Origin: an uncultured Anaerolineales bacterium
GTDB taxonomy: Bacteria; Chloroflexota; Anaerolineae; B4-G1
NCBI GenBank assembly: GCA_964393895.1
Contig: CAYMWP010000007.1
Coordinates: 81 to 64,080, forward strand
Length of the DNA: 64,000 nt
Direction of reading: 5' to 3'
Shown: one piece after another, positions 1 through 64,000 of the stretch
Numbering within the stretch: the stretch's first letter is position 1
Layout: each line of letters begins with the position of its first letter
Made by a program: the position numbers and the translations under genes
The notes under the pieces: model-generated
Database searches by the model: none
The model's input: only the letters and a program-made list of their open reading frames with translations
What the model was told of the DNA's origin: nothing

Positions 1-16
1 AGTTTAAAAAATCGAT

Positions 17-1024
17 ATGCCAAGATTTGCCACTTACCTTCATCCCCATGTGTTTTCCACCTCTAAACCAGTTGACCAAATCGAGTTTGTTGGTCAGTCT
101 CTCCCACACTTTGATGCAGTTCGTAAGGGGTTAGTCGAGGCTTTGGCTGATTATCCTTCAATTCCGCCAACCCAAGCGGATTTCAACGAATTCTATCGGG
201 TTCACGATCAACTGTACCTCAATAAACTGCAAAAAATGGCCCGTGATGAAGAAGTGGCAGAGTTGCCCAAACTGAGTATTGAATGTACCGGCTTAGAATA
301 TGGCATTCCTGGCTATCAATACGCTTTAGGCGGAATGTTTGAAGCTGTTAAGCAAATGAAAGCCGGCACTTTGGAACGAGCCTATTGTTTCAGTATCGGC
401 GGACATCACGCTCACCCTGATTGGGGGCACGGATATTGTATGCTCAATCCTTTGGCGGTGACAGCCCGGTATGCACAAGAACAGGGATTTGAAAACGTAC
501 TTGTTATTGACTGGGACCACCATCACGGAGATGGAACTCAAGCGATTTTTGCCAATGATAAAACGGTCTATTGCATAAGCATTCATAGCGTGCTTGATTT
601 GTATATGTCCTTCCAAAAAGTTTTACGACAAGGAACCACCACTGCGGCAGAGGAAGTAGGGCAGTGTAATATTCCGATACTCAACAAGACCTTTGATGAT
701 GACTTTTGGAAACAGATGGGACTGGAAGGGAAATACTACCGAGCCGAGCAAAGTCTAACAGAATTTCAAGCAAAGCTAGAGGAATTACCTTGGGTGCCGG
801 ACATCGTGATGATATTTTCGGGTTACGATGCTCATCGGGAAGATTGTGGTCGAGATATTCAAGAGTGGGTGAATGAAGATTTTGAGAAACTGACCATTTA
901 TGTTTTAGAAATGGCCAGGAAAGCAGCATGTCCTATTCTATCGGTTCACGGAGGTGGTTACAATGTTCCTGTTACAGTTTCGGCAGCATTGGCCCACGTC
1001 CACACTTTGGCTACACAGTTGTAA
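17..1024 (+). CDS. Histone deacetylase / acetylpolyamine amidohydrolase family protein (cassette 1)
   Basis: 335-aa ORF with deacetylase-fold motifs GGHHAHPDWGHGYCMLNP and DWDHHHGDGTQ. It is followed directly by an attC. Confidence 0.85.
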   Translation: MPRFATYLHPHVFSTSKPVDQIEFVGQSLPHFDAVRKGLVEALADYPSIPPTQADFNEFYRVHDQLYLNKLQKMARDEEVAELPKLSIECTGLEYGIPGYQYALGGMFEAVKQMKAGTLERAYCFSIGGHHAHPDWGHGYCMLNPLAVTARYAQEQGFENVLVIDWDHHHGDGTQAIFANDKTVYCISIHSVLDLYMSFQKVLRQGTTTAAEEVGQCNIPILNKTFDDDFWKQMGLEGKYYRAEQSLTEFQAKLEELPWVPDIVMIFSGYDAHREDCGRDIQEWVNEDFEKLTIYVLEMARKAACPILSVHGGGYNVPVTVSAALAHVHTLATQL

Positions 1025-1035
1025 AGACCAAGTGC

Positions 1036-1160
1036 AAGCTAACAAATCAATGCACGCGAATTGCTAACGCCCGTTTTTTCAAGGGTTATTTGCCAGCAAA
1101 GAAATGGGGAATTGTGGCGACTATTGCCCACCCGCAATCGCGTGATTTCAAGCGTTGGGC
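1036..1160 (+). repeat. attC site 1
   Basis: R'' AAGCTAAC at 1036-1043 and R' GTTGGGC at 1154-1160. L-box pairing is cacgcgaattgc (1052-1063) against gcaatcgcgtg (1134-1144) with one bulged T. The R' extension gttgggccgcc is the exact reverse complement of 2601-2611. Confidence 0.8.
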
Positions 1161-1266
1161 CGCCCTTCCCCATATAAAGCATAGAGAGGAGGCTTACCAA
1201 TACTCCATTTCATCGTCCCCCGAACTCTTCGGATCAACCAAACTATCACAAAAGGAGGCAACCAAG

Positions 1267-1518
1267 ATGGGATTACTAACGTGGATTGTTGTCGGTGCAA
1301 TTGCCGGTTGGTTGGCAGGCCAGGTCATGAAAGGTTCGGGCTTTGGCCTGATTGGCGATATCGTGATCGGCGTTATTGGCGCACTGGTGGGTGGCTGGCT
1401 TGCTAGCGCGCTCTTCAATGTGCCGGATGCTATCAACGGATTTAACCTCACCACGATCGTTGTTGCGTTCCTTGGCGCAGTTGTCGTGTTATTTATCGTT
1501 CGCTTGCTTAAGCACTAG
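1267..1518 (+). CDS. GlsB/YeaQ/YmgE family (transglycosylase-associated) small membrane protein (cassette 2)
   Basis: 83 aa. ATG at 1267 is preceded by AAGGAGG (1252-1258). The Gly-rich TM sequence MGLLTWIVVGAIAGWLAG...IGDIVIGVIGALVGGWL fits the family. The ORF-track start at 928 runs through attC 1 and is rejected. Confidence 0.85.
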   Translation: MGLLTWIVVGAIAGWLAGQVMKGSGFGLIGDIVIGVIGALVGGWLASALFNVPDAINGFNLTTIVVAFLGAVVVLFIVRLLKH

Positions 1519-1560
1519 CCTGGGTAATGTAGACGAGTGAAGAAAGGAGGGGAAGAAGCG

Positions 1561-2586
1561 ATGTCCATTATAACAGCTCCACAAAGCCAGTGGCAGGAAA
1601 CTGTACGCGAGAACATCCGCGAGGACGCCTCGTTCAGCAAGGAGTACCTGTTGATGAACGCCCTGGCTGGCACGATTGCCAGTTATGGATTGTTTGCCAA
1701 TAGTCCGGCCGTCGTCATTGGTGCCATGATCGTGGCTATGTTGTTGGGGCCTATAGTAGGCGTCTCATTGGCGTTGGTGGACAGCGATGCAAAGATTCTG
1801 CTGAAGAGCCTGTTATCGCTGCTTTCGGGAGCAGTCACGGTCCTTGCGACCGCGTTTATCATTGGTGCCGTCCATAATGATATTCCCATTACCAGCGAGA
1901 TCATGGCACGGACCGCCCCCAATTTCCTGGATCTAATGATTGCATTGGCAGGCGGTGCGGCAGGCGCCTATGCAACTGTTTCTTTCCGCCAGAGCTTGGC
2001 CCTGGTGGGCGTTGCCATCGCGACTGCATTGGTGCCGCCGTTGGCGTCAGCGAGTATTCTGCTCGCGCACGGCGAAATCAACCTGGCGATGGGAGCCCTT
2101 GAGCTGGCCGTTGTCAACCTGGTCGCGATCCAGTTTTCCGCCTCTGTCGTTCTGTGGTTAACAGGGTTTCGTCGCGTTACCCGCACCTCCGGGCAGCCCA
2201 TTGCAAAGTTCCTAAAACAAAATATACTGAGCATTGTCATTCTGGTGGTGCTTGGCGTCTCGCTGTCAGTTAATTCCCGGGATGCCATTGCCGAGCAACT
2301 CTTCGAGACGAAAACCCGATTCATCCTGCAACAGGAAATCAATCCTTCTTTGGGGAGCCACGTGACGGGAGTGCGCTTTGAGAGAGTATCGGGGAAAATC
2401 ATTGTGAGAGCGGTGGTGCGCGGCCCGAATTCGCCTTCCGCCAAACAGGTCGCGGCCCTGGAAGATCAATTGCCATCCTCACCCGATGGTACGCCTGTGA
2501 TACTGCGAATACGCTTCGTTCAGGTGATGATCATTGATCGAGACGGCCTGCTGGATTCGGATATACCGTTTTGGAGCGATGACTAG
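1561..2586 (+). CDS. DUF389 (TIGR00341-like) multi-pass membrane protein (cassette 2)
   Basis: ATG at 1561 follows GAAAGGAGGGG. The hydrophobic N-terminal half (NALAGTIASYGLFANSPAVVIGAMIVAMLLGPI) is typical of DUF389. Confidence 0.7.
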   Translation: MSIITAPQSQWQETVRENIREDASFSKEYLLMNALAGTIASYGLFANSPAVVIGAMIVAMLLGPIVGVSLALVDSDAKILLKSLLSLLSGAVTVLATAFIIGAVHNDIPITSEIMARTAPNFLDLMIALAGGAAGAYATVSFRQSLALVGVAIATALVPPLASASILLAHGEINLAMGALELAVVNLVAIQFSASVVLWLTGFRRVTRTSGQPIAKFLKQNILSIVILVVLGVSLSVNSRDAIAEQLFETKTRFILQQEINPSLGSHVTGVRFERVSGKIIVRAVVRGPNSPSAKQVAALEDQLPSSPDGTPVILRIRFVQVMIIDRDGLLDSDIPFWSDD

Positions 2587-2604
2587 CAAGGAATCAAGGT
2601 GGCG

Positions 2605-2763
2605 GCCCAACAAGGGCGTCAACCTGACCGCGCTGGCGCGCGTGTAAGCGGTGGTAGACCGCGCTTTGGAGCTGGATTTCTAACGAGGTTAGTTGCCGCG
2701 CAGCCGCGCGGCGGCTGACGCGAGCCGTTAGCGCGGAACGCTTCGCGTCCCGCGCCGTTGGGC
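2605..2763 (+). repeat. attC site 2 (contains the conserved hairpin and a second inner GTT core at 2727)
   Basis: R'' GCCCAAC at 2605-2611, inner core GTTAGCG at 2727-2733 and terminal R' GTTGGGC at 2757-2763. The conserved segment gttagcgcggaacgcttcgcgtcccgcgcc is shared with four other attCs. Confidence 0.75.
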
Positions 2764-2872
2764 CGCGCTTGCTCGGATTTCACCGTCACGCTAGGTCAAC
2801 GGAGCAAAGGTAATCGGATGTCGCGATGATATGTTTCGGCCATTCCTATCTAATCTAAAAGGAGGCAAAACG

Positions 2873-3865
2873 ATGGATTGGACCAGATTCCCCAAAGTTG
2901 AATTGCACCTTCATCTAGATTGCTCGCTCAGTTATGAGGTTATCTCACAGATCGACCCATCGATCACACTTGAGCAGTACCGTATGGACTTTATTGCCCC
3001 AGCCAAGTCGGATCTAACAGAGTATCTCAAGCGTGCTCCCAGTAGCTATCCCCTTATGCAGACACAAGAACAGCTTCGCCTGGTGACGTTAGACCTGTTT
3101 GAACAACTGCGGAAGGACAACATCCTATACGCCGAGATTCGGTTTGCTCCCCTGCTGCACACCGAAAGAGGGCTTTCACCTCGTCAGGTCGTCGCCAGTG
3201 TAGAGACGACAACGGCTCAGGCTGTGCGCGACACCGGCGTTGAGGCGCGCATCATTCTCTGTACGTTGCGCTACTATTCAAGAGCGCAAAGCCTCGAAAC
3301 CGTGCGTCTGGTTGAAGATTTCCGTGGCACATATGTAGCCGGGTTCGACGTTGCGGCCGACAAACCGGGGAATGTCTTTGATGAGCACCTGGCTGCATTT
3401 CAATACGCGCGCGACAAGGATATTCCCTATACGGCACACGCCGGAGAGACACGCGGCCCAGACAATGTCTGGGACACAGTACGGCACTTTGCTCCGTCAC
3501 GCCTCGGCCACGGTGTACCGTGTCTCGAACGTCCTGAACTGGTTGAACACATTCGGAAACACCGGATCCATCTCGAGGTGTGCCCGACCTCCAACATACA
3601 AACGAATACCTTTGAGACTTACGCCAATCATCCCATCGACGAACTCTATCGGGCGGGTATATCGGTGGGCGTGAACACCGATACACGTACCATCTCGAAT
3701 ATCACGTTGAGTGAGGAGTACGAAAAGTTACACGAGACGTTTGGATGGGGTGTTGAGGACTTTTTCAACTGCAATAGGAATGCTCTGGAAGCGGCGTTTA
3801 TCTCGGACGATGTGCGAGACAGGCTGATGGCGCAATTGGTTGAAGGCTATCAGGTGACTCTATGA
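2873..3865 (+). CDS. add: Adenosine deaminase (cassette 3)
   Basis: 330 aa. ATG at 2873 follows AAAAGGAGG (2857-2865). Motifs VELHLHLDCS (HxH metal site), TAHAGE and GVNTDT match the adenosine/AMP deaminase family. Confidence 0.85.
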   Translation: MDWTRFPKVELHLHLDCSLSYEVISQIDPSITLEQYRMDFIAPAKSDLTEYLKRAPSSYPLMQTQEQLRLVTLDLFEQLRKDNILYAEIRFAPLLHTERGLSPRQVVASVETTTAQAVRDTGVEARIILCTLRYYSRAQSLETVRLVEDFRGTYVAGFDVAADKPGNVFDEHLAAFQYARDKDIPYTAHAGETRGPDNVWDTVRHFAPSRLGHGVPCLERPELVEHIRKHRIHLEVCPTSNIQTNTFETYANHPIDELYRAGISVGVNTDTRTISNITLSEEYEKLHETFGWGVEDFFNCNRNALEAAFISDDVRDRLMAQLVEGYQVTL

Positions 3866-3894
3866 CCATAACTCTATCGCGTGGAAACCGCACG

Positions 3895-4025
3895 GCCTAA
3901 CCAATCGCTGAACCTGACCTGCTAATCGAGGCTCCAATTGTTGCCCGCCTTAGTTTTGCAGCGTTTCGGTTCGCAGGTGATGTCACTGTGAAACCCGCAG
4001 GCGGGTTAGCTCGCAGCCGTTAGCG
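3895..4025 (+). repeat. attC site 3
   Basis: R'' GCCTAAC at 3895-3901 and R' GTTAGCG at 4019-4025. The left arm ...cctgacctgctaatcg is shared with attC 5 and attC 6. Confidence 0.7.
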
Positions 4026-4044
4026 CGGAACGCTTCGCGTCCCG

Positions 4045-4203
4045 CGCTAACGGCGCGGCGGATGCAGCATCCGCTGGCTAGCCTATGGCTCGCTGACGCT
4101 CGCCTCCGGCTAACCAGCGGATTGAGCCGTCCAGCCCGCCTGTCTGGCTCCGCTGTGCTCCGCCAGCCGTCGGCCTGGCGGCTCATCCGCCGCGCCGTTG
4201 GGC
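4045..4203 (+). repeat. attC site 3b (the sole content of a 178-bp ORF-less cassette, 4020-4197)
   Basis: R'' CGCTAAC at 4045-4051 is the right arm of the 33-nt hairpin (4019-4051). ctaacggcgcggcggatg (4047-4064) pairs with catccgccgcgccgttg (4184-4200). R' is GTTGGGC at 4197-4203. Visually highly similar to 6723-6859. Confidence 0.7.
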
Positions 4204-4249
4204 GGCCAGTATCCACGTTCCGTCAGCGCCTATCTTTTGTGAAAACACG

Positions 4250-5374
4250 ATGAAACTCAAAAGTTCAGCTCAATACGTTTGTGCAATTCTTGCTCCGGCG
4301 ATGTTTGCCCTGGTCGCCTGTTGCCCCCCTATAACAACAATGCCGCAAGCTACTGCGACAATGCCCCAGGCCACCCAGGAGCTAGCTCCCCTTCCACTGT
4401 CAGAACTCGGCCCGTACCACGTAGGCACGCACACGTTTACGCGCGGGGATGCCAGCCGCGATAATCGCCAAGTCGGCATTACGGTGTGGTATCCAGCCCT
4501 ACGGCCCCAAGAATCAACCTACAGCGGCCCCATCGAAGATGCGGCTCCGGACCTCAGCGGTGCACCCTATCCTTTGATCCTATCATCGACCAAAGTGGCC
4601 AGGATACTCGCCCCCTATCTGATCAGTCACGGTTTCGCCTGGGCGAGCGTCGATAGAATCGATACGTACCGTCAGATGAATGACCAGATGTTTGAACAAC
4701 CACTCGACATCCTGTTTGCGTTGGGCCAGGTTGCCTCCAGTCCGCCAGAGGGTCTGAAGGGCATGATCGACGCCGAACATGCCGGAGCCATCGGCTATTC
4801 CTTTGACGGCTACAATGCGCTGGCCTTGAGCGGAGCACGCATCAACCCCGAACACTACCTGGCTCAATGTCCGAACCCTGACGCCACGACCGAAGCGATT
4901 CTGTCGCGTCTTTCCGCCTTTGACTGCGCTCCATCTCGCGCATGGGATGAATTCGCCGTCCATGCGGGCGAGGCCATCACCACCAGTGAAGATGGAATGT
5001 GGCAACCGATGACGGATGAGCGGATTCGCGCTGTAATGCCGCTGGCCGGGGAAGGGTGGTGGTTGTTCGGTGAAAGGGGATTGGCGGCAGTCGACCGGCC
5101 TACCTTAATCATCGTTGGCACCGAGGATGAACTCTACCCGGAAAACACACTGATCTTCGAGCACCTGGGGACACCCGACAAGGCGCTGATCTCGTTCGTC
5201 GGTCGAGGCCACATGATGGTGTACGAGTCAAAGATGATCGCCCGCATGGCGCATTTCGCGGCGGCCTTTTTCGGCTACCACTTGCAGGGGCGTGAAGACC
5301 TGGCTTGGTACTTCTCGAAGGATTTCGTCGCGCAGCACGATGACCTAGCCTGGGGTGTGCATACGGACAGGTAA
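4250..5374 (+). CDS. Alpha/beta hydrolase lipoprotein (PAF-acetylhydrolase/dienelactone-hydrolase-like) (cassette 4)
   Basis: 374 aa. A lipoprotein signal with lipobox ends in ...FALVAC|C. There is a nucleophile-elbow-like IGYSFDGYNAL and a C-terminal ...IIVGTEDELYP...GRGHMM typical of alpha/beta hydrolases. Confidence 0.7.
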   Translation: MKLKSSAQYVCAILAPAMFALVACCPPITTMPQATATMPQATQELAPLPLSELGPYHVGTHTFTRGDASRDNRQVGITVWYPALRPQESTYSGPIEDAAPDLSGAPYPLILSSTKVARILAPYLISHGFAWASVDRIDTYRQMNDQMFEQPLDILFALGQVASSPPEGLKGMIDAEHAGAIGYSFDGYNALALSGARINPEHYLAQCPNPDATTEAILSRLSAFDCAPSRAWDEFAVHAGEAITTSEDGMWQPMTDERIRAVMPLAGEGWWLFGERGLAAVDRPTLIIVGTEDELYPENTLIFEHLGTPDKALISFVGRGHMMVYESKMIARMAHFAAAFFGYHLQGREDLAWYFSKDFVAQHDDLAWGVHTDR

Positions 5375-5406
5375 TGCTCGCGAAGCAAGATGGTGTGTTG
5401 CTGGCC

Positions 5407-5537
5407 GCCCAACCCACGCTGGAGGCGACAGCGCCTATCGGCGCTTTTTGAATCGCGGCTTTTTCGCTTTGCTGGTAAACTTGTTCAGCAAGTTGGTTCT
5501 GCAAATCCGGCGCTGCGCCTCAGCTTTTCCGTTGGGC
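5407..5537 (+). repeat. attC site 4
   Basis: R'' GCCCAAC at 5407-5413 and R' GTTGGGC at 5531-5537. cccaacccacgctggaggcgacagcgcc pairs with ggcgctgcgcctcagcttttccgttggg with bulges. Both flanking extensions show 13/13 complementarity with the neighbouring attCs. Confidence 0.8.
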
Positions 5538-5587
5538 GGCAACTTTCGCTCGCTCATATGAACTCGTTTCACTCAAGGATCCAGACT

Positions 5588-6559
5588 ATGGGAAAGTTCG
5601 AACTGGGCGCAATCAAAGTCAGCACTGCTGCAGCGAATGCTCTGACAGAAACCTGTCTTGAGCTAGAAACCCTACTTACCAGGCACCAGGATGGGGATTG
5701 GGGCAATGTGGATAATGCCCAGCGCCTGCGAAACGAGTGGGCCGTGGAACACAATGGACTCATCCGCTCAATGTATGAGTTACCAAACGGTGCCTTGCTC
5801 CTGGTAAGCACTGCCACTACCCGATCCTGTACTTGGGCTATGCTTGAGACGGAGTATCAAGGTAAGGAGGTCAGCATTCAGGAAGGTTATGCGCTCTGGG
5901 CTACATCTTATGACCAAGAGCGGAATCCCTTGATAGCCTTGGAGGAGCCACATGTTGACTTGATGCTGGACCAATTGGCTGCCACGGTGGCCTTGGATGT
6001 TGGCACCGGCACCGGTCGATACGCACGTAAACTTGCACAGCGTGGGATCAAGGTTTTTGCCGTTGATCGATGCTCTGAGATGCTAAACGTGGCGCAGCGC
6101 CGTGCTCAAGAGAACATGCTGAGGATAGACTTCCTGCGCGGGTCATTGAGCGCCCTCCCCTTCAGGTCAAACTACTTCGAATTGCTGGTTTGCGGACTGG
6201 TGCTGTGTCATATCCCCAATCTGATGCAGACGATAGGCGAGTTCTCGCGAGTCACGAGAGCAGGAGGACATCTCTTGATTACCGATCTTCATCCTAATGC
6301 TGTGGCAGCAGACTGGCGGACTGTGTTCGCTCAGGCAGAAGCGTGGTACCTGCTGCCCAACATCAGACACACACGGGATGATTATCTTGAGGCTGTGGAA
6401 GCGGCTGGCTTCACGCTGCTTGATGTGATCGATTTGTACCTTCGTGATATACCTGATGAAACGATGCCTTACTACGAATCGTGGGTTCGCGAAGAAGGCC
6501 ACAGGCTATTCGGCTTGATAGTCTTTGCCCAGAGGGTTGCAACAGCAGGTAGGGGGTAA
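5588..6559 (+). CDS. Fusion of an N-terminal GDWG-motif module with a class I SAM-dependent methyltransferase (cassette 5)
   Basis: ATG at 5588 follows AAGGA. The N-terminus is MGKFELG...HQDGDWGNVD...LETEY. The C-terminal domain has SAM motif I LDVGTGTGRYARKLAQRG and a Methyltransf_11-like post-I/II region. The ORF-track start at 5390 runs through attC 4 and is rejected. Confidence 0.7.
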   Translation: MGKFELGAIKVSTAAANALTETCLELETLLTRHQDGDWGNVDNAQRLRNEWAVEHNGLIRSMYELPNGALLLVSTATTRSCTWAMLETEYQGKEVSIQEGYALWATSYDQERNPLIALEEPHVDLMLDQLAATVALDVGTGTGRYARKLAQRGIKVFAVDRCSEMLNVAQRRAQENMLRIDFLRGSLSALPFRSNYFELLVCGLVLCHIPNLMQTIGEFSRVTRAGGHLLITDLHPNAVAADWRTVFAQAEAWYLLPNIRHTRDDYLEAVEAAGFTLLDVIDLYLRDIPDETMPYYESWVREEGHRLFGLIVFAQRVATAGRG

Positions 6560-6576
6560 ATCTATCAAACGTTGCC

Positions 6577-6703
6577 GCCCAACACCACATGCACCCGACC
6601 TGCTAATCGCGCGACCAAATCGACGTCGGTTTCGTTGTAGAGGGTTGTTTTGAACAGGGGGACAAACTGCAAACCCGCAGGCGGGTGATGTAAACCGTTA
6701 GCG
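6577..6703 (+). repeat. attC site 5
   Basis: R'' GCCCAAC at 6577-6583 and R' GTTAGCG at 6697-6703. The left arm cacccgacctgctaatcg is shared with attC 3 and attC 6. Confidence 0.75.
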
Positions 6704-6722
6704 CGGAACGCTTCGCGTCCCG

Positions 6723-6859
6723 CGCTAACGGCGCGGCGGACTGGCGTCCGCTGGCTAGCCTCCGGCTAACCAGCGGATCGAGCCGTCCAGCCCGCCTGTC
6801 TGGCTCCGCTGCGCTCCGCCAGCCGTCGGCCTGGTGGCTCATCCGCCGCACCGTTAGCT
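6723..6859 (+). repeat. attC site 5b (the sole content of a 156-bp ORF-less cassette, 6698-6853)
   Basis: R'' CGCTAAC at 6723-6729 is the right arm of the hairpin (6697-6729). R' is GTTAGCT at 6853-6859. It is a paralogue of 4045-4203. Confidence 0.7.
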
Positions 6860-6891
6860 GGTCGTTCGCGTTTCCTCATCCGAAAATTTCC

Positions 6892-6920
6892 TTGAGTTCA
6901 GTCACTGTTTGTAGTATAAT
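6892..6920 (+). promoter_or_regulatory. Cassette-internal sigma70-type promoter for R-M system 1
   Basis: -35 TTGAGT (6892-6897), 17-nt spacer and a perfect -10 TATAAT (6915-6920), lying 30 nt upstream of the methyltransferase ATG. Confidence 0.6.
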
Positions 6921-6950
6921 AGAATAAACGTTCTGACAAGAGGAAAATTG

Positions 6951-7847
6951 ATGAATTTCTTGAACCAGATTATTCATGGTGACTGTGAACAAGTGTTAAA
7001 AGAGTTTCCGGATAACTCGATTGGCTTGATTTTTACTTCGCCACCCTACGCAGACCAGAGAAAGAACACATATGGTGGTATAAAACCAAGTGAATATGTA
7101 GGTTGGTTTTTACCAAAGGCGAAACAATTCTTGCGTGTGCTCAAGCCCACGGGAACGTTCATCCTAAACATCAAAGAAAGAGTTGTAAACGGAGAGCGGC
7201 ATACTTACGTTATTCAGCTAATACTCCGGCTAAGAGAGCAAGGGTGGTTGTGGACGGAAGAGTTTGTCTGGCATAAGAAAAACTCTTATCCTGGCAAGTG
7301 GCCCAATAGATTTAGAGATGGATGGGAAAGATTGATACAATTCAATAAACATCGCAAGTTCAATATGTATCAGGAATCCGTTATGGTTCCCGTTGGAGAT
7401 TGGGCTCAAGATCGTTTGGCTAACCTTAGTGAAACAGACAAAATCAGAGATGAATCCAAAGTGGAAAGCGGCTTTGGTAAAAACATATCAAACTGGGTTG
7501 GGCGTGACAAGGTTTATCCAGATAATGTTGTTCATATGGCTACAGAGTGTTCAAATCGTAATCATAGTGCGGCTTTTCCGATTGACTTGCCAATTTGGTT
7601 TATCAAACTGTTCACGGCTGAAGGCGATGTAGTGTTGGACCCGTTTATTGGTTCAGGAACAACGGCAGCAGCAGCTAAACAGCTTGGACGCAGTTATGTG
7701 GGGATTGACATTAACGAGGAGTATTGCCGCCTAGCGGAAAACAGGGTTCTGCAAGTGCAACCAAGCCTATTTGAAACAATCCAATACGACAACGCGAAAC
7801 AAGAAAGCACAATACAAGTACAATCTCGTTTGCTCGAAAGAACTTGA
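6951..7847 (+). CDS. Type II DNA methyltransferase, beta-class N4-cytosine/N6-adenine (cassette 6)
   Basis: 298 aa. Motif IV is IFTSPPYADQ near the N-terminus and motif I is DPFIGSGTTAAAAKQLGRSYVGIDINEEY near the C-terminus (beta-class order). The RBS is AGAGGAAAA. Confidence 0.85.
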   Translation: MNFLNQIIHGDCEQVLKEFPDNSIGLIFTSPPYADQRKNTYGGIKPSEYVGWFLPKAKQFLRVLKPTGTFILNIKERVVNGERHTYVIQLILRLREQGWLWTEEFVWHKKNSYPGKWPNRFRDGWERLIQFNKHRKFNMYQESVMVPVGDWAQDRLANLSETDKIRDESKVESGFGKNISNWVGRDKVYPDNVVHMATECSNRNHSAAFPIDLPIWFIKLFTAEGDVVLDPFIGSGTTAAAAKQLGRSYVGIDINEEYCRLAENRVLQVQPSLFETIQYDNAKQESTIQVQSRLLERT

Positions 7848-8644
7848 AACTATACGATGGGGAGCTTGGAATGAATCCACTGGATTTAGATGAGGTTCGT
7901 CAATTTGTTAACGTCAACATCGTGTCTTTTCATCAACACCGAATCACTTCACTGGAGCAACTCACACTCAACAAGCTACTCAAGAAGAAAAACCCCTACT
8001 TGTTCAAGGCCAAACACATCACAACTGCCGGAGAGTTAATGGAAAGCCTGTTAGAGGCTTTCCTGTCTTCATCTGAAGAAAAACACTTTGGGGATTTTCT
8101 GGAAGATTTGGCAATTTTCATCGCAGGAAAAACAAGTGGAGGGCACAAGTCAACAGCACAAGGTGTTGACTTGGAATTCATTAGCAGAAAAACGCACTTT
8201 ATAGTTTCGATCAAGTCGGGGCCGAACTGGGGAAATAGCTCTCAACACAAGAAACTCGCCCAAGACCTGAGAGATGCTGTTATTCGTGTCAAACAGTCGC
8301 GAACTGCGTTGAATGTACAACCTGTGTTGGGTATTTGCTATGGAAAAACTCGCACGAATTATATGAAAGCAGGGTATCTGAAAGTCGTAGGGCAAAACTT
8401 TTGGTATCTCATTAGCGAGAATCAGGACCTCTATACCGACATCATTGAGCCAATTGGCTATCGCGCCAAAGAACGCAATGATACGTTCTATACCGAGCGC
8501 GCTAAAGTTGTAAATCGGTTCACCAAGCAATTCATTGATGATTTTTGTGCTCCGAACGGAGCAATAGATTGGGTAAAGCTCGTAGAGTTTAATAGCGGCA
8601 ACTACGATTTAGACAAGTTCTTATCCCAATCCAGTACCAGCTAA
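7844..8644 (+). CDS. Putative type II restriction endonuclease, PD-(D/E)XK-like (cassette 6)
   Basis: It overlaps the methyltransferase stop (TTGA at 7844-7847); an alternative ATG at 7871 follows GGGGAG. A candidate catalytic segment is GVDLEF...FIVSIKSG (D...E/S-x-K). The stop codon TAA (8642-8644) lies inside the R'' of attC 6. Confidence 0.6.
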   Translation: MKLYDGELGMNPLDLDEVRQFVNVNIVSFHQHRITSLEQLTLNKLLKKKNPYLFKAKHITTAGELMESLLEAFLSSSEEKHFGDFLEDLAIFIAGKTSGGHKSTAQGVDLEFISRKTHFIVSIKSGPNWGNSSQHKKLAQDLRDAVIRVKQSRTALNVQPVLGICYGKTRTNYMKAGYLKVVGQNFWYLISENQDLYTDIIEPIGYRAKERNDTFYTERAKVVNRFTKQFIDDFCAPNGAIDWVKLVEFNSGNYDLDKFLSQSSTS

Positions 8645-8796
8645 CACCCGCTGCGCACCCGACCGGGCTAATCAGCGGCAACTTTAACTGCTCCACGCCT
8701 GAGAAAGTGGTAAAAGGCAACCGTCACACGCCAGACCCGCCCGGCGGATGAGCTTTGTCGTTAGCGCGGAACGCTTCGCGTCCCGCGCCGTTAGGT
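8639..8796 (+). repeat. attC site 6 (with conserved hairpin and inner core at 8760)
   Basis: R'' AGCTAAC at 8639-8645, inner GTTAGCG at 8760-8766 and terminal R' GTTAGGT at 8790-8796. Confidence 0.8.
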
Positions 8797-8842
8797 GGCG
8801 TTAATGGTTTGTGGAGCAAACACTCAATAAAAGGAGGCTCCA

Positions 8843-9612
8843 ATGGCAATGACGAGGAAGTTCGATGGATTAGGAGGAGTGATGCTTGTATGGGTCATCG
8901 CGAATTTTCTGGGCGTTGCAGCGATTGGTGTGTCAACTCTTTTCTTTCCGCTTCTACTGCTCATTCCCATTCCTGGCTGGCTATTGGCATCTCTGATGCT
9001 GGGCTTGCCAATCGGGGTTGCTCAATGGATAGTTCTTCGACGTGTTGCTCCGGTTTCGATTCTATGACTCCACTGAAAAAACCAGGTTTTTCAATGGTTT
9101 TATGGGACAGCGTCCCACTTTTGGCTCAAAATTGACGTGTTTGTGGGAATATCTCACCAAAAAACCTGGTTTTTGGGCATTTTATCCCCACCGACGAACA
9201 AACCAACACCTTTTTTCAGGAAAGTCTTCTATGGGTTCTCACTATTACTGCTGGTCTGCTCTTGGGGTTAGTGACTCTTAATCAACTGATACCTGCTGGA
9301 ACTATGGAGTTTCTTGACGATGAGTCTGTTCTCGTATTGACAGCAGATTACACGATTATCGGCCTGCTCGTGGGATTGATTCAGTGGTTGTTCCTACGTG
9401 GTCACTTCAGCAAGTCGTGGGTTTGGGTGTTGGGCGATGGAGTTGGACTGGGACTGGGAACCGGTCTGGTATTAGCCACAAACCTGATCGATCACGGGAT
9501 ACTCTCCATCATACTTGTAACTCTGGTGTACGCTATTGTGACGGGATTAGCCATTTTGTGGTTTTCAGCCTCGCATAGAAAGGCTGAGAGTGATTTGGTC
9601 AACGCCACCTAA
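8843..9612 (+). pseudogene. Repeat-module membrane protein interrupted by a palindromic insertion (cassette 7)
   Basis: The 5' part (8843-9067, RBS AAGGAGG) ends ...GVAQWIVLRRVAPVSIL*. The 3' part is open from 9136 in another frame (…ESLLWVLTITAGLLLG…GLIQWLFLRGHFSKSWVWVLG…) to 9612. Both parts carry the same QW-x-x-LR TM module, which suggests a single ancestral gene. Confidence 0.55.
9062..9216. repeat. MITE-like insertion bracketed by inverted AAAAACCWGGTTTTT copies (boundaries approximate)
   Basis: gaaaaaaccaggtttttc (9073-9090) and caaaaaacctggtttttg (9158-9175) are inverted copies. The segment separates the two halves of the cassette-7 gene and changes the reading frame. Confidence 0.45.
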
Positions 9613-9766
9613 CCAGCCCATGAACCCGACGCCGCTATCGCGGCGCATACCGGGCGGGGCGTCGCGGAAGATACTTGCTGAATTTTCGAGCGTTTCGGGG
9701 CCAAGCCGCGTCGCGGGTTATGGGCGACCGTTAGCGCGGAACGCTTCGCGTCCCGCGCCGTTAGCA
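9607..9766 (+). repeat. attC site 7 (with conserved hairpin and inner core at 9730)
   Basis: R'' ACCTAAC at 9607-9613 (contains the stop TAA at 9610-9612). ctaaccagcccatgaacccgacgc pairs with gcgtcgcgggttatgggcgaccgttag. Inner GTTAGCG is at 9730-9736 and terminal R' GTTAGCA at 9760-9766. Confidence 0.8.
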
Positions 9767-9882
9767 CCGTCGTCTCAACCATTGCAATACTCGCCAATTA
9801 TAGCCTGTTGCGGTAAAATAGTCTGTGTGTGGACCCAAAAATCCATTTGATAATCACAGACACAGACAGGCGGTTAGAATTA

Positions 9883-10869
9883 ATGAATTTACCTCTTTTT
9901 GATACACCTAAGAAACTCGAAGACCACTTTAATCCACAGGCTGATATTGTACTTTATCAGGGAGACGTAAGCGATTTTGTTGCAACCGTTCCTGATAACT
10001 CAGTGAGTCTGATTATTACCTCACCCCCTTATAATCTAGGTAAAGAGTACGAAGACCGTGTTTCCATAGGAAAATATTTGGATACACAAGCGCAGGTGAT
10101 AGCTGAACTCTACCGTGTACTCAGAGCAGATGGTAGTGTTTGCTGGCAAGTAGGTAACTTTGTGGAAAATGGGGAAGTATATCCTTTGGATATTCTTTAC
10201 TATGATATTTTCAAGACGCTAGGCTTGCAGTTGAGGAATCGGATCGTCTGGCATTTTGGACATGGGCTGCACGCCTCCAAACGTTTCTCAGGACGTTATG
10301 AAACAATGTTGTGGTTTACCAAAAGCGATGATTATGTCTTCAATCTTGATACAGTACGTGTGCCTTCCAAATATCCAGGCAAGCGACACTATAAAGGCCC
10401 TAAGAAAGGCAAGTTATCGGGCAATCCTTTGGGCAAGAATCCCTCAGATGTTTGGGAATTTCTGGCCCAGGAATGGGAAGCTGCTTTTTGGGACATTCCA
10501 AATGTGAAATCAAATCACCCAGAAAAAACGATTCATCCTTGTCAATATCCTATTGCACTAATTGAAAGGTGTGTTCTGGCGCTGACTAACGAAGGCGATT
10601 GGGTGTTTGACCCTTACGTAGGAGTAGGAACCTCACTGATTGCTGGCACAATGCACAATCGTCGTGTGATGGGTAGTGAGCAAGAGTCCAAGTATATTGA
10701 TATTGCCCGTGAACGTCTTCAAGCGTACTTCAATGGCGCGCTACCTTATCGTCCTCTTGGTAAGCCTGTTTACCAGCCCACAGGAAGGGAAAAAGTGTCG
10801 CAAATGCCAGAAGAATGGCAAAACGCAACTCAGGGACGGCTACTAGAAGAAAAAGGAAAATATGAATGA
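9883..10869 (+). CDS. Type II DNA methyltransferase, beta-class (N4-cytosine-type SPPY motif) (cassette 8)
   Basis: ATG at 9883 (MNLPLFDTPKK); the ORF-track GTG at 9829 is possible. Motif IV is IITSPPYNLGKEY and motif I is DPYVGVGTSLIAG. It overlaps the downstream endonuclease gene (ATGA at 10866-10869). Confidence 0.85.
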   Translation: MNLPLFDTPKKLEDHFNPQADIVLYQGDVSDFVATVPDNSVSLIITSPPYNLGKEYEDRVSIGKYLDTQAQVIAELYRVLRADGSVCWQVGNFVENGEVYPLDILYYDIFKTLGLQLRNRIVWHFGHGLHASKRFSGRYETMLWFTKSDDYVFNLDTVRVPSKYPGKRHYKGPKKGKLSGNPLGKNPSDVWEFLAQEWEAAFWDIPNVKSNHPEKTIHPCQYPIALIERCVLALTNEGDWVFDPYVGVGTSLIAGTMHNRRVMGSEQESKYIDIARERLQAYFNGALPYRPLGKPVYQPTGREKVSQMPEEWQNATQGRLLEEKGKYE

Positions 10870-11438
10870 AAATCACAGGCATATACTCGTTCAATAACGG
10901 CAGAGAAATCATCGAGGCCAAGTTCGCAGCCGAGTTGCATGACGTAAAGCAAGTCATTGCAGCCGTAGACAGCAAGAGACACAAGACAAAGACCAGCCGT
11001 GAAAAGACTATGCCTGGGAGAAAGTTGTACAGTCCTCGTGCGCTCAACAAGGCTTTCGAAGCAGAGTTTGAAGAAAGGGAATGGCATACTCGTAGAGTCG
11101 CGTGCGATTACCCAACACAATACTATGTTGGTGACTATCAATCAGACGACTCGTTTTCAGGAGCCTTTCGTGAGATGGACTTTGTAAAGAATCGTGTAGG
11201 CGTAGAAGTGCAATTCGGCAAGTATGCCTTTATGGTTTACAATGTCTGTGCCAAGATGACGATATTTCATAAGCTCGACGTGATTGATGTCGGAATCGAG
11301 GTTGTACCAGTCAAAGAGTTTGCGAACGAAATGTCAACGGGCGTTTCGTACTTTGAGCAGTTTGTGTGGGATCTGGAGCAACGCGGGGTTTCTGACATTG
11401 ACATTCCAGTACTCATTCTTGGAATCACCCACAAGTAG
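10866..11438 (+). CDS. BglII/BamHI-like type II restriction endonuclease (cassette 8)
   Basis: 190 aa. MDFVKNRVGVEVQ gives D105-X8-E114-X-Q116, the same spacing as the BglII catalytic triad Asp84-X8-Glu93-X-Gln95 as recalled. It is translationally coupled to the methyltransferase. Confidence 0.7.
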   Translation: MKITGIYSFNNGREIIEAKFAAELHDVKQVIAAVDSKRHKTKTSREKTMPGRKLYSPRALNKAFEAEFEEREWHTRRVACDYPTQYYVGDYQSDDSFSGAFREMDFVKNRVGVEVQFGKYAFMVYNVCAKMTIFHKLDVIDVGIEVVPVKEFANEMSTGVSYFEQFVWDLEQRGVSDIDIPVLILGITHK

Positions 11439-11461
11439 GCCGGATAAAGTAGTGAGTGAGG

Positions 11462-11590
11462 TGCTAACCCCGCATCCACCCGACTTGGCTGAGCGGCGCG
11501 CTTTCCAAGTTTTTCACCCGCATTGGGGTTGGCTGACAGGCGGAGGTGTTCACGCCGCAGCCGCCAAGCGGGTGATGCTAGCCGTTATGC
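11462..11590 (+). repeat. attC site 8
   Basis: R'' TGCTAAC at 11462-11468 and R' GTTATGC at 11584-11590. gctaaccccgcatccacccgacttggc pairs with gccaagcgggtgatgctagccgttat with bulges. It lacks the conserved hairpin. Confidence 0.75.
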
Positions 11591-11618
11591 GGCAAATACA
11601 AAACACGGGAGAATTCAA

Positions 11619-13049
11619 ATGAAAAGCAGACATTTGCTTGTAGCGCTCACTCTAGGATTAGGATTGTCTTTGACTCTGCTATGGTTGCTGAGTGGCAGAT
11701 TGTCCGCCAACGCTGCGCCAGCTGAAGAACTGCGAGTCTGTCTCAATGGATGTTCTTACTCATCTATACAGGCTGCCGTAGATGATGCCAGCAGTGGCGA
11801 TGTCATAAAGGTAGTGGCTGGCATCTACACCGATGTGCATGTGCGTCCCCGCAACGATATTGCCGCGACTGGACTCGTCACACAAGTAGTTTACATCAGT
11901 AAAACGGTGACCATCCAAGGCGGCTACACTACCAATAACTGGACTACACCAGACCCTGAGGCTAACCCTACCACGTTGGATGCAGGAAGCCAAGGCCGTG
12001 TGATCTATATTACTGGAGACATCAGTCCCACGATTGAAGGATTGCGCATTACTGGCGGTGATGCATCCGGGCTGGGTGGCGATGGGTCGTTCTTTGGACA
12101 AGATGCTGGTGGCGGCATCTATATCATCAGCGCGACGGCTATCATCAAGGATAACTATGTGTTCAGCAATACTGCTGAATATGGCGGTGGGATATACCAG
12201 AGTTTGGGTGCAGGCAAAGTAAGCGAGAATACAATTAGCGAGAACTTTGCTTCCGGTGAGGGAGGCGGGGTGGGCCTGTATGAAAGCACCGCCTTGCTTG
12301 ATAACAATCTCATCAGTCACAATACATCTTCCTGGGGAGGTGGGCTTTACCTGCACTCCAGCCCGGCAGCACTCATTGATAATATCATCACTGCCAACGT
12401 GTCTACGGGGCGCGGTGGCGGAGGCCTGTTCTTATGGTGGAGCGACGCTGTTCTGACTGGAAATCGAATCATTTCCAATACATCGCCCTGGAATATTAAC
12501 GGCGGAATACACGTTTTTTCCAGTTCTCCAGCACTGACTAATAATGTAATCGTGGGCAACCAAAGCGGCGGGATACAAATTGAAGGACGCTCAGATCTCC
12601 ACTTGTTGCACAACACCGTTGCCGACAACGGAACGGACGGTATTGGGATGTACGTGACACACTACATTGACTTGTGGGGAACCCCTATGTACGCCTCTGT
12701 GGCGCTGACCAATACTATCTTGGTGAGTCACAGTGTTGCCATCAGTATCACGGGCGGCAACACCGTGACGGTCAATAGTGTCCTTTGGCACAACACGCCC
12801 ATCACTGTTTCGCAGTCCACAACGGCGACTGTCAGCGTGCAGAATCAGCGCACTGGCGATCCAGCCTTCGCTGCTGACGGTTACCATCTGACGATTGGTT
12901 CGGCAGCTATTGACAATGGCGTGGATGCTGGGGTGGTGACGGACATTGATGATGAACCGCGCCCCGCTAGTGTGGGTTATGATCTCGGCGCGGATGAGAT
13001 TTGGCACAGTATCTACCTTCCGCTGATCTCACGCAGCTATCAACCGTAG
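11619..13049 (+). CDS. Secreted right-handed parallel beta-helix repeat protein (cassette 9)
   Basis: ATG at 11619 follows GGGAG. Signal/TM sequence is MKSRHLLVALTLGLGLSLTLLWLL...ANA. It has repeated GGGIY/GGGLYL/GGGLFLW turns and a C-terminal DIDDEPRP...YDLGADE motif. It ends in IYLPLISRSYQP. Confidence 0.8.
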   Translation: MKSRHLLVALTLGLGLSLTLLWLLSGRLSANAAPAEELRVCLNGCSYSSIQAAVDDASSGDVIKVVAGIYTDVHVRPRNDIAATGLVTQVVYISKTVTIQGGYTTNNWTTPDPEANPTTLDAGSQGRVIYITGDISPTIEGLRITGGDASGLGGDGSFFGQDAGGGIYIISATAIIKDNYVFSNTAEYGGGIYQSLGAGKVSENTISENFASGEGGGVGLYESTALLDNNLISHNTSSWGGGLYLHSSPAALIDNIITANVSTGRGGGGLFLWWSDAVLTGNRIISNTSPWNINGGIHVFSSSPALTNNVIVGNQSGGIQIEGRSDLHLLHNTVADNGTDGIGMYVTHYIDLWGTPMYASVALTNTILVSHSVAISITGGNTVTVNSVLWHNTPITVSQSTTATVSVQNQRTGDPAFAADGYHLTIGSAAIDNGVDAGVVTDIDDEPRPASVGYDLGADEIWHSIYLPLISRSYQP

Positions 13050-13081
13050 TATAAGTGAGCGTTCCTCCGTCGAGGGAGGCC

Positions 13082-13210
13082 GCATAACAAGGGCTTCACC
13101 CGACGCCGCTTGCGCGGCTGGTTAGCGGCGGCATTACGCGCTTTGTGGTTGGTTGGTTAGCGAAGGTGTCTTCCACGCAGTCGCGGCGCGGGTGAAGCCA
13201 ACCGTTATGC
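13082..13210 (+). repeat. attC site 9 (last recognisable attC)
   Basis: R'' GCATAAC at 13082-13088 and R' GTTATGC at 13204-13210. cataacaagggcttcacccgacgccgc pairs with gcggcgcgggtgaagccaaccgttatg. Confidence 0.75.
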
Positions 13211-13236
13211 AGATCGCAACAGAAAGGGGAATTGAA

Positions 13237-15699
13237 GTGAAAAAGCGGATGTTCGCAATAGTGGCAACTGTTCTGATCTCGACAACTATGTTACTTGTCC
13301 TTTTCTGCCTGTTGGGGAAGGTCGGCTTTGGTGGTTCCAGCCCGGCGCTGGCCGCTCCACCGCAGATCACCCCGACGGTGTCCTTGGTTGATCCGTCGTC
13401 CGCTCCCAATGACCTCGACACCCTCATTGTCATCACCGGCGGCGACTTTGTCTCCACGCCAGCGGTTTACTTGGGGGATACGTCGCTGGGTGACGTGAGT
13501 TGGGTGAGCAGCACGACGTTGGAGGCATCCGTGCCCTGGGGAATGGGCCCCGACATCTACACTGTCACCATCGCTAATCCCGGCGGGGAATGGGACAAAC
13601 TGCCGAACGCCTTTACCGTGACTCAGGCATTCAACGTATGGACGACGGGCGGGCCGTATGGCGGCGAGATTTGGAGCGTGACGTTGCACCCAGTGACGCC
13701 TACCCGTGTCTATGCCGCGGCTCAGAGCAGCGGTCTCTTTTTCAGCGCCGATGCAGCCGATCAATGGCAGCTCACATTGCTCGCTTCCCCCGTCCATCGG
13801 GCCTCTGTCTCCTTCGACGCCTCCCTGGACGGTGTGATGTACTTTGCCTTCACCGGGGGCGCGGCCATGCTCCGCACTCAGGATGGCGGTGTCAGTTGGG
13901 AGCATGTCCCGGTTCCCAATCCCTTCCTGCACGAGTTCAACCTGGTAGCGCATCCCATCACGTCTGGCGTCGTCTATGCTACGGCCAATGCCTCTATGGC
14001 AAACCCCATAGAGCCAGGCGAGGATGGTGGCATCTACCGCTCTACGAACTGGGGCGACGACTGGATCACCATCACGACCGGTCTGACCGGTACCCACGTC
14101 ACTGCCCTGGCGTTCCATCCAGACGATCCCAACGTCATGCTGGCAGGGACGCGGAATGGTCACATCTTTACCAGCACCAATGGGGGTGATAGTTGGAGTT
14201 GGGCGGCGCAACCGAGCTCTCACGTCGAAAGACTGTATTTCAACCCCACCGGAACCCACGAGGCCTGGGCGGTTACAGCGTCGCCGGTGGCGCACGTTGA
14301 CCCACCTTTATTGTATCGGAGCATGGACGCAGATTTGGGGAGTTGGGAGCCGATCACCGACGCCAAAATGTACTCGCTCGTCTTCCACCCCACTCTCTCG
14401 GGCACGCTGTGGGCATCCGGCGGCAGCGGCTACGTCAGCACAGATGGCGGCGACAACTGGTCGGCGTTGGCGGCGGGGCCGCCGGGCGAGGTGATGGGCC
14501 TGGCGGTAGACCCCGTCAGTCCGACGGTGCTCTATGCGGGGACGCGCCACTATGGGGTATTCAAGAGCACCGATGGCGGCGACACGTGGGTGGGATCGAA
14601 CCAGGGCCTGGCGGGTGTCGTCCCGGATTACATGGCGCTTTCCCCCGACGACTTCTACGAGATGTACGCCTATGCGCACTCGATGGGCCTGCTCAAGAGC
14701 AGCAATGGTGGTGGCTCCTGGCGATCTCTGGATCTGCTCAGGAGTGTTGGCGGCGGGGCGCAGGACCCGTTGGTCGTTGATCCCTTCACGCCGACGCGCG
14801 TTTACCTCGGCGATGCCTGGAGCGTCACGTATAGCCGGACGCTTCCCAGCGTGCAGATCAGCGAGGATAGCGGCGCATCGTGGAGTGTGGTCACCTGGAC
14901 CGTGCCGGGTATGCCCGCCGGATGGAGTGGTGAAACGCTCGCAGTAGCTCCGCACCCCACGCTCTCCGGCCAAATCCTGGCTGGCGTTTCTTTCTTCCCA
15001 CCCAGTGGGGCAGGATTGGCGCTGGGCGGTCTATATTCCAGCACTACTTGTGGTGAAGAGTGGACGGAGCTGGACCTCAACCTGCCCATCAGCGGGGTGA
15101 CTGGGCTGGCATACGCGCCCTCCAACCCAAACGTCATCTACGCTGGCACCGGCGGCACGGGCCTGTTGAGAAGCGTCAATAGCGGCGAGGACTGGGGCAT
15201 CATCACGTCTACGCTTTGGTCGGAGCAGAGTATTGGCGCTATAGCAATCCACCCGGAGAATCCTGACGAGATATACGTCAGCGAATCGGGTACAGTATAT
15301 GTTTCCGACGACGCCGGAATGACGTGGGGGGGCAGGGAAGTGCCGGCATACGTCCAGAGCTTGCTCTTTGCACCGAGCAGCCCACCTGCCCTGTACGCCG
15401 CAGGCAACGGCGGCGTCTACCGGAGCGCAGATGGGCAGACGTGGCACCAAGTCCCTGGTGTGCCGCGTGAGGCAGATGTTCCCTCACTCGCAGCCGGCAG
15501 GGACGGCGAACGTATGGTTGTGTACATTGGCTCCTCGGCGGGGGTGATGCCACCCGAAACACAGCGTGCTGGGCCACTGGGGCTGGCCGACGAACAGGTT
15601 CCCGGCCTGGGAGGATTGATGGGCGGTGGTGTGTATCGAAGAACCACCCTTATCCATCGGGTGTATCTGCCGCTCGTACTCCGAGCCTGCACGCGCTAG
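13237..15699 (+). CDS. Secreted IPT/TIG + BNR/Asp-box repeat protein (sialidase/GH74-like beta-propeller)
   Basis: GTG at 13237 lies 6 nt after AAAGGGGA, and the N-terminus has a TM/signal. There are more than 10 Asp-box repeats (TQDGGVSWEH, STNGGDSWSW, STDGGDNWS, STDGGDTW, SNGGGSWRS, SEDSGASWS, SDDAGMTWG...). It ends in RVYLPLVLRACTR. The ORF-track start at 13153 lies inside attC 9. Confidence 0.8.
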   Translation: MKKRMFAIVATVLISTTMLLVLFCLLGKVGFGGSSPALAAPPQITPTVSLVDPSSAPNDLDTLIVITGGDFVSTPAVYLGDTSLGDVSWVSSTTLEASVPWGMGPDIYTVTIANPGGEWDKLPNAFTVTQAFNVWTTGGPYGGEIWSVTLHPVTPTRVYAAAQSSGLFFSADAADQWQLTLLASPVHRASVSFDASLDGVMYFAFTGGAAMLRTQDGGVSWEHVPVPNPFLHEFNLVAHPITSGVVYATANASMANPIEPGEDGGIYRSTNWGDDWITITTGLTGTHVTALAFHPDDPNVMLAGTRNGHIFTSTNGGDSWSWAAQPSSHVERLYFNPTGTHEAWAVTASPVAHVDPPLLYRSMDADLGSWEPITDAKMYSLVFHPTLSGTLWASGGSGYVSTDGGDNWSALAAGPPGEVMGLAVDPVSPTVLYAGTRHYGVFKSTDGGDTWVGSNQGLAGVVPDYMALSPDDFYEMYAYAHSMGLLKSSNGGGSWRSLDLLRSVGGGAQDPLVVDPFTPTRVYLGDAWSVTYSRTLPSVQISEDSGASWSVVTWTVPGMPAGWSGETLAVAPHPTLSGQILAGVSFFPPSGAGLALGGLYSSTTCGEEWTELDLNLPISGVTGLAYAPSNPNVIYAGTGGTGLLRSVNSGEDWGIITSTLWSEQSIGAIAIHPENPDEIYVSESGTVYVSDDAGMTWGGREVPAYVQSLLFAPSSPPALYAAGNGGVYRSADGQTWHQVPGVPREADVPSLAAGRDGERMVVYIGSSAGVMPPETQRAGPLGLADEQVPGLGGLMGGGVYRRTTLIHRVYLPLVLRACTR

Positions 15700-15816
15700 C
15701 ACAACGTCTTTCGTAGCGGAATTCAGGTGCAACCTACGGGTTTTGTCTGCATCTGCGTCCTGGTTCCGAAAATCGTAATTTGCCGGTATCCAGTTCATAG
15801 ATGAAAGGGAGGCGAA

Positions 15817-17976
15817 ATGAAAAACCTGGCTGGTGTTTTCGCAATGCTCCTTCTTTTGTCTTTTTTCGCTGATTGTGTAGGCGGCCAGTCACCCGTGGCG
15901 TTGGAATCTACGAGGACACATCAGTCCCCTGGCACGTCCACCCCTGCTGTGATGCCACAACCAACCGGTCTTTCACCGGCCGGTCAACTTGCTTATGGTA
16001 GTGTCGCGCAGGTGTGGGCCAACGACGGCGGCGACAAGGTAACGCGCGACGAACTGCGTGCTACCAATGATCCGGGTGCAGTGTACAACTCGGTGTGGGA
16101 CGGCGTCACCATCTCCCTGTTTGGCGCCCGCAACGAAGTGGTGGCCTTCAACCTGGTGCTCGAAGCTCCCACGACCGACGCCGCAGACGTCAACGTGAGT
16201 CTGATGTCACTGACCGGTCCTGGTGGCGCCAGCATCGCCACCGTCCCGGCGAGCGGCGAGGGCGTGTTCGACTATGTTGGACGCAACATCGAGTTGTTCT
16301 ACGTGCGTTACCTAGAGATCAAGGGGCTCAGTACCGATCTGTTCTACGCCGGCTATGATTACGACGAGCGGCACATCCCGGAGCGCTGCCGTCGCCCTTA
16401 CGATGAAGAAACCGGTGAGGGCACGGGCACTTGGGAGGATCGGCCTTGCCACGACAAGTTCTATCCCGAAATCGCCGTGCCACTCGAACTCCATTCACCC
16501 TTTACCGTTGCGGCCGGCACCAACCAGTCTATCTGGGGCGACGTCTACATCCCCAAAACGGTGCCCGCCGGGGTCTACAGCGGCACCATCGCCATCACCG
16601 AAGACAGTACGCTCACCTGGCAGATTCCCGTCAGTCTGCACGTGCGCAATTTCACACTACCCGACCTGCCCAGTGCCAGGACAATGCTTGTCTACAGTTC
16701 CGAGAATATCAATGACCGCTACCTGGGTGAGTCCAACATATATCTCGAACCGGGAACCGCTGCCTATACCCAATCCCTTGAACTGGTTGACCGCCACTTC
16801 CAGCTCGCTCACCGCCACAAGATCTCGCTCATTGACGGCTTTGACGACACTGAGCAAATGGACGAGGCTTGGATCTCTCGCCTGAGCGGAGAACTCTTCA
16901 CCCCTGCCAGGGGCTATCACGGCGTTGGTGTTGGAGTGGGCGCTAACGTGTATTCGATTGGCACTTATGGGGACTGGTCGTGGCAAGGGGGCACGCAGGC
17001 GGATATGTGGGCCAACGCCGATGCGTGGGTGAATTGGTTTGATGCTCAGGCATTCAACACCCCCACCGATTATTTCCTCTATCTCATTGATGAATCCGAC
17101 GACTACCCCCAGATTGAGCAATGGGCCGACTGGATCAATGACAATCCAGGGCCTGGTGGGCGCTTGATGTCTATGGCGACGATTGATCTCCCCACGGCAG
17201 TGTCGAGCACGCCTGCGCTCGACGTTCCCACGTCTTGGGCGACGTTCGGCATCACCGATGAATGGCAAAGCGCCGCCGAGAGCTACCAGGCAGACCCCGA
17301 CAAGCGCTTTTACCTGTACAATGGCACCCGGCCCGCCACCGGTTCCTTCGCTATCGAGGACGATGGGGTGGCCTTGCGAGTTCTCGCCTGGGCCCAGTAC
17401 AAGAAAAAGATTGACCGCTGGTTCTATTGGGAAGCCACGTACTATGACAACTATCAGGGCAACACCGGCCAGACCAACGTTTTTCAACAGGCGCAGACGT
17501 ATGGCGACTTTGACCAGGTAGACAGTGTGTTGGGCGAGACCGGCTGGAACTATCTCAACGGCGACGGAGTGTTGCTTTACCCCGGCAGCGACACGCGCTA
17601 CCCCGAGGACGACTATGGCGTGATGGGGCCGTTCGCCTCGCTGCGTCTAAAGCATTGGCGGCGCGGCATCCAGGACGTGGACTATCTCACACTGGCGGCG
17701 GTCATCAGCCCGACGCGCACCGCCGAAATCGTCAGTGCGATGATCCCTCGAGTGCTGTGGGAGTACGGTGTGAGCGACCCCGAGGACCCGACCTGGTTGC
17801 TTACCGACATCAGTTGGTCCACTGACCCCGACCAATGGGAGGTAGCGCGTGCAGAGTTGGCCGAAATCATTGAGAGATTTTACGCAAGTCTCTCCCAGCG
17901 AGTCTACCGGCCGATGACGATCAAGGAGGGGGTTGCGTTGCAAAACGAGTCGCTGGCGGACGCGGCTCCCAGGTAG
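15817..17976 (+). CDS. Secreted DUF4091 (GH123-like) glycoside-hydrolase-domain protein
   Basis: RBS AAGGGAGG and a signal peptide. The C-terminal region WFYWEATYY...[10 protein letters not shown]...[21 protein letters not shown] is typical of DUF4091. Confidence 0.65.
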
Positions 17977-18174
17977 TTGGAAAGCGAAGGTGGAGAGTAG
18001 GCCCGTGGGTATCATCGAAAGAAACCGGTTTTCTAATCAGCCCAGACCCGGTTTGTTGTAAAGATACACTTGTGGCTCGTTGGGTATTTGCCTGGGAGGG
18101 AAGCGCCGGCGGCGCGGCCCCGTTGGAATTGATGGTCTCGCCCAGGCGTATAGAGCATCAGGAGTGACACATAT

Positions 18175-19191
18175 ATGAAAGAGCACGTGATCCGTATGGC
18201 CCACGGCGCGGGCGGCAAGATGATGAACGATCTCATCCGCGACGTCTTTGCTACTCCTTTGGATAACCCCTACCTGCGCCAGATGGCCGACTCGGCCGTT
18301 ACCCAATATCCAGTCTCTGATATCCGGCTGGCGATTTCCACCGATTCCTTCACCGTCCGGCCCCTCTTTTTCCCCGGCGGCGACATCGGCTCGCTGGCCG
18401 TCCACGGCACCGTCAACGACGTGGCCATGAGTGGCGCGCGCCCGCTCTGGCTCACGGCCGGGTTCATTCTGGAGGAAGGGCTGGAGCTGGATGTGCTGGA
18501 GCGCGTGGTGCGCTCGATGGCGGAAGCGGCCCACGCGGCGGGTGTGCAGGTCGTGGCGGGCGACACCAAGGTGGTCGAACGGGGACACGGGGACGGTGTC
18601 TATGTCAACACGGCCGGCGTCGGTGTGGTGATGGAGGGAGTGGAGATTGGCCCGGACCGGGCGCGCTCTGGCGACGCGGTGCTTCTCAGCGGCGCCCTCG
18701 GCGACCACGGCATCGCCGTTCTGAGCAAGCGGGAGGGGCTCGAGTTCGAGACCGAACTGCTTTCCGATAGCGCCGCGTTGAACGGGCTGGTCGAGGCACT
18801 GCTAACGACTGTCCCTCGCACCCATTGCCTGCGCGACCCCACCCGGGGCGGGCTGGCGGCGGCGTTGAACGAACTGGCGGGCGCGTCGGGCGTGGGGATC
18901 GAGATCGAAGAAACGGCGCTGCCCGTCCGCCCGGCGGTGGCGGCTGCCTGCGAGATGCTGGGCTTTGACCCGCTGACCGTCGCCAACGAGGGAAAACTGA
19001 TCGCCTTCGTCCCGCCGGAGGAGGCGGAGGAGGCGTTGGCCGCGCTACGGGACCATCCCCTGGGGCGGGAGGCGGCCCGCATCGGCGTCGTCACGGAGGA
19101 GCACGCGGGGATGGTGCTGGCCCGCACTCCCATCGGCGGGCGGCGGGTGGTGGATATGCCGCTGGGCGAGTTGCTGCCGCGCATTTGTTGA
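18175..19191 (+). CDS. hypE: Hydrogenase maturation carbamoyl dehydratase HypE
   Basis: 338 aa. AIR-synthase-like fold (MAHGAGGKMMNDLI..., VAGDTKVV) and the diagnostic C-terminal PRIC motif. Confidence 0.9.
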   Translation: MKEHVIRMAHGAGGKMMNDLIRDVFATPLDNPYLRQMADSAVTQYPVSDIRLAISTDSFTVRPLFFPGGDIGSLAVHGTVNDVAMSGARPLWLTAGFILEEGLELDVLERVVRSMAEAAHAAGVQVVAGDTKVVERGHGDGVYVNTAGVGVVMEGVEIGPDRARSGDAVLLSGALGDHGIAVLSKREGLEFETELLSDSAALNGLVEALLTTVPRTHCLRDPTRGGLAAALNELAGASGVGIEIEETALPVRPAVAAACEMLGFDPLTVANEGKLIAFVPPEEAEEALAALRDHPLGREAARIGVVTEEHAGMVLARTPIGGRRVVDMPLGELLPRIC

Positions 19192-19196
19192 ACCTG

Positions 19197-20198
19197 CTAT
19201 TCCACCACCAGCACCCCCGTCCCATCAATCTCGCTCCGCTTGAGTGCCAGCAGCGCCTCGTTGGCCGCCTCCAGCGCAAAGGTCTGCACCGTGCTGTGAA
19301 TGGGGATCTCGGCCGCCACTTGCAGCAACTCTTCCGCGTCCTGCCGCGTAAAGTTGGCCACGCTGCGCACCGTCCGCTCCCAGTAGAGCAGGTTGTCATA
19401 GTCCAGTTCGGGGATGGGCGTCATCGTTACCCCCGCCAGCGATAGCGTGCCGCCTCGCTCCAGCACCCGCAACGCCTCCGGCACCAATCCGCCCGCCGGG
19501 GCAAAGATGATGCTAGAGTGCATCTTGGCCGGGGGAGTATCCTCCGCGCCGCCGACCCACACCGCCCCCAATTCCCGCGCCAGCCGGCGGTGTCCCTCGC
19601 TGCGGGTAAAGACATAGACCTGGCAGCCCCAGTGGCGGGCCACCTGGATGGTGACGTGGGCCGAGCCGCCAAAACCATAGAGCCCCAGCCGCTGACCGGG
19701 CTGCACCTCGCTCAGCCGCAGCGCCCGGTAGCCGATGATGCCGGCGCAGAGGAGCGGGGCCGCCTCCACGTCGGAAAAGCCCTCCGGGATGGGGTAGGCA
19801 AAATCCTGGGGGACCACCATGCCTCGAGCGTATCCGCCGTCGGCGTGGAGACCGGTGAACTGGGCGTCCGCGCACAGATTCTCCAGCCCCCGTCGGCAGA
19901 ACTCGCACGCGCCGCAGGTGTGGTAGAGCCAGGGCACTCCCACCCGCTGGCCTATCTCGAAGCGAGTCGCTCCCTCGCCACGCGCTTCTACCACTCCCAC
20001 GATCTGGTGGCCGGGAACCAACGGCAGTCTGGGCAGTTTCAAGTCCCCCTCTACTGTGTGCAGGTCGGTGCGGCAGACTCCACAGACCCGCACGGTCAGG
20101 CGAATCTCGCCGGGGCCGGGTTCAGGCAGAGGGATGTCGGCTAACTTTAGGGGCCGCTCTTCGATTGATTTGATTTCACGCAATAACATTGCCTTCAT
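19197..20198 (-). CDS. Zinc-dependent alcohol dehydrogenase family protein
   Basis: Start MKAMLLREIK follows GGAGGG. Motifs are GVCRTDLH, the structural-Zn cluster CGACEFCRRGLENLC and the NAD motif LGLYGFGGSAH. The ORF-track N-terminal extension is trimmed. Confidence 0.85.
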   Translation of the reverse strand: MKAMLLREIKSIEERPLKLADIPLPEPGPGEIRLTVRVCGVCRTDLHTVEGDLKLPRLPLVPGHQIVGVVEARGEGATRFEIGQRVGVPWLYHTCGACEFCRRGLENLCADAQFTGLHADGGYARGMVVPQDFAYPIPEGFSDVEAAPLLCAGIIGYRALRLSEVQPGQRLGLYGFGGSAHVTIQVARHWGCQVYVFTRSEGHRRLARELGAVWVGGAEDTPPAKMHSSIIFAPAGGLVPEALRVLERGGTLSLAGVTMTPIPELDYDNLLYWERTVRSVANFTRQDAEELLQVAAEIPIHSTVQTFALEAANEALLALKRSEIDGTGVLVVE

Positions 20199-20376
20199 AA
20201 CGCCCTCCATCGAAGGAAGCGGTTTTTCCGAGGCGCCTGCCCCGGTCGGTGGTTTGGCCAGCAAGGCCATGGTTTCCGGCGACGCGCCATACAAACGCCA
20301 GTTGAGTATATCAGCGATGGGGTGGGAGGGCAAGTTTGCCATTTTTCTGGAATCGCCATAAAATATGGCCGTTCGC

Positions 20377-20405
20377 TTGACAATCTGTGTTATGTGTGGT
20401 ACTCT
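20377..20405 (+). promoter_or_regulatory. Sigma70-type promoter upstream of the roadblock/V4R/RR genes
   Basis: -35 TTGACA (20377-20382), 17-nt spacer and -10 TACTCT (20400-20405). Confidence 0.45.
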
Positions 20406-20461
20406 CCAAATCGTACGGAACCAAGGATATTGACATCGAGAGTAAATGGTAAGGAGGCATA

Positions 20462-20842
20462 ATGGCAGAGGGATCCCGTACTGAACGTCTAGTGAAGCGG
20501 TTGCAGGAATTGCAGATGAACACGCCAGACGTCGAGGCTACCTCCGTTGTGAGTGTGGATGGGCTTACAATGGCATCCTCTCTACCGGCGGGCATCGAAG
20601 AGGACCGGGTTGCCGCAATGTCCGCCGCGATGCTTTCTCTGGGCGAGCGCATAGCCAGCGAGCTGGGTCGCGGTATGTTGGACGAGGTGTACGTGAAGGG
20701 AGAAAATGGATACGTCGTCCTGCGTGCTGTTGGTGAGGAGGCAGTTCTGACTGTATTGGCCCGCCAGCAGACCAAGCTGGGCTTGCTTTTTCTGGATATG
20801 CGCCGCGCATCCGAAGACCTGACCGATGTTCTGGAAGCCTAG
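20462..20842 (+). CDS. Roadblock/LC7 (MglB-like) domain protein
   Basis: 126 aa with RBS AAGGAGG. VSVDGLTMASSLP...RVAAMSAAMLSLGERIASELGRG...VYVKGENGYVVLRAVG is typical of Roadblock/LC7. Confidence 0.8.
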   Translation: MAEGSRTERLVKRLQELQMNTPDVEATSVVSVDGLTMASSLPAGIEEDRVAAMSAAMLSLGERIASELGRGMLDEVYVKGENGYVVLRAVGEEAVLTVLARQQTKLGLLFLDMRRASEDLTDVLEA

Positions 20843-20871
20843 TAGACGAGATACCAGAAGGAGGCCATAAA

Positions 20872-21504
20872 GTGTCGCGGATCGAAGTAAGTGGTTATTA
20901 TTATCCCAATCTAATGGGTCGTATTTACCTCCAGGCGATGGAAGAGGTCATGGGGAGAAATGGCTTGAACGCCATTCTGAACCTGGCCGGTCTTTCACAC
21001 TTGATTGACAATTACCCGCCTGCCGACTTGAAGAAAGAGTTCGAGTTTGCAGATTTTTCCTCTTTGAATTGGGCTTTGGAGGAAATGTACGGGCCGCGTG
21101 GAGGACGTGGGCTGGAACTGCGGGCAGGTCGGGCCGTCTTCACGTTGGGCCTCCAGGGGCTGGGCGCTCTTTCTGGCGCCAGCGATCTGGCCTTCAAAGT
21201 GCTCCCGCTCCCCGCCAAGTTAAAGGTCGGTCTTCCGGCCCTGGCAAAAGTATTCTCCCAGGTCAGCGATCAGAAGAGCACGGTCAAAGACCAGGGTGAA
21301 TATTACACTTATACCATGTCCCCGTGTCCAAATTGCTGGGGACGCACCGCTGACCGCCCGATTTGCTTTGCCGGCAAGGGTGTGATAGAAGAGGGGCTGC
21401 ACTGGCTCAGCGGTGGATCAAAGTTCCGTGTAGAAGAGATAGAATGTGTAGCCATGGGCGGAGAGATGTGCACGTATGCCATCTACAAAGAACCGATAGG
21501 GTAG
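20872..21504 (+). CDS. V4R (4-vinyl reductase) domain protein
   Basis: GTG start after AAGGAGG. The C-terminal CPNCWGR...ICFAGKGVIEEGLHWL...VEEIECVAMGGEMCTY is the Cys-containing V4R signature. Confidence 0.65.
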   Translation: MSRIEVSGYYYPNLMGRIYLQAMEEVMGRNGLNAILNLAGLSHLIDNYPPADLKKEFEFADFSSLNWALEEMYGPRGGRGLELRAGRAVFTLGLQGLGALSGASDLAFKVLPLPAKLKVGLPALAKVFSQVSDQKSTVKDQGEYYTYTMSPCPNCWGRTADRPICFAGKGVIEEGLHWLSGGSKFRVEEIECVAMGGEMCTYAIYKEPIG

Positions 21505-21546
21505 ACGTGACAGTCTCTTTCTAGGCAGGACAGGGGAGGGTGTGGT

Positions 21547-22416
21547 GTGGTCAAAGTTCCTCGTATTCTCGTCGTAGAAGACCAGGTGGACACTGCCGAA
21601 ATGTTGACGTCGTACTTTGAGGCCCAGGGCTACGAAGTCACTGCGGTGGGATGGGGAAAGGACGCATTGAACTTTACCGAAAAGGTCGCTCCTGATCTCG
21701 TCATGTTGGACATTCACCTGCCGGACATTGACGGCTATGAAGTGTATCGCCATCTGCGAGACCACAGGAGCACCGAGCACGTTCCCGTCATCTTTCTGAC
21801 AGAGAGGCGCAAGCGTGGGGACAAGTTGATGGGGTTGGGCCTGGGTGCTGCGGATTACATCACCAAGCCATTCGATGTCCAGGAGCTTCGCTTGAGGGTA
21901 CGTAACGTGTTGCGCCGCTCCAAACTTGGACGACTTTCTCACCCTATCACCGGCCTGCCGTCTGTGTTACTGGTAGACGAGCGGTTGCGAGAACTGTTAG
22001 GCTGCTCCGACTGGGGAGTGCTCTCCATAGGCTTGTGTGGGTTGGACGAGTTTGCCGAAGCTTATGGCTTTGTGGCGCGAGACGACGTGGTGCGTGCTGT
22101 GGCCCTCATGCTTGGTCACGTCGTAGGGGAGAGCCACGACCCCGATGCCTTTGTGGGGCACCTGGACGACACCGACTTTTGCATTGTAATGAAGCCGGGC
22201 GACTTGGGAAGCGTTCAACGCGCCCTCGAAGCGCGGCTGGATGAGGCTATATCCTTCTTTTATCCCCGCGCAGATTGGGACGCCAAGCGAGCAGGTGGTG
22301 CATCCCAAGTGCCGAATTTAGACTTTGCCATAGGGATACTCGAGCCGTCGGCGCGCTCGTTTGACCATTTGACTGATTTGAAGCAAGCTCTCGTCGAGGT
22401 CAAGAGCGTGAAATAG
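21547..22416 (+). CDS. Response regulator: receiver domain + degenerate GGDEF-like output domain
   Basis: REC motifs ILVVEDQ, LVMLDIHLPDIDG and ADYITKPF. The C-terminal half resembles GGDEF (ITGLP..., FAEAYGF...VVRAV..., FVGHLDDTDFCIVM) but lacks a GG(D/E)EF motif. Confidence 0.75.
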   Translation: MVKVPRILVVEDQVDTAEMLTSYFEAQGYEVTAVGWGKDALNFTEKVAPDLVMLDIHLPDIDGYEVYRHLRDHRSTEHVPVIFLTERRKRGDKLMGLGLGAADYITKPFDVQELRLRVRNVLRRSKLGRLSHPITGLPSVLLVDERLRELLGCSDWGVLSIGLCGLDEFAEAYGFVARDDVVRAVALMLGHVVGESHDPDAFVGHLDDTDFCIVMKPGDLGSVQRALEARLDEAISFFYPRADWDAKRAGGASQVPNLDFAIGILEPSARSFDHLTDLKQALVEVKSVK

Positions 22417-22436
22417 CTGGACTTGTACGAGCATAA

Positions 22437-22484
22437 CCCCGGCTGGCAGAGCTGTGACCCGCACTCTCTGGCCGGGGATTTTGA
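22437..22484 (+). terminator. Putative intrinsic terminator after the response-regulator gene
   Basis: CCCCGGC(22437-22443)...GCCGGGG(22471-22477) stem with additional inner pairing, followed by ATTTTGA. Confidence 0.45.
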
Positions 22485-22502
22485 TGCAGGTGAGGTGTTG
22501 CG

Positions 22503-23246
22503 GTGAAACTAACGGTCGTCATCCCCACTTATAACGAGGCCGAAAACGTCGCGCCTATGACCGAAGCGTTGTTAGCTCTGGGCATTCCCGGCCTGGATAT
22601 ATTGATCGTGGACGACGAGTCACCGGACGGTACCGGCCGCCTCGCCGACGATCTGGCGGCTCGCCGCCAAGACCGGCTACACGTGTTGCACCGTACAGGC
22701 CCGCGCGGCCTGGGCCTGGCCTACGTAGATGGATTCCGCTGGGCCCTGGAGCGCGGCGCCGATTTTATCGTCCAGATGGACTGTGACTTTTCCCACTCCC
22801 CCAAGTACATCCCTCAATTCCTGGAACATGTCTCAGACTATGACTTGGTCGTAGGCTCCCGCTACGTCCAGGGAGGAAAGACGGACGAGGAGTGGGAGTT
22901 TGGACGCTGGCTGCTTTCCTGGTGGGCCAACAGTATCTATACCCGTCTGATCTTGGGCTGCCAGGTCAGGGACGCCACCGCCGGTTTCAAGTGCTGGCGC
23001 CGTGAGACGCTTTTGGGTATAGACCTCGATTCCATTCACTCGCAGGGCTATGTCTTCCAGGTCGAGATGGCCTACGTGGCCGAGCGGCTGGGCTACCGCG
23101 CGCTGGAAATTCCCATCTATTTTGAGGATCGCCGCATCGGTCAGTCCAAGATGACGATCCCGGTCAAGATCGAAGCGGCGCTGCGGGTGTGGGAGGTGCG
23201 ATGGCGCCATCGCCGCCTGCGGCCGAGCGACCGGTTGGCCGTATGA
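22503..23246 (+). CDS. Polyprenol-monophosphomannose synthase (GT2, Ppm1/DPM1-like)
   Basis: [31 protein letters not shown] and GFKCWRRE are typical of Ppm1/DPM1-like GT2 enzymes. Confidence 0.85.
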
Positions 23247-26200
23247 TCCGCCGCAAACTGGATGGCTTGCTGCCTGAACTGGGCATCATCGTTATTCTGT
23301 TCCTGCTGCCCCTGCTGCTGTTTGCGCCAGTGGCGCTGGGTTCCCGGACGCTCCTGCCGGCCGACGGATTTTTCTCGTTCGAGCCGTACCGGGCGGCAGC
23401 CGCCGATCTGGGAGTGGCTTTTCCCCACAATCACCTGGTCGCCGACCTCATCCTGGAGAACTATGCCTGGAAAAACTTTATCGTGGAGGCGGCCCGCGAT
23501 GGGGAACTGCCGCTTTGGGACCCCTACATCTTTGCCGGTCATCCCTTCCTGGCCAACGGCCAACACTCGGCGCTCTATCCCCTGAGCGTCGTATTTTACG
23601 TCCTTTCCCTGTGGCGGGCCTATGGCGTCTTTGCCTGGCTGCAATTGGGCCTGGCGGGGATGTTTGCGTACCTGTTCGCCCGCGTGTTGGGCGTCCGCCG
23701 GCTGGCGGGACTGATCGCCGGCATCACCTTTCAGTTCAGCGGCTTTATGCTCGTGTCGTCGGTTCCTCATCCGATGATAGTCGCCGGGGCCTCGTGGCTG
23801 CCCTTTATCCTGGCCATGGTCGAGTTGGTTCTGCAGCAGCGGCCCATTTTGGGCCAAGGGCCGGCGACGTTGCCCTGGGTGTTGCTGGGATCGTTGGGCC
23901 TGGGCTGCCAGGTGTTGGCCGGGCACGTCGAGAACACCTATTTCACGCTGCTGGTGATGGGAGCCTATGCGTTGTGGCGGCTGATCGGCAAATTTGCGAA
24001 TCAGCGAGTCAGTGAATCGGCCCATTGGCGCACCAGTGAACGGGTTGCTGCTTCCAGCCGGGCGGTGATGTGGCTGGCCTTGATGCTCGCGCTGGGCCTG
24101 GCGCTGGGAGCGGTCCAGTTCGCGCCGCTCTACGAAGTGGTCAGCGGCAGCTTTCGCAGCGGGGAGGCGGCGGCGAGTCTCGAGCAGGTGCGGGGCTGGG
24201 CCTATCCTCCCCGGCGGCTGATCGCCTTTGGTATCCCCAATTTCTTTGGCAATCCGGCCCATCACGGCTACTTTGACCTTTTCTCCGGGCACTGGACGGG
24301 GGCGCAGGCGTTCCCCGATGGACAGTATATTGACTGGGGGATGAAGAACTATGTCGAAGGCGCGGCTTACCTGGGCTTGCTGCCGCTATTCCTGGCGCTC
24401 ATCGCAATCCTCCACTGGCTCGCCCCTCGTGTCTCGCGCCTCACGTCTCACCTTTCACGTTTCACGTTTCACGCCACCCCATTCTTTACCCTCCTCTCCA
24501 TCTTTTCACTCGGTTGCATTTTCGGCACGCCGCTCTATGCCCTCGTCTACGTGCTGCCGGGGATCGAGCAATCTCACTCCCCTTTCCGCTGGGTCTTTCC
24601 GCTCTCGCTCTCGGTCGCAGTTCTGGCGGGCTTTGGCGTTGAGGCCGTGCAGAGGAGCAGGACGCAACACGCGACACGCGACGCGCGACACGCTGACCCC
24701 AATCCCCGATCTCCAATCTCCAACCTTCTTTTGCTCGCTACTTCTCCCTCGCCGGTGGCCTGGAGCGCCGCGCTTGCCTTTTGGGGTGGAGCGGTGACGC
24801 TGGTTGGATTGCTCCTCAGCCGTATCTTTTTCGCCCGAATCGAGCCGTTGGTGGAACGGGTTTTCCTTTCGCTGGCCAAGGCTCCCGCCGCTTTTCCCGA
24901 CCATCGCGCTTTCTATTCCTACGAGTTCAAGTGGGTGGCGCTCTTTGGGCTGCTGCTGGCGGGAAGCGGCATCGTCCTGCGCGTGAGCCGCTGCCCCATC
25001 TACCTGCGCCGCCGCCCCTTCGACCACACTCAGGGCAGGCCCGTGTGGGAGCTCCTGGCGGTGGGACTGCTGGTGCTGGATTTCGTTGCCTTCGGCGCGG
25101 GCTTTGCCCCGGCCGTAGACCCGGCGTTGCTGGACTATGTCCCGCCGGTGGTCGAGTTCCTGCGGCGGGATGCCTCGCTCTGGCGTTACGCCACTTTTAC
25201 CCCGCCCGGTACCACCAAGACGATGAACGCCAACGTAGGCATGTTCTATGGCCTACAGGCAGTGGACGGCTACGACTCGCTCTTTACCGGCCAATATCGC
25301 GACTATATGGCCCTCATCGAGCCGCAGGAGGAGACCCAGTACAACCGCATCGCCTCTTTCCACCACTGGTCGAGCCTCGATAGCCCCCTCACCGACCTAC
25401 TCAACGTCAAGTACGTCGTCACCGAGGTCGAGATCCCCAACCCCAAGTACCGCCTGGTCTACCAGGACGACGCGGTGCGGGTGTACGAGAATCTGGCCGT
25501 GATGCCTCGGGCCTACACGATGCCGCTTCTGGCGGCGCTGGAGACTGACGACCTGGCGGGCCTGGTGCAGGACCACGACCCGCGCAACTATGTCATTCTC
25601 GACTCTGGCGCGTACCCGCTCGATTCCTACATCACGCAGCCGGCGACCGCCGCAGCACAGAATGTGGTGCGCTACGCCATCAACGAGGTCCAAGTTGACG
25701 TCCAGATTGACGAGCCCGGTTGGCTGGTGCTGGCCGACTCTTATTTCCCCGGTTGGAAGGCGTTCGTGCGCCCACGGGGAACGGGCGAGGATGCCGAGGA
25801 GGAAACGCGCATTTACCGGGCGAACGGCGCTTTTCGAACCGTTCTATTGGAAGAGCCGGGCGCGTGGACAGTGCGCTTCAAGTATACCCCCGATAGCGTC
25901 AAGATCGGCGCCTTTGTCAGCTTTATCGCCGCGATGGTGCTGCTCTTCCTGACCGGACTGTACCTGTGGCGCTTTTTCTACCGCGAGGAGGACGACGCCA
26001 GCGCCGTCCGGCGCGTGGCCAAGAACTCTATCGCCCCCATCGTGCTCAATCTCTTCAATCGGGTGCTCGACATGTCCTTCGCCGCGCTGATGGCCCGCAT
26101 CCTGGGCCCGGTCGGCACTGGGCGCTATTTCACCGCCGCCATCGTCTACGGCTGGTTCGACATCGTCGCCAACTTTGGGCTAGAAATGTACCTGATGCGC

Positions 26201-27502
26201 GAGGTGGCCCGCGACCAGGTTAACGCGCGGCGGCTCTTTGCCAATACGACCGCTTTGCGCCTGTTGCTCTTCCTGGCGGTGATACCGGCGCTGATTGGCT
26301 TTCTGGCCGGGCGACAGGCCCTGGGCGAGCCCCTGGCGGTCGAAACGGTCTGGGCGGTAGCCCTGCTCTACGCCGGCCTGTTGCCGGGCACTATATCCAA
26401 CAACCTGACCGGCCTCTTCCGTGGCTGCGAGAAACACGAATATCCGGCTGCCGTTCAGACCGTGACCACCATCGTCAAAGTCACCTTGGGTGTGCTGGCG
26501 CTGGTGGGTGGGCTGGGGATCGTCGGGTTGGCGGGAGCCTCCATTCTGACCAACCTGGCGACGATGACGATCCTGGCAGTCCTGGCGCAGAGACTGATCT
26601 GGGCCAATCTGCCGCCGGAGCGGCGCCGCCTTTCGTGGCCCTTGCTGCGAGAGATGCTGATCACGAGTTGGCCGCTGATGGCCTCGCTGCTCTTGCAAAT
26701 GCTCTTCACCGGTGTCAACGGCGTGCTCTTGCAGTTCTGGCAAGGAGACGAGGTGGCAGGTTGGTACGACGCCGCGCGCAAGTGGGTGGACGCGCTCAAT
26801 CTCATCCCCTCCATCTTTACCTTTGCCGTCTTCCCGTTGATGTCGCGCCAAGCGGCCCAGGATCGGTCTGGGCTACGCCGGTCTTATCGCTTGTCCGTCA
26901 AACTGCTGACGATGATCGCGCTGCCGGCGGCCGTGCTCGTCACGTTGCTGGCGACGCCCCTGGTAGGCTTGCTCAGCGGCGAGCGATTTTTGCCTCACGG
27001 CGCAGTGGCTTTGCAGATATTGATCTGGTCCATCATCTTTGGCTGGCTGAACAGCCTGACCAACTATGTGCTCATCGCCCTCGACCGCCAGCGTTACGTA
27101 CTGCTGGCCTCCGGCGCGCGCGTGATCTTTGCGGTGGCGGCGAATCTATTGTTTGTGGGTCGCTTTGGCTACCTCGCGTCGGCCTGGATCATCTTTGGCG
27201 GGGAACTGCTGCTGGTACTGCTGTTCTACGCCGACCTGCGCCGTCATTTGGGGCCGTTGGGATGGGGACGGACGTTGGGCCGGGCCGCGCTGTCCGGGCT
27301 GGTGATGGGAGCGACGGCCTGGACGTTGGCCCCTCTTGGCCGCCCGCTGGCGGCTCTGGTCTGCGCCCTCGTTTACCTGGCGGCGCTGATCCTCCTGCGC
27401 GCCCTCACGCCGCAAGAGTGGGGCACGCTCGCGCAGTTGTTGCCAGCGCGCCTGCGTCCAATGACGTGGGGAGTAGGCGGTAGGAGGAGGCTGGGCAGTT
27501 GA
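23243..27502 (+). CDS. Fusion membrane protein: YfhO-family GT-C glycosyltransferase (N-terminal ~900 aa) + Wzx/MurJ-type polysaccharide flippase (C-terminal ~500 aa)
   Basis: ATG at 23243 overlaps the upstream stop (ATGA). The N-terminal ...[27 protein letters not shown]... is YfhO-like. From about aa 930, [32 protein letters not shown]...MREVARD plus 12-14 TM helices is flippase-like. Confidence 0.75.
24427..24475 (+). repeat. Heptamer tandem array (TCACGTT-type, 7 units) inside the CDS
   Basis: tcgtgtc tcgcgcc tcacgtc tcacctt tcacgtt tcacgtt tcacgcc, encoding [15 protein letters not shown]. Confidence 0.8.
24664..24726 (+). repeat. Two abutting heptamer arrays, (GCGACAC)x5 then (CCAATCT)x4, inside the CDS
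   Basis: gcaacac gcgacac gcgacgc gcgacac gctgacc | ccaatcc ccgatct ccaatct ccaacct. Confidence 0.75.
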
Positions 27503-27536
27503 CGGCTGCTGCTTGAACCCCTCGCGCGATGCAAAC

Positions 27537-27565
27537 TTGCAGCTTGTCTGGCGGCACGGTATAAT
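27537..27565 (+). promoter_or_regulatory. Sigma70-type promoter upstream of glgC
   Basis: -35 TTGCAG (27537-27542), 17-nt spacer and -10 TATAAT (27560-27565). An approximately 120-nt leader contains the hairpin AGAGATG...CATCTCT. Confidence 0.55.
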
Positions 27566-27688
27566 ACCATCAGATTTCAACTAGAGATGTAGACAGTCCC
27601 CATCTCTGTTTTACGCTGGCCTGCCCCCCTCCCGCGCCTCTGTGCGGAATGTGCAGCCCACTTGGAGTGTTGGGAAAGGAGTGAAGCG

Positions 27689-28942
27689 ATGCAAGACATA
27701 CTGGCCGTGATTCTGGGTGGTGGACAAGGGACGCGCCTCTACCCGCTCACCAGGCTGCGGGCCAAGCCGGCCGTGCCGATTGGCGGCAAATACCGCCTGA
27801 TTGACATCCCGATCAGCAACTGCCTCAACTCTGGAGTTCACAAGATCTATGTGTTGACTCAATTCCTCTCCGCCTCGCTCCACCGCCACATCTACCAGAC
27901 CTACAAGTTCGACCTCTTTTCCGACGGGTTCGTGTACATCCTGGCGGCCGAGGAGACCCCCAGTGGTATGGACTGGTACCAGGGCACGGCGGACGCGGCG
28001 CGCAAGCAACTGTCGCGCTTCACCCACGCCCGCGTAGATGACGTCATGATCCTCTCCGGAGATCATCTCTACCGCATGGACTATGCCGGCTTTGCCAAGT
28101 TGCACCGCGAGACGCGGGCCGACGTCACCATCGCCGTGCAGCCGGTGGCCGGCGCCGATGCTTCTCGCTTTGGCATACTCAAGACCGAGCAAGACGGGCG
28201 CGTCACCCTCTTCCACGAAAAACCTCGGCCCGATGCATTGGATGGCCTGGAGAGCCTCCCGGATACCGATAAACCCTACCTGGCCTCGATGGGCATCTAC
28301 ATCTTTCGCCAGGACGTGCTGCGGCAGGTGCTGGAAGAATCGGACGCCGAGGACTTTGGCAAGCAGATCATCCCAGCCGCTATTGAGAACCTGCGCGTGT
28401 ACGCCTTTTCTTTCGATGGCTACTGGGCCGACATCGGCACCATTCAAGCCTTTTACGAGGCTAACCTGGCCCTCACGCTCCCCGATCCGCCCTTTGATTT
28501 CTACGACCCCGACCATCCCATCTACACTCGCCCTCGCTTCCTGCCTTCCTCGCGCACTGATGGCTGTGATCTGGAACGGACGGTGCTGGCCGAAGGATGC
28601 CTGATCCAGGACGCGGACATCCGCGAATCGGTGATCGGCTTACGCAGCATCATTGGGCCGGACGTGCGGATCACACAGGCGGTGATGATGGGGGCCGACT
28701 TTTTCGAGACGCCCGAACGCAGGGCAGAGAACCGTCGGTTGAACCGGCCCGACGTGGGCATTGGGCGCGGTTGCACTATCGAGCGGGCCATCATTGACAA
28801 GAACGCGCGCATCGGAGAGGGGGTCGTCATTCGCCCCCACGCGCCCGATGAAGAGATGATAGAACCCGAAAACTATGTCATTCGGGATGGCGTCGTCGTC
28901 GTGCCCAAGAACGCCGTCATTCCCGCTGGAACGGTCATCTGA
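27689..28942 (+). CDS. glgC: Glucose-1-phosphate adenylyltransferase
   Basis: ATG at 27689 follows GAAAGGAG. ILGGGQGTRLYPLTRLRAKPAVPIGGKYRLIDIPISNCLNSG is the canonical GlgC N-terminus, followed by a left-handed beta-helix C-terminus. Confidence 0.92.
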   Translation: MQDILAVILGGGQGTRLYPLTRLRAKPAVPIGGKYRLIDIPISNCLNSGVHKIYVLTQFLSASLHRHIYQTYKFDLFSDGFVYILAAEETPSGMDWYQGTADAARKQLSRFTHARVDDVMILSGDHLYRMDYAGFAKLHRETRADVTIAVQPVAGADASRFGILKTEQDGRVTLFHEKPRPDALDGLESLPDTDKPYLASMGIYIFRQDVLRQVLEESDAEDFGKQIIPAAIENLRVYAFSFDGYWADIGTIQAFYEANLALTLPDPPFDFYDPDHPIYTRPRFLPSSRTDGCDLERTVLAEGCLIQDADIRESVIGLRSIIGPDVRITQAVMMGADFFETPERRAENRRLNRPDVGIGRGCTIERAIIDKNARIGEGVVIRPHAPDEEMIEPENYVIRDGVVVVPKNAVIPAGTVI

Positions 28943-28974
28943 ACCACCTGCCCCCTTGCCCTCTGCCCTCTTGC

Positions 28975-29019
28975 TTGACAATTACCTCACATTGCCTATA
29001 ATATGACCCTGGTCATATT
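28975..29019 (+). promoter_or_regulatory. Promoter with overlapping perfect palindromic operator upstream of the efflux operon
   Basis: -35 TTGACA (28975-28980), 16-nt spacer and -10 TATAAT (28997-29002). The operator is AATATGACC-ct-GGTCATATT (29000-29019), with perfect 9-bp arms. Confidence 0.6.
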
Positions 29020-29052
29020 TGAACTTGGGTCACAATTGGAGATGGATGAACG

Positions 29053-30486
29053 ATGAAACGAACTAGGATTTACGTGATCCTGGGGATTCTCGTTGTCGTT
29101 GCGCTGGTTGGCGGTGTCGTGTGGCGAGCCCGACAGGCGCGGCAGTTGGAGCAACTAGAAACCCGCTCCGTAGTCGTGGAGCGGGGAGCGATGCTCGTGG
29201 CAATCTCGGCCAGCGGCGGCATCGAACCCCAGGCCCGCGCGGCTCTGTCCTTCGAGTCGCCGGGCGAGGTCGTCGAGGTGGCGGTGGCGGTGGGGGATAG
29301 AGTCGCGGTGGGGGACGTCCTGGCGCGGCTGGACACTGCCCAGTTGGAGTTGCAGGTGCGGCAGGCCGAAGCGGCTCTCGCTATGGCCGAGGCGCAACTG
29401 GTTCAACTCCAAGATGGCGCCCGGCCGGAGGAGATTGCATCGGCGGAGGCGAACGTGCGCGCGGCGGAGGCGAACGTGAGCGCGGCCGCCGCCAGCTACA
29501 GCCAACTCGCGACCGGCCCTGACGACGCGCAGGTTGGCGCAGTCGAGGCCCAGGTCGCTGCGGCCGAGCTACAGTGGAAAGCGGCCCAGATCGCCTACGA
29601 TATGGAGATGAGGGAAGAGTACAACGAGGCCGGGAAAGAGCAGGCCCGCTATGACCTCTACGCCGCCGAAAAGAACCTGACCGCGGCCCAGGCCCAACTC
29701 GAAGAGGTGCAGGCCGGGGCGGACGCCGACGCGATTCGCGCCGCCCAGTTCAACGTCGTCGCCGCCCAGGCGCAACGGGACGCGGTCCAGGCCCAACTCG
29801 ATCTGCTCCTGGCGGGCGCAGTCTCGGAGCAGGTGACCGACGTCGAGGCGCAGGTGGAGCAGGCGCGGGCCGCGCTGGCGCTGGCCGAGCTGGCGCTAGA
29901 ACGCGCCACGTTGCGCGCCCCTTTCGATGGCCTCGTGGCGGCCGTCAACGTCACGGAAGGCGAGATGGACTCGGCCGCGCTGCCGGCCGTCACGCTCATT
30001 GACCCTTCCCGCTTTCGCCTCACCGTCAGCGTGGACGAGATGGACGTGGGGAGCTTGTCGCCGGGGCAGGCAGTGGAGGTGACGCTGGATGCACTCCTTG
30101 AGGCTAAAGGATTGGAGCAATCGGTGGTCACCGGCAGCGTCGAACGGATCGCGCCGGCGGCCACGATATCGGGGGGCGTGGTTTACTACCAGGTCGTCAT
30201 CGAACTGGACCCCACCACTGCGCCCATCCGCGCCGACATGACGGCCAATGCGACCGTCGTAGTGGAGGAGCTAGGTGACGTGTTGCTGCTGCCCACCTGG
30301 GTGGTGCGCGTGGACGATGACACGGGCCAGACCTACGTAGACCGGCGGGTGGGTGGAGAAATTGTGCGCACCGACGTAGAGTTGGGCGTGCGGCACGCGG
30401 GAGTTGTTCAACTGCTCAGCGGTCTCGCTGAAGGGGACGAGGTGGTATGGGTTCAGGGATCGGGCCTCCTCGGTATGGGGCAGTAG
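29053..30486 (+). CDS. HlyD-family periplasmic adaptor (MacA-like), copy 1
   Basis: N-terminal TM, long Ala/Gln-rich coiled-coil hairpin, lipoyl-like motifs (GDRVAVGDVLARLD) and C-terminal beta-barrel/MPD. Confidence 0.85.
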   Translation: MKRTRIYVILGILVVVALVGGVVWRARQARQLEQLETRSVVVERGAMLVAISASGGIEPQARAALSFESPGEVVEVAVAVGDRVAVGDVLARLDTAQLELQVRQAEAALAMAEAQLVQLQDGARPEEIASAEANVRAAEANVSAAAASYSQLATGPDDAQVGAVEAQVAAAELQWKAAQIAYDMEMREEYNEAGKEQARYDLYAAEKNLTAAQAQLEEVQAGADADAIRAAQFNVVAAQAQRDAVQAQLDLLLAGAVSEQVTDVEAQVEQARAALALAELALERATLRAPFDGLVAAVNVTEGEMDSAALPAVTLIDPSRFRLTVSVDEMDVGSLSPGQAVEVTLDALLEAKGLEQSVVTGSVERIAPAATISGGVVYYQVVIELDPTTAPIRADMTANATVVVEELGDVLLLPTWVVRVDDDTGQTYVDRRVGGEIVRTDVELGVRHAGVVQLLSGLAEGDEVVWVQGSGLLGMGQ

Positions 30487-30499
30487 TCGGGAGAAAACG

Positions 30500-31960
30500 A
30501 TGAAACGTACAACGTGGTACGTGGTCTTGGTCGCCGCCGTCATCGTGGTTGCAGCGACGCTTGGTTATGCGTTTGTCTGGCGTCCGCGACAGGCGGAACA
30601 GACTGAGGACGAAAGTCGCTCTGCCGTCGTCGAGCGCGGCGCGATGCTGGTGGCAGTCTCGGCCAGCGGCAACATTGAACCGCAGGCTCGCGTGGACCTG
30701 TTCTTCCAATCCACCGGCCGGGTCGCAGAGGTGTTGGTGGAGATGGGGGATCTGGTCGAGGCTGGCGACGCGCTGGCGCGGCTGGATAGCGAGCGGTTGG
30801 CGTTACAGGTGCAGCAGGCCCAGGCGGCGCTGGCTTCGGCCGAGGCGCAACTGGCCCAACTGACTCGCGGGGCCAGGCCGGAGGAGATCGCGGCGGCGGA
30901 GGCCAACCTGCGCGCTCTAGAAGCGCAAGCGAGCGCCGCGTCCGCCAATCTGGACCAACTCGCCGGCGGCCCCGGCGACGCGCAGATCGCGGCCGCCGAA
31001 GCCGAACTCGCCTCGGCCATCACCCAGCAAAAGAGTGCCCAGGACGCGCACGACATGACGATGAAATGCTTCGAGTTCTCGTGGGGCGGGAAAAAGCGCA
31101 ACATCTGCCCCGCGCTGGGCGTGCCGGAGGAGCAGGCGCGCTACAACCTGAACGCCGCCGACGTGGCCCTGGCCGCGGCCCAGGCGAGCCTGGAAGAGAC
31201 TTTGGCCGGAGCGGGCGCTGACGAGCTGCGCCTCTCCCAGGCCAACGTCTGGGCTGCCGCCGCCCAGCGAGACGCGGCCCAGGCTCAACTAGAGCTGCTG
31301 CTGAACGGCGCGACCGAGGGACAGATCGCGGCCGCCGAAGCGGGAGTGGAACAGGCGCGGGCTGCGCTGGAATCGGCCGAGTTACTGTTGGCCGAGGCCA
31401 CCCTGCGCGCTCCCTTCGCTGGCGTCGTGGCCCAGGTCAATGCCACCGTCAACGAGATGGCGCCAGCCCAGTTACCCGCCGTCACCTTGCTCGATGTTTC
31501 CGGTTTTCATATAACGCTCGGTGTGGATGAGATGGACGTGGGTCGCCTGGCTCCGGGGCAAGCCGCCCAGGTGACGTTGGACGCGCTCCCGGACGTTGTC
31601 GTCGTTGGTAGCGTTGAGCGGGTCGCGCCGGCGGCCAGGATTCGGGATGGCGTGGTTTACTACGACGTCGTCGTTGAGCTGGACCCCACCACTGCGCCCA
31701 TTCGCGCCGATATGACGGCCAACGTGACCATCGTGGTGGAGGAACTGAGCGACGTGTTGCTGATCCCTACCTGGGTGGTGCGGGTGGACAGTTATACAGG
31801 CCAGACCTACGTGAACCAGCAGGTGGAAGGAGAGATCGTGCGGACGGACGTGGAGCTGGGCGTGCGTCACCAGGGTGTTGCCCAAGTGCTCTCCGGCCTC
31901 TCCGAGGGTGACGTGGCCGTCTGGGTGGAAGAGTCTGCTTTTCGGTTTGGCGCTCGGTAG
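30500..31960 (+). CDS. HlyD-family periplasmic adaptor (MacA-like), copy 2 (tandem paralogue)
   Basis: ATG at 30500 follows GGGAGAA. It is collinear with and highly similar to copy 1 (…[10 protein letters not shown](I/V)SASG(G/N)IEPQAR…, …[15 protein letters not shown](A/V)T(V/I)VVEEL(G/S)DVLL(L/I)PTWVVRVD…). Confidence 0.85.
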
Positions 31961-31983
31961 ACCACGCATTACGAGGATCAACT

Positions 31984-32709
31984 ATGACGTCTTCGGTAAT
32001 TGAACTATGCGACATCACCAAAATATACCAGATGGGCGAGGTTGAAGTGCGCGCCCTGCGCGGCGTCTCGCTAGAGATAGAGGCAGGGGAGATCGTGTCT
32101 ATTATGGGACCCTCTGGCTCTGGCAAGTCCACCATGATGAACATCGTGGGCTGCCTTGATCAGCCTACGTCGGGCACGTACCTGGTGGAGGGGAAAGACG
32201 TCAGCCATTTAGACGACGATCAACTGGCGCAGATTCGCAACCGCAAGATCGGCTTTGTGTTCCAGACCTTTAACCTGCTGGCGCGCACGACGGCGCTGGA
32301 GAACGTGATGCTGCCGCTGGTCTATGCCGGGGTGGGGGGGGCAAAGCGGCGGGAGAAGGCGCGGCGGGCCTTAGAGTCGGTGGGGCTGGCGGAGCGGATG
32401 GAACACACGCCGAACGAGCTTTCCGGCGGCCAGCAGCAACGGGTGGCGATTGCGCGGGCGCTGGTCAACGACCCGGCCATCATCCTGGCCGACGAGCCGA
32501 CGGGGAACCTGGACAGCAAGTCAGGGGCCGAGATCATGTCCATCTTGCAGTGGCTCAATCGGTATCAGGGCATCACGGTGGTGTTGGTGACGCACGACCC
32601 CAAGATCGCGGAGCACACTGAGCGGGTCATACATCTGTACGATGGGCTTATTACCCACAATGAGATAGTGGCAGAGCCGCTGGTAGCTGTGGCAGGAGGG
32701 GAAGAGTGA
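31984..32709 (+). CDS. ABC transporter ATP-binding protein (MacB/LolD-type)
   Basis: Walker [10 protein letters not shown], signature [15 protein letters not shown] and Walker [12 protein letters not shown]. Confidence 0.92.
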
Positions 32710-33953
32710 GTATTCTGGAGAGTGTGCGCCTGGCCCTGCGCGCCCTGACGGCCAACAAATTGCGGGCTGTCCTCACCATGCTGGGGATCATCATCGGCGT
32801 CGGCGCGGTCATCACACTGATGTCGGCGGGCGAGGGGGTCTCGGTTTACATCGAAGAGCGGTTCCAGGGCATCGGCTCTAACTTGCTCTTCGTCATACCT
32901 GGTTCGATGGAGGAGCAATCGGGGCCGCCTGGTACGGGGAATAGTACCGCCGAGTTGACCAGCGGGGACGTTGAGGCTCTGCGCGACCCAGTGCGGGCTC
33001 CAGACGTGGCCGCCGTCTCGCCGGAAGTGATGCAGATGGCTATTGTCGCCACGGGCAAGCGCGATACGTTCGTTCAGGTGGAGGGCGTCACGCCCGATTT
33101 TTCCGAGGTGCGCAACTGGCTCCCGGAGGTAGGTGTGTTCATTGACCAGGAGAATATGAATAGCCGCGCGCGGGTCGCCCTCTTGGGCAAGTCCGTCGTC
33201 GAGGAGCTTTTCCCCGATAACCCATATCCGCTGGAGCAGACGGTAAAGATCAACGGGATTCCCTTCCACGTCATCGGCGTGCTGGAGGAAAAAGGCGGCT
33301 CGGGGATGAACGACCAGGACAGCACTGTTTTGGTGCCCCTAACGACCGCTCAGACGCGCCTGTTCCCATCTCGTAGCCGCTCTGGTGAGTATATGGTCTC
33401 TGCTATCATGATCCAGGCGGTGAGTGAGGATCGCATCGAGGCGGCCTCGGAACAGGTCGCCGTCATCCTGCGCGAGCGGCACGATATTGATTTCAGCGAC
33501 GAGGATGATTTCTCCATCATCAGCCAGGCCGATATCATCAGCGTCTTTGGCCAGATCACGGGGGTACTGACGACCTTCTTGGGCGCTATCGCTGGCATCA
33601 GCCTGCTGGTGGGCGGCATCGGGATCATGAACATAATGCTGGTCTCGGTGACGGAGCGCACGCGCGAGATCGGGCTGCGCAAGGCGGTGGGCGCGCGGCG
33701 GCGCGACATCCTGTGGCAGTTTCTCGTCGAGGCGATGATGCTCTCGCTGATCGGCGGCCTCCTGGGTATTGGCCTGGGGGCGCTGGGGGCGAGCATTGTC
33801 TCGGCGCTGATTGACGATTTCCGTTCTGTCGTCACGCCGCAGGCGGTGGTGCTGGCGACGACCTTTTCGGCGGCCGTGGGCCTCTTCTTTGGTATCTACC
33901 CGGCCAGGCGGGCCTCGCTCCTGAACCCGATTGACGCGCTGCGGTACGAGTGA
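32706..33953 (+). CDS. ABC transporter permease (MacB/FtsX-like)
   Basis: GTG overlaps the upstream stop. N-terminal TM, a large periplasmic domain and a C-terminal FtsX 3-TM bundle (…[28 protein letters not shown]…). Confidence 0.9.
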
Positions 33954-33983
33954 GCCGAGGAAGCGCGCGCGGCCCTGGAATTG

Positions 33984-34031
33984 GAGGCTTCAGCCGGATT
34001 TGGAACGTCAAAAAGCACCGGCTGAAGCCTC
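33984..34031. repeat. 14-bp-stem hairpin downstream of the efflux operon; its right arm belongs to a dispersed ~35-bp repeat
   Basis: gaggcttcagccgg (33984-33997) pairs with ccggctgaagcctc (34018-34031). caccggctgaagcctcga.tcc...aaaatgag recurs at about 53450-53484. There is no U-tract. Confidence 0.4.
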
Positions 34032-34284
34032 GAATCCGATAAAATGAGAATTGCTGGCTTGATGAGGAGCATCATTTTGGCGCGCTAGAGTTGCTTCTGG
34101 GAGGGCGGGACGCGCTTACCCCTCCACGCAACCCAGCAATTCCCGTTTTGGCAATTCTAGCTTGGGTGCATCGGCCTAAAAGAGCCGATGCTAGGAAAAA
34201 ACTAGCCAGCACCGTCTGTTTTACGGCGGTGCGGCTTCAAAGCGGGGATTACTGCACGCAACCCTGTAAGGGAGAAGAGACTCT

Positions 34285-36087
34285 ATGGCCGCTGAACTCA
34301 TCGTAGACTTTGAACCCCTGGGCCGCCGGGCGCGCGTCGCTTCTGGTGTGACGTTGCTGGAGGCCGCCCGCCAGGCCGGCGTGGGCTTGAACGCCCTCTG
34401 CGGCGGCACGGGCGCTTGCGGGACCTGCCGCGTGCGCGTCGTCGCCGGGGAAGTCTCTCCCCCCACCGAGGCCGAGCGCGAGAGTGTGACCGAGGGGCTG
34501 CGGCTGGCCTGCCAGGTTCGCGTGTGGGGCGACGTGCGGGTGGATGTGCCGCCGGATTCCATCACCGCTCCGCAGCGGGCGCAGGTCGAAGGGCGCGAGC
34601 GGTCGGTCGAACTCGACCCCGCCGCGCGCAGCTTGGACGTGACCCTGGTTCCAGCCAGCCTGGACGACCTGCGGGCCGACGCCACACGCTTGCGCGAGGC
34701 CCTTGCCCAGCAGCACGATGTCGCCGTTGAGCGATGCGATCACGAGGTGTTGCGCCAGCTTCCCGCCCTGCTGCGCGAGAACGAGTGGCGCGTTCGCACA
34801 GTCATCAAGGGAGACGAGCTCCTGGCCGTCGCGCCGTCCGACGTTTCACCGCTGGGGCTGGCGGTAGATATTGGCACGACCAAGGTGGCCGCTTACCTGG
34901 TGGACCTGGCGAGCGGCGAGACGTTAGGCTCGGCCGGCGTGATGAACCCCCAGATCGCCTACGGTGAGGACGTGATGGCCCGCATCACCTATGCGATGAA
35001 AGGCCAGGATCGGGCGCGGGAACTCCAGAGCGCGCTCGCCGATGGACTGAACGGCCTGACCGGCGAGTTGTGCGCCCAAATCGGACACGGGAGCGAAGAG
35101 ATCGTCGAGGCAGTGCTGGTGGGTAACACCTGTATGCACCACATGGCGCTTGGGCTGCCAACGGACTCGCTGGGACTGGCTCCTTACGTGGCGGTCATGG
35201 CCTATTCTTACGACGTCAAGGCGCGCGATTTGGGGTTGAGCCTCTCCCCCGGCGCCAGCGTGCACCTCTTGCCCAACATTGCCGGATTCGTTGGCGCGGA
35301 CCACGTAGCCATGCTCCTGGCGACATCCATCTACGATACGGACGCCATCACCGTGGGCCTGGACATTGGCACCAATACCGAGATCAGCCTGGCAGTCGAG
35401 GGGCGGCTGTTGAGCTGTTCTTGCGCCTCCGGCCCGGCCTTCGAGGGGGCCCACATCCACGACGGTATGCGGGCCGCGCCGGGCGCTATTGAGCGGGTGC
35501 GGCTCGTGGATGGGCGGATCAAGTACCAGACGATTGACGGCGCGCCGCCGGTGGGCATCTGCGGCTCTGGCATCCTGGACGTCGTGGCCGAACTGCGTCG
35601 GGCCGGCGTGTTGCGGGCCAACGGCGCGATGCAGCCAGAGAACCATCCTCGCGTTCGTGGGGATGGTAGGGGGATCGAGTTCCTGCTCGTGCCGGCCGGC
35701 GAGCGCTCCGCGGCGCGTGACATCACCGTCACCCGCAAGGACATCAACGAGATTCAACTGGCCAAGGCCGCCATTCGCGCTGGGATAGAGGTATTGCTGG
35801 ACGAGGCCGGGTTGAAAGCGGAGCAGGTGGAGCAGGTTGTGGTGGCGGGAGCCTTTGGCACCTACCTGGACGTGGAGAGTGCGCTGGCGGTGGGCATGTT
35901 CCCGCCGCTGGAGCGCGAGCGATTCACGCAGGTGGGCAACGCGGCCGGAATGGGGGCCAAGCTGACGTTGCTTTCGCGCCGCTGCCGCGAGCAGGCGGAG
36001 GAGATCGCTCGCCGGGTGGAGTACGTCGAGCTGACCACCAATCCGCGCTTTGTCGGAAAGTACACAAAAGCGCTGATGCTGCCGTAA
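34285..36087 (+). CDS. [2Fe-2S] ferredoxin + ASKHA (DUF4445) protein, RACo-like reductive activator
   Basis: N-terminal plant-type ferredoxin motif CGGTGACGTCRVRV...LACQ. The remainder is ASKHA-fold (DIGTTKVAAYL, LDIGTNTEI, GICGSG), typical of corrinoid-activation proteins. Confidence 0.75.
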   Translation: MAAELIVDFEPLGRRARVASGVTLLEAARQAGVGLNALCGGTGACGTCRVRVVAGEVSPPTEAERESVTEGLRLACQVRVWGDVRVDVPPDSITAPQRAQVEGRERSVELDPAARSLDVTLVPASLDDLRADATRLREALAQQHDVAVERCDHEVLRQLPALLRENEWRVRTVIKGDELLAVAPSDVSPLGLAVDIGTTKVAAYLVDLASGETLGSAGVMNPQIAYGEDVMARITYAMKGQDRARELQSALADGLNGLTGELCAQIGHGSEEIVEAVLVGNTCMHHMALGLPTDSLGLAPYVAVMAYSYDVKARDLGLSLSPGASVHLLPNIAGFVGADHVAMLLATSIYDTDAITVGLDIGTNTEISLAVEGRLLSCSCASGPAFEGAHIHDGMRAAPGAIERVRLVDGRIKYQTIDGAPPVGICGSGILDVVAELRRAGVLRANGAMQPENHPRVRGDGRGIEFLLVPAGERSAARDITVTRKDINEIQLAKAAIRAGIEVLLDEAGLKAEQVEQVVVAGAFGTYLDVESALAVGMFPPLERERFTQVGNAAGMGAKLTLLSRRCREQAEEIARRVEYVELTTNPRFVGKYTKALMLP

Positions 36088-36159
36088 TTGCAGGATGCGA
36101 TGCGCTTGCCGCTGTGCTTGCAAAAGCGCCTCGCGTCCTAAATGTGAGGAGAGCAAGCT

Positions 36160-37524
36160 ATGGAACAACAATTTGATCTACTCTTGACCGGCGGCACGGT
36201 CGTCACTGGGGAGCACATCCGCCGCGCCGACGTGGGCGTGCAGGGCGAAATCATCGCCGCCGTCGAGCCAGACCTGCCCCGCGAGGCGGCCCGCGAGGTG
36301 GTGGACGCCAGCGGCCGGTACGTCTTCCCTGGCATCATTGACGTGCACGTCCACCCTGTTTATCTGGACAGCGTGGAGGATTGCTCGCGCGTCGCGGCCT
36401 ACGGCGGCACGACCACGCTCTTGCACTATGCCTACGCCCGCACCGGCGACAGCCTGCTGCAAAAGGTCGAAGAGATGCTGGCGGACGGGCTGGCGAACTC
36501 GCTGCTCGACTTTGGCCTGCACGGGGGGATGTTCGAGGCTCCCAGGCAGTTGCAGGACGTGCCCCAGGTGTTCGAGATGGGGGTCCGCACTTTCAAGTTC
36601 TTTATGCCCTACGTCAAACAAGGGTGGACCACCGACGACTACCACCTGGTCAGAGCGATGGACATACTGGCCGGCCTGGGCGGTATGGCGATGGTCCATG
36701 CCGAGAACGGCGGCGCGATTGACTACCTGGAGGACAAATATCTCACGCGGCCTGATGCTTCGGCCAGATACTACAACGTCACCCGCCCGGCGGCGATGGA
36801 GGAGGAGGCCGTCTTCCGCGCCATCCGCATGGCCGAGGTGATGGGGTGCCCGCTCTACATTGCGCACAACACGACCGCCCGCGCCATCCGCCACATCCGC
36901 GACGCGCAGGAGGCGGGGCTGCCGGTCTATGCCGAGACCTGCCCTCAATACCTCACGCTGACCAAAGACATACTTGAAGAGCGCGGAGCCTTGGCCAAGA
37001 TCGGCCCGCCCATCCGCACTGCCGAGGATCGGGCCGGGCTGTGGGACGCGCTGGCCGAGGGTGTGATCCAGACAGTCGCCACCGACCACGCGCCGAAACG
37101 CAAGGACGTGAACGGCGACTTTATCGAGCAGCCATTTGGCGCTCCCCAGATCGAGACGCTGCTCCCGCTGGTCTATGACGGCGGCGTGAACACGGGGCGC
37201 ATCAGCGTGGTGCGTTTGGTGCAGGTGCTGTGTGAGAACCCGGCCCGCATCTTTGGGCTCTATCCCAAGAAAGGCACCATCGCCATTGGCTCCGACGCCG
37301 ACCTGGTGGTCTTTGACCCCACCCGCACGTTCACTATCCGCGCCGAGAACCAACATTCCAACGCCGGGTACACGCTGTACGAGGGGCGCACCGTGCTGGG
37401 CTGGCCGGAGATGTCCTTCCAACGAGGGCAGCGCGTCCTGTGGCGGGGAGAGATCGTGGCCGGGCCGGGGCGGGCGCAGTTCCTGCCCACGCTCGAATCG
37501 CGGGTGGATCCGCTGACGACTTGA
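36160..37524 (+). CDS. Cyclic amidohydrolase (dihydropyrimidinase/hydantoinase family)
   Basis: FPGIIDVHVH metal motif, carbamyl-Lys context RTFKFFMPY, MVHAENG and ATDHAP. Confidence 0.8.
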   Translation: MEQQFDLLLTGGTVVTGEHIRRADVGVQGEIIAAVEPDLPREAAREVVDASGRYVFPGIIDVHVHPVYLDSVEDCSRVAAYGGTTTLLHYAYARTGDSLLQKVEEMLADGLANSLLDFGLHGGMFEAPRQLQDVPQVFEMGVRTFKFFMPYVKQGWTTDDYHLVRAMDILAGLGGMAMVHAENGGAIDYLEDKYLTRPDASARYYNVTRPAAMEEEAVFRAIRMAEVMGCPLYIAHNTTARAIRHIRDAQEAGLPVYAETCPQYLTLTKDILEERGALAKIGPPIRTAEDRAGLWDALAEGVIQTVATDHAPKRKDVNGDFIEQPFGAPQIETLLPLVYDGGVNTGRISVVRLVQVLCENPARIFGLYPKKGTIAIGSDADLVVFDPTRTFTIRAENQHSNAGYTLYEGRTVLGWPEMSFQRGQRVLWRGEIVAGPGRAQFLPTLESRVDPLTT

Positions 37525-37731
37525 TATTACCTCGACAATGTTAACTTCCATCAAACGGTGGGTTAGTGTTCGTAGTAAGGCACGAAACGAAGTGGAGTGC
37601 CCGTCATAAACGGCGCAAACGCCACTCCGCTCGCGCTCCGTGGCTAACTATGAACCAAACTTGGCATCGTCGAGTGACCCTCCCGCCGGTTTCTAACCTG
37701 CGGAGGGTGGCTGAATATAGGAGGGTGTGGA

Positions 37732-39660
37732 TTGGGGAAGAGAATCGTAACCGGAAATGAAGCTCTCGTCCTGGGCGCGCTGCGGGCCGGGGTCAAGGTC
37801 GCCGCTGGCTACCCTGGCACGCCCTCGTCGGGGGCGCTGGGCAGCCTCCTGAGGATGAGCCTGGGCGACGACCGGCACGTCGAGTGGGGCGCCAACGAGA
37901 AGGTCGCCTTTGAGATTGCGGCTGGCGCCGCCTGGGCCGGCCAGCGGGCGCTGTGCACGATGAAAATGTCTGGTCTCAACGTCGCTTCGGACGCCATCTA
38001 TTCCATCGCCTACTCTGGCGTCAACGGCGGTCTGGTGATCTATGTGGCGGACGATTCGGGCGTCAGCGCGGGAATGTGCGAGCAGGATTCGCGCCTCTAC
38101 GCCGCCATGTTCGACCTGCCGATGCTGGAGCCCGCCTCGGTAGCCGAGACGTACAAGCTGATCCAGGTCGCCTTTGATCTCTCCGAACAGGCCGGCAGCC
38201 CTGTCTTTGTCCGGCTGGTGGCGGGCATCTCCAACGCCCACGCCGCGGTGGAGATCGAGGAGCCGGCGCCGCCCGCCAAGCGCGACGTGGTCCTGGAACG
38301 AGACATTGCCAGATACACCAAGGCGGGTTCGGCCATCTGTATGGACCAGCACCGCGACGTGATCGCCCGGCTGGAGGAGGCGGGGCAGGCCATCCGCGAG
38401 ATGAGACTGAACGAACTCGATCTGGTTTCTCCATCAGGCGGACTGGGGATCATCGCGTCGGGGATGGCGGCTGCTTACCTGGAGGAAGGGTTCGAGATTT
38501 TGGAGAGAAACCAGGTTTTTGCTGTAAGCGAAGCGACGGTTTCCGTGCTGCGCGTCGTGGCGACCCACCCGTTTCCGGCGGAGGAGGTGCGGGCGCTGCT
38601 GCGTCACTGCGGCACGATCCTGGTGCTGGAGGAATTGGAGCCGCATCTGGAGAAGAGCATTTACGTCGAAGCGCAGCGGCTCGGTTTCGAGGGGCGTATC
38701 ATCGGCAAACTGGATGGCACCTTTGACCGGATCGGCGAGTACGGCGTGCGGCAGGTGATACAGGGCATCGGCGAGGCGCTGGGCCAGGGAGAGACCAGGT
38801 TTCCTGAAAGAAACCTAGTCTCTGATGCGGCAGAAGAACTGGCGGCCGCGCGCCCCATCACCGTCTGCGCGGGCTGCCCTCACCGGGGGACGTTCATGGC
38901 GATCAACCAGGCCCTCAAGAGGCTGAAACTCAAGAAAGACGAGGTGATGGTAACGGGCGACATCGGCTGCACCATCCTGGGAATGAACCCGCCGTTCCAC
39001 ACCGTCTGGAACGAGGTCTCGATGGGCACCAGCGTCAGCCTGGCCCAGGGGTACGTCCACGCTGGCATCCAGACGCCCGTCGTCGCCACCATCGGCGATT
39101 CCACTTTTTTTCACGGCGGCATCCCCGGCCTGATCAACGCCATCCAACACCAGGCCCCCATGACGCTGATCGTCATGGATAACGGCTGGACCAGCATGAC
39201 CGGCATGCAAGTCAACCCCGGCACCGACGAATCGTTCCAGCCGCCCGGCAGCCAGAGGGTGGACCTCGCCAGGCTCATCCCCGCGCTGGGGGTGGAGCAC
39301 TTTTTCGTCATTGATCCCTTCGAGTTAGAAGCGGCCACCGGGATCATCCAAAAGTGTCTGACATTGCCGGGAGTCAAGGTGGTGCTCGCCCGCCAGGAGT
39401 GCGCCATCCAGGCCCGGCGGCGGGGACTCGAGGCGGGAAAGATCAAAGTGATCCCCGAAAACTGTACCCTGTGCAAGCAATGCGTCGTCGTCACCGGCTG
39501 CCCGGCCATCACGCTGGGAGAAAAGAGCATCATTATTGACCCTGCCCAGTGTTACGGCTGCGGCCTGTGCGCGCAGGTGTGCAAGTTTGGGGCGATTGAG
39601 CGAGTCAGCGAACCTGTCCTGAGCACAGCCGAAGGGTCAGCGAGTGAGCGAAATGAATAA
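37732..39660 (+). CDS. iorA: Indolepyruvate:ferredoxin oxidoreductase alpha subunit
   Basis: TTG start 6 nt after AGGAGGG. N-terminus GNEALVLGALRAGVKVAAGYPGTPSS, TPP-binding region GDIGC...GDSTFFHGG, and C-terminal 2x[4Fe-4S] (CTLCKQCVVVTGCP, CYGCGLCAQVC). Confidence 0.88.
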   Translation: MGKRIVTGNEALVLGALRAGVKVAAGYPGTPSSGALGSLLRMSLGDDRHVEWGANEKVAFEIAAGAAWAGQRALCTMKMSGLNVASDAIYSIAYSGVNGGLVIYVADDSGVSAGMCEQDSRLYAAMFDLPMLEPASVAETYKLIQVAFDLSEQAGSPVFVRLVAGISNAHAAVEIEEPAPPAKRDVVLERDIARYTKAGSAICMDQHRDVIARLEEAGQAIREMRLNELDLVSPSGGLGIIASGMAAAYLEEGFEILERNQVFAVSEATVSVLRVVATHPFPAEEVRALLRHCGTILVLEELEPHLEKSIYVEAQRLGFEGRIIGKLDGTFDRIGEYGVRQVIQGIGEALGQGETRFPERNLVSDAAEELAAARPITVCAGCPHRGTFMAINQALKRLKLKKDEVMVTGDIGCTILGMNPPFHTVWNEVSMGTSVSLAQGYVHAGIQTPVVATIGDSTFFHGGIPGLINAIQHQAPMTLIVMDNGWTSMTGMQVNPGTDESFQPPGSQRVDLARLIPALGVEHFFVIDPFELEAATGIIQKCLTLPGVKVVLARQECAIQARRRGLEAGKIKVIPENCTLCKQCVVVTGCPAITLGEKSIIIDPAQCYGCGLCAQVCKFGAIERVSEPVLSTAEGSASERNE

Positions 39661-40324
39661 TCACGAATCACGCTTGACGTTTGACGTTTCACGTTTCACG
39701 TTCGACGTTTACCTGGTAGGTGTCGGCGGTCAGGGAGTTCTGACCATTGGCAATCTAATCACCGAAGCGGCCGCCCGGCAAAGCGTTCCGGTCATTTTCT
39801 ACCCCACGAAAGGCATGGCCCAGCGGGGCGGGGCGGTCAAAGCCCGGCTGCGACTGGGCCGCGAGGCCGTCGGGCCGAACATCCCTGAACACGGGGCCGA
39901 CCTGGTGATAGCGATGGAGCGCTCGGAAGCGCTCAAGGCGGTGCGGTTCATCAAGCCCGGAGGGGACTTTGTCCTGTTTGGGCGCGTCTGGGCGCCGGCG
40001 GCGGTGATGGCGTATAACACCGACCGCAGCGGTCGACAACATCCGTCCGGCAAGGCGGATTATCCCACACTGGAGCAGGTGCGGGGGCAGGTGCAGGAGG
40101 CAGGGGGCAGGATGCAATATCTTGATCCCGCAAATCTGCCCCTCCACGAAGGCGCTCCTGTACCAGCCAACATCTTTGTGCTCGGCGCGGCGCTGGGCCA
40201 TACAGGGCTGGGCGAGGTGCTGGATTCATCCGAGGTGGCGCGCCTGGTCCAGAACCGCTGGAAGAAGGGCGCCGTGCGCAACAGTTTTGCGTTCCAGGCG
40301 GGGCTGGAGGCCGAGCCACGGTGA
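39644..40324 (+). CDS. iorB: Indolepyruvate:ferredoxin oxidoreductase beta subunit
   Basis: LVGVGGQGVLTIGNLI... is the typical IorB N-terminus. The start is ambiguous (GTG 39644, ATG 39653, TTG 39674) because a heptamer array occupies the first ~20 codons. Confidence 0.8.
   Translation: MSEMNNHESRLTFDVSRFTFDVYLVGVGGQGVLTIGNLITEAAARQSVPVIFYPTKGMAQRGGAVKARLRLGREAVGPNIPEHGADLVIAMERSEALKAVRFIKPGGDFVLFGRVWAPAAVMAYNTDRSGRQHPSGKADYPTLEQVRGQVQEAGGRMQYLDPANLPLHEGAPVPANIFVLGAALGHTGLGEVLDSSEVARLVQNRWKKGAVRNSFAFQAGLEAEPR
39661..39709 (+). repeat. Heptamer tandem array (TCACGTT-type, 7 units) at the iorA/iorB junction
   Basis: tcacgaa tcacgct tgacgtt tgacgtt tcacgtt tcacgtt cgacgtt, beginning immediately after the iorA stop (39658-39660). 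Confidence 0.8.
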
Positions 40325-42363
40325 GTATCGAGAGCCTCTTTTACCCGCGCGGCGTCGTCATCGTCGGCTCCACGTCTGAAGGCAGAATTGGCTGGGAGCT
40401 GATCCGCCAGATGCTAGATGGCGGCTACGAGCGCATCTTTGCCGTCAACCCCAAAGCACAGGGCGCGTTCGGCGTGCCGGGCTACGGGTCTGTGACCGAG
40501 ATTGAGCGGCCGGTTGATGTGATCGTCGTCGTCTCGCCGCCCGCGACGGTGCCGTCCGTGTTGGAGGATTGCGGTCGAGCTGACGTCCGCGCGGCGGTGG
40601 TCATCACGGCTGGCTTTTCCGAAGCCGGCAACGACGCGGGCGAGGCCGAAATCAAGCGGGTGGCCGATCAACACAGGATCCGCTTCATCGGTCCCAACTG
40701 CGCTGGCCTCATCAACACCGCCCACCAACTCTACCCCACGTTAGAGACCCACCCGCCGGCCGGGAGCGTGGCCATCGTTGCCCAGAGCGGCGCGGTGGGG
40801 GGCGTGCTGACCGCCTGGGCCAAAGAGTTCGGGCTGGGCATCTCCAAGTTCGTCAGTTACGGCAACGGGGCCGACCTGAACGAGATTGATTTTTTGCGCT
40901 ACCTGTCCGGCGACGCCGAGACCAGGGTGGTGGCGCTGTACATCGAGAGCGCATCGGGCGGGAGAGAGTTTATGCAAGCGGTGCGGGAGTGCGCTGCCCA
41001 AAAGCCCGTGGTCGTCATCAAGGCCGGCCGGACTCGATCGGGCCGGCGGGCGACGCTTTCGCACACCGGCTCGCTGGCCGGCGCCGACGCTGTCTACGAC
41101 GCGGCCCTGCGGCAGTGTGGCGCGATTCGCGTGCACACTATAGAGGAGATGTTCGACCTGTGCAAGGCTTTCGTCCACGTGCCACGTTTGCAGGGGCGAC
41201 GGGTCGCCATCGTGACCAACTCGGGCGGGCCGGGCGTCCTGGCCGCCGACCGGGCGGAGGAGGTCGGGTTGGACGTGGTCGAGCCTGGCCCGGCGACGAA
41301 AGAGAGACTGGCCGAGTTCCTGCCCCCACAGTGCGCGTTCAAGAATCCCATCGACCTGACGGTGGAAGGCACGGAAGAGGGATACCGCAAGACGCTGCTG
41401 ACCGTGGCGGATGAGTACGACGCGATCCTGGCCCTGAACATCGCTCCGGCCTATCTCGACTCGCTGCCCCTGGCACGCGGGGTCTGCGATGCGGCGGAGC
41501 AGAGCGGCACGCCGATAGTGGCTGCTTTCCTACCCCGGCAGATCGTGGCCGAAGCGGTTCCCTACCTGGAAGAGCGCGGCATCCCCAACTTTGGCACTGG
41601 CGAGCGGGCTGTGGCAGCGCTGGCGAGAGTAGCAGCGTATGAGCAGAAACCAGGTTTTGCGGAAAAAACCTGGTTTCTTGGCGAGCAAGAGCGGTTGCCT
41701 GGTGAGGAGCAGATGCTGGAACCCGAGGCGATGGCCTGGCTGCGGGAGAACGACATCCCGGTACCCGAGTTCCGCTTTGCGGCGACCCAGGACGAGGCGG
41801 TGCGGGGCTGCCGCGAGATCGGCTATCCGGTGGTGATGAAGGTCGTCTCGCCCGAGATTGTGCACAAGTCGGACGTGGGCGGGGTGATCGTGAACATTGG
41901 CGATGACCGGGCAGCGAGGGATGCTTTCGAGAGGATCAAACAAGCCGCCGAGGGCAAGGACCTGCGCGGCGTGGTCATCTACCCGATGATGCCGACCGCA
42001 GCGGTCGGTGGGGACGGGCAGGAGGTGCTGCTGGGGCTTTCGCGCGATCCCCAGTTCGGGCCGGTGGTCGCCTTTGGACTGGGCGGCGTCTACACCGAGG
42101 TCTGGCGCGACGTCGCCCTGCGCGTGGCCCCGGTCAATCGCGCCGAGGCCGAGGCAATGATTCGGGAGATCAAGTCCTTCCCGCTGCTTGAGGGCGTGCG
42201 CGGGCAAAAGCCCTGCGACCTGGGCGCTTTGGCGGACGTGCTGGTCAGCTTCTCCCAACTCCCCTTCCGCTATCCCGAGATTGATGAGATAGACCTTAAC
42301 CCGGTGTTCTTGTTCTCGGAGGGGTTGGTGGTGGGGGACGTGAGGGTGATACGTAAAGCGTAA
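40321..42363 (+). CDS. ADP-forming acetyl/acyl-CoA synthetase (fused alpha-beta; CoA-binding + ATP-grasp)
   Basis: GTG overlaps the iorB stop. N-terminus SLFYPRGVVIVGS, ligase-CoA domains with the phospho-His region (LSHTGSLAG), and a C-terminal ATP-grasp (IGYPVVMKVVSPEIVHKSDVGGV). Confidence 0.85.
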   Translation: MSIESLFYPRGVVIVGSTSEGRIGWELIRQMLDGGYERIFAVNPKAQGAFGVPGYGSVTEIERPVDVIVVVSPPATVPSVLEDCGRADVRAAVVITAGFSEAGNDAGEAEIKRVADQHRIRFIGPNCAGLINTAHQLYPTLETHPPAGSVAIVAQSGAVGGVLTAWAKEFGLGISKFVSYGNGADLNEIDFLRYLSGDAETRVVALYIESASGGREFMQAVRECAAQKPVVVIKAGRTRSGRRATLSHTGSLAGADAVYDAALRQCGAIRVHTIEEMFDLCKAFVHVPRLQGRRVAIVTNSGGPGVLAADRAEEVGLDVVEPGPATKERLAEFLPPQCAFKNPIDLTVEGTEEGYRKTLLTVADEYDAILALNIAPAYLDSLPLARGVCDAAEQSGTPIVAAFLPRQIVAEAVPYLEERGIPNFGTGERAVAALARVAAYEQKPGFAEKTWFLGEQERLPGEEQMLEPEAMAWLRENDIPVPEFRFAATQDEAVRGCREIGYPVVMKVVSPEIVHKSDVGGVIVNIGDDRAARDAFERIKQAAEGKDLRGVVIYPMMPTAAVGGDGQEVLLGLSRDPQFGPVVAFGLGGVYTEVWRDVALRVAPVNRAEAEAMIREIKSFPLLEGVRGQKPCDLGALADVLVSFSQLPFRYPEIDEIDLNPVFLFSEGLVVGDVRVIRKA

Positions 42364-42392
42364 AACGTGAAACGTCAAACGTGAAACGTGAG
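42351..42392 (+). repeat. Heptamer tandem array (ACGTGAA-type, 6 units; reverse orientation of TCACGTT)
   Basis: acgtaaa gcgtaaa acgtgaa acgtcaa acgtgaa acgtgag. It spans the acs stop codon and runs into the RBS (GAGGAG) of the next gene. Confidence 0.8.
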
Positions 42393-42402
42393 GAGTTTGC
42401 TA

Positions 42403-43497
42403 ATGACGATGCAGATTGAACCGCAGCGTGGCCTGGCGGCGATGGGGCCCTACGCGCCCGGCAAGCCCATCGAAGAGGTGCAGCGGGAGTACGGTCTCAC
42501 GGACGTGGTCAAGCTGGCCTCCAACGAGAACCCCCTCGGCCCCTCCCCCAGGGCGCTGGCGGCCATAGAGCGGGCGCTTACCCGGTTGAATTTTTATCCT
42601 GACGCGCAGAGCTACAGTCTGCGCCAGGCGATTGCGGGACGGTTGGGGTTTGAACTGGAACAGGTGATCGTGGGCAACGGGGCCGATGGCATCATCACGC
42701 AGCTCTGCCTGGCCTATTTGGATGAGGAGGGCGAGGTCATCGTCAGCCGCTCGTCTTTTCCTGTCTACGACCGCTTCACTCACGTCATGAGAGCAACACT
42801 GGTCAAGACGCCCCTGAAGGATTATCGTCTGGATCTGGAAGCGATGGCGCGGGCGATCACCGACCGGACCAGGCTCGTCTTTGTCTGCAATCCCAACAAC
42901 CCAACCGGGACCATCGTCACGGCGGGCGAGGTGGAGGCCTTTATGGGGCAGGTCCCCGACCACGTACTGGTGGTCTTTGACGAGGCGTATTACGAGTACG
43001 TTGACGCCGCCGAGTACCCGGACTCGCTCCGGTACATTCGGGAGGGTCGGCCCAACGTGTTGACCATTCGCACCCTTTCTAAAGCCTACGGCCTGGCTGG
43101 CCTGCGGCTGGGGTATGCGATCTCCACTCCCGAAATACTGGCCCCGCTGTACCAGGTCAAAGAGATCTTTAACGTCAACCTGCTGGCCCAGGCCGCTGGC
43201 ATCGCCGCTCTGGAGGACGAGGAATTTCTCCACAGGTCGGTGGCGGCCAACCGCGCCGGGCTTCAATTTCTGTACGGCGAGTTTAACCGGCTGGGGTTGC
43301 ACTATGTCGAGGGGTACGGCAACTTTGTCCTGGTCGAGATTGGCCCGCAGGCGGCGGAGGTGCAAGAACAACTGTTGGCACGAGGCGTCATCGTGCGGCC
43401 CTGCACCAACTATGACCTGCCCGACTTTGTCCGCATCTCGGTAGGCAGCGAGGCGCAGAACGCCCGGCTGGTCGAGGCGCTTGAGGCCGTGTTGTAG
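42403..43497 (+). CDS. Histidinol-phosphate/aromatic aminotransferase (class II PLP aminotransferase)
   Basis: ATG at 42403 follows GAGGAG. VKLASNENPLGPSP, FVCNPNNPTG and the PLP-Lys context LRTLSKAYGLAGLRLGY. Confidence 0.85.
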   Translation: MTMQIEPQRGLAAMGPYAPGKPIEEVQREYGLTDVVKLASNENPLGPSPRALAAIERALTRLNFYPDAQSYSLRQAIAGRLGFELEQVIVGNGADGIITQLCLAYLDEEGEVIVSRSSFPVYDRFTHVMRATLVKTPLKDYRLDLEAMARAITDRTRLVFVCNPNNPTGTIVTAGEVEAFMGQVPDHVLVVFDEAYYEYVDAAEYPDSLRYIREGRPNVLTIRTLSKAYGLAGLRLGYAISTPEILAPLYQVKEIFNVNLLAQAAGIAALEDEEFLHRSVAANRAGLQFLYGEFNRLGLHYVEGYGNFVLVEIGPQAAEVQEQLLARGVIVRPCTNYDLPDFVRISVGSEAQNARLVEALEAVL

Positions 43498-43514
43498 CTC
43501 CGATTGCCGGCAGA

Positions 43515-45902
43515 CTATGGCTCCAGGAGAAGCTTGGCCTCGGCCTCCCGCTCCACGTCCTCGCGGGCGTATAGCATGGGGTGGTACTCGCCGGTGAACC
43601 ATGCCTCCACCTGATCGTCATAGTGTTTGCTGCCCGGCTGCCCCGACTGGCCGGGCGTCAGCAGGCCCAACGAGTTCCGCAGGTCGCCCAGGTCGGCGAT
43701 AAAGCGGAAGGGCGGCCCGACGACCACGTCGCTGCTCAGGTCGTGCCAGGTGGTATGGGCGGCCCATACGGTGGTGCCATCGCCCCCCACGGGATAGGGC
43801 CCTCGATTGAAGAGTTGATCCAGTGGTCGAACACGTCCCATCACGTGGCCGTAGGTCAGCGTGTGGAGTTTGCCCCAGGCCCAGTCGTTGACGTTGGGGC
43901 CGAGTTCCGCCTTCAAGAAATCCACCGTCTCGCGCAGGGCCAGGTGTATGCAGTCGTCGCGGGTCTCGCCGTGGCCCAGGTCGAACCAGTGGCTCGGGTC
44001 GGAATCTGGATCGGTCAGTGCCTCTTGTACCCACTCCCACGATCGTTCTCCAAAGAGACTTCCCTCGGCCAATACCGGCGTAGGCCCCTCGCCCGCATAG
44101 CGGATGGCGAGGTCGCCCAGCTTGTCTGAGAGCAGCAGCGCGACCAGTCGGCGTACAAAGACCTGGTGCACGGCGGCGGCGGGGCTTTCGGCTGCCAGAG
44201 CGCCATCCCATCCGCGCATCACCTCGGTCAAGGCGGCCAACTCGGAATCGTCCGTTTCCAACTGTCCCACGAGTCGGCCCACGATTCGCGCCGTGGGTGA
44301 TACCTGGTCAAAGTGCATCCTCTGAATGTAGGCGATGTCTACTTTATCTTGCGCCTCGATCAGCTCGACGATGCGCTGCGACCGGTCGCCTATGCAGTGC
44401 TCGCGACCGATGTAATGTGGGTAGTCGTCGTCGGTGACGCGGTTGTTGGCGGTGGCGACGTAGCCCTGGGGTGGGTTGTAGAGGTGGGGCAGTTCTTCAA
44501 AGGGGATATAGTCCGTCCACTCGTACTCGCCTGTCCAGCCGGGCACCGGCACCTGGCCGTTCCCTTTGGCGCGGATGGGCACTTTGCCGGGAAAGCTGTA
44601 GGCGATGTTGCCCTCTGTGTCGGCATAGACCGTGTTCTGGATGGGCGCCGCCCAGTGACGCAGCGCCTCACGGAGCTCGAGGCAGTTGCGGGCGAGGTTC
44701 ATAGCTTGCAGTGCCTCGATCATCGTGTCTGGCTCCAGCGACGTCCAGCGCAGGGCCAACGGCTGCTCTCCGGCAAAATCGGGGGCCAGGCCGTTGATGA
44801 TCGGGCCGTGGCGGGTGACGACGACTTTTTCGACGACGGTCTCGCCGCCCTTGACGTGAATCTCCTCAGGGATGACGTCGGCATCTGACCACTCGCCCCG
44901 GTACTCGTATTGAACGCGCCCATCGTCGGTGCGGCGCAGCCGTTCCATATAGAGGTCTTGTACGTCGGGGAAGCCATTGGTAAAGCCCCAGGCGACGTGA
45001 CCGTTGTGCCCGGAGACCACGCCGGGTATGCCGGGGAAGGTGACGCCGGTGACGTTCCAGTCGCCTCCAACCAGGTGGTTCTCGTACCAGATGCAGGGCA
45101 GCCCCATCTGTAGGTGCATATCGTTGGCCAGCAACGGCGCACCGCTGGTCGTGCGCGCGCCGGAGAGCACCCAGTTGTTGCTGCCCAGACCAGCGCGGGA
45201 GCCGGTGAGCGGGCGCGCTTCTCGTGCGCGTTCCAACGCCGCGCCGCCGATGGCGGAATAGTCCACGCCGGGGGGCACGATTCGCGGCCAGCGATCAAAG
45301 TAGTCTGGCTCCAGCTCTGCCGCCCGCTCCGCTCCCAGGAGGGCGATCAACTGGGCGCGCAGAATCTCGGTCTCCCAGTTGACCGAGAGGGTCCAGGACA
45401 TCATTTTGATCCACGTGAGGGTGTCGGCCACCTGCCACGGCTCCGGCCGGTAGCGCAGCAGAGTGAACTCGATTGGCAAGCGGCCTCGAGCGATGCGGGC
45501 GCTGACGCCGGCGCCGTAGGCTTCCAGGTTGGCGCGGTTGTCGGGGGCAAGCAGGGCCACTTCTTGCTCCGCTACTCGTCTCATACCGAGGATGCGGAAC
45601 CAACGATCAACGGGCACCGTTTCAGCGCCCATTACCTCCGAGAGCCTGCCGGTGACCAACCGTCGTTGAAAATCCATCTGCCACAGCCGGTCCTGGGCGT
45701 GGACGAATCCCTGGGCAAACATCAGGTCGTGGGCGGTCTCGGCATAGATGTGGGGCACGCCCCAGCGGTCGCGAATGACCTCCACGGGAGCCTCAAGCTC
45801 CGGCAGCCGCAGCGTGCCATCGGTCTGGGGCAACCGGCGGCGACTGAGCCAGGTAAGCCCGGCTCGCAGGATGGGGCCGAGGATAGTTTGGATGAGAGAC
45901 AT
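43515..45902 (-). CDS. Penicillin acylase family Ntn-hydrolase
   Basis: Start MSLIQT follows GGAGGTG. VIRDRWGVPHIYA, QDRLWQMD and the nucleophile context GSNNWVLSG. The ORF-track N-terminal extension is trimmed. Confidence 0.85.
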   Translation of the reverse strand: MSLIQTILGPILRAGLTWLSRRRLPQTDGTLRLPELEAPVEVIRDRWGVPHIYAETAHDLMFAQGFVHAQDRLWQMDFQRRLVTGRLSEVMGAETVPVDRWFRILGMRRVAEQEVALLAPDNRANLEAYGAGVSARIARGRLPIEFTLLRYRPEPWQVADTLTWIKMMSWTLSVNWETEILRAQLIALLGAERAAELEPDYFDRWPRIVPPGVDYSAIGGAALERAREARPLTGSRAGLGSNNWVLSGARTTSGAPLLANDMHLQMGLPCIWYENHLVGGDWNVTGVTFPGIPGVVSGHNGHVAWGFTNGFPDVQDLYMERLRRTDDGRVQYEYRGEWSDADVIPEEIHVKGGETVVEKVVVTRHGPIINGLAPDFAGEQPLALRWTSLEPDTMIEALQAMNLARNCLELREALRHWAAPIQNTVYADTEGNIAYSFPGKVPIRAKGNGQVPVPGWTGEYEWTDYIPFEELPHLYNPPQGYVATANNRVTDDDYPHYIGREHCIGDRSQRIVELIEAQDKVDIAYIQRMHFDQVSPTARIVGRLVGQLETDDSELAALTEVMRGWDGALAAESPAAAVHQVFVRRLVALLLSDKLGDLAIRYAGEGPTPVLAEGSLFGERSWEWVQEALTDPDSDPSHWFDLGHGETRDDCIHLALRETVDFLKAELGPNVNDWAWGKLHTLTYGHVMGRVRPLDQLFNRGPYPVGGDGTTVWAAHTTWHDLSSDVVVGPPFRFIADLGDLRNSLGLLTPGQSGQPGSKHYDDQVEAWFTGEYHPMLYAREDVEREAEAKLLLEP

Positions 45903-45991
45903 TGGAACACCTCCATGCTGGGATACTGGATTCTCGCGACGGTTGCTGCCAAAGCTCGACCATCGCCAGGCATTATTATACCCTGTTATAC

Positions 45992-46021
45992 TTGACAATA
46001 CCACTCCAAGCAGAGTAGAAT
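45992..46021 (+). promoter_or_regulatory. Sigma70-type promoter upstream of the decarboxylase gene
   Basis: -35 TTGACA (45992-45997), 18-nt spacer and -10 TAGAAT (46016-46021). Confidence 0.45.
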
Positions 46022-46076
46022 ATGTGCCGTCTGTTTCAATCAATCGTTCCACATCAGCGTATGCAAGGAGTATGCG

Positions 46077-47510
46077 ATGAATATCCCCGAACACGGTCTT
46101 TCGAAAGAAGAGATACTGGGCGCTTTGGAGGGTTACAAGCAGGGCGACGTCGAGTGGAAATCCGGCAGGGCGCTGGCGCTGGTCTACGACCCGGGCCAGG
46201 AGGCCCGAGAGACGGTCAACGCCGCGTACACGGCGTTCATGACCGAGAATGGGTTGGATCCGACCAGTTTCCCCAGCCTGTTAAAGCTGGAGACGGAGGT
46301 GGTGCGCATGGTCGCCAACCTGCTGCGGGGCGACGAGCAAGCGGTGGGGAACCTGACCAGCGGCGGGACGGAGAGCATCATGCTGGCGGTCAAGACGGCG
46401 CGCGACAAGGCGCGGGCCGAGCGGCCCGAGATCACGGCTCCGGAGATGGTGATTCCGCTGACGGCTCATCCCGCGTTCCACAAGGCGGCCCACTATCTCG
46501 GCCTCAGGGTGGTGACAACGCCGTTCGACTCCGAGACGTTCCGGGCCGACGTGGGAGCGATGCGGGAGGCTATCACGGATAACACGGTCCTGCTGGCCGC
46601 TTCGGCGCCGGGTTACTCGCACGGGGTGGTGGACCCGATCGCCGAGATCGGCGCGCTGGCGCAGGAGCACGCCCTGCTCTTCCACGTGGACGCCTGTGTG
46701 GGGGGGATACATCTCTCCTTCATGCGGGAGCTGGGGTACTCGACCCCCGAATTCGATTTTTCCGTGCCGGGGGTGACGTCCATCTCGGCCGACCTGCACA
46801 AATATGGCTACTCTGCCAAGGGGGCGTCGGTGATCCTCTATCGCAGCAAGGAGATCCGCCGGTACCAGATCTTTTCCTGCTCGGCCACGCCGGTGTACGC
46901 GGTCATCAACCCCACCGTGCTCAGCAGCAAGTCCGGCGGGCCGGCGGCCGGCGCCTGGGCGATTCTCCACTACCTGGGAAAGGATGGTTACAAAAAGATC
47001 GTCCAGGAGGTGATGGATGCCACGCAGCGGATGATGGCGGGCGTCAACGCCATAGACGGCCTGCACGTGCTCGGCCAGCCGGATATGTGCATGTTCGCGC
47101 TGGCGTCGGAGCAGGAGGAGGTCAACGTCTTTCAACTGGCGGACGAGATGAAGCGGAGGGGGTGGCATTTGCAGCCGCAGTTTTCGAAAGCGACTTCGCC
47201 CTGCAATCTGCACGTTTCGGTCAACCATTCCAACGTACCACTCGTGGACGAGTTCTTGGACGCGCTGCGGGCGAGCGTCGAGCAGGTCAAACAAGCCGTC
47301 CCGCTGGATGTATCCGGCCTCAAGGCGATGCTGGAGCAGATGTTGCAGGATCCGCCCGATGACCTGTTCGAGAACATCCTGGCGCTGGGCGGCCTCCAGG
47401 GTACCGACCTGCCGGAGGATATGGCGTTGGTCAACGCGGTTCTGGGCGCGCTGCCCGTTCCGGCGACCGACGCTCTGTTGACCGAGTATTTCAACAATCT
47501 TTTCGTATAG
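46077..47510 (+). CDS. PLP-dependent group II decarboxylase family, sphingosine-1-phosphate-lyase-like
   Basis: RBS AAGGAG. SGGTESIMLAVKTARD, HVDACVGG and the PLP-Lys motif SADLHKYGY. Confidence 0.75.
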   Translation: MNIPEHGLSKEEILGALEGYKQGDVEWKSGRALALVYDPGQEARETVNAAYTAFMTENGLDPTSFPSLLKLETEVVRMVANLLRGDEQAVGNLTSGGTESIMLAVKTARDKARAERPEITAPEMVIPLTAHPAFHKAAHYLGLRVVTTPFDSETFRADVGAMREAITDNTVLLAASAPGYSHGVVDPIAEIGALAQEHALLFHVDACVGGIHLSFMRELGYSTPEFDFSVPGVTSISADLHKYGYSAKGASVILYRSKEIRRYQIFSCSATPVYAVINPTVLSSKSGGPAAGAWAILHYLGKDGYKKIVQEVMDATQRMMAGVNAIDGLHVLGQPDMCMFALASEQEEVNVFQLADEMKRRGWHLQPQFSKATSPCNLHVSVNHSNVPLVDEFLDALRASVEQVKQAVPLDVSGLKAMLEQMLQDPPDDLFENILALGGLQGTDLPEDMALVNAVLGALPVPATDALLTEYFNNLFV

Positions 47511-47527
47511 TAGGGGAGGGTGACGGG

Positions 47528-48298
47528 ATGGACGAGATGAAGGATAGGGTTGTGATAGTCACAGGGGCCAGCAGCGGGATCGGACGGGCGGCGGCGCTCA
47601 AGTTCGGTTCAGAGGGAGCGAGCGTGGCCCTGGTCGCCCGCAGCGGGGGCAAGCTGACCGAGGCGGCGCAGGCGCTCGAGGCCGACGGAGGCGCGGCGCA
47701 AGTGATCGTGGCCGATGTCACTCAAGCGGCCGACATTGAGCGCGTGGTCAACGAGACGGTCGAAACGTTCGGCGGGATTGACGTGCTGGTCAACGCGGCC
47801 GGCATCATCGCCACGGGGACGGTCGAGACCACCGCGCTCCAAGACTGGGACTATATGATGAACGTGAACGTGCGCGGCCCCTTCTACCTGATGCAGCGCG
47901 CAATGCCGTACCTGATCGAGCGCGAGGGGAACGTGGTCAACGTTTCCAGCGTGAACGGCATGCGCTCTTTTCCCGGCGTCCTGGCCTACTGCGTCAGTAA
48001 AGCGGCCGTGGACCAACTGACGCGCTGCGCCGCGTTGGAGGTGGCGAGCAAGGGGGTGCGGATCAACAACGTCAACCCTGGCGTCACCGTCACCCAGTTG
48101 CACCGGGCTGGCGGGATGGACGAGCAGGCTTATGCAGCGTTCCTGGAACACAGCAAGAGCACTCATCCGTTGGGCCGCGTGGGCCAGCCGGAGGAGGTGG
48201 CGGAGCTGATCTACTTTTTGGCCTCGCCGAAGGCCGGTTGGATCACGGGCGCCAGCCATCTGATTGACGGCGGGCGCGGCCAGACTTGCGCGCGATAA
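47528..48298 (+). CDS. SDR family oxidoreductase (FabG-like)
   Basis: TGASSGIGRA cofactor motif, NAAG and catalytic Y-x3-K (YCVSKAAV). Confidence 0.9.
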   Translation: MDEMKDRVVIVTGASSGIGRAAALKFGSEGASVALVARSGGKLTEAAQALEADGGAAQVIVADVTQAADIERVVNETVETFGGIDVLVNAAGIIATGTVETTALQDWDYMMNVNVRGPFYLMQRAMPYLIEREGNVVNVSSVNGMRSFPGVLAYCVSKAAVDQLTRCAALEVASKGVRINNVNPGVTVTQLHRAGGMDEQAYAAFLEHSKSTHPLGRVGQPEEVAELIYFLASPKAGWITGASHLIDGGRGQTCAR

Positions 48299-48300
48299 TG

Positions 48301-48335
48301 ACGTGAGACGTAATGCGTAAAACGTGATTCGTAAA
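48301..48335 (+). repeat. Heptamer array (ACGTGAA-type, 5 degenerate units)
   Basis: acgtgag acgtaat gcgtaaa acgtgat tcgtaaa, immediately after the SDR stop codon. Confidence 0.6.
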
Positions 48336-48407
48336 AAGTCAAGAATCCCTTTTTATGTTATAATAGTTCCAGTTTATGGAATTTCTACACACCAAACAGG
48401 GATAACA

Positions 48408-49229
48408 ATGTTCAATGAATCTCCCTCACGAACACTGAGCAAGCGGGAATCTCTCCTGTTGAGCAGCCTCTCGGCGGATGGGTACACTGTGTTCACCATC
48501 GAGGATGCCCGTGCGGTGCTGGAGGATAGCGAGACCGACATCCGCAAGTTGCTGCACCGCTTGAATCGCAAGCGCTGGATCAAGCGACTGGAGCGTGGCA
48601 AATATCTGATCGTCCCCCTGGCGGCCGGGCCGGAGGCGCATTGGGCCGAGCACGAGTATCTGATCGCCGCCTCGTTGGTGGAACCGTACTACCTGGCCTA
48701 TGCCACCGCCCTGCACTACCACGGTTATACCGAGCGTTCGCCCGATCCAGTTACCGTCGCCACCACCCGCCGAAAGAACCCAGTCACTATTGCTGGACTC
48801 ACCTATCGCTTTGTCACCCTCACGCCCCACAAGTTCTTTGGCTACGAGACCGTCTCGCTGCTGGGGGGCAATATCCAGATGGCGGAGCGGGAGAAGGCTA
48901 TCGCCGACGGGTTTGATCATCCGAAGCTAGTTGGCGGCGTCCTGGAACCGGCAAAGGGGTTATGGTTTGGGAGCCAGGAGCTGGACTGGGAAAAGCTGGT
49001 GGCGTATACCTTGCGCCTGCGAAACCAGGTCGCCGCGCGGCGGTTGGGCTTTTGGATGGATCTGTTGGGCCTGGGGAACGAGGATCTATTGTCACGTCTG
49101 GAGAACGGCGAGGGACACAGCTATGCGCGGTTGGAGCCGTCGGGCCCGCGCGAGGGGGCGCGCAACACGCGCTGGCGACTCATCGTCAACGTGCCAGAGC
49201 GGCAATTGTTGGAGTGGCGGGAGCACTGA
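48408..49229 (+). CDS. abiEi: Type IV toxin-antitoxin system AbiEi-family antitoxin/transcriptional regulator
   Basis: ATG at 48408. The N-terminal wHTH (LSKRESLLLSSL...FTIEDARAVL...KLLHRLNRKRWIKRLERGKYLIVPL) and COG5340-like C-terminal domain fit the family. The stop overlaps the toxin start (TGATG). Confidence 0.8.
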   Translation: MFNESPSRTLSKRESLLLSSLSADGYTVFTIEDARAVLEDSETDIRKLLHRLNRKRWIKRLERGKYLIVPLAAGPEAHWAEHEYLIAASLVEPYYLAYATALHYHGYTERSPDPVTVATTRRKNPVTIAGLTYRFVTLTPHKFFGYETVSLLGGNIQMAEREKAIADGFDHPKLVGGVLEPAKGLWFGSQELDWEKLVAYTLRLRNQVAARRLGFWMDLLGLGNEDLLSRLENGEGHSYARLEPSGPREGARNTRWRLIVNVPERQLLEWREH

Positions 49230-50034
49230 TGATCGCAGAGCGCGAACTGCGGCAGATAGCCGGAAAGACCGGCCTCGGCATCGGACAGACCGCACACGAG
49301 TACGCTATGCTTTGCGTGCTGGACGCCCTGGGTCAGACATCACTCCTATCCGACACCTTCTGTCTGAAGGGCGGCACGGCGCTGCGCTTGACCTACTTTA
49401 ACGACTGGCGGCACTCGGTCGATCTGGATTTCTCGGTGCTTCCGACCTTCCCCTCTGAGGAGTTGCGAACGCACGTCGAGCGCTGGTTCGCTCAAGTGGA
49501 CATTGCACACGGGATGACGGTACGTCTGCTGGACTTTCATCGGGCGAATGGCGCGGCCCGGATGCGTGCTCAATTCGTTGGGCCGCTGCGTCACCCGGCG
49601 CGTCTTCTCTTCGATGTCATCCTGGATGAGCCTGTGCTGCTGCCCCCGCAGCGGCGAGAGGTGGTCGTGTCATTCTTTCCCGCTCTGCGCCCGGTCGTCC
49701 TGACGTATGCGCTGGAGGAGATCCTGGCGGAAAAGATGCGCAGCATCCTCCAGCGCGGCAAGTCGCGGGATTACTACGACGTGTGGCGGTTGCTGAGGGA
49801 AAAGAAGCAGCTTTTGATGCCTCCCTCGTCCGCTCAATTATGGAACAGAAATGCCACCACAAAGGTCTGGACGCGCCGAACGTTCAAGCGTTCCTGGCGC
49901 CGCAGCACCTTGATGAAGCGGAGGTGTACTGGGAGCGTGACCTGGCACGGCAGGTCGCTCCACAGATGCTGCCCGATTGGGCTGCGGTCACCGGGGAGTT
50001 GGCGGAGTTGTTGGAGCGGTTCTTTGGTGAGTGA
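49229..50034 (+). pseudogene. abiEii: AbiEii/AbiGii-family nucleotidyltransferase toxin, frameshifted
   Basis: The N-terminal NTase part (…FCLKGGTALRLTYFNDWRHSVDLDFSV…) is in the frame of 49229. The family-like C-terminus (AAFDASLVRSIMEQKCHHKGLD…WERDLARQV…LAELLERFF) is in the frame of ORF 49783-50034. The switch maps to the A-run gggaaaagaag (about 49797-49807). Confidence 0.7.
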
Positions 50035-50193
50035 GAAAGTGACTGGCGCTCTACTTTGCCTGGGCGCCGCGCTGGACGATTTACGGAAGGTGAATCTGGC
50101 TATGGGGTGTTTAAGAGGAAGAAACCAGGTTTATGGCAGCCTTATCTAAACTGTACGGTTGAAGAATCAAACCATTCATAGGAGGTGCAAATC

Positions 50194-51363
50194 ATGAAAG
50201 ATCGAAAACTGCTCATGATCCCCGGCCCCGTCGAGTTCACGCCGGAGGTGCTGCGGGCGATGAGCATGCCCACCACCAGCCACGTGGCCCCCAACTTTAT
50301 CGAGGCATTCGGCCAGGCGCTGGAGCGGCTGCGCGAGGTGTTCCTCTGCCCCAGTGGACAGCCGTTCGTCGTCGCCGGGTCTGGCAGCCTGGCGATGGAC
50401 ATGGCCGCCGCCAACCTGGTCGAGTCGGGCGACGAGGCGCTGGTGGTCAACACTGGCTACTTTGGCGACCGCTTCGGCGCGATCCTGGAGCGGTACGGCG
50501 CGACCGTGACTCACGCGCGCGCTCCGGCCGTCGGCGATGCGCCCACTTTGGAGGACGTGGAGGCTGCCCTGAAGGGTGGCGCATACAAGCTAATGACCAT
50601 CACCCACGTGGACACCTCCACCGCCGTCTGCGCCGACGTGAAAGGATTGGCCGCGCTGGGCCGCAAGCACGGCGTGCTGGTCGTGGTGGACGGCGTGTGC
50701 GCGGTGGCCGGCGAGGAAATGCGCCAGGAGGAGTGGGGGATCGATTTAGCCCTCACCGCCTCGCAGAAGGCCATCGGCGTTCCGCCGGGCTTGGCGCTGG
50801 TAGTGGCCGGACCGCGCGCGATCAAAGCTTTCCACAGTCGCAAGACCCCGGTGGGCAGCTACTATGCCGACTGGACCCAGTGGCTGCCCGTCATGGAGGC
50901 TTACAAAGCCCGCAAACCCAGCTACTATGGCACGCCAGCGGTCAACCTCGTATGGGCGCTCAACGTCAGCCTGGGCCAAATCTTGGACGAGGGAATGGAG
51001 GCCCGCTTTGCCCGCCACCGCAGGTTGAGCGATGCGTTCAAGGCGGCGGTGACGGCCCTGGGGATGGGCCAGGTGCCGGTGAGCGCCGACAAGACGGCCA
51101 CCACCCTGACCGCCCCCTACTACCCCGCCGGTGTGGACGGCGCTATGCTGCCCCACGTCAAGCAGGCGGGCGTCATCGTCGCCGGTGGCCTGCACCCCGA
51201 GATCAAAGCTCAGTACTTTCGCGTCGGGCATATGGGCGCGGTCAGCGCCTCCGACATCCTGGCGACCGTGGGGGCCATCGAGTACGGGCTGGTTCATGTG
51301 GGGTACGAGTTCGAGCCTGGGGCGGGACTTGCCGCAGCGCAGGCGGCGTTGCTGGGGGAATGA
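50194..51363 (+). CDS. Class V aminotransferase (serine-pyruvate/alanine-glyoxylate aminotransferase-like)
   Basis: ATG at 50194 lies 8 nt after GGAGGTG. LMIPGPVE N-terminus, ITHVDTSTA and PLP-Lys context TASQKAIGVPPG. Confidence 0.85.
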   Translation: MKDRKLLMIPGPVEFTPEVLRAMSMPTTSHVAPNFIEAFGQALERLREVFLCPSGQPFVVAGSGSLAMDMAAANLVESGDEALVVNTGYFGDRFGAILERYGATVTHARAPAVGDAPTLEDVEAALKGGAYKLMTITHVDTSTAVCADVKGLAALGRKHGVLVVVDGVCAVAGEEMRQEEWGIDLALTASQKAIGVPPGLALVVAGPRAIKAFHSRKTPVGSYYADWTQWLPVMEAYKARKPSYYGTPAVNLVWALNVSLGQILDEGMEARFARHRRLSDAFKAAVTALGMGQVPVSADKTATTLTAPYYPAGVDGAMLPHVKQAGVIVAGGLHPEIKAQYFRVGHMGAVSASDILATVGAIEYGLVHVGYEFEPGAGLAAAQAALLGE

Positions 51364-53045
51364 ATATGCCTGAGGTCAAATTCGACACCTACTATCGGTA
51401 CGACGATCTGACGCGCATCTTGGAGGGTTTTGCGGAGGAATATCCTCAGTTGGTGCGAGTCGAAAGCATCGGCCAGAGCTATGAGGGGCGCGATATCTGG
51501 CTGGTCGCGGTGACCAATTTCGCCACGGGCGAGGATAGGCAAAAGCCCGCGTTGTGGGTGGATGGCAACATTCACGCCGCCGAGCTGGCCCCTTCCAGCT
51601 TGTGTCTCTACTTGATCAACCGGCTGGTCACAGAATATGGCTCGGACCCCGACATCACGCGCTGCCTCGATTCGCGCGCTTTTTACGTCTGCCCCCGGGT
51701 CAACCCCGACGGGGCCGAGCTGGCGCTGGCAGACAAACCCAAGTTCATCCGCTCCAGCACGCGCCCCTACCCCTACGACGAAGAGCCCATCGGTGGCCTG
51801 GTCGAGGAGGACGTGGACGGCGACGGTCGCATTTTGAATATGCGGCTTCCAGACCCCAACGGGGCCTGGAAGATCTGCCCAGAAGAACCGCGCTTGCTCG
51901 TGCGCCGCGAGCCTACCGAGACTGGGGGACAGTACTACCGCCTGCTCACCGAAGGACCGATCGAGGATTACGATGGGGCGCTGATCCCCATTCAACCCCG
52001 CAAGGAACGGCTCGACCTGAACCGCAACTTTCCCCTGAACTGGCGGCAGGAGCACGAGCAGCCGGGCGCGGGTCCTTATCCCACCTCGGAGCCAGAGGCG
52101 CGCGCTATCTCCCATTTCATCGCTGACCATCCCAACATCACCGGCGGCGTTGCCTTCCACACCTTTAGCGGGGTGTTGCTCAGGCCCTACAGCGATCAGA
52201 ACGACGAAGCCTTCCCGGCCGAGGATCTGTGGACGTACCAAAAGATCGGGCAGAAAGGCGCCGAAATCACGGGCTACCCTGCCGTTTCCATCTACCACGA
52301 CTTTCGCTATCACCCCAACAAGGTCATCACAGGCGGGATCTCCGATTGGATGTACGATCATCTGGGGATGTTTGCCTGGGGGGTAGAGTTGTGGAGTCCG
52401 CAGAAGCAGGCGGGCATTGAGGAATACAAGTTCATCGAGTGGTGGCGCGAGCATCCATTGGAGGACGACCTGAAGATGCTCCGCTGGAGCGACGAGGCGC
52501 TTGAGGGCAAAGGGTACGTGGATTGGTATCCATTCGATCATCCGCAACTGGGCCAGATCGAGTTGGGCGGCTGGGATTGGTTCCACGCTTTCAGAAATCC
52601 CCCCCCGGAATTCTTGGAGAAAGAGATTGCCCCCTTTGCCGACTGGTTGGTGTGGCATCTGCTGATCTCGCCCCGGCTGGAGTTGTACGAGGCGAGCGTC
52701 AAACCACTGGGGGAGGACGCTTACAGCGTGCGCGTGGTGGTCCAGAACACTGGCTGGCTGCCAACCTATGTGACGAAAAAGGCTCTGGAGAAGAAATTGA
52801 CGCGGGGAGTGATATGCGAGATCGAACTGCCCGACGGCGCGACGCTCGAAACCGGCAAGCCGAGGGAGGAACTGAGCCAGTTGGAGGGGCGGGCCTACAA
52901 GCCCTCCGTGCCCGACGCCGAGGACAGTACCGACGACCGCGCCAAAGTCGAGTGGGTGGTACGCTCGCCCGCAGGAGGCACGGTCAGGCTGACCGCCCGC
53001 CACGACCGAGCTGGCACCGTCGTCACAGAGGTAGAGCTGGAATAG
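51360..53045 (+). CDS. M14-family metallocarboxypeptidase
   Basis: ATG overlaps the upstream stop (ATGA). SYEGRDIWLVAVTN and the Zn ligands in GNIHAAELAP (HxxE). The long ORF-track N-terminal extension (from 50697) overlaps the aminotransferase gene and is rejected. Confidence 0.8.
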   Translation: MNMPEVKFDTYYRYDDLTRILEGFAEEYPQLVRVESIGQSYEGRDIWLVAVTNFATGEDRQKPALWVDGNIHAAELAPSSLCLYLINRLVTEYGSDPDITRCLDSRAFYVCPRVNPDGAELALADKPKFIRSSTRPYPYDEEPIGGLVEEDVDGDGRILNMRLPDPNGAWKICPEEPRLLVRREPTETGGQYYRLLTEGPIEDYDGALIPIQPRKERLDLNRNFPLNWRQEHEQPGAGPYPTSEPEARAISHFIADHPNITGGVAFHTFSGVLLRPYSDQNDEAFPAEDLWTYQKIGQKGAEITGYPAVSIYHDFRYHPNKVITGGISDWMYDHLGMFAWGVELWSPQKQAGIEEYKFIEWWREHPLEDDLKMLRWSDEALEGKGYVDWYPFDHPQLGQIELGGWDWFHAFRNPPPEFLEKEIAPFADWLVWHLLISPRLELYEASVKPLGEDAYSVRVVVQNTGWLPTYVTKKALEKKLTRGVICEIELPDGATLETGKPREELSQLEGRAYKPSVPDAEDSTDDRAKVEWVVRSPAGGTVRLTARHDRAGTVVTEVELE

Positions 53046-53091
53046 AGATTTACTGCCGGGCACTTTTTTCAGAGGCGCCGAATGATGAAGG

Positions 53092-53231
53092 GTAACTGTT
53101 CAAGGGAAAGCCTGTTTTACCAAAGTACACAAAGGAAAAAACCAAAAACAGTCGCAGAACTTTTGAATCACTTTCTTGGTGTCCTTCGTGCCCTTCGTGG
53201 TTCTCCAAAATAGGTATGCCTGAACGCTTAC
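53092..53231 (+). repeat. MITE-like 140-bp element, copy A
   Basis: Visually near-identical to 59470-59603, with one 6-8 nt indel. Imperfect terminal inverted repeats are GTAACTGTTCAAGG...CCTGAACGCTTAC. It contains ttcgtgcccttcgtggtt. Confidence 0.7.
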
Positions 53232-53534
53232 GATGAAGGAACTGCTTTACAGCAGCGATTCTCATCTTGGCTTTACGGCAGATCAACTTGTGGGATGAGA
53301 CAACAGGGATTGGCCTTTTTCCAGTTATCACTACTATTTGAGCACCCAAGGTCGGGATTGGTTGATGGATTGCTGGTCGTGCTACCCAGTGATCGAGTTT
53401 TTGAAGGACGATGATTTCGAGCAGCTATGATGTTGACCCTGCCTAAACACACCGGCTGAAGCCTCGACTCCACCAAAATGAGGACTTTAGATTCCACGCC
53501 AATCTCTAACAGAAAACTGACAAAAGGGTGACGA

Positions 53535-54932
53535 ATGTACGAAAAAGTAAACGCCGATATCATCGAGGCGCTCCAGCGGATCGTAGGCTCGGAAAACGTC
53601 CTGGTGGACGCAGAGGCGCTGGAGCCTTACACCCACGACGAGACGGTGGGGTTGCGGGCCGCTCCCGAGGTGGCGGTGCGCGTCAGGTCGGCGGGACAGG
53701 TGGCCGAGATTCTCAAGCTGGCCCAACGAGAGCGGGTACCGGTGACGCCGCGCGGCGCGGGCTACGGTCTCAGCGGCGGGGCTGTGGCCGTTCAGGGGGG
53801 TGTCATCCTCTCGACGGAAAAGATGAACCGCATCCTGGAGATTGACAAGGAAAACCTGATGGTCACCGTCGAGCCGGGGGCGATCACGGGCGACATCCAC
53901 CGCGCGGTGGAGGCGGAGGGGCTGTTCTATCCCCCTGACCCGGCCAGCCTCGATTCCTGCTCCATCGGCGGGAACATTGCCGAGAACGCGGGCGGTCCGC
54001 GGGCGGTCAAGTACGGGGTGACCCGCCATTACGTCTGCGGCCTGGAGGCGGTGCTGCCTTCCGGCGAGATCATCACCTGCGGCGGCAAGCTGGTCAAGAA
54101 CGTCACTGGCTACGACCTGATCCAACTGCTGATCGGCTCGGAGGGCACGCTGGCGGTGGTGACCAAGATCATCCTGCGGCTGCTGCCCCTGCCCAGGGTG
54201 CAGATTGACCTGTTGGTGCCGTTCGCCGACTTCCAGGCGGCGGCCGACACGGTCTTGGACATCATCGCCCACCGCGTGCTGCCCACCACTATGGAGTTTA
54301 TGGAGCGAGATAGCGTCCTGGCCGTCGAGCGGTTGAGCCAGAAGGAGATGCCCTACCACGACGCGGCGGCCCATCTGCTGATCCAACTCGACGGCAACAG
54401 CCAGGAGGCGGTGGGCAGCGACTGCGACGTGGTGGGCGAGTTGTGCCTGGAGCACGGGGCGCTGGACGTGCTGGTGGCCAGGGATAGCCGCACCCGCGAC
54501 CGGCTGTGGGAGGCGCGCCGCTTGATCATTGATGCGCTCAACCACGAAAGCCCCGTCAACCACATGGAGGACGTGGTCGTGCCCCGCGCCGGGTTGCCGC
54601 CGCTGTTGAGGGGAATCAAAGAGATTGGCCGGCGGCACGATGTGCGCGTCGTCTGCTTTGGTCACTCTGGCGACGGGAACGTGCACGTCAATGTCCTCAA
54701 GGACCAAATCCCCGACGAGCGGTGGAAAGCGCTCGTGCCGGTGGTGACCGAGGCAATCTACCGGCTCAGCCTATCTCTGGGGGGAACGATCACCGGCGAG
54801 CACGGCATCGGCGCTACCCGCCGCAAGTATCTCCACCTGGCGCTGGACGAGGCCCAGATCGAGCTGATGCGGAGTATCAGGGCGGTCTTTGACCCCAACT
54901 GCATCCTGAATCCGGGCAAGATATTTCCGTGA
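53535..54932 (+). CDS. glcD: FAD-linked oxidase (glycolate oxidase GlcD / D-lactate dehydrogenase family)
   Basis: FAD-binding PCMH domain (VPVTPRGAGYGLSGGAV) and C-terminal GGTITGEHGIG. Confidence 0.85.
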   Translation: MYEKVNADIIEALQRIVGSENVLVDAEALEPYTHDETVGLRAAPEVAVRVRSAGQVAEILKLAQRERVPVTPRGAGYGLSGGAVAVQGGVILSTEKMNRILEIDKENLMVTVEPGAITGDIHRAVEAEGLFYPPDPASLDSCSIGGNIAENAGGPRAVKYGVTRHYVCGLEAVLPSGEIITCGGKLVKNVTGYDLIQLLIGSEGTLAVVTKIILRLLPLPRVQIDLLVPFADFQAAADTVLDIIAHRVLPTTMEFMERDSVLAVERLSQKEMPYHDAAAHLLIQLDGNSQEAVGSDCDVVGELCLEHGALDVLVARDSRTRDRLWEARRLIIDALNHESPVNHMEDVVVPRAGLPPLLRGIKEIGRRHDVRVVCFGHSGDGNVHVNVLKDQIPDERWKALVPVVTEAIYRLSLSLGGTITGEHGIGATRRKYLHLALDEAQIELMRSIRAVFDPNCILNPGKIFP

Positions 54933-54942
54933 GGCCTAAATC

Positions 54943-55863
54943 GTGAAACGTAATGAGAAGTTTATGGACAAGTCTGTTATTTCTTTGAGTGGGGTGTTTC
55001 CGCCCGTTACTACGCCCTTTGACGCCAAGGGGGACGTGGCAATCCAATCGTTGATCGAGAATCTCGAACGTTGGAACCAGTACGACCTGGCCGGGTACAT
55101 AGTTCTAGGCTCCAACGGCGAGGCTGGCTTTCTCTCCGAGGAAGAAAAACTGCGCGTCTGGGAGGCGGCTCGGCAAGCCATCCCGCCGGACAGGCTGATG
55201 ATCGCCGGGGCGGGGTGCGAATCCACGCGCCAGACCATCGCCCTGACCCACCAGGCTGCCCAGGCCGGCGCCGATGCCGTGCTCCTGGTCACGCCTCACT
55301 ACTACGATCCCCAGATGACGTCCGGCGCCCTGATCCAGCACTATGAATCGGTGGCCGATGTTGCGCCCATCCCCGTGCTGCTCTACACCGTGCCCAAGTT
55401 CACCCACGTGGACGTTGACGCGACCGCCGTCGCCCACCTGGCCCGCCATCCCAACATTATTGGCATCAAGGATACCGGGGGCAACATGGCAAAGGTGGCC
55501 GACATCGTGCGGCTGGCCGGCCCCGACTTTCAGGTGTTGGCCGGGTCGGCGAGCTTTTTCCTGGTCGGGCTGACGCTGGGCGCGGTGGGCGGCGTGCTGG
55601 CGCTATCCAACGTGGCTCCCCAAAAGTGTCTGAATCTCTACCGGTTGTTCAAGGCGGGCAAGATGGAGGAGGCGGGCGAGCTTCAGCGCTGGATGATCCC
55701 AGTCAACGCGGCGATCACCGCTCGCTTTGGCATCGCGGGGTTGAAGGCGGCCCTGGAGATGTTGGGCTACTATGGCGGGCCGGTCCGCTCGCCGCTGCTT
55801 GCCCTCACCGAGGAGGAGCGGCACGCGCTGCGGGAGGTGCTGGTCGAGGGCGGGCTGTTGTAA
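54943..55863 (+). CDS. Dihydrodipicolinate synthase/N-acetylneuraminate lyase family aldolase
   Basis: GVFPPVTTPF, GSNGEAGFLS, and the Schiff-base Lys in IIGIKDTGG. The start is GTG 54943 or ATG 54964. Confidence 0.8.
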   Translation: MKRNEKFMDKSVISLSGVFPPVTTPFDAKGDVAIQSLIENLERWNQYDLAGYIVLGSNGEAGFLSEEEKLRVWEAARQAIPPDRLMIAGAGCESTRQTIALTHQAAQAGADAVLLVTPHYYDPQMTSGALIQHYESVADVAPIPVLLYTVPKFTHVDVDATAVAHLARHPNIIGIKDTGGNMAKVADIVRLAGPDFQVLAGSASFFLVGLTLGAVGGVLALSNVAPQKCLNLYRLFKAGKMEEAGELQRWMIPVNAAITARFGIAGLKAALEMLGYYGGPVRSPLLALTEEERHALREVLVEGGLL

Positions 55864-55970
55864 CAAAATGGGGCAATGTAGTTTCCATGCCTCTCGGCCT
55901 GGCGCGCTATGGGAAGCGCGGCTACGCAAGTTCCCCCACGATATTGAGATGGTACTTTTCACGCTTGAGG

Positions 55971-58433
55971 CTAGTCATAATTCGCTTCTGCGACACCCGG
56001 CAGGGTAAAGAAGAAAAGGCTGCCTTGGCCTATCTCACTCTCTACTCCTACTTGCCCCCCTAGCTTTTCCACGATGCGCTTCACGATGGATAGTCCCAGA
56101 CCGTGTCCTTTGATACGCATAGGGCTGAGCCGCGTGAACGGTGTGAATAACTTGGCTTGTTCCTCTGGTGTGAGGCCGGGGCCGTTATCACGCACCCAGA
56201 AGCGGATGTACCCCCTCTCAGTCCGCTTTGCTTGCGGGAGAGGGTCGGCTCCCAACTCGATACGGGGCAGAATCTCTTCCTCCGGCCTTCCGCCATATTT
56301 GAGCGCGTTACTGAGATAGTTGACCCACACCTCCTCCACCCACGGCCCGTAGCCCAGCGCCACCGGCCATATCGCGTGCAAGACGATCTCGGCTTGACAA
56401 TCTTTGATCATTTGAGCCAACTGCTCCTGTACCTGGGCCACGATTCCGGCCATGTCTAGCGGCTCGAATTGCGCCTCCATCTCCCGCAGCCCGGCCAGCA
56501 ACATCAGTTCGTCGACTATGTGGCTTATTTTGCGTCCGCTTGACGCAACCTTGCGCAGGGACTCTAGGCCCTGGATATCACCCTGAGCAGCGCAGTCCTC
56601 CGCCAACATCTCGGCGTAGGCGACTATAGGGGTGAGTGGGGATTTGATGTCGTGGGCCACGGTGTGAGCGAAGGCGTCCAGTTCTTTGTTGCGTGCCTCC
56701 AGCTCGACGGTACGCTCCGCGACCTGCTCTTCGAGGCCTGTCACCAGCTTACTTAGTCTGGAGGCCATCTTGTTGAACGCACTGGTCAAAAAGCCGATCT
56801 CGTCCTGATTCTGGATGGCGACTTGAACGTTCAGGTCGCCGGCTTCCATCTGCCGCACCCCGGCCAACAAGGCATCCAGCGGCCTGACGATGGAGAAGTG
56901 AAGCAAGGTGGGCAGGCCTGCCATGAGCAGCAGGCTGCCCCCGATCACTACCCATCCCAGGGGAAGGATGAACGCGTGCAGATACTGTCTGAAATCCAGT
57001 TGATAGTTCTGTACGATCGCCCCTTGAGCCTCTTGGAGCGGTCCAGATAGATCGTCCAGGTGGGTGTGCAGGCTCTCCCTTCGACCCGGGGCCGCCCCGC
57101 GCAGCCAGGGATTCGCCGATGGGGTTTCATCCGGGTCGAAGCGTAACGGTAAAGGCAGGCCGTTGTAGGTGATATCGAAGACGCCGTCCTGGTAAAGAAT
57201 GGCCTGAAAGGTGAAAATGGCTTCGGGCTGGTATAGCGCAGGCAGATGGTCCCAGGTGAGGATCAGGCGGTCGGGTTCCTGGCGGGCATACAATCCACCG
57301 CCCGCGTTGGGATCGAGTTCGATCAGGAGCGGAAAGATGGTGGGCAAATTGGCGCGGCGGGCCTGCATGTTGGGCTGCCAGAAGGGCTCGCCTATGCCGA
57401 TGGCGCCCGAACTGGCGACATAGATCTGGGTATACGATTGCCCGTAAAAGGGAAATTCAAAGTCGATTTTATGGTTGCGGGCCTCATTTAAGGGCTGAAC
57501 CTGCAACCTGTCTCCCAGCCCGGTTTCAAAGGCAGGATCAACGGTGGTCACGGTGTACCCGCCGGATGCGTCGGGCGTAAAGCGCAGAGTCTGGTGATCC
57601 GTCAGGTCGGGGCGGTAGGTGGCGATGTAGGGAGAGGCAATGACCCAGCCCACCGAGCCCAGCAAGGCCAGGAACAGGGTCAGCGTGAGGATAGATAATC
57701 GCGCCAGAACGGATACGCCGCCGGGAATAAAGTTGATATAGTTGATGGCAAACAGCCACAAGGCTATCAATATCCCAATCGCAAGCGCAGCATTGTAGAA
57801 CATGGTCGGAAGGTAAAAGATGCGTAAAATGTCGATTATGCCTAACACAAATAGAATCCCAAAGACGAGAACAAAGCTGCGCGCGCCGCGCGCTTCCTTT
57901 CCCTGCGGGTTCCAAAGCTTGATCAGTCCGTTCAAGGGACGCGGGTCAGCCGCAATGGTCTGGCGTAAGAAGGCGATGGGCGCCCATAACAAGACGAGGG
58001 CATTCGCATAAGCTGACACACCAGGGCGATAATAGACAGTCTCCCACTGGAGCAGCGAGACGTAGCGGTAAACCATATACGACGCTTCCCACAGCAGATA
58101 GGCCAGACTGACGACCAGGCTGGCATGGGCTTCCCATTTGTGGTGGGCATAGAAGCGGGGGAAACGGTAGGCGAACTGCAGCAAAAAGACCAGCGCCAAC
58201 GCCAGGACGGTGTTTTGGGCATAGACGGCAAGCAGGCGTGGGAAGGGTGAGAGGGCCACATCCAGGAACATCAGCCCGATAAAAACGGTCGCCCCGGCAA
58301 AGAAGCAGGTCAGCAGAACCAGTTGCGTGTTCCTGTTCTGCAGGTGACGGGCCAGGAAAAGAGTGATGGACAGAGACAGGATGAACTGGGTAAGGTAACT
58401 GATTGATGCAGGTGTAAGGTGTATGAAAGACAT
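55971..58433 (-). CDS. Sensor histidine kinase (multi-TM sensor + extracytoplasmic domain + HAMP + HisKA + HATPase_c)
   Basis: H-box FAHTVAHDIKSPL, N-box YLSNALKYG, and G-boxes VRDNGPGL and GHGLGLSIV. HAMP is around IVRPLDALLAGVRQMEAGDL. Confidence 0.9.
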   Translation of the reverse strand: MSFIHLTPASISYLTQFILSLSITLFLARHLQNRNTQLVLLTCFFAGATVFIGLMFLDVALSPFPRLLAVYAQNTVLALALVFLLQFAYRFPRFYAHHKWEAHASLVVSLAYLLWEASYMVYRYVSLLQWETVYYRPGVSAYANALVLLWAPIAFLRQTIAADPRPLNGLIKLWNPQGKEARGARSFVLVFGILFVLGIIDILRIFYLPTMFYNAALAIGILIALWLFAINYINFIPGGVSVLARLSILTLTLFLALLGSVGWVIASPYIATYRPDLTDHQTLRFTPDASGGYTVTTVDPAFETGLGDRLQVQPLNEARNHKIDFEFPFYGQSYTQIYVASSGAIGIGEPFWQPNMQARRANLPTIFPLLIELDPNAGGGLYARQEPDRLILTWDHLPALYQPEAIFTFQAILYQDGVFDITYNGLPLPLRFDPDETPSANPWLRGAAPGRRESLHTHLDDLSGPLQEAQGAIVQNYQLDFRQYLHAFILPLGWVVIGGSLLLMAGLPTLLHFSIVRPLDALLAGVRQMEAGDLNVQVAIQNQDEIGFLTSAFNKMASRLSKLVTGLEEQVAERTVELEARNKELDAFAHTVAHDIKSPLTPIVAYAEMLAEDCAAQGDIQGLESLRKVASSGRKISHIVDELMLLAGLREMEAQFEPLDMAGIVAQVQEQLAQMIKDCQAEIVLHAIWPVALGYGPWVEEVWVNYLSNALKYGGRPEEEILPRIELGADPLPQAKRTERGYIRFWVRDNGPGLTPEEQAKLFTPFTRLSPMRIKGHGLGLSIVKRIVEKLGGQVGVESEIGQGSLFFFTLPGVAEANYD

Positions 58434-58465
58434 TGTTTCAACCGCCCAAGATTATGAAATCGCAG

Positions 58466-59455
58466 CTACGGGCCGGTATTTTTTCCATAATAGGAATTGC
58501 TGCCAGCCGGCTCCCGGCTCAGGATCCCCGTCAGGCAGCCCATCCCGCCGGCCGCTTTACAGAGTTCGCCGATCTCTACCTCGACGCACTCGATTCCGGC
58601 CGCCTGGTACATGGCCCGGGTTTGCGGGCACCCGGCCGGCATCAGCACCCGTCGTGGCCCCAGCGCGACAAAGTTGAGCGCCATTCCCGGCATGGTCTCC
58701 TGGTCGTTGGGCAGCCACAACACTTCCAGCCCCCGCGCGCGCAGCAGTTTGATCACTTTGTGAGGCACTCGCCCCGGCCCGGCCACGGCCAGGTCACGGT
58801 CGGCAAAGTTGACCGTGCCCAGCAGGTGCATCGTCCCGTAGGGCAGGTCCACTCTCACCACTTCCACCCCCATCTCCTTGAGCAACGCCTGCACCTGCGC
58901 CGCGCCTTGGTCGTTGGTGCGCAGCCCGGTGGTCAGCAGCAGTGTGTTCTCGTCCAGCCACAGTGCGTCGGCCCCCTCAAAAGTCCCCGCCCCGCGCACG
59001 CTGCGCAGGATGGGCACACCCAGGTCGGCGAGCCGTCGGGCGACGTACACCTCCTCGCCGGCGCGCACGGTGGAGGCGGGACGGGCCAGCACAGCGCCCT
59101 CCGGCGTCATGAAGAATAGGTCGCGCATAAAGATAGTGTTGGGGGGCGGGGCGGTGGCCGGTTCCAGGTAGTGGACGGTGACGCCCGCGCTGCGGTAGGC
59201 CTCGGCCAGCGCGTCGTGCTCGCGCCGCACAAGGTCAAAATCCACCGAGGCCAGCATCTGCACCGCGTTGGGATCGTCTGGGATCCGGCTCATCTCTGGC
59301 CCGGGCCGGTGCAACAACACCGCTCGCAGGGGCGCCCATTCGCTGGCCGTACCCCAGTCCCCCCAGAGATTGCCCATTTCTTCACGCATCGTCGTGGAGC
59401 GCGGCGACCAGCCTGGGCCGCCGTAAGCGGCAGCGAGGGTGGATGGAATATTCAT
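58466..59455 (-). CDS. Guanidino-group-modifying enzyme superfamily (arginine deiminase/DDAH/amidinotransferase-like)
   Basis: 329 aa. The C-terminal catalytic-Cys context is KAAGGMGCLTGIL, and the internal FMRDLFF... resembles the pentein-fold family. Confidence 0.6.
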   Translation of the reverse strand: MNIPSTLAAAYGGPGWSPRSTTMREEMGNLWGDWGTASEWAPLRAVLLHRPGPEMSRIPDDPNAVQMLASVDFDLVRREHDALAEAYRSAGVTVHYLEPATAPPPNTIFMRDLFFMTPEGAVLARPASTVRAGEEVYVARRLADLGVPILRSVRGAGTFEGADALWLDENTLLLTTGLRTNDQGAAQVQALLKEMGVEVVRVDLPYGTMHLLGTVNFADRDLAVAGPGRVPHKVIKLLRARGLEVLWLPNDQETMPGMALNFVALGPRRVLMPAGCPQTRAMYQAAGIECVEVEIGELCKAAGGMGCLTGILSREPAGSNSYYGKNTGP

Positions 59456-59469
59456 CGTGAACTCTGTTC

Positions 59470-59603
59470 GTAACTGTTCAAGGGAAAGCCTGTTTTACCA
59501 CAAAGGAAAAAACCAAAAACAGTCGCAGAACTTTTGAAATCACTTTCTTGGTGTCCTTCGTGCCCTTTGTGGTTCTCCAAAATAGGTATGCCTGAACGCT
59601 TAC
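59470..59603 (+). repeat. MITE-like element, copy B
   Basis: Direct-orientation copy of 53092-53231, located between two minus-strand genes. Confidence 0.7.
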
Positions 59604-59609
59604 CTCTAT

Positions 59610-60251
59610 TCAAGCAAGGTTCTGCAGGTGGCAGGTGTCGTTCATCAGAAGTAGGGTGAAAGAGCGCCAGTCGTCGCAACTGGCGCCCTCTTTTACGTCA
59701 AATACGTTCACGGCGCAGGTATCCTGCTGCAACCGCCAAAAGTGCTCGTTGCCCAGGCCCAGCACAGCGCAGAGCAGCACGCGGTTGACGACGGAGTGAG
59801 AGACCAGCGCGACGGTCTGCTCCGGATGGCGGACTATTACTTCTTCCAGGCCGGTCAGCACCCGCTCGCGCACCAGGCCCAGGCTCTCCCCGCCGGGGAA
59901 CTGCACTGTGTGAGGTTCCTCGTACCAGGCCCGGAGGAGGGCCGGGTCTCGTTGTGCGACCTCGCCGGGTGAAAGTCCTCCCCACTCGCCGCAGTTGACG
60001 TCCAGTAAACCGGCCAGCGGTTGGACGGTCAACCCGTGGGCGCGGGCGATGGGTGCGGCGGTCTGCATGGCGCGCCCCATACGGCTGGCGTAGACGGCGG
60101 CGGCGGGCCAGCGAGAGGCCACGTAGCGTCCGGTCGCCCCGGCCTGCGCCAGCCCAAACTCGTTCAAGGGCACGTCTATTTGGCCTCGGAAACGCACCTC
60201 TTTGTTCCAAGCCGTTTGACCGTGACGCACGAGCACGATGCGGGTTGTCAT
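59610..60251 (-). CDS. Histidine phosphatase family (phosphoglycerate-mutase-like)
   Basis: Start MTTRIVLVRHGQTAWN (RHG catalytic motif) follows GGAGGAG. The second His context is LVSHSVV. Confidence 0.85.
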   Translation of the reverse strand: MTTRIVLVRHGQTAWNKEVRFRGQIDVPLNEFGLAQAGATGRYVASRWPAAAVYASRMGRAMQTAAPIARAHGLTVQPLAGLLDVNCGEWGGLSPGEVAQRDPALLRAWYEEPHTVQFPGGESLGLVRERVLTGLEEVIVRHPEQTVALVSHSVVNRVLLCAVLGLGNEHFWRLQQDTCAVNVFDVKEGASCDDWRSFTLLLMNDTCHLQNLA

Positions 60252-60333
60252 TTCAGTTTCTCCTCCTCTCCAGATGACCCAAGATGTGGGTATTGTATCA
60301 CGTCTACAAACAGGATGCAATCACCAAACCGGC

Positions 60334-61524
60334 TCACGGATTTGCCTCAATTCCTTGCGTATAGTTCTGAACCTCAAGATAGATTATCCGTGGCTCAAAG
60401 TCCGTCGTCACAAAGGCGTAATAGTCCTGGTAACTGAGGGTCGAGGCGGGGTAGCGAAAGGCCCACATAGCGACGCACTCGCACCAGGGCCAGTGCCGGC
60501 TGGCCCACTCGTAAGCGGAGGTGGTGTACTGGATGCGCTCTGCCGGGCTGACGGAATTGGCCCAGCGTGGGTGGTCGTTCCAGCCGGCCTCGGTGACGTA
60601 GATTGATTTATCGCCGTCGCCGCGGGCGACCATCACCTCGCGCAAAATTTCGACGCGGCGAAAGTTGATTATGTAGGGAGAGGGAGGTTCATCCGGTGGG
60701 GACGTCAGCCCATAGGCGTGGGCGGCGAGTGCGTCAAAGTAGGGTGCGGCTCCGGCCTGGTACATGCGCTCCAGGTAGGCCAGATCGCTCAAGCCGGCAC
60801 TGCTGCCCTCCGGCTCCAGCGTGGGCGCCAGCGCGCCCGCCAGCACGACCACGTCGGGGTTGGCGGCGTGGGCGCGGGGGTAGACCTCCCGCAGTAGTTC
60901 GACGTATCCCTCGGGGTCCACTGGCCGGTAGCCCCACTCGAAGCTGAGGTTGGGTTCGTTCCACAGGATAACGTGGTTCACGCGGCCCCGGTAGCGTCCA
61001 ACGAAAGCGGCCACAAAGGCGGCAAAGTCGTCATAGTGGTCGGGGTCCAGATAGGTGAGGGTGGTTGCTTGCTCGTCGGGGTCGGGGCGGACCCACCAGG
61101 GCACCCAGCCCAGCCGGGCGATGACGGTCAGTCCCTGGTTCTCGGCCTGTTCGATCAATGCGTCGCTGTGGCTCCAGTTGAACTTGCTCTCTTCGGCCTC
61201 GATATAGGGCCAGGGGAAGAACTCGACGACCCAGGGTGCGCCCATCTGGCGCACCATCTGTAGTGTGCGTTGGATCTTCCATTCCTCCACCTCGTCGGTG
61301 AGGCGGGTGTGGACGCCGACGATGGGGTTGGTGGTTATCACTTGCTGGGGCGGGCCGAGAGGGATCAACACAGGCGCGGGACGGGCGGCCCACAGAGTGA
61401 ATATCGCCAGTGTCAGGAGGAGCAAGTGGGCCGGTCGGGCGCGACGCAACAGGGTAGAGACTCGATCCCAGACAGAGGTCATCAGTTTACCCACGGCCAT
61501 ACGCATTGGGTGCAGCGCCGTCAA
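60334..61524 (-). CDS. Membrane-anchored TIM-barrel glycoside hydrolase (GH5/GH39-like)
   Basis: N-terminal TM (LLLLTLAIFTLWAA) and the acid/base motif context HVILWNEPN. The start codon is uncertain. Confidence 0.5.
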   Translation of the reverse strand: MTALHPMRMAVGKLMTSVWDRVSTLLRRARPAHLLLLTLAIFTLWAARPAPVLIPLGPPQQVITTNPIVGVHTRLTDEVEEWKIQRTLQMVRQMGAPWVVEFFPWPYIEAEESKFNWSHSDALIEQAENQGLTVIARLGWVPWWVRPDPDEQATTLTYLDPDHYDDFAAFVAAFVGRYRGRVNHVILWNEPNLSFEWGYRPVDPEGYVELLREVYPRAHAANPDVVVLAGALAPTLEPEGSSAGLSDLAYLERMYQAGAAPYFDALAAHAYGLTSPPDEPPSPYIINFRRVEILREVMVARGDGDKSIYVTEAGWNDHPRWANSVSPAERIQYTTSAYEWASRHWPWCECVAMWAFRYPASTLSYQDYYAFVTTDFEPRIIYLEVQNYTQGIEANP

Positions 61525-61579
61525 ACCGAGAAAGGTGAATGAAGCAAAAAGGGGAAGCAGCGCTTCCCCTTTCTGACGT

Positions 61580-61894
61580 TGGCTCCTCGGGTAGGACTTG
61601 AACCTACAGCCAACCGGTTACGTCTACCCCCGCGTTTCCACGAGGAACGGACTATCTCATCACCCCAGAGGGGTGCGGGGCGCTCGAGGATGGCTTATCG
61701 GTCGGGCTCCTCACCATCTAGTCTCTGCACCTTCCCGGTTACTGTGATGCCCATTCACCGGGCTTGGCTCAGGATTGCCGTCACCCAAAGTGTTACGGTT
61801 TCCCTGAATTCACCCCGTTTTTCCGCTGGCCATTGCTGGTCAGGGCTGCAATTTAGCCTACAGCCGGCCGCTCTGCCAATTGAGCTACCGAGGA
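61580..61894 (-). tRNA. tRNA-Asn(GUU) interrupted by a group I intron (exons 61860-61894 and 61580-61620)
   Basis: The joined exons give a 76-nt cloverleaf: TCCTCGG TA GCTC AATTGGCA GAGC G GCCGG CTGT|TAA CCGGT TGGCT GTAGG TTCAAGT CCTAC CCGAGGA G CCA. All stems are Watson-Crick apart from one G-U pair. CCA is encoded. Confidence 0.85.
61621..61859 (-). ncRNA. Group I intron (IC3-like, 239 nt, no ORF) in the anticodon loop between nt 35 and 36
   Basis: The 5' exon ends in U and the intron ends in G. P1 pairs exon GGCUGU (61860-61865) with intron GCAGCC (61844-61849), with a U.G pair at the splice site. Core segments GGCAAUCCUGAGCCAAGCC (61761-61779) and GGAAGGUGCAGAGACUAGAUGG (61714-61735) match the conserved IC3 core recalled from the cyanobacterial tRNA-Leu and Azoarcus tRNA-Ile introns. 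Confidence 0.8.
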
Positions 61895-61908
61895 ACGTTA
61901 GCGACGGC

Positions 61909-61936
61909 ATTATACCGCCGAACGGCTAAATGTCAA
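61909..61936 (-). promoter_or_regulatory. Consensus sigma70 promoter of the tRNA-Asn gene
   Basis: On the minus strand: TTGACA (61936-61931), 16-nt spacer and TATAAT (61914-61909), ending 14 nt upstream of tRNA position 1. Confidence 0.7.
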
Positions 61937-62186
61937 ATCCAGGTTCTTGCTCGCGGTAGAAGCAGGCGAGCGTAACACGGAGGGGACAAGAATAGGCGCA
62001 AAATCGGTCTCGACGTTCGTTATTTGGCACTTTTCGAATGCAATTCGGACGTATAATCAGACATCGTTTAGCTACAGAAACTGAACCCCTATATGCGGGA
62101 TTTCCCGCTCAGCGAAGCCCAATATATGGGGGTAGGCGACGGACCTGCCGGAGCTACGCCGCTTTCTGCTTGTCCTAAACATTATA

Positions 62187-63994
62187 CGCAGTACCGCTAA
62201 AGTGACCCTGTAGCAAAAGTGGGGTATCATAGGCAAAACCTTAGCAAGAGGAGCCTATGAAAACCCCGAAAGAATTATACCCTAGTGAGCGCATCATATA
62301 CAAACCTGAATTGCTCGTCTGCCCACATTGTGGAGACCGACTGTTGATGTACAACTATCTGGCCTGGGACAAAACGGTGCAGACATTGGATCGCATTCTA
62401 TCCATCGCTAGCCGACCCGGTCACTGTGCCAACCCCACATGCACCGGGAGCGACGCACGCTTCCTTTCAGCGGAGGGACAGCAAATTGCTCCCTCAGGTT
62501 TTACCTACGGCTACGACGTCGTAGCCCGCATCGGTTGGCAGCGTCAGGAACGACGCGATATCTACACCGATATTCAAGCCGATCTCGCATCCCGGATTCA
62601 GATTTCGGAGTCTCACGTGCGTTATCTCTATCAGCAGGTCTATCTGCCCCTTTTGGCTTGCCACGAGCGGACCTACTGGGACCGTCTGGCCCAGACCGCA
62701 CAACAACACGGCGGGTTGATCATCGCCCTGGATGGTCTAGCACCGGAAGGCGGTGAGCCCCAACTGTGGTTCATTCGCGAACTCCTGACCGATCTGACGC
62801 TCCGCAGCGGGTGGTTGAGCCGCTTCGATCAATCGACCTTCGAGACATTTCTCCAGCCGCTGGGCGAATTACCTTGGCCGATTCTCGCTATCTTGAGCGA
62901 CAAACAGAAGGGATTGCTCCCAGCTGTATCTACTATCCTGCCCGATGCACACCATCACTTCTGTCACGCCCATTACCTGGACAATCTTGCTGAGCCATTG
63001 GCTGATGCGGATTCCACGTTCAAGGTCGAGCTACGCAAAGCCGTACGCGAAGAAGTCGGCATGTTGATTCGGGTTGAAAAGACGTCCCAAACACCCCAGT
63101 CAAACGTGTTGACAGTGACAGGCTTGTTGCCGGATGAGTTGCCTACCGTCACAGAGTCAGAAACCGCCAAATCCGAATCATCTGAGCCAAAATCAGACTC
63201 TATCCAAGCCGACGAAGTGGTCACCCACCTGCTTCGCCACACACGCTATCTGCTGACCATCAAGGGACGGCCGCCTTTTCGTCTCGCCGGTATAGAGATG
63301 TATCAGCGGCTACAGGGCGTCGTTGCCCTGACCGATGACTTGCTGGCCCACCGACACGATCCTCGCATGGCCGATTTGAACCAGGGCATCCGCACAGCGT
63401 TGTCCTCATTCGAGAATCAGTGTCAAGATCTACAGCAAGGGGCTGTCTGGCTGCGAGATATTGATCAGATCCTCACACCTGCCGACAATACATCCGTCAC
63501 CGGCGAGGACATCTCCCTACAACTGCGAACCTATCTGGATGAACTGCTTGACCTACCCGCCCCCTCCCCTCTCTTGGACGATTTTCGTCGCCATTTGGAC
63601 AAGGTCAGCACCAGTTACTGGCCCGGTCTGTTTCACTGCTACGATCTGGAAGGTCTGCCGCGCACAAACAATGATATGGAGAGCCTCTTCCGCGACACCA
63701 AACGGCGTTTGCTTCGGACCACCGGCCAGAAGGGCCAAACCCGACGTGCCCTACAACGCACCGGCGCATGGGAACTCTTGCCCAGGCCACCCAACGAGGC
63801 TGGGCGTCTGGACGCGTTGCGTCAAGTGCCCAAATGTCAGCTGGATGAAGAACGAGAACGCTTGAATCGACATCAAGAACGATTTCTGTTGCACTCTCGA
63901 TCTACTCGGCGTATCGACGCTCAATTCGACAAACTTCGCCAGCAATGGCTATCTCTCGCGGCTACTTCAACAGGGTGACTTTAGCGCTACTGCG
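62187..63994 (+). mobile_element. Insertion sequence (~1.8 kb, single DDE-type transposase, 24-bp imperfect terminal inverted repeats)
   Basis: IRL cgcagtaccgctaaagtgaccctg (62187-62210) matches the reverse complement of IRR cagggtgactttagcgctactgcg (63971-63994) at 22/24. The transposase stop lies inside IRR. Confidence 0.75.
62257..63978 (+). CDS. IS transposase (N-terminal Zn-finger CPHCG...; DDE-like ALDG / LSDKQKG / TNNDMESLFRDTKRR); family not assigned
   Basis: 573-aa ORF with RBS AAGAGGAG, bounded by the terminal inverted repeats. Confidence 0.75.
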   Translation: MKTPKELYPSERIIYKPELLVCPHCGDRLLMYNYLAWDKTVQTLDRILSIASRPGHCANPTCTGSDARFLSAEGQQIAPSGFTYGYDVVARIGWQRQERRDIYTDIQADLASRIQISESHVRYLYQQVYLPLLACHERTYWDRLAQTAQQHGGLIIALDGLAPEGGEPQLWFIRELLTDLTLRSGWLSRFDQSTFETFLQPLGELPWPILAILSDKQKGLLPAVSTILPDAHHHFCHAHYLDNLAEPLADADSTFKVELRKAVREEVGMLIRVEKTSQTPQSNVLTVTGLLPDELPTVTESETAKSESSEPKSDSIQADEVVTHLLRHTRYLLTIKGRPPFRLAGIEMYQRLQGVVALTDDLLAHRHDPRMADLNQGIRTALSSFENQCQDLQQGAVWLRDIDQILTPADNTSVTGEDISLQLRTYLDELLDLPAPSPLLDDFRRHLDKVSTSYWPGLFHCYDLEGLPRTNNDMESLFRDTKRRLLRTTGQKGQTRRALQRTGAWELLPRPPNEAGRLDALRQVPKCQLDEERERLNRHQERFLLHSRSTRRIDAQFDKLRQQWLSLAATSTG

Positions 63995-64000
63995 CTCTTT

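Follow-up and report, generated by a model that had tools for sequence, protein, structure and literature searches.

The window analysed here, a stretch of 64,000 nucleotides, comes from an uncultured bacterium that the first-pass annotation had correctly taken to be Chloroflexota-like, the host being a member of the Chloroflexota. Positions 1-13210 of the window hold nine gene cassettes, all on the + strand and each terminating in an attC site of 124-131 nt. The features are as follows (bit scores are those of covariance-model matches; 'neighbour match' refers to the complementarity between neighbouring cassettes described below):

1-1154, +: cassette 1, which begins beyond the left edge of the window; histone-deacetylase-family gene 17-1024 (Pfam Hist_deacetyl)
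1037-1160, +: attC E1; 62.9 bits
1155-2727, +: cassette 2; two genes, Transgly_assoc 1267-1518 and DUF389 1561-2586
2605-2733, +: attC E2; 11/11 match to R' of E1; 96.3 bits
2728-2757, +: 30-bp hairpin mini-unit; hairpin 2731-2755, between two GTTs
2758-4019, +: cassette 3; adenosine deaminase 2873-3865 (TIGR01430, 273 bits)
3895-4025, +: attC E3a; 85.6 bits
4020-4197, +: ORF-less b-type cassette, copy 1; hairpin 4023-4047, GC-rich leader and internal 96-nt canonical attC 4108-4203 (30.2 bits)
4198-5531, +: cassette 4; alpha/beta-hydrolase 4250-5374, with a weak PETase-like match below the Pfam cutoff
5407-5537, +: attC E4; 13/13 neighbour match; 88.2 bits
5532-6697, +: cassette 5; SAM-dependent methyltransferase 5588-6559
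6577-6703, +: attC E5a; 13/13 neighbour match; 96.9 bits
6698-6853, +: ORF-less b-type cassette, copy 2 (E5b); hairpin 6701-6725
6854-8760, +: cassette 6; promoter-like site 6892-6920 and a type II restriction-modification pair, N6/N4 methylase 6951-7847 and EcoO109I-like endonuclease 7871-8644 (Pfam E-values 1e-42 and 6e-72)
8639-8766, +: attC E6; 10/10 neighbour match; endonuclease stop codon inside R''
8761-8790, +: 30-bp hairpin mini-unit; hairpin 8764-8788
8791-9730, +: cassette 7; 200-aa membrane-protein gene 8843-9612, interrupted by a 160-bp MITE-like insertion at 9067-9226 (taking out 167 bp restores a single ORF)
9607-9736, +: attC E7; 13/13 neighbour match; 84.6 bits
9731-9760, +: 30-bp hairpin mini-unit; hairpin 9734-9758
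9761-11584, +: cassette 8; second restriction-modification pair, methylase 9883-10869 and BglII-like endonuclease 10866-11438 (Pfam E-values 1e-48 and 4e-25)
11462-11590, +: attC E8; 9/9 neighbour match; 105.3 bits
11585-13204, +: cassette 9 (last); beta-helix/NosD-like protein 11619-13049, predicted from a reading of its N-terminus to be secreted
13082-13210, +: terminal attC E9; 10/10 neighbour match; 100.9 bits

The units follow a common plan, namely a gene or gene pair, either promoterless or self-promoted, followed by an attC site. To the left the array continues for at least 4.5 kb on a metagenome contig (L001), giving a total of 17.7 kb with at least 16 attC sites, and its ORFs lie on the + strand only, as had been reported for the window. 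The cargo consists of toxin-antitoxin systems, two restriction-modification pairs and small membrane or secreted proteins, and is heterogeneous and lower in GC: the array is indeed AT-richer than its surroundings, with a GC content of 0.43-0.60, whereas the flank next to it has 0.59-0.69 as far as about 52 kb (beyond which a few flank windows fall to 0.54-0.58). Past the terminal attC, GC climbs to 0.60-0.63, and the gene that follows cassette 9 has no attC after it. All metagenome copies of the region, which come from at least nine samples, are collinear, with identities of 99.4% or more (99.9% or more in most), so that no gain or loss of cassettes is seen within the population.

Junctions between neighbouring cassettes

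The first-pass annotation had proposed a cassette array with attC sites split at G/TT, based upon complementarity between the bases after each GTT and those before the AAC of the next element. Its seven exact pairs (1154/2601, 4197/5401, 5531/6571, 6853/8636, 8790/9601, 9760/11460 and 11584/13079) occur at the given coordinates, each only once in the window, and are reverse complements without mismatch; the pair 2757/3891 matches at 9/11 positions, as claimed. When each GTT side is compared with each AAC side over 20 junction sites (from the window and L001), perfect complementary runs of 9-14 nt occur at 12 of the 15 adjacent site-to-next-site junctions, whereas unrelated pairs give 3-6 nt; where boxes are near-identical, a few pairs that are not adjacent share runs of 7-11 nt. 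In addition, E3a and E5a are each followed by a b-type unit, and in both cases the inner GTT of the site matches the AAC of that unit over 10 nt; the GTT at 4019, for example, pairs 10/10 with the AAC at 4049-4051. The left junction of cassette 1 has the same form, in that GTTAGCTTGC, upstream in L001, is complementary to GCAAGCTAAC at 1034-1043. Two stop codons lie within the TAA of R'' (8642-8644 and 9610-9612), as originally noted. The dyad described near 1052/1134 is real and includes one bulged A, except that its left arm had been placed one base off (it spans 1053-1064).

By analogy with the integron family, the most likely mechanism is one in which the bottom strand of each attC would fold into an imperfect hairpin, where a short unpaired spacer separates the R box from an L-box stem carrying two extrahelical bases 6 bp apart, and an IntI-type tyrosine recombinase would cut the bottom-strand AAC between A and C, which is G/TT on the top strand. 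Given a cut at this position, the bases after each GTT would belong to the next cassette and would pair with that cassette's own R''. The integrase would sit to the left, past the end of the contig.

Architecture and relatedness of the attC sites

Conservation and covariation were assessed in an alignment of 14 sites. GTT is invariant, as are the last two letters of AAC, whose first A is conserved to at least 90%; mean column identity is 52%. Compensatory changes occur in 16 of the 23 proposed pairs; 86.9% of cells are paired, versus 30-44% when the partners are slid, and the covariation score is reached by none of 500 shuffles. It is the fold of this imperfect hairpin, and not its sequence, that is conserved. 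Two unpaired alignment columns, 17 and 24, enclose a 6-bp helix, column 24 (the distal bulge) being an invariant A on the top strand and hence a T on the bottom strand. Bottom-strand folding, which had been suggested as a check, shows the extrahelical bases as single-base bulges on the 3' ('') arm.

This anatomy is the canonical attC architecture: according to the published rule (PMC5027507), sites are 57-141 bp long and have a conserved T, with 6 bp of stem separating the extrahelical bases. All of the sites lie within that range, that is, the nine in the window (124-131 nt), those in L001 (85-131 nt) and the internal b-type attC (96 nt); hence the claim that the sites are unusually long is not supported. 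The attC sites of Vibrio chromosomal integrons, at about 120-130 nt, are of similar length. The eleven elements of 125-160 bp initially described are real, yet heterogeneous: they comprise nine canonical sites, two composite ORF-less units and three merged 30-bp mini-units. They looked longer because two kinds of unit had been merged with the sites: a 25-nt hairpin mini-unit, standing alone in three places, and an ORF-less cassette present in two copies.

The sites also closely resemble those of clinical class 1 integrons. In both the window and the class 1 attC sites of aadA2, aac(6')-Ib, blaIMP-6 and arr-3, the order of elements is TAAC, a short spacer, an L stem of 5 bp, a single bulge, a stem of 6 bp that ends in CCG, an A bulged out of the top strand (T on the bottom strand), another stem and GTT. 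They differ in the central variable region, which is about 70 nt here versus 0-28 nt in the three class 1 sites with alignments shown, and in the first extrahelical base of the bottom strand, which is mostly C here rather than the usual G of class 1 sites. A covariance model (R1) built almost entirely from attC sites in the window detects, on the correct strand, each of the five attC sites carried by two clinical class 1 integrons (for the aadA2 site, 43.7 bits, E = 6.5e-9), its only other matches there being two weak ones (12 bits, E = 0.2, at the aadA2 site but on its other strand; and 9 bits, E = 0.9). R1 likewise matches attC sites adjoining an integron integrase (TIGR02249, 442.7 bits; cutoff 265) on a metagenome contig. 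Within the array, model matches are on the + strand throughout, and no Rfam family matches at its gathering score.

One cassette, bPH_2, occurs in three arrays (L001, L016 and L017) with identical boundaries (GTT/AGCCGCC...GGCGGCTAAC) and different neighbours: in L016 it is the first cassette, beside a degraded (frameshifted) intI, and in L017 it comes after a HicAB cassette. On four contigs from other samples (L095-L098), a group II intron directly follows the GTTA of the attC sites flanking a 99%-identical bPH_2 cassette; the window has no such intron. Its orientation is that of the cassettes, like UHB.I2 of a soda-lake integron (PMC7923331) and unlike group IIC-attC introns, which insert into the bottom strand (PMC3001079).

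Site anatomy, covariation and bulge geometry, the chimeric junctions, the equivalence to attC sites recombined by IntI1, and cassette boundaries shared with other arrays (including one beside intI) all agree with the original proposal of a cassette array whose integrase lies outside the window. Positions 1-13210 are thus very probably the distal part of a chromosomal integron cassette array of an uncultured Chloroflexota (Anaerolineae/Ardenticatenales-like) bacterium.

Gene-less repeats within the array

The 25-nt hairpin is present in five exact copies, all within the array; three of these form the lone 30-bp mini-units at 2728-2757, 8761-8790 and 9731-9760. The b-type cassette (156-178 bp, ORF-less, with its own 96-nt attC) occurs as two near-identical copies between gene cassettes; 16 nt of its leader pair with the 3' end of the unit's attC, and the bottom strand of E5b folds at -58.6 kcal/mol (z = -7.15). 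Either the b-type unit or its hairpin-only form is found at at least 7 of the roughly 16 cassette junctions of the array, and another Ardenticatenales MAG also contains the hairpin-only form, identical over 29 nt. The 30-bp unit is read as a remnant left after the palindromic part of the b-type was deleted between CCGCGC direct repeats. That the b-type is a self-propagating gene-less cassette, perhaps serving as an insulator- or terminator-like RNA/DNA structure between cassettes or as a modulator of attC folding, roles that would exceed those of a deletion scar, seems unlikely.

Repeats of this kind raise the question of whether the elements might all be ordinary intergenic REP/BIME- or MITE-like palindromes, with GTT/AAC complementarity as a mere by-product. 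The elements are, after all, GC-rich, intergenic and palindromic, the b-type element and the 25-nt hairpin exist as near-identical copies, and a true MITE-like insertion is also present in the array. However, the complementary bases of each element reside in the next element rather than in its own sequence, and they differ from junction to junction; the sites vary in sequence while covarying in structure; and the model built from them also detects clinical attC sites and sites beside intI. Moreover, the elements have a single orientation, and R1, run with filters off on both strands of the 50.8-kb flank (13211-64000), finds nothing better than 13 bits. Dispersed repeats are contradicted by these properties, and this explanation is extremely improbable.

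The integrase and the setting of the array

As first noted, the integrase is missing from the window. Neither the window nor the 4.5-kb extension yielded an integron integrase, attI or Pc; a tblastn search with IntI1 gave no match in either, and tyrosine recombinases are absent from the window and from L001. The leftward extension, which had been proposed as a further step, lengthens the array without reaching an integrase. The right end is free of intI over 50 kb. The source contig (64128 bp), however, is just 128 bp longer than the window and its left end is an assembly break inside the array; for this reason the integrase is not visible, its absence is not established, and a complete chromosomal integron is indistinguishable from a cluster of attC sites lacking an integrase (CALIN). 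With no integrase in view, the array is one or the other: a sedentary chromosomal integron or a CALIN.

The CALIN alternative competes with the complete-integron version of the cassette-array reading and not with that reading itself. It holds that the array is a relic of intI loss, or a block that rearrangement has parted from its platform, whose cassettes are mobile only with an integrase supplied in trans. Such clusters are common (PMC4889954) and, like them, the array has two or more attC sites at spacings below 4 kb and lacks resistance genes, and the sequence covered here (a 17.7-kb array and 50 kb of flank) contains no intI. Other features point the same way: the junctions A3 to A4, A4 to A5 and E2 to E3a have decayed, one attC is fused or truncated (A5/b), the MITE-like insertion disrupts one cassette gene, cassettes are invariant among at least nine samples, and the intI of the related array L016 is itself frameshifted. 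On the other hand, most CALINs have fewer than six sites (PMC4889954), versus at least 16 here, and the array is open at its left end, the very place in which an intI would be expected. Perfect complementarity over 9-14 nt persists at most junctions, the b-type copies, being near-identical, would fit recent duplication or movement, and Anaerolineae MAGs are rich in intact integron integrases. A CALIN is therefore possible, though somewhat doubtful; under the complete-integron version, the genome would presumably encode an active integrase that moves cassettes today.

The array resembles sedentary chromosomal integrons, such as the Vibrio cholerae superintegron with its VCR sites, in being a long co-oriented series of small cassettes that include toxin-antitoxin cassettes; it also shares with the superintegron long variable terminal structures of attC, chimeric R boxes and a chromosomal location (PMC5027507). 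It differs in that its host belongs to the Chloroflexota and intI is not observed, and in that its sites diverge strongly, only the b-type copies being near-identical, whereas attC sites within one sedentary chromosomal integron are often highly conserved (PMC5027507).

Integrons of the Chloroflexota had been described at the outset as poorly characterised; they were, however, reported in Chloroflexi in 2016 (PMC4889954), and integron integrases are routinely annotated in Anaerolineae MAGs, including many Anaerolineales, so that no new question is opened here. What this analysis adds is one well-resolved cassette array from an uncultured Chloroflexota lineage. The attC sites of this lineage obey the rules of clinical attC sites (extrahelical bases 6 bp apart and a conserved T), and these shared structural rules are close enough that a model from the array finds class 1 sites. 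The cargo, with its two restriction-modification systems, its toxin-antitoxin pairs and its proteins of the membrane or secreted type, fits the common view that environmental integrons store genes for defence and for particular niches.

Layout of the cassette array and complementarity of its junctions

The segment at window positions 1-13210 is an ordinary chromosomal integron array or CALIN (a cluster of attC sites without a nearby integron integrase) in a member of the Chloroflexota, with canonical attC sites; the first-pass annotation had read it as an integron cassette array, a finding that is real and whose interpretation is correct. Nine gene cassettes were delimited, with G|TT boundaries at 1154, 2727, 4019, 5531, 6697, 8760, 9730, 11584 and 13204.

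Cassette cargo and other elements of the array (window coordinates, + strand)
Cassette 1: histone-deacetylase-family protein
Cassette 2: Transgly_assoc and DUF389 pair
Cassette 3: adenosine deaminase
Cassette 4: alpha/beta-hydrolase (weak, sub-cutoff PETase-like match)
Cassette 5: SAM methyltransferase
Cassette 6: N6/N4 methylase and EcoO109I-like endonuclease
Cassette 7: 200-aa membrane protein
Cassette 8: second methylase and BglII-like endonuclease
Cassette 9: beta-helix/NosD-like protein
4020-4197 and 6698-6853 (E5b): b-type units
2728-2757, 8761-8790 and 9731-9760: 30-bp hairpin mini-units
13082-13210: last attC

As had been proposed, all ORFs of the array lie on the + strand, two stop codons fall inside the TAA of R'' boxes (8642-8644 and 9610-9612), and the array is AT-richer than its surroundings, with a GC fraction of 0.43-0.60 versus 0.59-0.69 in the adjacent flank to about 52 kb; past about 52 kb, a few GC windows of the flank drop to 0.54-0.58. 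The array ends at 13210, since the BNR/TIG gene after the last attC has host-like GC and no attC behind it. A scan for promoters and terminators gave no enrichment relative to shuffled sequences.

The cassette reading had been founded on complementarity between the bases after each GTT and those before the AAC of the next element. The seven pairs cited as exact (1154/2601, 4197/5401, 5531/6571, 6853/8636, 8790/9601, 9760/11460 and 11584/13079) are exact reverse complements, each unique in the window, and the pair 2757/3891 agrees at 9 of 11 positions, as claimed; the internal dyad described near 1052/1134 is likewise real, with a single bulged A, though the coordinates given for the left arm are one base out. 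All AAC (R'') and GTT (R') boxes were located in the window and in L001, a metagenome contig that extends the array leftwards, and each R' was scored against each R'' by the length of the perfect complementary run. Within this set, 12 of 15 adjacent junctions show perfect runs of 9-14 nt, the other three having decayed by one or two mismatches each; unrelated R'/R'' pairs reach runs of 3-6 nt only, and runs of 7-11 nt occur in a few pairs that are not neighbours but whose boxes are nearly identical.

L001 is 99.9% identical to the window over 9.2 kb (window position 1 falls at position 4527 of L001) and carries the array at least 4.5 kb further left, adding cassettes for bPH_2, PIN/HicB-like, PEMT, DUF6064 and DUF4258/MqsA-like proteins. 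All contigs are collinear, and no cassette turnover between samples was seen.

The membrane-protein gene of cassette 7 is split by a 160-bp MITE-like insertion (9067-9226) with imperfect terminal inverted repeats and a target-site duplication, TTCTATG, at 9060-9066 and 9227-9233; deleting 167 bp restores a single ORF. Four independent metagenome contigs break inside the insertion, which suggests that it is present in multiple copies in the genome.

Structure of the attC sites and their recognition by a covariance model

Fourteen attC sites were aligned, namely 12 from the array and one each from L016 (a soil contig) and L014 (a contig of Ardenticatenales bacterium GLR113). They are 124-133 nt long and share a mean identity of only 52%; near-invariant are the AAC, the GTT, a CCGA on the 5' arm and the matching CGG on the 3' arm. 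The proposed structure (R box, 2-4 nt spacer, 5-bp stem, unpaired base, 6-bp stem, unpaired A, 7-bp stem) is 86.9% paired, versus 30-44% in controls with the pairing partners displaced by 1-3 columns; 16 of its 23 pairs show compensatory double changes, and its covariation score was reached by none of 500 shuffles. When the bottom strands were folded with DNA parameters, a check suggested at the outset, most sites folded as proposed, with single-base bulges on the 3' ('') arm.

Published attC sites have extrahelical bases on the '' arm with a conserved distal T, a 6-bp stem lying between the first extrahelical base and the last, R and L boxes set apart by a short unpaired spacer, and lengths of 57-141 bp, their variable terminal structures being longer in chromosomal integrons (PMC5027507). 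The array sites agree on every one of these points and differ solely in that the first bottom-strand bulge is usually C here and G there. Because the sites match this description, including its range of lengths, their earlier characterization as 'unusually long' is unsupported: at 124-131 nt, the 12 array sites are of normal length and canonical as attC sites. An identity as REP/MITE repeats was considered and dropped.

Rfam gave no match at gathering score anywhere in the array. R1, a covariance model built from the 14 aligned sites, picks up in the window only the nine sites from there on which it was trained, plus the site inside one b-type unit; with filters off, no score above 13 bits occurs in 13211-64000. 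Applied to two clinical class 1 integrons from plasmids (25.5 kb), R1 recovered five of five attC sites on the correct strand: aadA2 (43.7 bits, E = 6.5e-9), two aac(6')-Ib sites, arr-3 and blaIMP-6 (15.2 bits, E = 0.035). The two remaining matches there are weak: one of 12 bits (E = 0.2) at the aadA2 site but on its other strand, and one of 9 bits (E = 0.9). Among metagenome contigs with bPH_2 homologues, R1 detected co-oriented arrays in four (L023, L088, L043 and L045). On a further contig, L078, one gene reaches 442.7 bits against the TIGR02249 'integron integrase' model (cutoff 265), and two R1 sites lie downstream of that gene and divergent from it; the first cassette of L078 follows the same attI-GTTAGATT / AATCTAAC rule.

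Related arrays, the integrase and the host

The bPH_2 cassette has identical boundaries in three arrays (start GTT|AGCCGCC, R'' GGCGGCTAAC) among differing neighbours: in L001 it is preceded by a b-type attC; in L016 (70% identical) it is the first cassette and adjoins a frameshifted intI with the IntI-specific domain; and in L017 (72% identical) it is preceded by a HicAB cassette. This comparative evidence argues that the unit probably moves as a cassette through G|TT exchange.

The L016 integrase gene (15-1043, - strand) appears degraded, with a frameshift after GLRLM and, relative to the IntI consensus, PVD in place of the LGH motif near the catalytic Tyr. In contigs from other samples (L095, 1-2035 and 2748-2879; also L096-L098), a group II intron lies on both sides of a 99%-identical bPH_2 cassette. 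RVT_1 and GIIM domains and a match to Rfam RF00029 mark this intron, whose ends read 5' GTGCG / 3' CGCGAT; it is inserted exactly after the GTTA of an attC R' box in the orientation of the cassettes; it resembles UHB.I2 of a soda-lake integron (PMC7923331), unlike group IIC-attC introns, which are bottom-strand (PMC3001079).

An integrase had been expected to the left. Leftward extension lengthened the array by 4.5 kb, but L001 contains no IntI, and tblastn with IntI1 (the query being 100% identical to the real IntI1 sequence) found no match in the window or L001 when the window and all loci were the targets. When metagenomes were scanned for the leftmost cassette protein, all homologues retrieved were diverged (79% identity at most); a 99%-identical cluster (P0001) is located on short contigs from other samples, with a group II intron upstream in place of further array. 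The stitched L016 IntI, used as a query, belongs to a large Anaerolineales/Anaerolineae clade, and none of five clade members checked comes from the window's samples. Neither leftward walking nor comparison with Anaerolineae IntI homologues found this genome's intI, and that the array is a CALIN is possible, though on the doubtful side. Of the contigs with the window's proteins the longest measures 64128 bp, so the source contig ends inside the array. L001 stops in a repeated b-type element, and short-read contigs break both there and in the MITE-like insertion; those of the five clade members that are on NCBI MAG contigs have a contig end just upstream of intI. A complete sedentary integron is the reading considered somewhat probable.

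The proposed Chloroflexota host is borne out by the closest named relatives of a chromosomal HypE-like protein (81-86% identical), all of which are Chloroflexota or Anaerolineae MAGs; a kinase in the window has a 90%-identity cluster mate annotated as Chloroflexota, and the L016 IntI clade and the single genome-collection match to the array's 25-nt hairpin (Ardenticatenales) point the same way. Cury et al. 2016 (PMC4889954) had already described integrons in Chloroflexi.

Elsewhere in the window, a 239-nt group I intron (Rfam RF00028, 86.6 bits) interrupts the anticodon loop of a tRNA-Asn(GUU) gene (61580-61894, - strand). ARAGORN misses the gene by default and with its intron option reports tRNA-Asn i(36,239), the spliced sequence being called as tRNA-Asn(GUU); the literature examples located of group I introns in bacterial tRNA genes concern Leu, fMet, Ile and Arg, as well as Gly and Lys, with Asn absent.

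The ORF-less b-type unit and its hairpin-only form

Five attC sites (E2, E6 and E7, together with E3a and E5a, the canonical sites preceding the b-type units) terminate with an inner GTTAGCGCGG, after which comes the same 25-nt hairpin, GCGCGGAACGCTTCGCGTCCCGCGC, a feature that the first-pass annotation had missed; its five copies in the window are confined to the array, and none is expected by chance. After E2, E6 and E7, CGTT directly follows the hairpin, leaving a 30-bp unit between two GTTs; in E3 and E5 the hairpin gives way to TAAC and then to an element of about 126-148 nt with very high stability (for the bottom strand of E5b, -58.6 kcal/mol, z = -7.15). The last 96 nt of the b-type element (4108-4203) are a canonical attC, scoring 30 bits with R1; equipped with its own attC, the complete unit (156-178 bp) thus behaves like a cassette that lacks an ORF. 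More b-type copies occur at both ends of the L001 extension, one of them fused to a truncated attC. At L001 4270-4502, a hybrid site joins a canonical attC's 5' half (R'' GTGCTAAC) directly to the b-type 3' part, the hairpin being absent; the DUF4258/MqsA-like TA cassette therefore ends in a b-type attC.

The hairpin-only form matches the full b-type unit except that it lacks the stretch enclosed by two CCGCGC direct repeats, which sit at the foot of a perfect palindrome of 16 bp, and it may stem from replication slippage between these repeats. Two other origins were rejected: IntI-mediated excision between the unit's only two GTTs would remove the hairpin too, and for a group II intron remnant the intron ends (GTGCG...CGCGAT) do not match.

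The genome-collection match to the hairpin, from a scan that did not return the source genome itself, lies on a 3-kb MAG contig (L014, WSZX01000340.1), where a 29-nt unit, AGCGCGGAACGCTTCGCGTCCCGCGCCGT, at about 1779-1807 is identical to the window's hairpin unit. It stands among different cassettes, and its GTT flanks are degenerate (GTAGAT... / ...CGTCAGG). Given this identical copy among other cassettes, the hairpin unit may possibly be more than a scar. The repeated gene-less cassette and its hairpin derivative constitute the sole, mildly novel lead offered by this array.

Follow-up and report, generated by a model that had tools for sequence, protein, structure and literature searches.

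Gene organization of the locus

A tRNA-Asn(GUU) gene interrupted in its anticodon loop by a group I intron was found on the minus strand of the window, which is the whole stretch of 64,000 nucleotides that was analysed. The gene is framed by a promoter and a terminator, and the locus consists of the following features, given in the direction of transcription:

61909..61936, minus strand: sigma-70-type promoter, with TTGACA at 61936-61931, a 16-nt spacer and TATAAT at 61914-61909 (12/12 in the promoter scan)
61860..61894, minus strand: 5' exon of tRNA-Asn(GUU), 35 nt, reading UCCUCGGUAGCUCAAUUGGCAGAGCGGCCGGCUGU and ending in CUGU (ARAGORN); it holds the 5' strand of the acceptor stem, the D arm, the 5' strand of the anticodon stem and the loop positions C32, U33, G34 and U35
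61621..61859, minus strand: group I intron, 239 nt, starting with A and ending with G, without an ORF (Rfam RF00028)
61580..61620, minus strand: 3' exon of tRNA-Asn, 41 nt, reading UAACCGGUUGGCUGUAGGUUCAAGUCCUACCCGAGGAGCCA, starting with UAA and ending in CCA (ARAGORN); it holds U36, A37 and A38, the 3' strand of the anticodon stem, the variable loop, the T arm, the 3' strand of the acceptor stem, the discriminator G73 and an encoded CCA
61546..61569, minus strand: intrinsic terminator, GGGGAAGC-GCU-GCUUCCCC followed by UUUUU (terminator scan and sequence)

A first, sequence-only reading of this DNA had proposed that 61894-61860 and 61620-61580 of the minus strand join into a canonical tRNA-Asn(GUU) of 76 nt, and this proved exact to the base in the sequence and with ARAGORN. 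On the joined exons the program reported tRNA-Asn(gtt) of 76 nt with a canonical cloverleaf and a 7-bp acceptor stem, and in its intron mode it placed the gene at c[61580,61894] and the intron, of 239 nt, at position 36. Only with a junction between positions 35 and 36 did the 5' exon close with U and the intron with G while the loop was restored to its 7 nt, CUGUUAA. The same reading had expected the gene to be overlooked by standard finders, which was true for default ARAGORN, with no tRNA anywhere in the 64-kb window, and for the Rfam tRNA model, with no match at the split tRNA-Asn gene. According to the tRNAscan-SE 2.0 paper, that program was not designed for detecting group I introns in tRNAs. 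The intron mode of ARAGORN also called a "tRNA-Gln" at 36822-37511, which was rejected as a false positive, being enclosed in a 454-aa ORF and without an Rfam intron match.

The TATAAT box precedes tRNA position 1 at a distance of 14 nt, and the terminator begins 10 nt past the CCA. The TTGACA-16-TATAAT promoter just upstream of the gene, described as perfect at the outset, was recovered as such by the promoter scan. A promoter of the form TTGAC(A/G)-N16/17-TATAAT was kept at equal distance from the gene in three syntenic relatives (L143, L180 and L181) despite their diverged flanks. An IS element had also been suspected beside the gene. The candidate is a 573-aa ORF at 62257-63978 on the plus strand. 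Nostoc plasmids carry multi-copy homologues of it under the annotation transposase, and upstream of 62189 the window and a near-identical strain contig no longer agree. The ORF itself had no Pfam match above threshold and showed weak IS256/ISH6 HMM similarity, with Pfam/NCBIfam transposase scores that were sub-threshold at best, so that the IS element is plausible but less firm than the other features.

Structure of the group I intron

The scan with the Rfam model Intron_gpI (RF00028), which had been suggested as a check on the group I assignment, gave a significant match to 61869-61628 on the minus strand with a score of 86.6 bits (gathering score 50, E 1.1e-20). The alignment was full-length, covering model positions 1-253 of 253, and no Rfam family other than Intron_gpI scored above threshold in the window; the match is far beyond chance. 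The hallmarks from which the intron had been recognized in the first place were all confirmed, namely the U at the end of the 5' exon, a P1 helix of GGCUGU and GCAGCC that has U.G as its splice-site pair, and the G at the end of the intron. Together, the U.G pair in P1 and the terminal G define the splice site unambiguously. The helices and joining segments were assigned as follows:

61865-61860, minus strand: exon strand of P1, GGCUGU, the last 6 nt of the 5' exon
61844..61849, minus strand: internal guide sequence GCAGCC (3' strand of P1), whose first G wobble-pairs with U35 at the 5' splice site
61826..61843, minus strand: P2 hairpin CUGACCA-GCAA-UGGCCAG, read from the sequence, with a 7-bp stem that includes one A.C mismatch and is closed by a GNRA tetraloop
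61729..61817, minus strand: 5' strand of P3 and the P4-P5-P6 domain (helix assignment, covariation), within which lie P4 UCAGGG/UCCUGA, P5 CCGU/ACGG, P6 GCC/GGU and P6a CCCGG/CCGGG
61817-61811 and 61682-61676, minus strand: P3 CGGGGUG/CGCCCCG, 5' strand and 3' strand
61719..61725, minus strand: 5' strand of P7, GAGACUA with a bulged A, pairing with UAGUCC at 61654-61649 and forming a pseudoknot with P3
61689..61718, minus strand: extra hairpin, P7.1-like, between P7 and the 3' strand of P3 (P3'), 30 nt, with the stem GAUGG/CCAUC around a conserved GAGGA...AUAA motif
61675-61661, minus strand: P8 CACCCC-UCU-GGGGUG
61660-61655, minus strand: J8/7 AUGAGA
61654-61649, minus strand: 3' strand of P7, UAGUCC
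61648-61646 and 61624-61622, minus strand: P9.0, GUU with GAC
61645-61628, minus strand: P9 hairpin CCUCGUG-GAAA-CGCGGGG
61621, minus strand: terminal omega-G, read directly in the window and followed by the UAA of the anticodon loop

The core helices of the window intron were all intact. P1 consisted of the pairs GC, GC, CG, UA, GC and UG, and all six pairs (6/6) were formed in P7, which we take from general knowledge of group I introns to be the guanosine-binding helix. The loop L2 was GCAA, of the GNRA type, and L9 was GAAA. The P2 helix of the nearest relative among the matches listed (L143) was perfect, CUGGCCA/UGGCCAG with a GUAA loop, whereas that of the window intron carried the A.C mismatch. 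A search for a P10 helix involving the 3' exon gave nothing convincing. No homing endonuclease ORF was present in the 239 nt of the intron, which is too short for any ORF.

Class and subgroup of the intron

Interrupted tRNAs were catalogued in Williams 2020 (bioRxiv 10.1101/2020.01.27.920355), which describes a scan of ~80,000 bacterial genomes and an increase of the interrupted settings from 4 (Leu.3Ug, Arg.5Ug, fMet.2Ug and Ile2.5Ug, all IC3) to 21. The seed alignment of that work contains Pam37.Asn.4Ug, a tRNA-Asn split as CUGU/UAA. The Asn(GUU) host and the 35/36 insertion site had been put forward as apparently new in the sequence-only reading, a claim that falls with this seed and with the at least 80 further complete examples found here. 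Literature searches yielded no other report of a group I intron in tRNA-Asn and no splicing experiment on Asn.4Ug.

Among five comparators, Pam37.Asn.4Ug had the best pairwise score against the window intron (265, with 180 identities), followed by Dba165.Lys.2Ug (227), a phage intron (207), the Leu intron of a cyanobacterium (172) and the Ile intron of Azoarcus (138). Both Pam37.Asn.4Ug and the window intron reside in a tRNA-Asn(GUU), are inserted after the fourth nucleotide of the anticodon loop (CUGU/UAA, between 35 and 36) and have U-1 and omega-G. They also share the blocks CGGAAAA..GGGUGAAUUCARGGAAACC and GCAGAGACUA, the GAGGAGCC...AUAA hairpin, AGCGCCC and GAUGAGAUAGUCC. From its host, its insertion site, its terminal residues and its homology to the seed, the window intron is assigned to the catalogued Asn.4Ug class. 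The two introns differ in composition and length: the Pam37.Asn.4Ug seed is AT-rich, comprises 276 nt including the last 4 exon nt and has an extra hairpin and a spacer before P2, whereas the window intron has 60% G+C, is compact with its 239 nt and comes from an uncultured Chloroflexota-like host.

The subgroup initially proposed, IC3, could be retained for the core but not for the whole intron. The P4/P6 and J6/7-P7 strings, GGCAAUCCUGAGCCAAGC and GAAGGUGCAGAGACUAGA, were near-identical to those of the introns of Azoarcus tRNA-Ile(CAU) and cyanobacterial tRNA-Leu(UAA), which, like the window intron, interrupt the anticodon loop, have the exon U.G in P1, are compact and carry a GNRA L2 and a GAAA L9. 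The host tRNAs differ, the insertion site is 34/35 in cyanobacterial Leu and 36/37 in Azoarcus Ile versus 35/36 in the window, and J8/7 reads AUGAGAUAGUCC in the window versus AAGGGAUAGUCC or AAGGCAUAGUCC in the classical IC3 tRNA introns. In the alignment of Williams 2020, P7 leads directly to P3' in the four classical IC3 classes, with no P7.1/P7.2 insertion. Such an arrangement would be expected of IC3 introns. In the window intron P7 does not directly precede P3', and the 30-nt hairpin between them is absent from the classical IC3 tRNA introns; the string GAUGG, which opens this hairpin in the window, is the P3' strand in the introns of cyanobacterial Leu and Azoarcus Ile. Judged by its sequence, the intron is IC3-like with a P7.1-type insertion, rather than IC3.

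The columns of the extra hairpin in the alignment of Williams 2020 are empty in the Leu.3Ug, Arg.5Ug, fMet.2Ug and Ile2.5Ug seeds and filled in Asn.4Ug, Lys.2Ug and Phe.2Ug. The hairpin is also common to many phage protein-gene introns. Those on three viral contigs (L069, L088 and L120) share GGGUGAAUUCAGGGAAACC, GGCAAUCCUGAGCCAAGC, GAAGGUGCAGAGACUA and GGUGAUGAGAUAGUCC with the window intron and, like it, have a hairpin before AGCGCCCGA; they are inserted in an ORF instead of a tRNA, with a P1 guide complementary to coding sequence. The GAGGA...AUAA hairpin could conceivably, though improbably, represent an undescribed tertiary-contact module common to tRNA and phage introns.

Distribution and mobility of related introns

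Relatives were collected from metagenomes with a pattern consisting of J8/7-P7', a gap, GUAA, a gap and the T-loop. Among the matches listed, ARAGORN found at least 69 distinct tRNA-Asn(GUU) genes split as CUGU|...G|UAA; their introns measured 191-898 nt. Under a stricter test for complete split genes, which required 5/5 anticodon-stem pairs and 7/7 acceptor pairs, at least 80 complete split tRNA-Asn genes were counted among 123 matches listed, at least 78 from the metagenome scan and 2 from the viral scan, and all of them had a discriminator G. The remaining matches of the two scans were mostly truncated by contig ends. The two genes of the viral scan lie on contigs of jumbo phages, 436 and 470 kb long. 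The exons of the split genes were diverse, and the class therefore spans many lineages. ARAGORN also made about 20 calls of "tRNA-Thr(UGU)" among the metagenome and phage matches listed, which were discarded as splice-site mis-assignments arising because the exon ends in ..UGU and the intron in ..UG; with strict stem-pairing rules, most of them were tRNA-Asn. An earlier core pattern, AGAGACTA..GATGAGATAGTCC, gave at least 120 matches in viral contigs, mostly phage protein-gene introns, with 3 split-tRNA calls among the matches listed, and was dropped for the genome scan as too generic.

Searching the species-representative genomes with the 3'-exon 38-mer returned only two uncultured Anaerolineaceae MAGs (L124 and L125), in which tRNA-Asn is uninterrupted. 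The first 38 nt of the 3' exon are the 3' half of this uninterrupted tRNA-Asn, and the 5' exon differs from it by 1 nt, in the D loop. On these grounds the host is probably a member of the Chloroflexota; an exact-protein lookup with the histidine kinase of the window identified the stretch as a JGI metagenome contig (samples 3300029267 and 3300017989). In both MAGs the tRNA-Asn gene has no encoded CCA and lies directly after rpoD, and interrupted tRNA-Asn genes occupy the same rpoD-adjacent position in L174, L225, L198, L222 and L186. With both empty and occupied rpoD-adjacent sites at hand, the intron is therefore present or absent at an orthologous site. The window locus, unlike the tRNA-Asn of these related MAGs and contigs, is not rpoD-adjacent. 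Its interrupted gene stands beside a downstream 396-aa ORF, and the same arrangement was observed in L143, L180 and L181. The nucleotide identity of this ORF between the window and the three relatives was 75-83%, the intron-exon segments of L143 and L181 were 88% identical to the window by BLAST, and the intron identity in the family alignment (A1, below) was 90% to L143 and 82% to L180.

The position of the gene is relevant to whether it could be a functional, splicing but redundant copy, with the housekeeping tRNA-Asn, uninterrupted or interrupted, downstream of rpoD. Such redundancy would accord with the two Anaerolineaceae MAGs that carry almost the same tRNA uninterrupted directly after rpoD, with the interrupted tRNA-Asn held at that position by L174 and L225, and with the separate locus of the window, L143, L180 and L181, where no rpoD is found within the available upstream sequence. 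However, a further tRNA-Asn gene showed up neither in the 64-kb window nor in the ~490 kb that flank 69 interrupted genes, the locus is kept between species with ~20% divergence, and gene order may just vary among lineages. We regard a redundant copy as possible, though the less probable state of affairs.

The long relatives (545-898 nt) encode HNH (PF01844) or LAGLIDADG (PF03161, PF14528) proteins, and the relatives with such ORFs are mobile forms. In L181, an ORF with an HNH motif (CxxC...HH...CxxCH) is placed in the P1 loop of the intron that is 88% identical to that of the window; it had no Pfam match. The window intron is the ORF-less form, with vertical inheritance in this lineage. Because the window copy is without the HNH or LAGLIDADG ORF of its relatives, because P10 is not evident and because many group I introns require proteins in vivo, splicing in the cell might depend on a host or intron-family protein cofactor, the group I fold being there without physiological self-splicing. 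Against this, the related small IC3-type bacterial tRNA introns self-splice in vitro, as is established for those of Azoarcus and cyanobacteria, and the core of the window intron is complete together with its GNRA L2 and GAAA L9. Furthermore, the HNH and LAGLIDADG ORFs of the relatives belong to endonuclease families, and any maturase role of theirs would be hypothetical. Dependence on a cofactor is on balance unlikely.

Structural selection on the intron family

Selection on the fold was analysed in alignment A1, which comprised the window intron and 50 other Asn introns no longer than 320 nt (51 sequences). RNAalifold on A1 identified compensatory changes in 43/58 pairs, including those of the exon-exon anticodon stem. 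A P1-P9 model with the P7 pseudoknot, the extra hairpin and P9.0 was then scored on the same alignment, where 91.7% of the cells were paired versus 32-46% with slid partners, and both sides had changed in 49/71 pairs. The covariation score of the model was 0.484, with controls reaching at most 0.118, and the observed values were equalled in 0/500 shuffles.

The guide GCAGC and the exon CUGU were invariant in 51/51 sequences, the splice-site UG pair was found in 51/51 family members, and the two intron-side pairs of P1 covaried. All of the counted pairs of P2 (6/6) and of P9.0 (3/3) and 6/7 pairs of P9 covaried across the alignment, and P3, P4, P6 and P6a were paired in 93-98% of the cells. The six pairs of P7 were invariant in 48-51 of 51 sequences and are uninformative for covariation because of this invariance. 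Between P7 and P3', members of the Asn family have none, one or two hairpins, and in the hairpin-bearing subset 5/5 stem pairs of the extra hairpin covaried. Since the sequences of A1 had been chosen with a pattern fixing J8/7-P7' (GAUGAGAUAGUCC) and the G|UAA at the 3' splice site, the invariance of these two segments is imposed by the scan pattern and has no independent weight. The collected split genes document an Asn.4Ug class that occurs widely, is in part mobile and is under strong selection for its structure.

The window intron agreed with the family at 90/90 of the columns that were at least 90% conserved among the other 50 sequences. This agreement, with 0 deviations, argues against a decaying pseudogene whose intron no longer splices and whose role in Asn decoding has passed to another tRNA-Asn gene. 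Decay would be suggested by the IS-like ORF and the strain-variable junction ~300 nt upstream, by a locus that differs from the rpoD-adjacent tRNA-Asn position in related MAGs and by the one mismatch in P2. It is opposed, besides the conserved columns, by the intactness of every core helix, by exons that are canonical and ~99% identical to their uninterrupted homologues, by the perfect promoter conserved in the three syntenic relatives and by the fact that the intron is conserved more than the adjoining protein gene. A pseudogene is accordingly very unlikely, and the split gene is judged from these features to be genuine and probably functional.

Proposed splicing pathway

The locus is very probably an expressed, monocistronic tRNA-Asn(GUU) gene whose anticodon loop is split between U35 and U36 by a self-splicing, ORF-less Asn.4Ug intron. 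We favor this explanation because the RF00028 match is full-length, the joined exons are canonical, promoter and terminator are in place, the helices covary and the conserved columns all agree, and because the syntenic relatives keep both gene and promoter and the exons are near-identical to those of uninterrupted genes. The A.C mismatch in P2, the P10 that is not evident and the location away from the downstream side of rpoD were counted against it.

The anatomy of the intron and the selection on it come from the analyses above, and the splicing chemistry would be that of the group I family. Transcription would start at the TTGACA/TATAAT promoter and stop at the terminator. In the precursor, the exon segment G30-U35 (GGCUGU) would come free of the anticodon stem-loop and form P1 with the guide GCAGCC, a helix in which U35.G would mark the 5' splice site. 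With the P3-P9 core folded, an exogenous guanosine bound by P7 would attack after U35, and the terminal G (61621), placed by P9.0 and P9, would take over the site of this guanosine. The free 3'-OH of U35 would then attack before U36, by which the exons would be ligated to the mature tRNA-Asn and the intron released. Modification of the anticodon loop would presumably take place only after splicing.

In such a pathway, splicing would compete with the anticodon stem for nt 30-35. It is conceivable, though very unlikely, that this Anaerolineae-like lineage has no tRNA-Asn gene besides the split one and that guanosine- and Mg2+-sensitive splicing acts as a checkpoint tuning the supply of tRNA-Asn and its anticodon modification. 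If the intron-bearing gene were the only tRNA-Asn gene, every Asn codon would depend on a ribozyme.

Implications for annotation

Split tRNA-Asn genes have been known since 2020 from a bioinformatic catalogue, are abundant in metagenomes and are common in environmental bacteria. Their biology is that of the classical tRNA-Leu, -Ile, -fMet and -Arg introns, so that the present gene raises no new question and will be unsurprising to a specialist; its use is that of an annotation warning and of a well-supported case with many related sequences for comparison. Genomes and MAGs with such split genes will seem to lack tRNA-Asn, and the apparent loss can distort completeness estimates as well as analyses of codon usage and tRNA repertoire. 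The set assembled here, with its at least 80 complete split tRNA-Asn genes, includes ORF-less, HNH-bearing and LAGLIDADG-bearing forms, and it also covers occupied and empty rpoD-adjacent sites and the two jumbo-phage copies.

Distribution of the intron among related tRNA-Asn genes

The linkage between rpoD and tRNA-Asn was conserved between Anaerolineaceae metagenome-assembled genomes (MAGs) and related metagenome contigs, and the linked gene was found in two states.

rpoD-linked tRNA-Asn genes
L124:1618-1691 and L125:3777-3850, uninterrupted tRNA-Asn in two Anaerolineaceae MAGs
L174:4961-5293 and L225:277-623, intron-bearing tRNA-Asn in related metagenome contigs

Because the same rpoD-linked gene was uninterrupted in the two MAGs and intron-bearing in the two contigs, these loci represented natural empty and occupied sites of the intron. 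CCA was encoded in 51 of the 69 interrupted tRNA-Asn genes recognised among the metagenome matches listed, versus neither of the two uninterrupted MAG genes.

Within the same 69 genes, about 19 introns were 425-898 nt long, and most of these contained an ORF whose product was either a LAGLIDADG endonuclease or a protein of about 110-135 aa with an HNH motif. The contig L181 is syntenic with the window, and its HNH-motif ORF was located inside the P1 loop; the L181 intron shared 88% identity with the window intron.

ORF-bearing Asn introns
L181:2110-2674, L136, L166, L169, L176, L184, L191, L198, L199, L211 and L235, HNH-bearing
L126, L189 and L151, LAGLIDADG-bearing

Split tRNA-Asn(GUU) genes with the same intron class were also carried by two viral contigs of jumbo-phage size.

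Viral split tRNA-Asn(GUU) genes
L015:~1925-2230, IMG/VR contig of 436 kb
L246:~1900-2180, IMG/VR contig of 470 kb

ARAGORN mislabelled both of them as tRNA-Thr(UGU), as it did about 20 of the metagenome genes, because the exon ends in UGU and the intron ends in UG. On a further viral contig (L097:~13970-14400), a tandem pair of related group I intron cores was observed within about 400 nt, outside any tRNA, and both cores carried the GAGGAGCC...AAUAA hairpin.

P1 of the published seed

The GCAGC of the motif GCAGCC, whose partner is the exon CUGU, was invariant in 51/51 aligned Asn introns. For Pam37.Asn.4Ug, the published seed of this intron class and site, the gpI.sto supplement (Williams 2020, bioRxiv 10.1101/2020.01.27.920355) draws P1 as UGUA with a nearby UGUA. 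Since the invariant, exon-pairing GCAGCC sits about 40 nt further downstream in the seed than the UGUA paired as P1, the published P1 was probably misplaced.

Flanks of the gene and other features of the window

ORFs flanking tRNA-Asn
60334-61524 (-), 396-aa ORF directly downstream, a conserved neighbour
62257-63978 (+), 573-aa IS-like ORF

The 396-aa ORF had no family match in Pfam or NCBIfam and was kept beside the interrupted tRNA-Asn in the syntenic contigs L143, L180 and L181. The 573-aa ORF, in which no Pfam domain was found, showed weak similarity to IS256/ISH6 transposases and had multi-copy homologues labelled "transposase" on Nostoc plasmids. A contig from another sample (L002), 99.99% identical to the window, diverged completely upstream of 62189 (window 62190-63978 (+); L002:1-172). 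This pattern points to a rearrangement, or the insertion of an IS-type element, about 300 nt upstream of the tRNA-Asn gene.

In intron mode, ARAGORN also reported a "tRNA-Gln(ctg)" at 36822-37511 (+), split by an intron of 601 nt. This call is almost certainly a false positive, since its span falls within a 454-aa ORF (36160-37524) and matched no intron model of Rfam. Several 2-kb bins in positions 1-12000 had a G+C of 0.47-0.49, compared with 0.60-0.66 across most of the window, and this low-G+C region may be foreign or mobile DNA.
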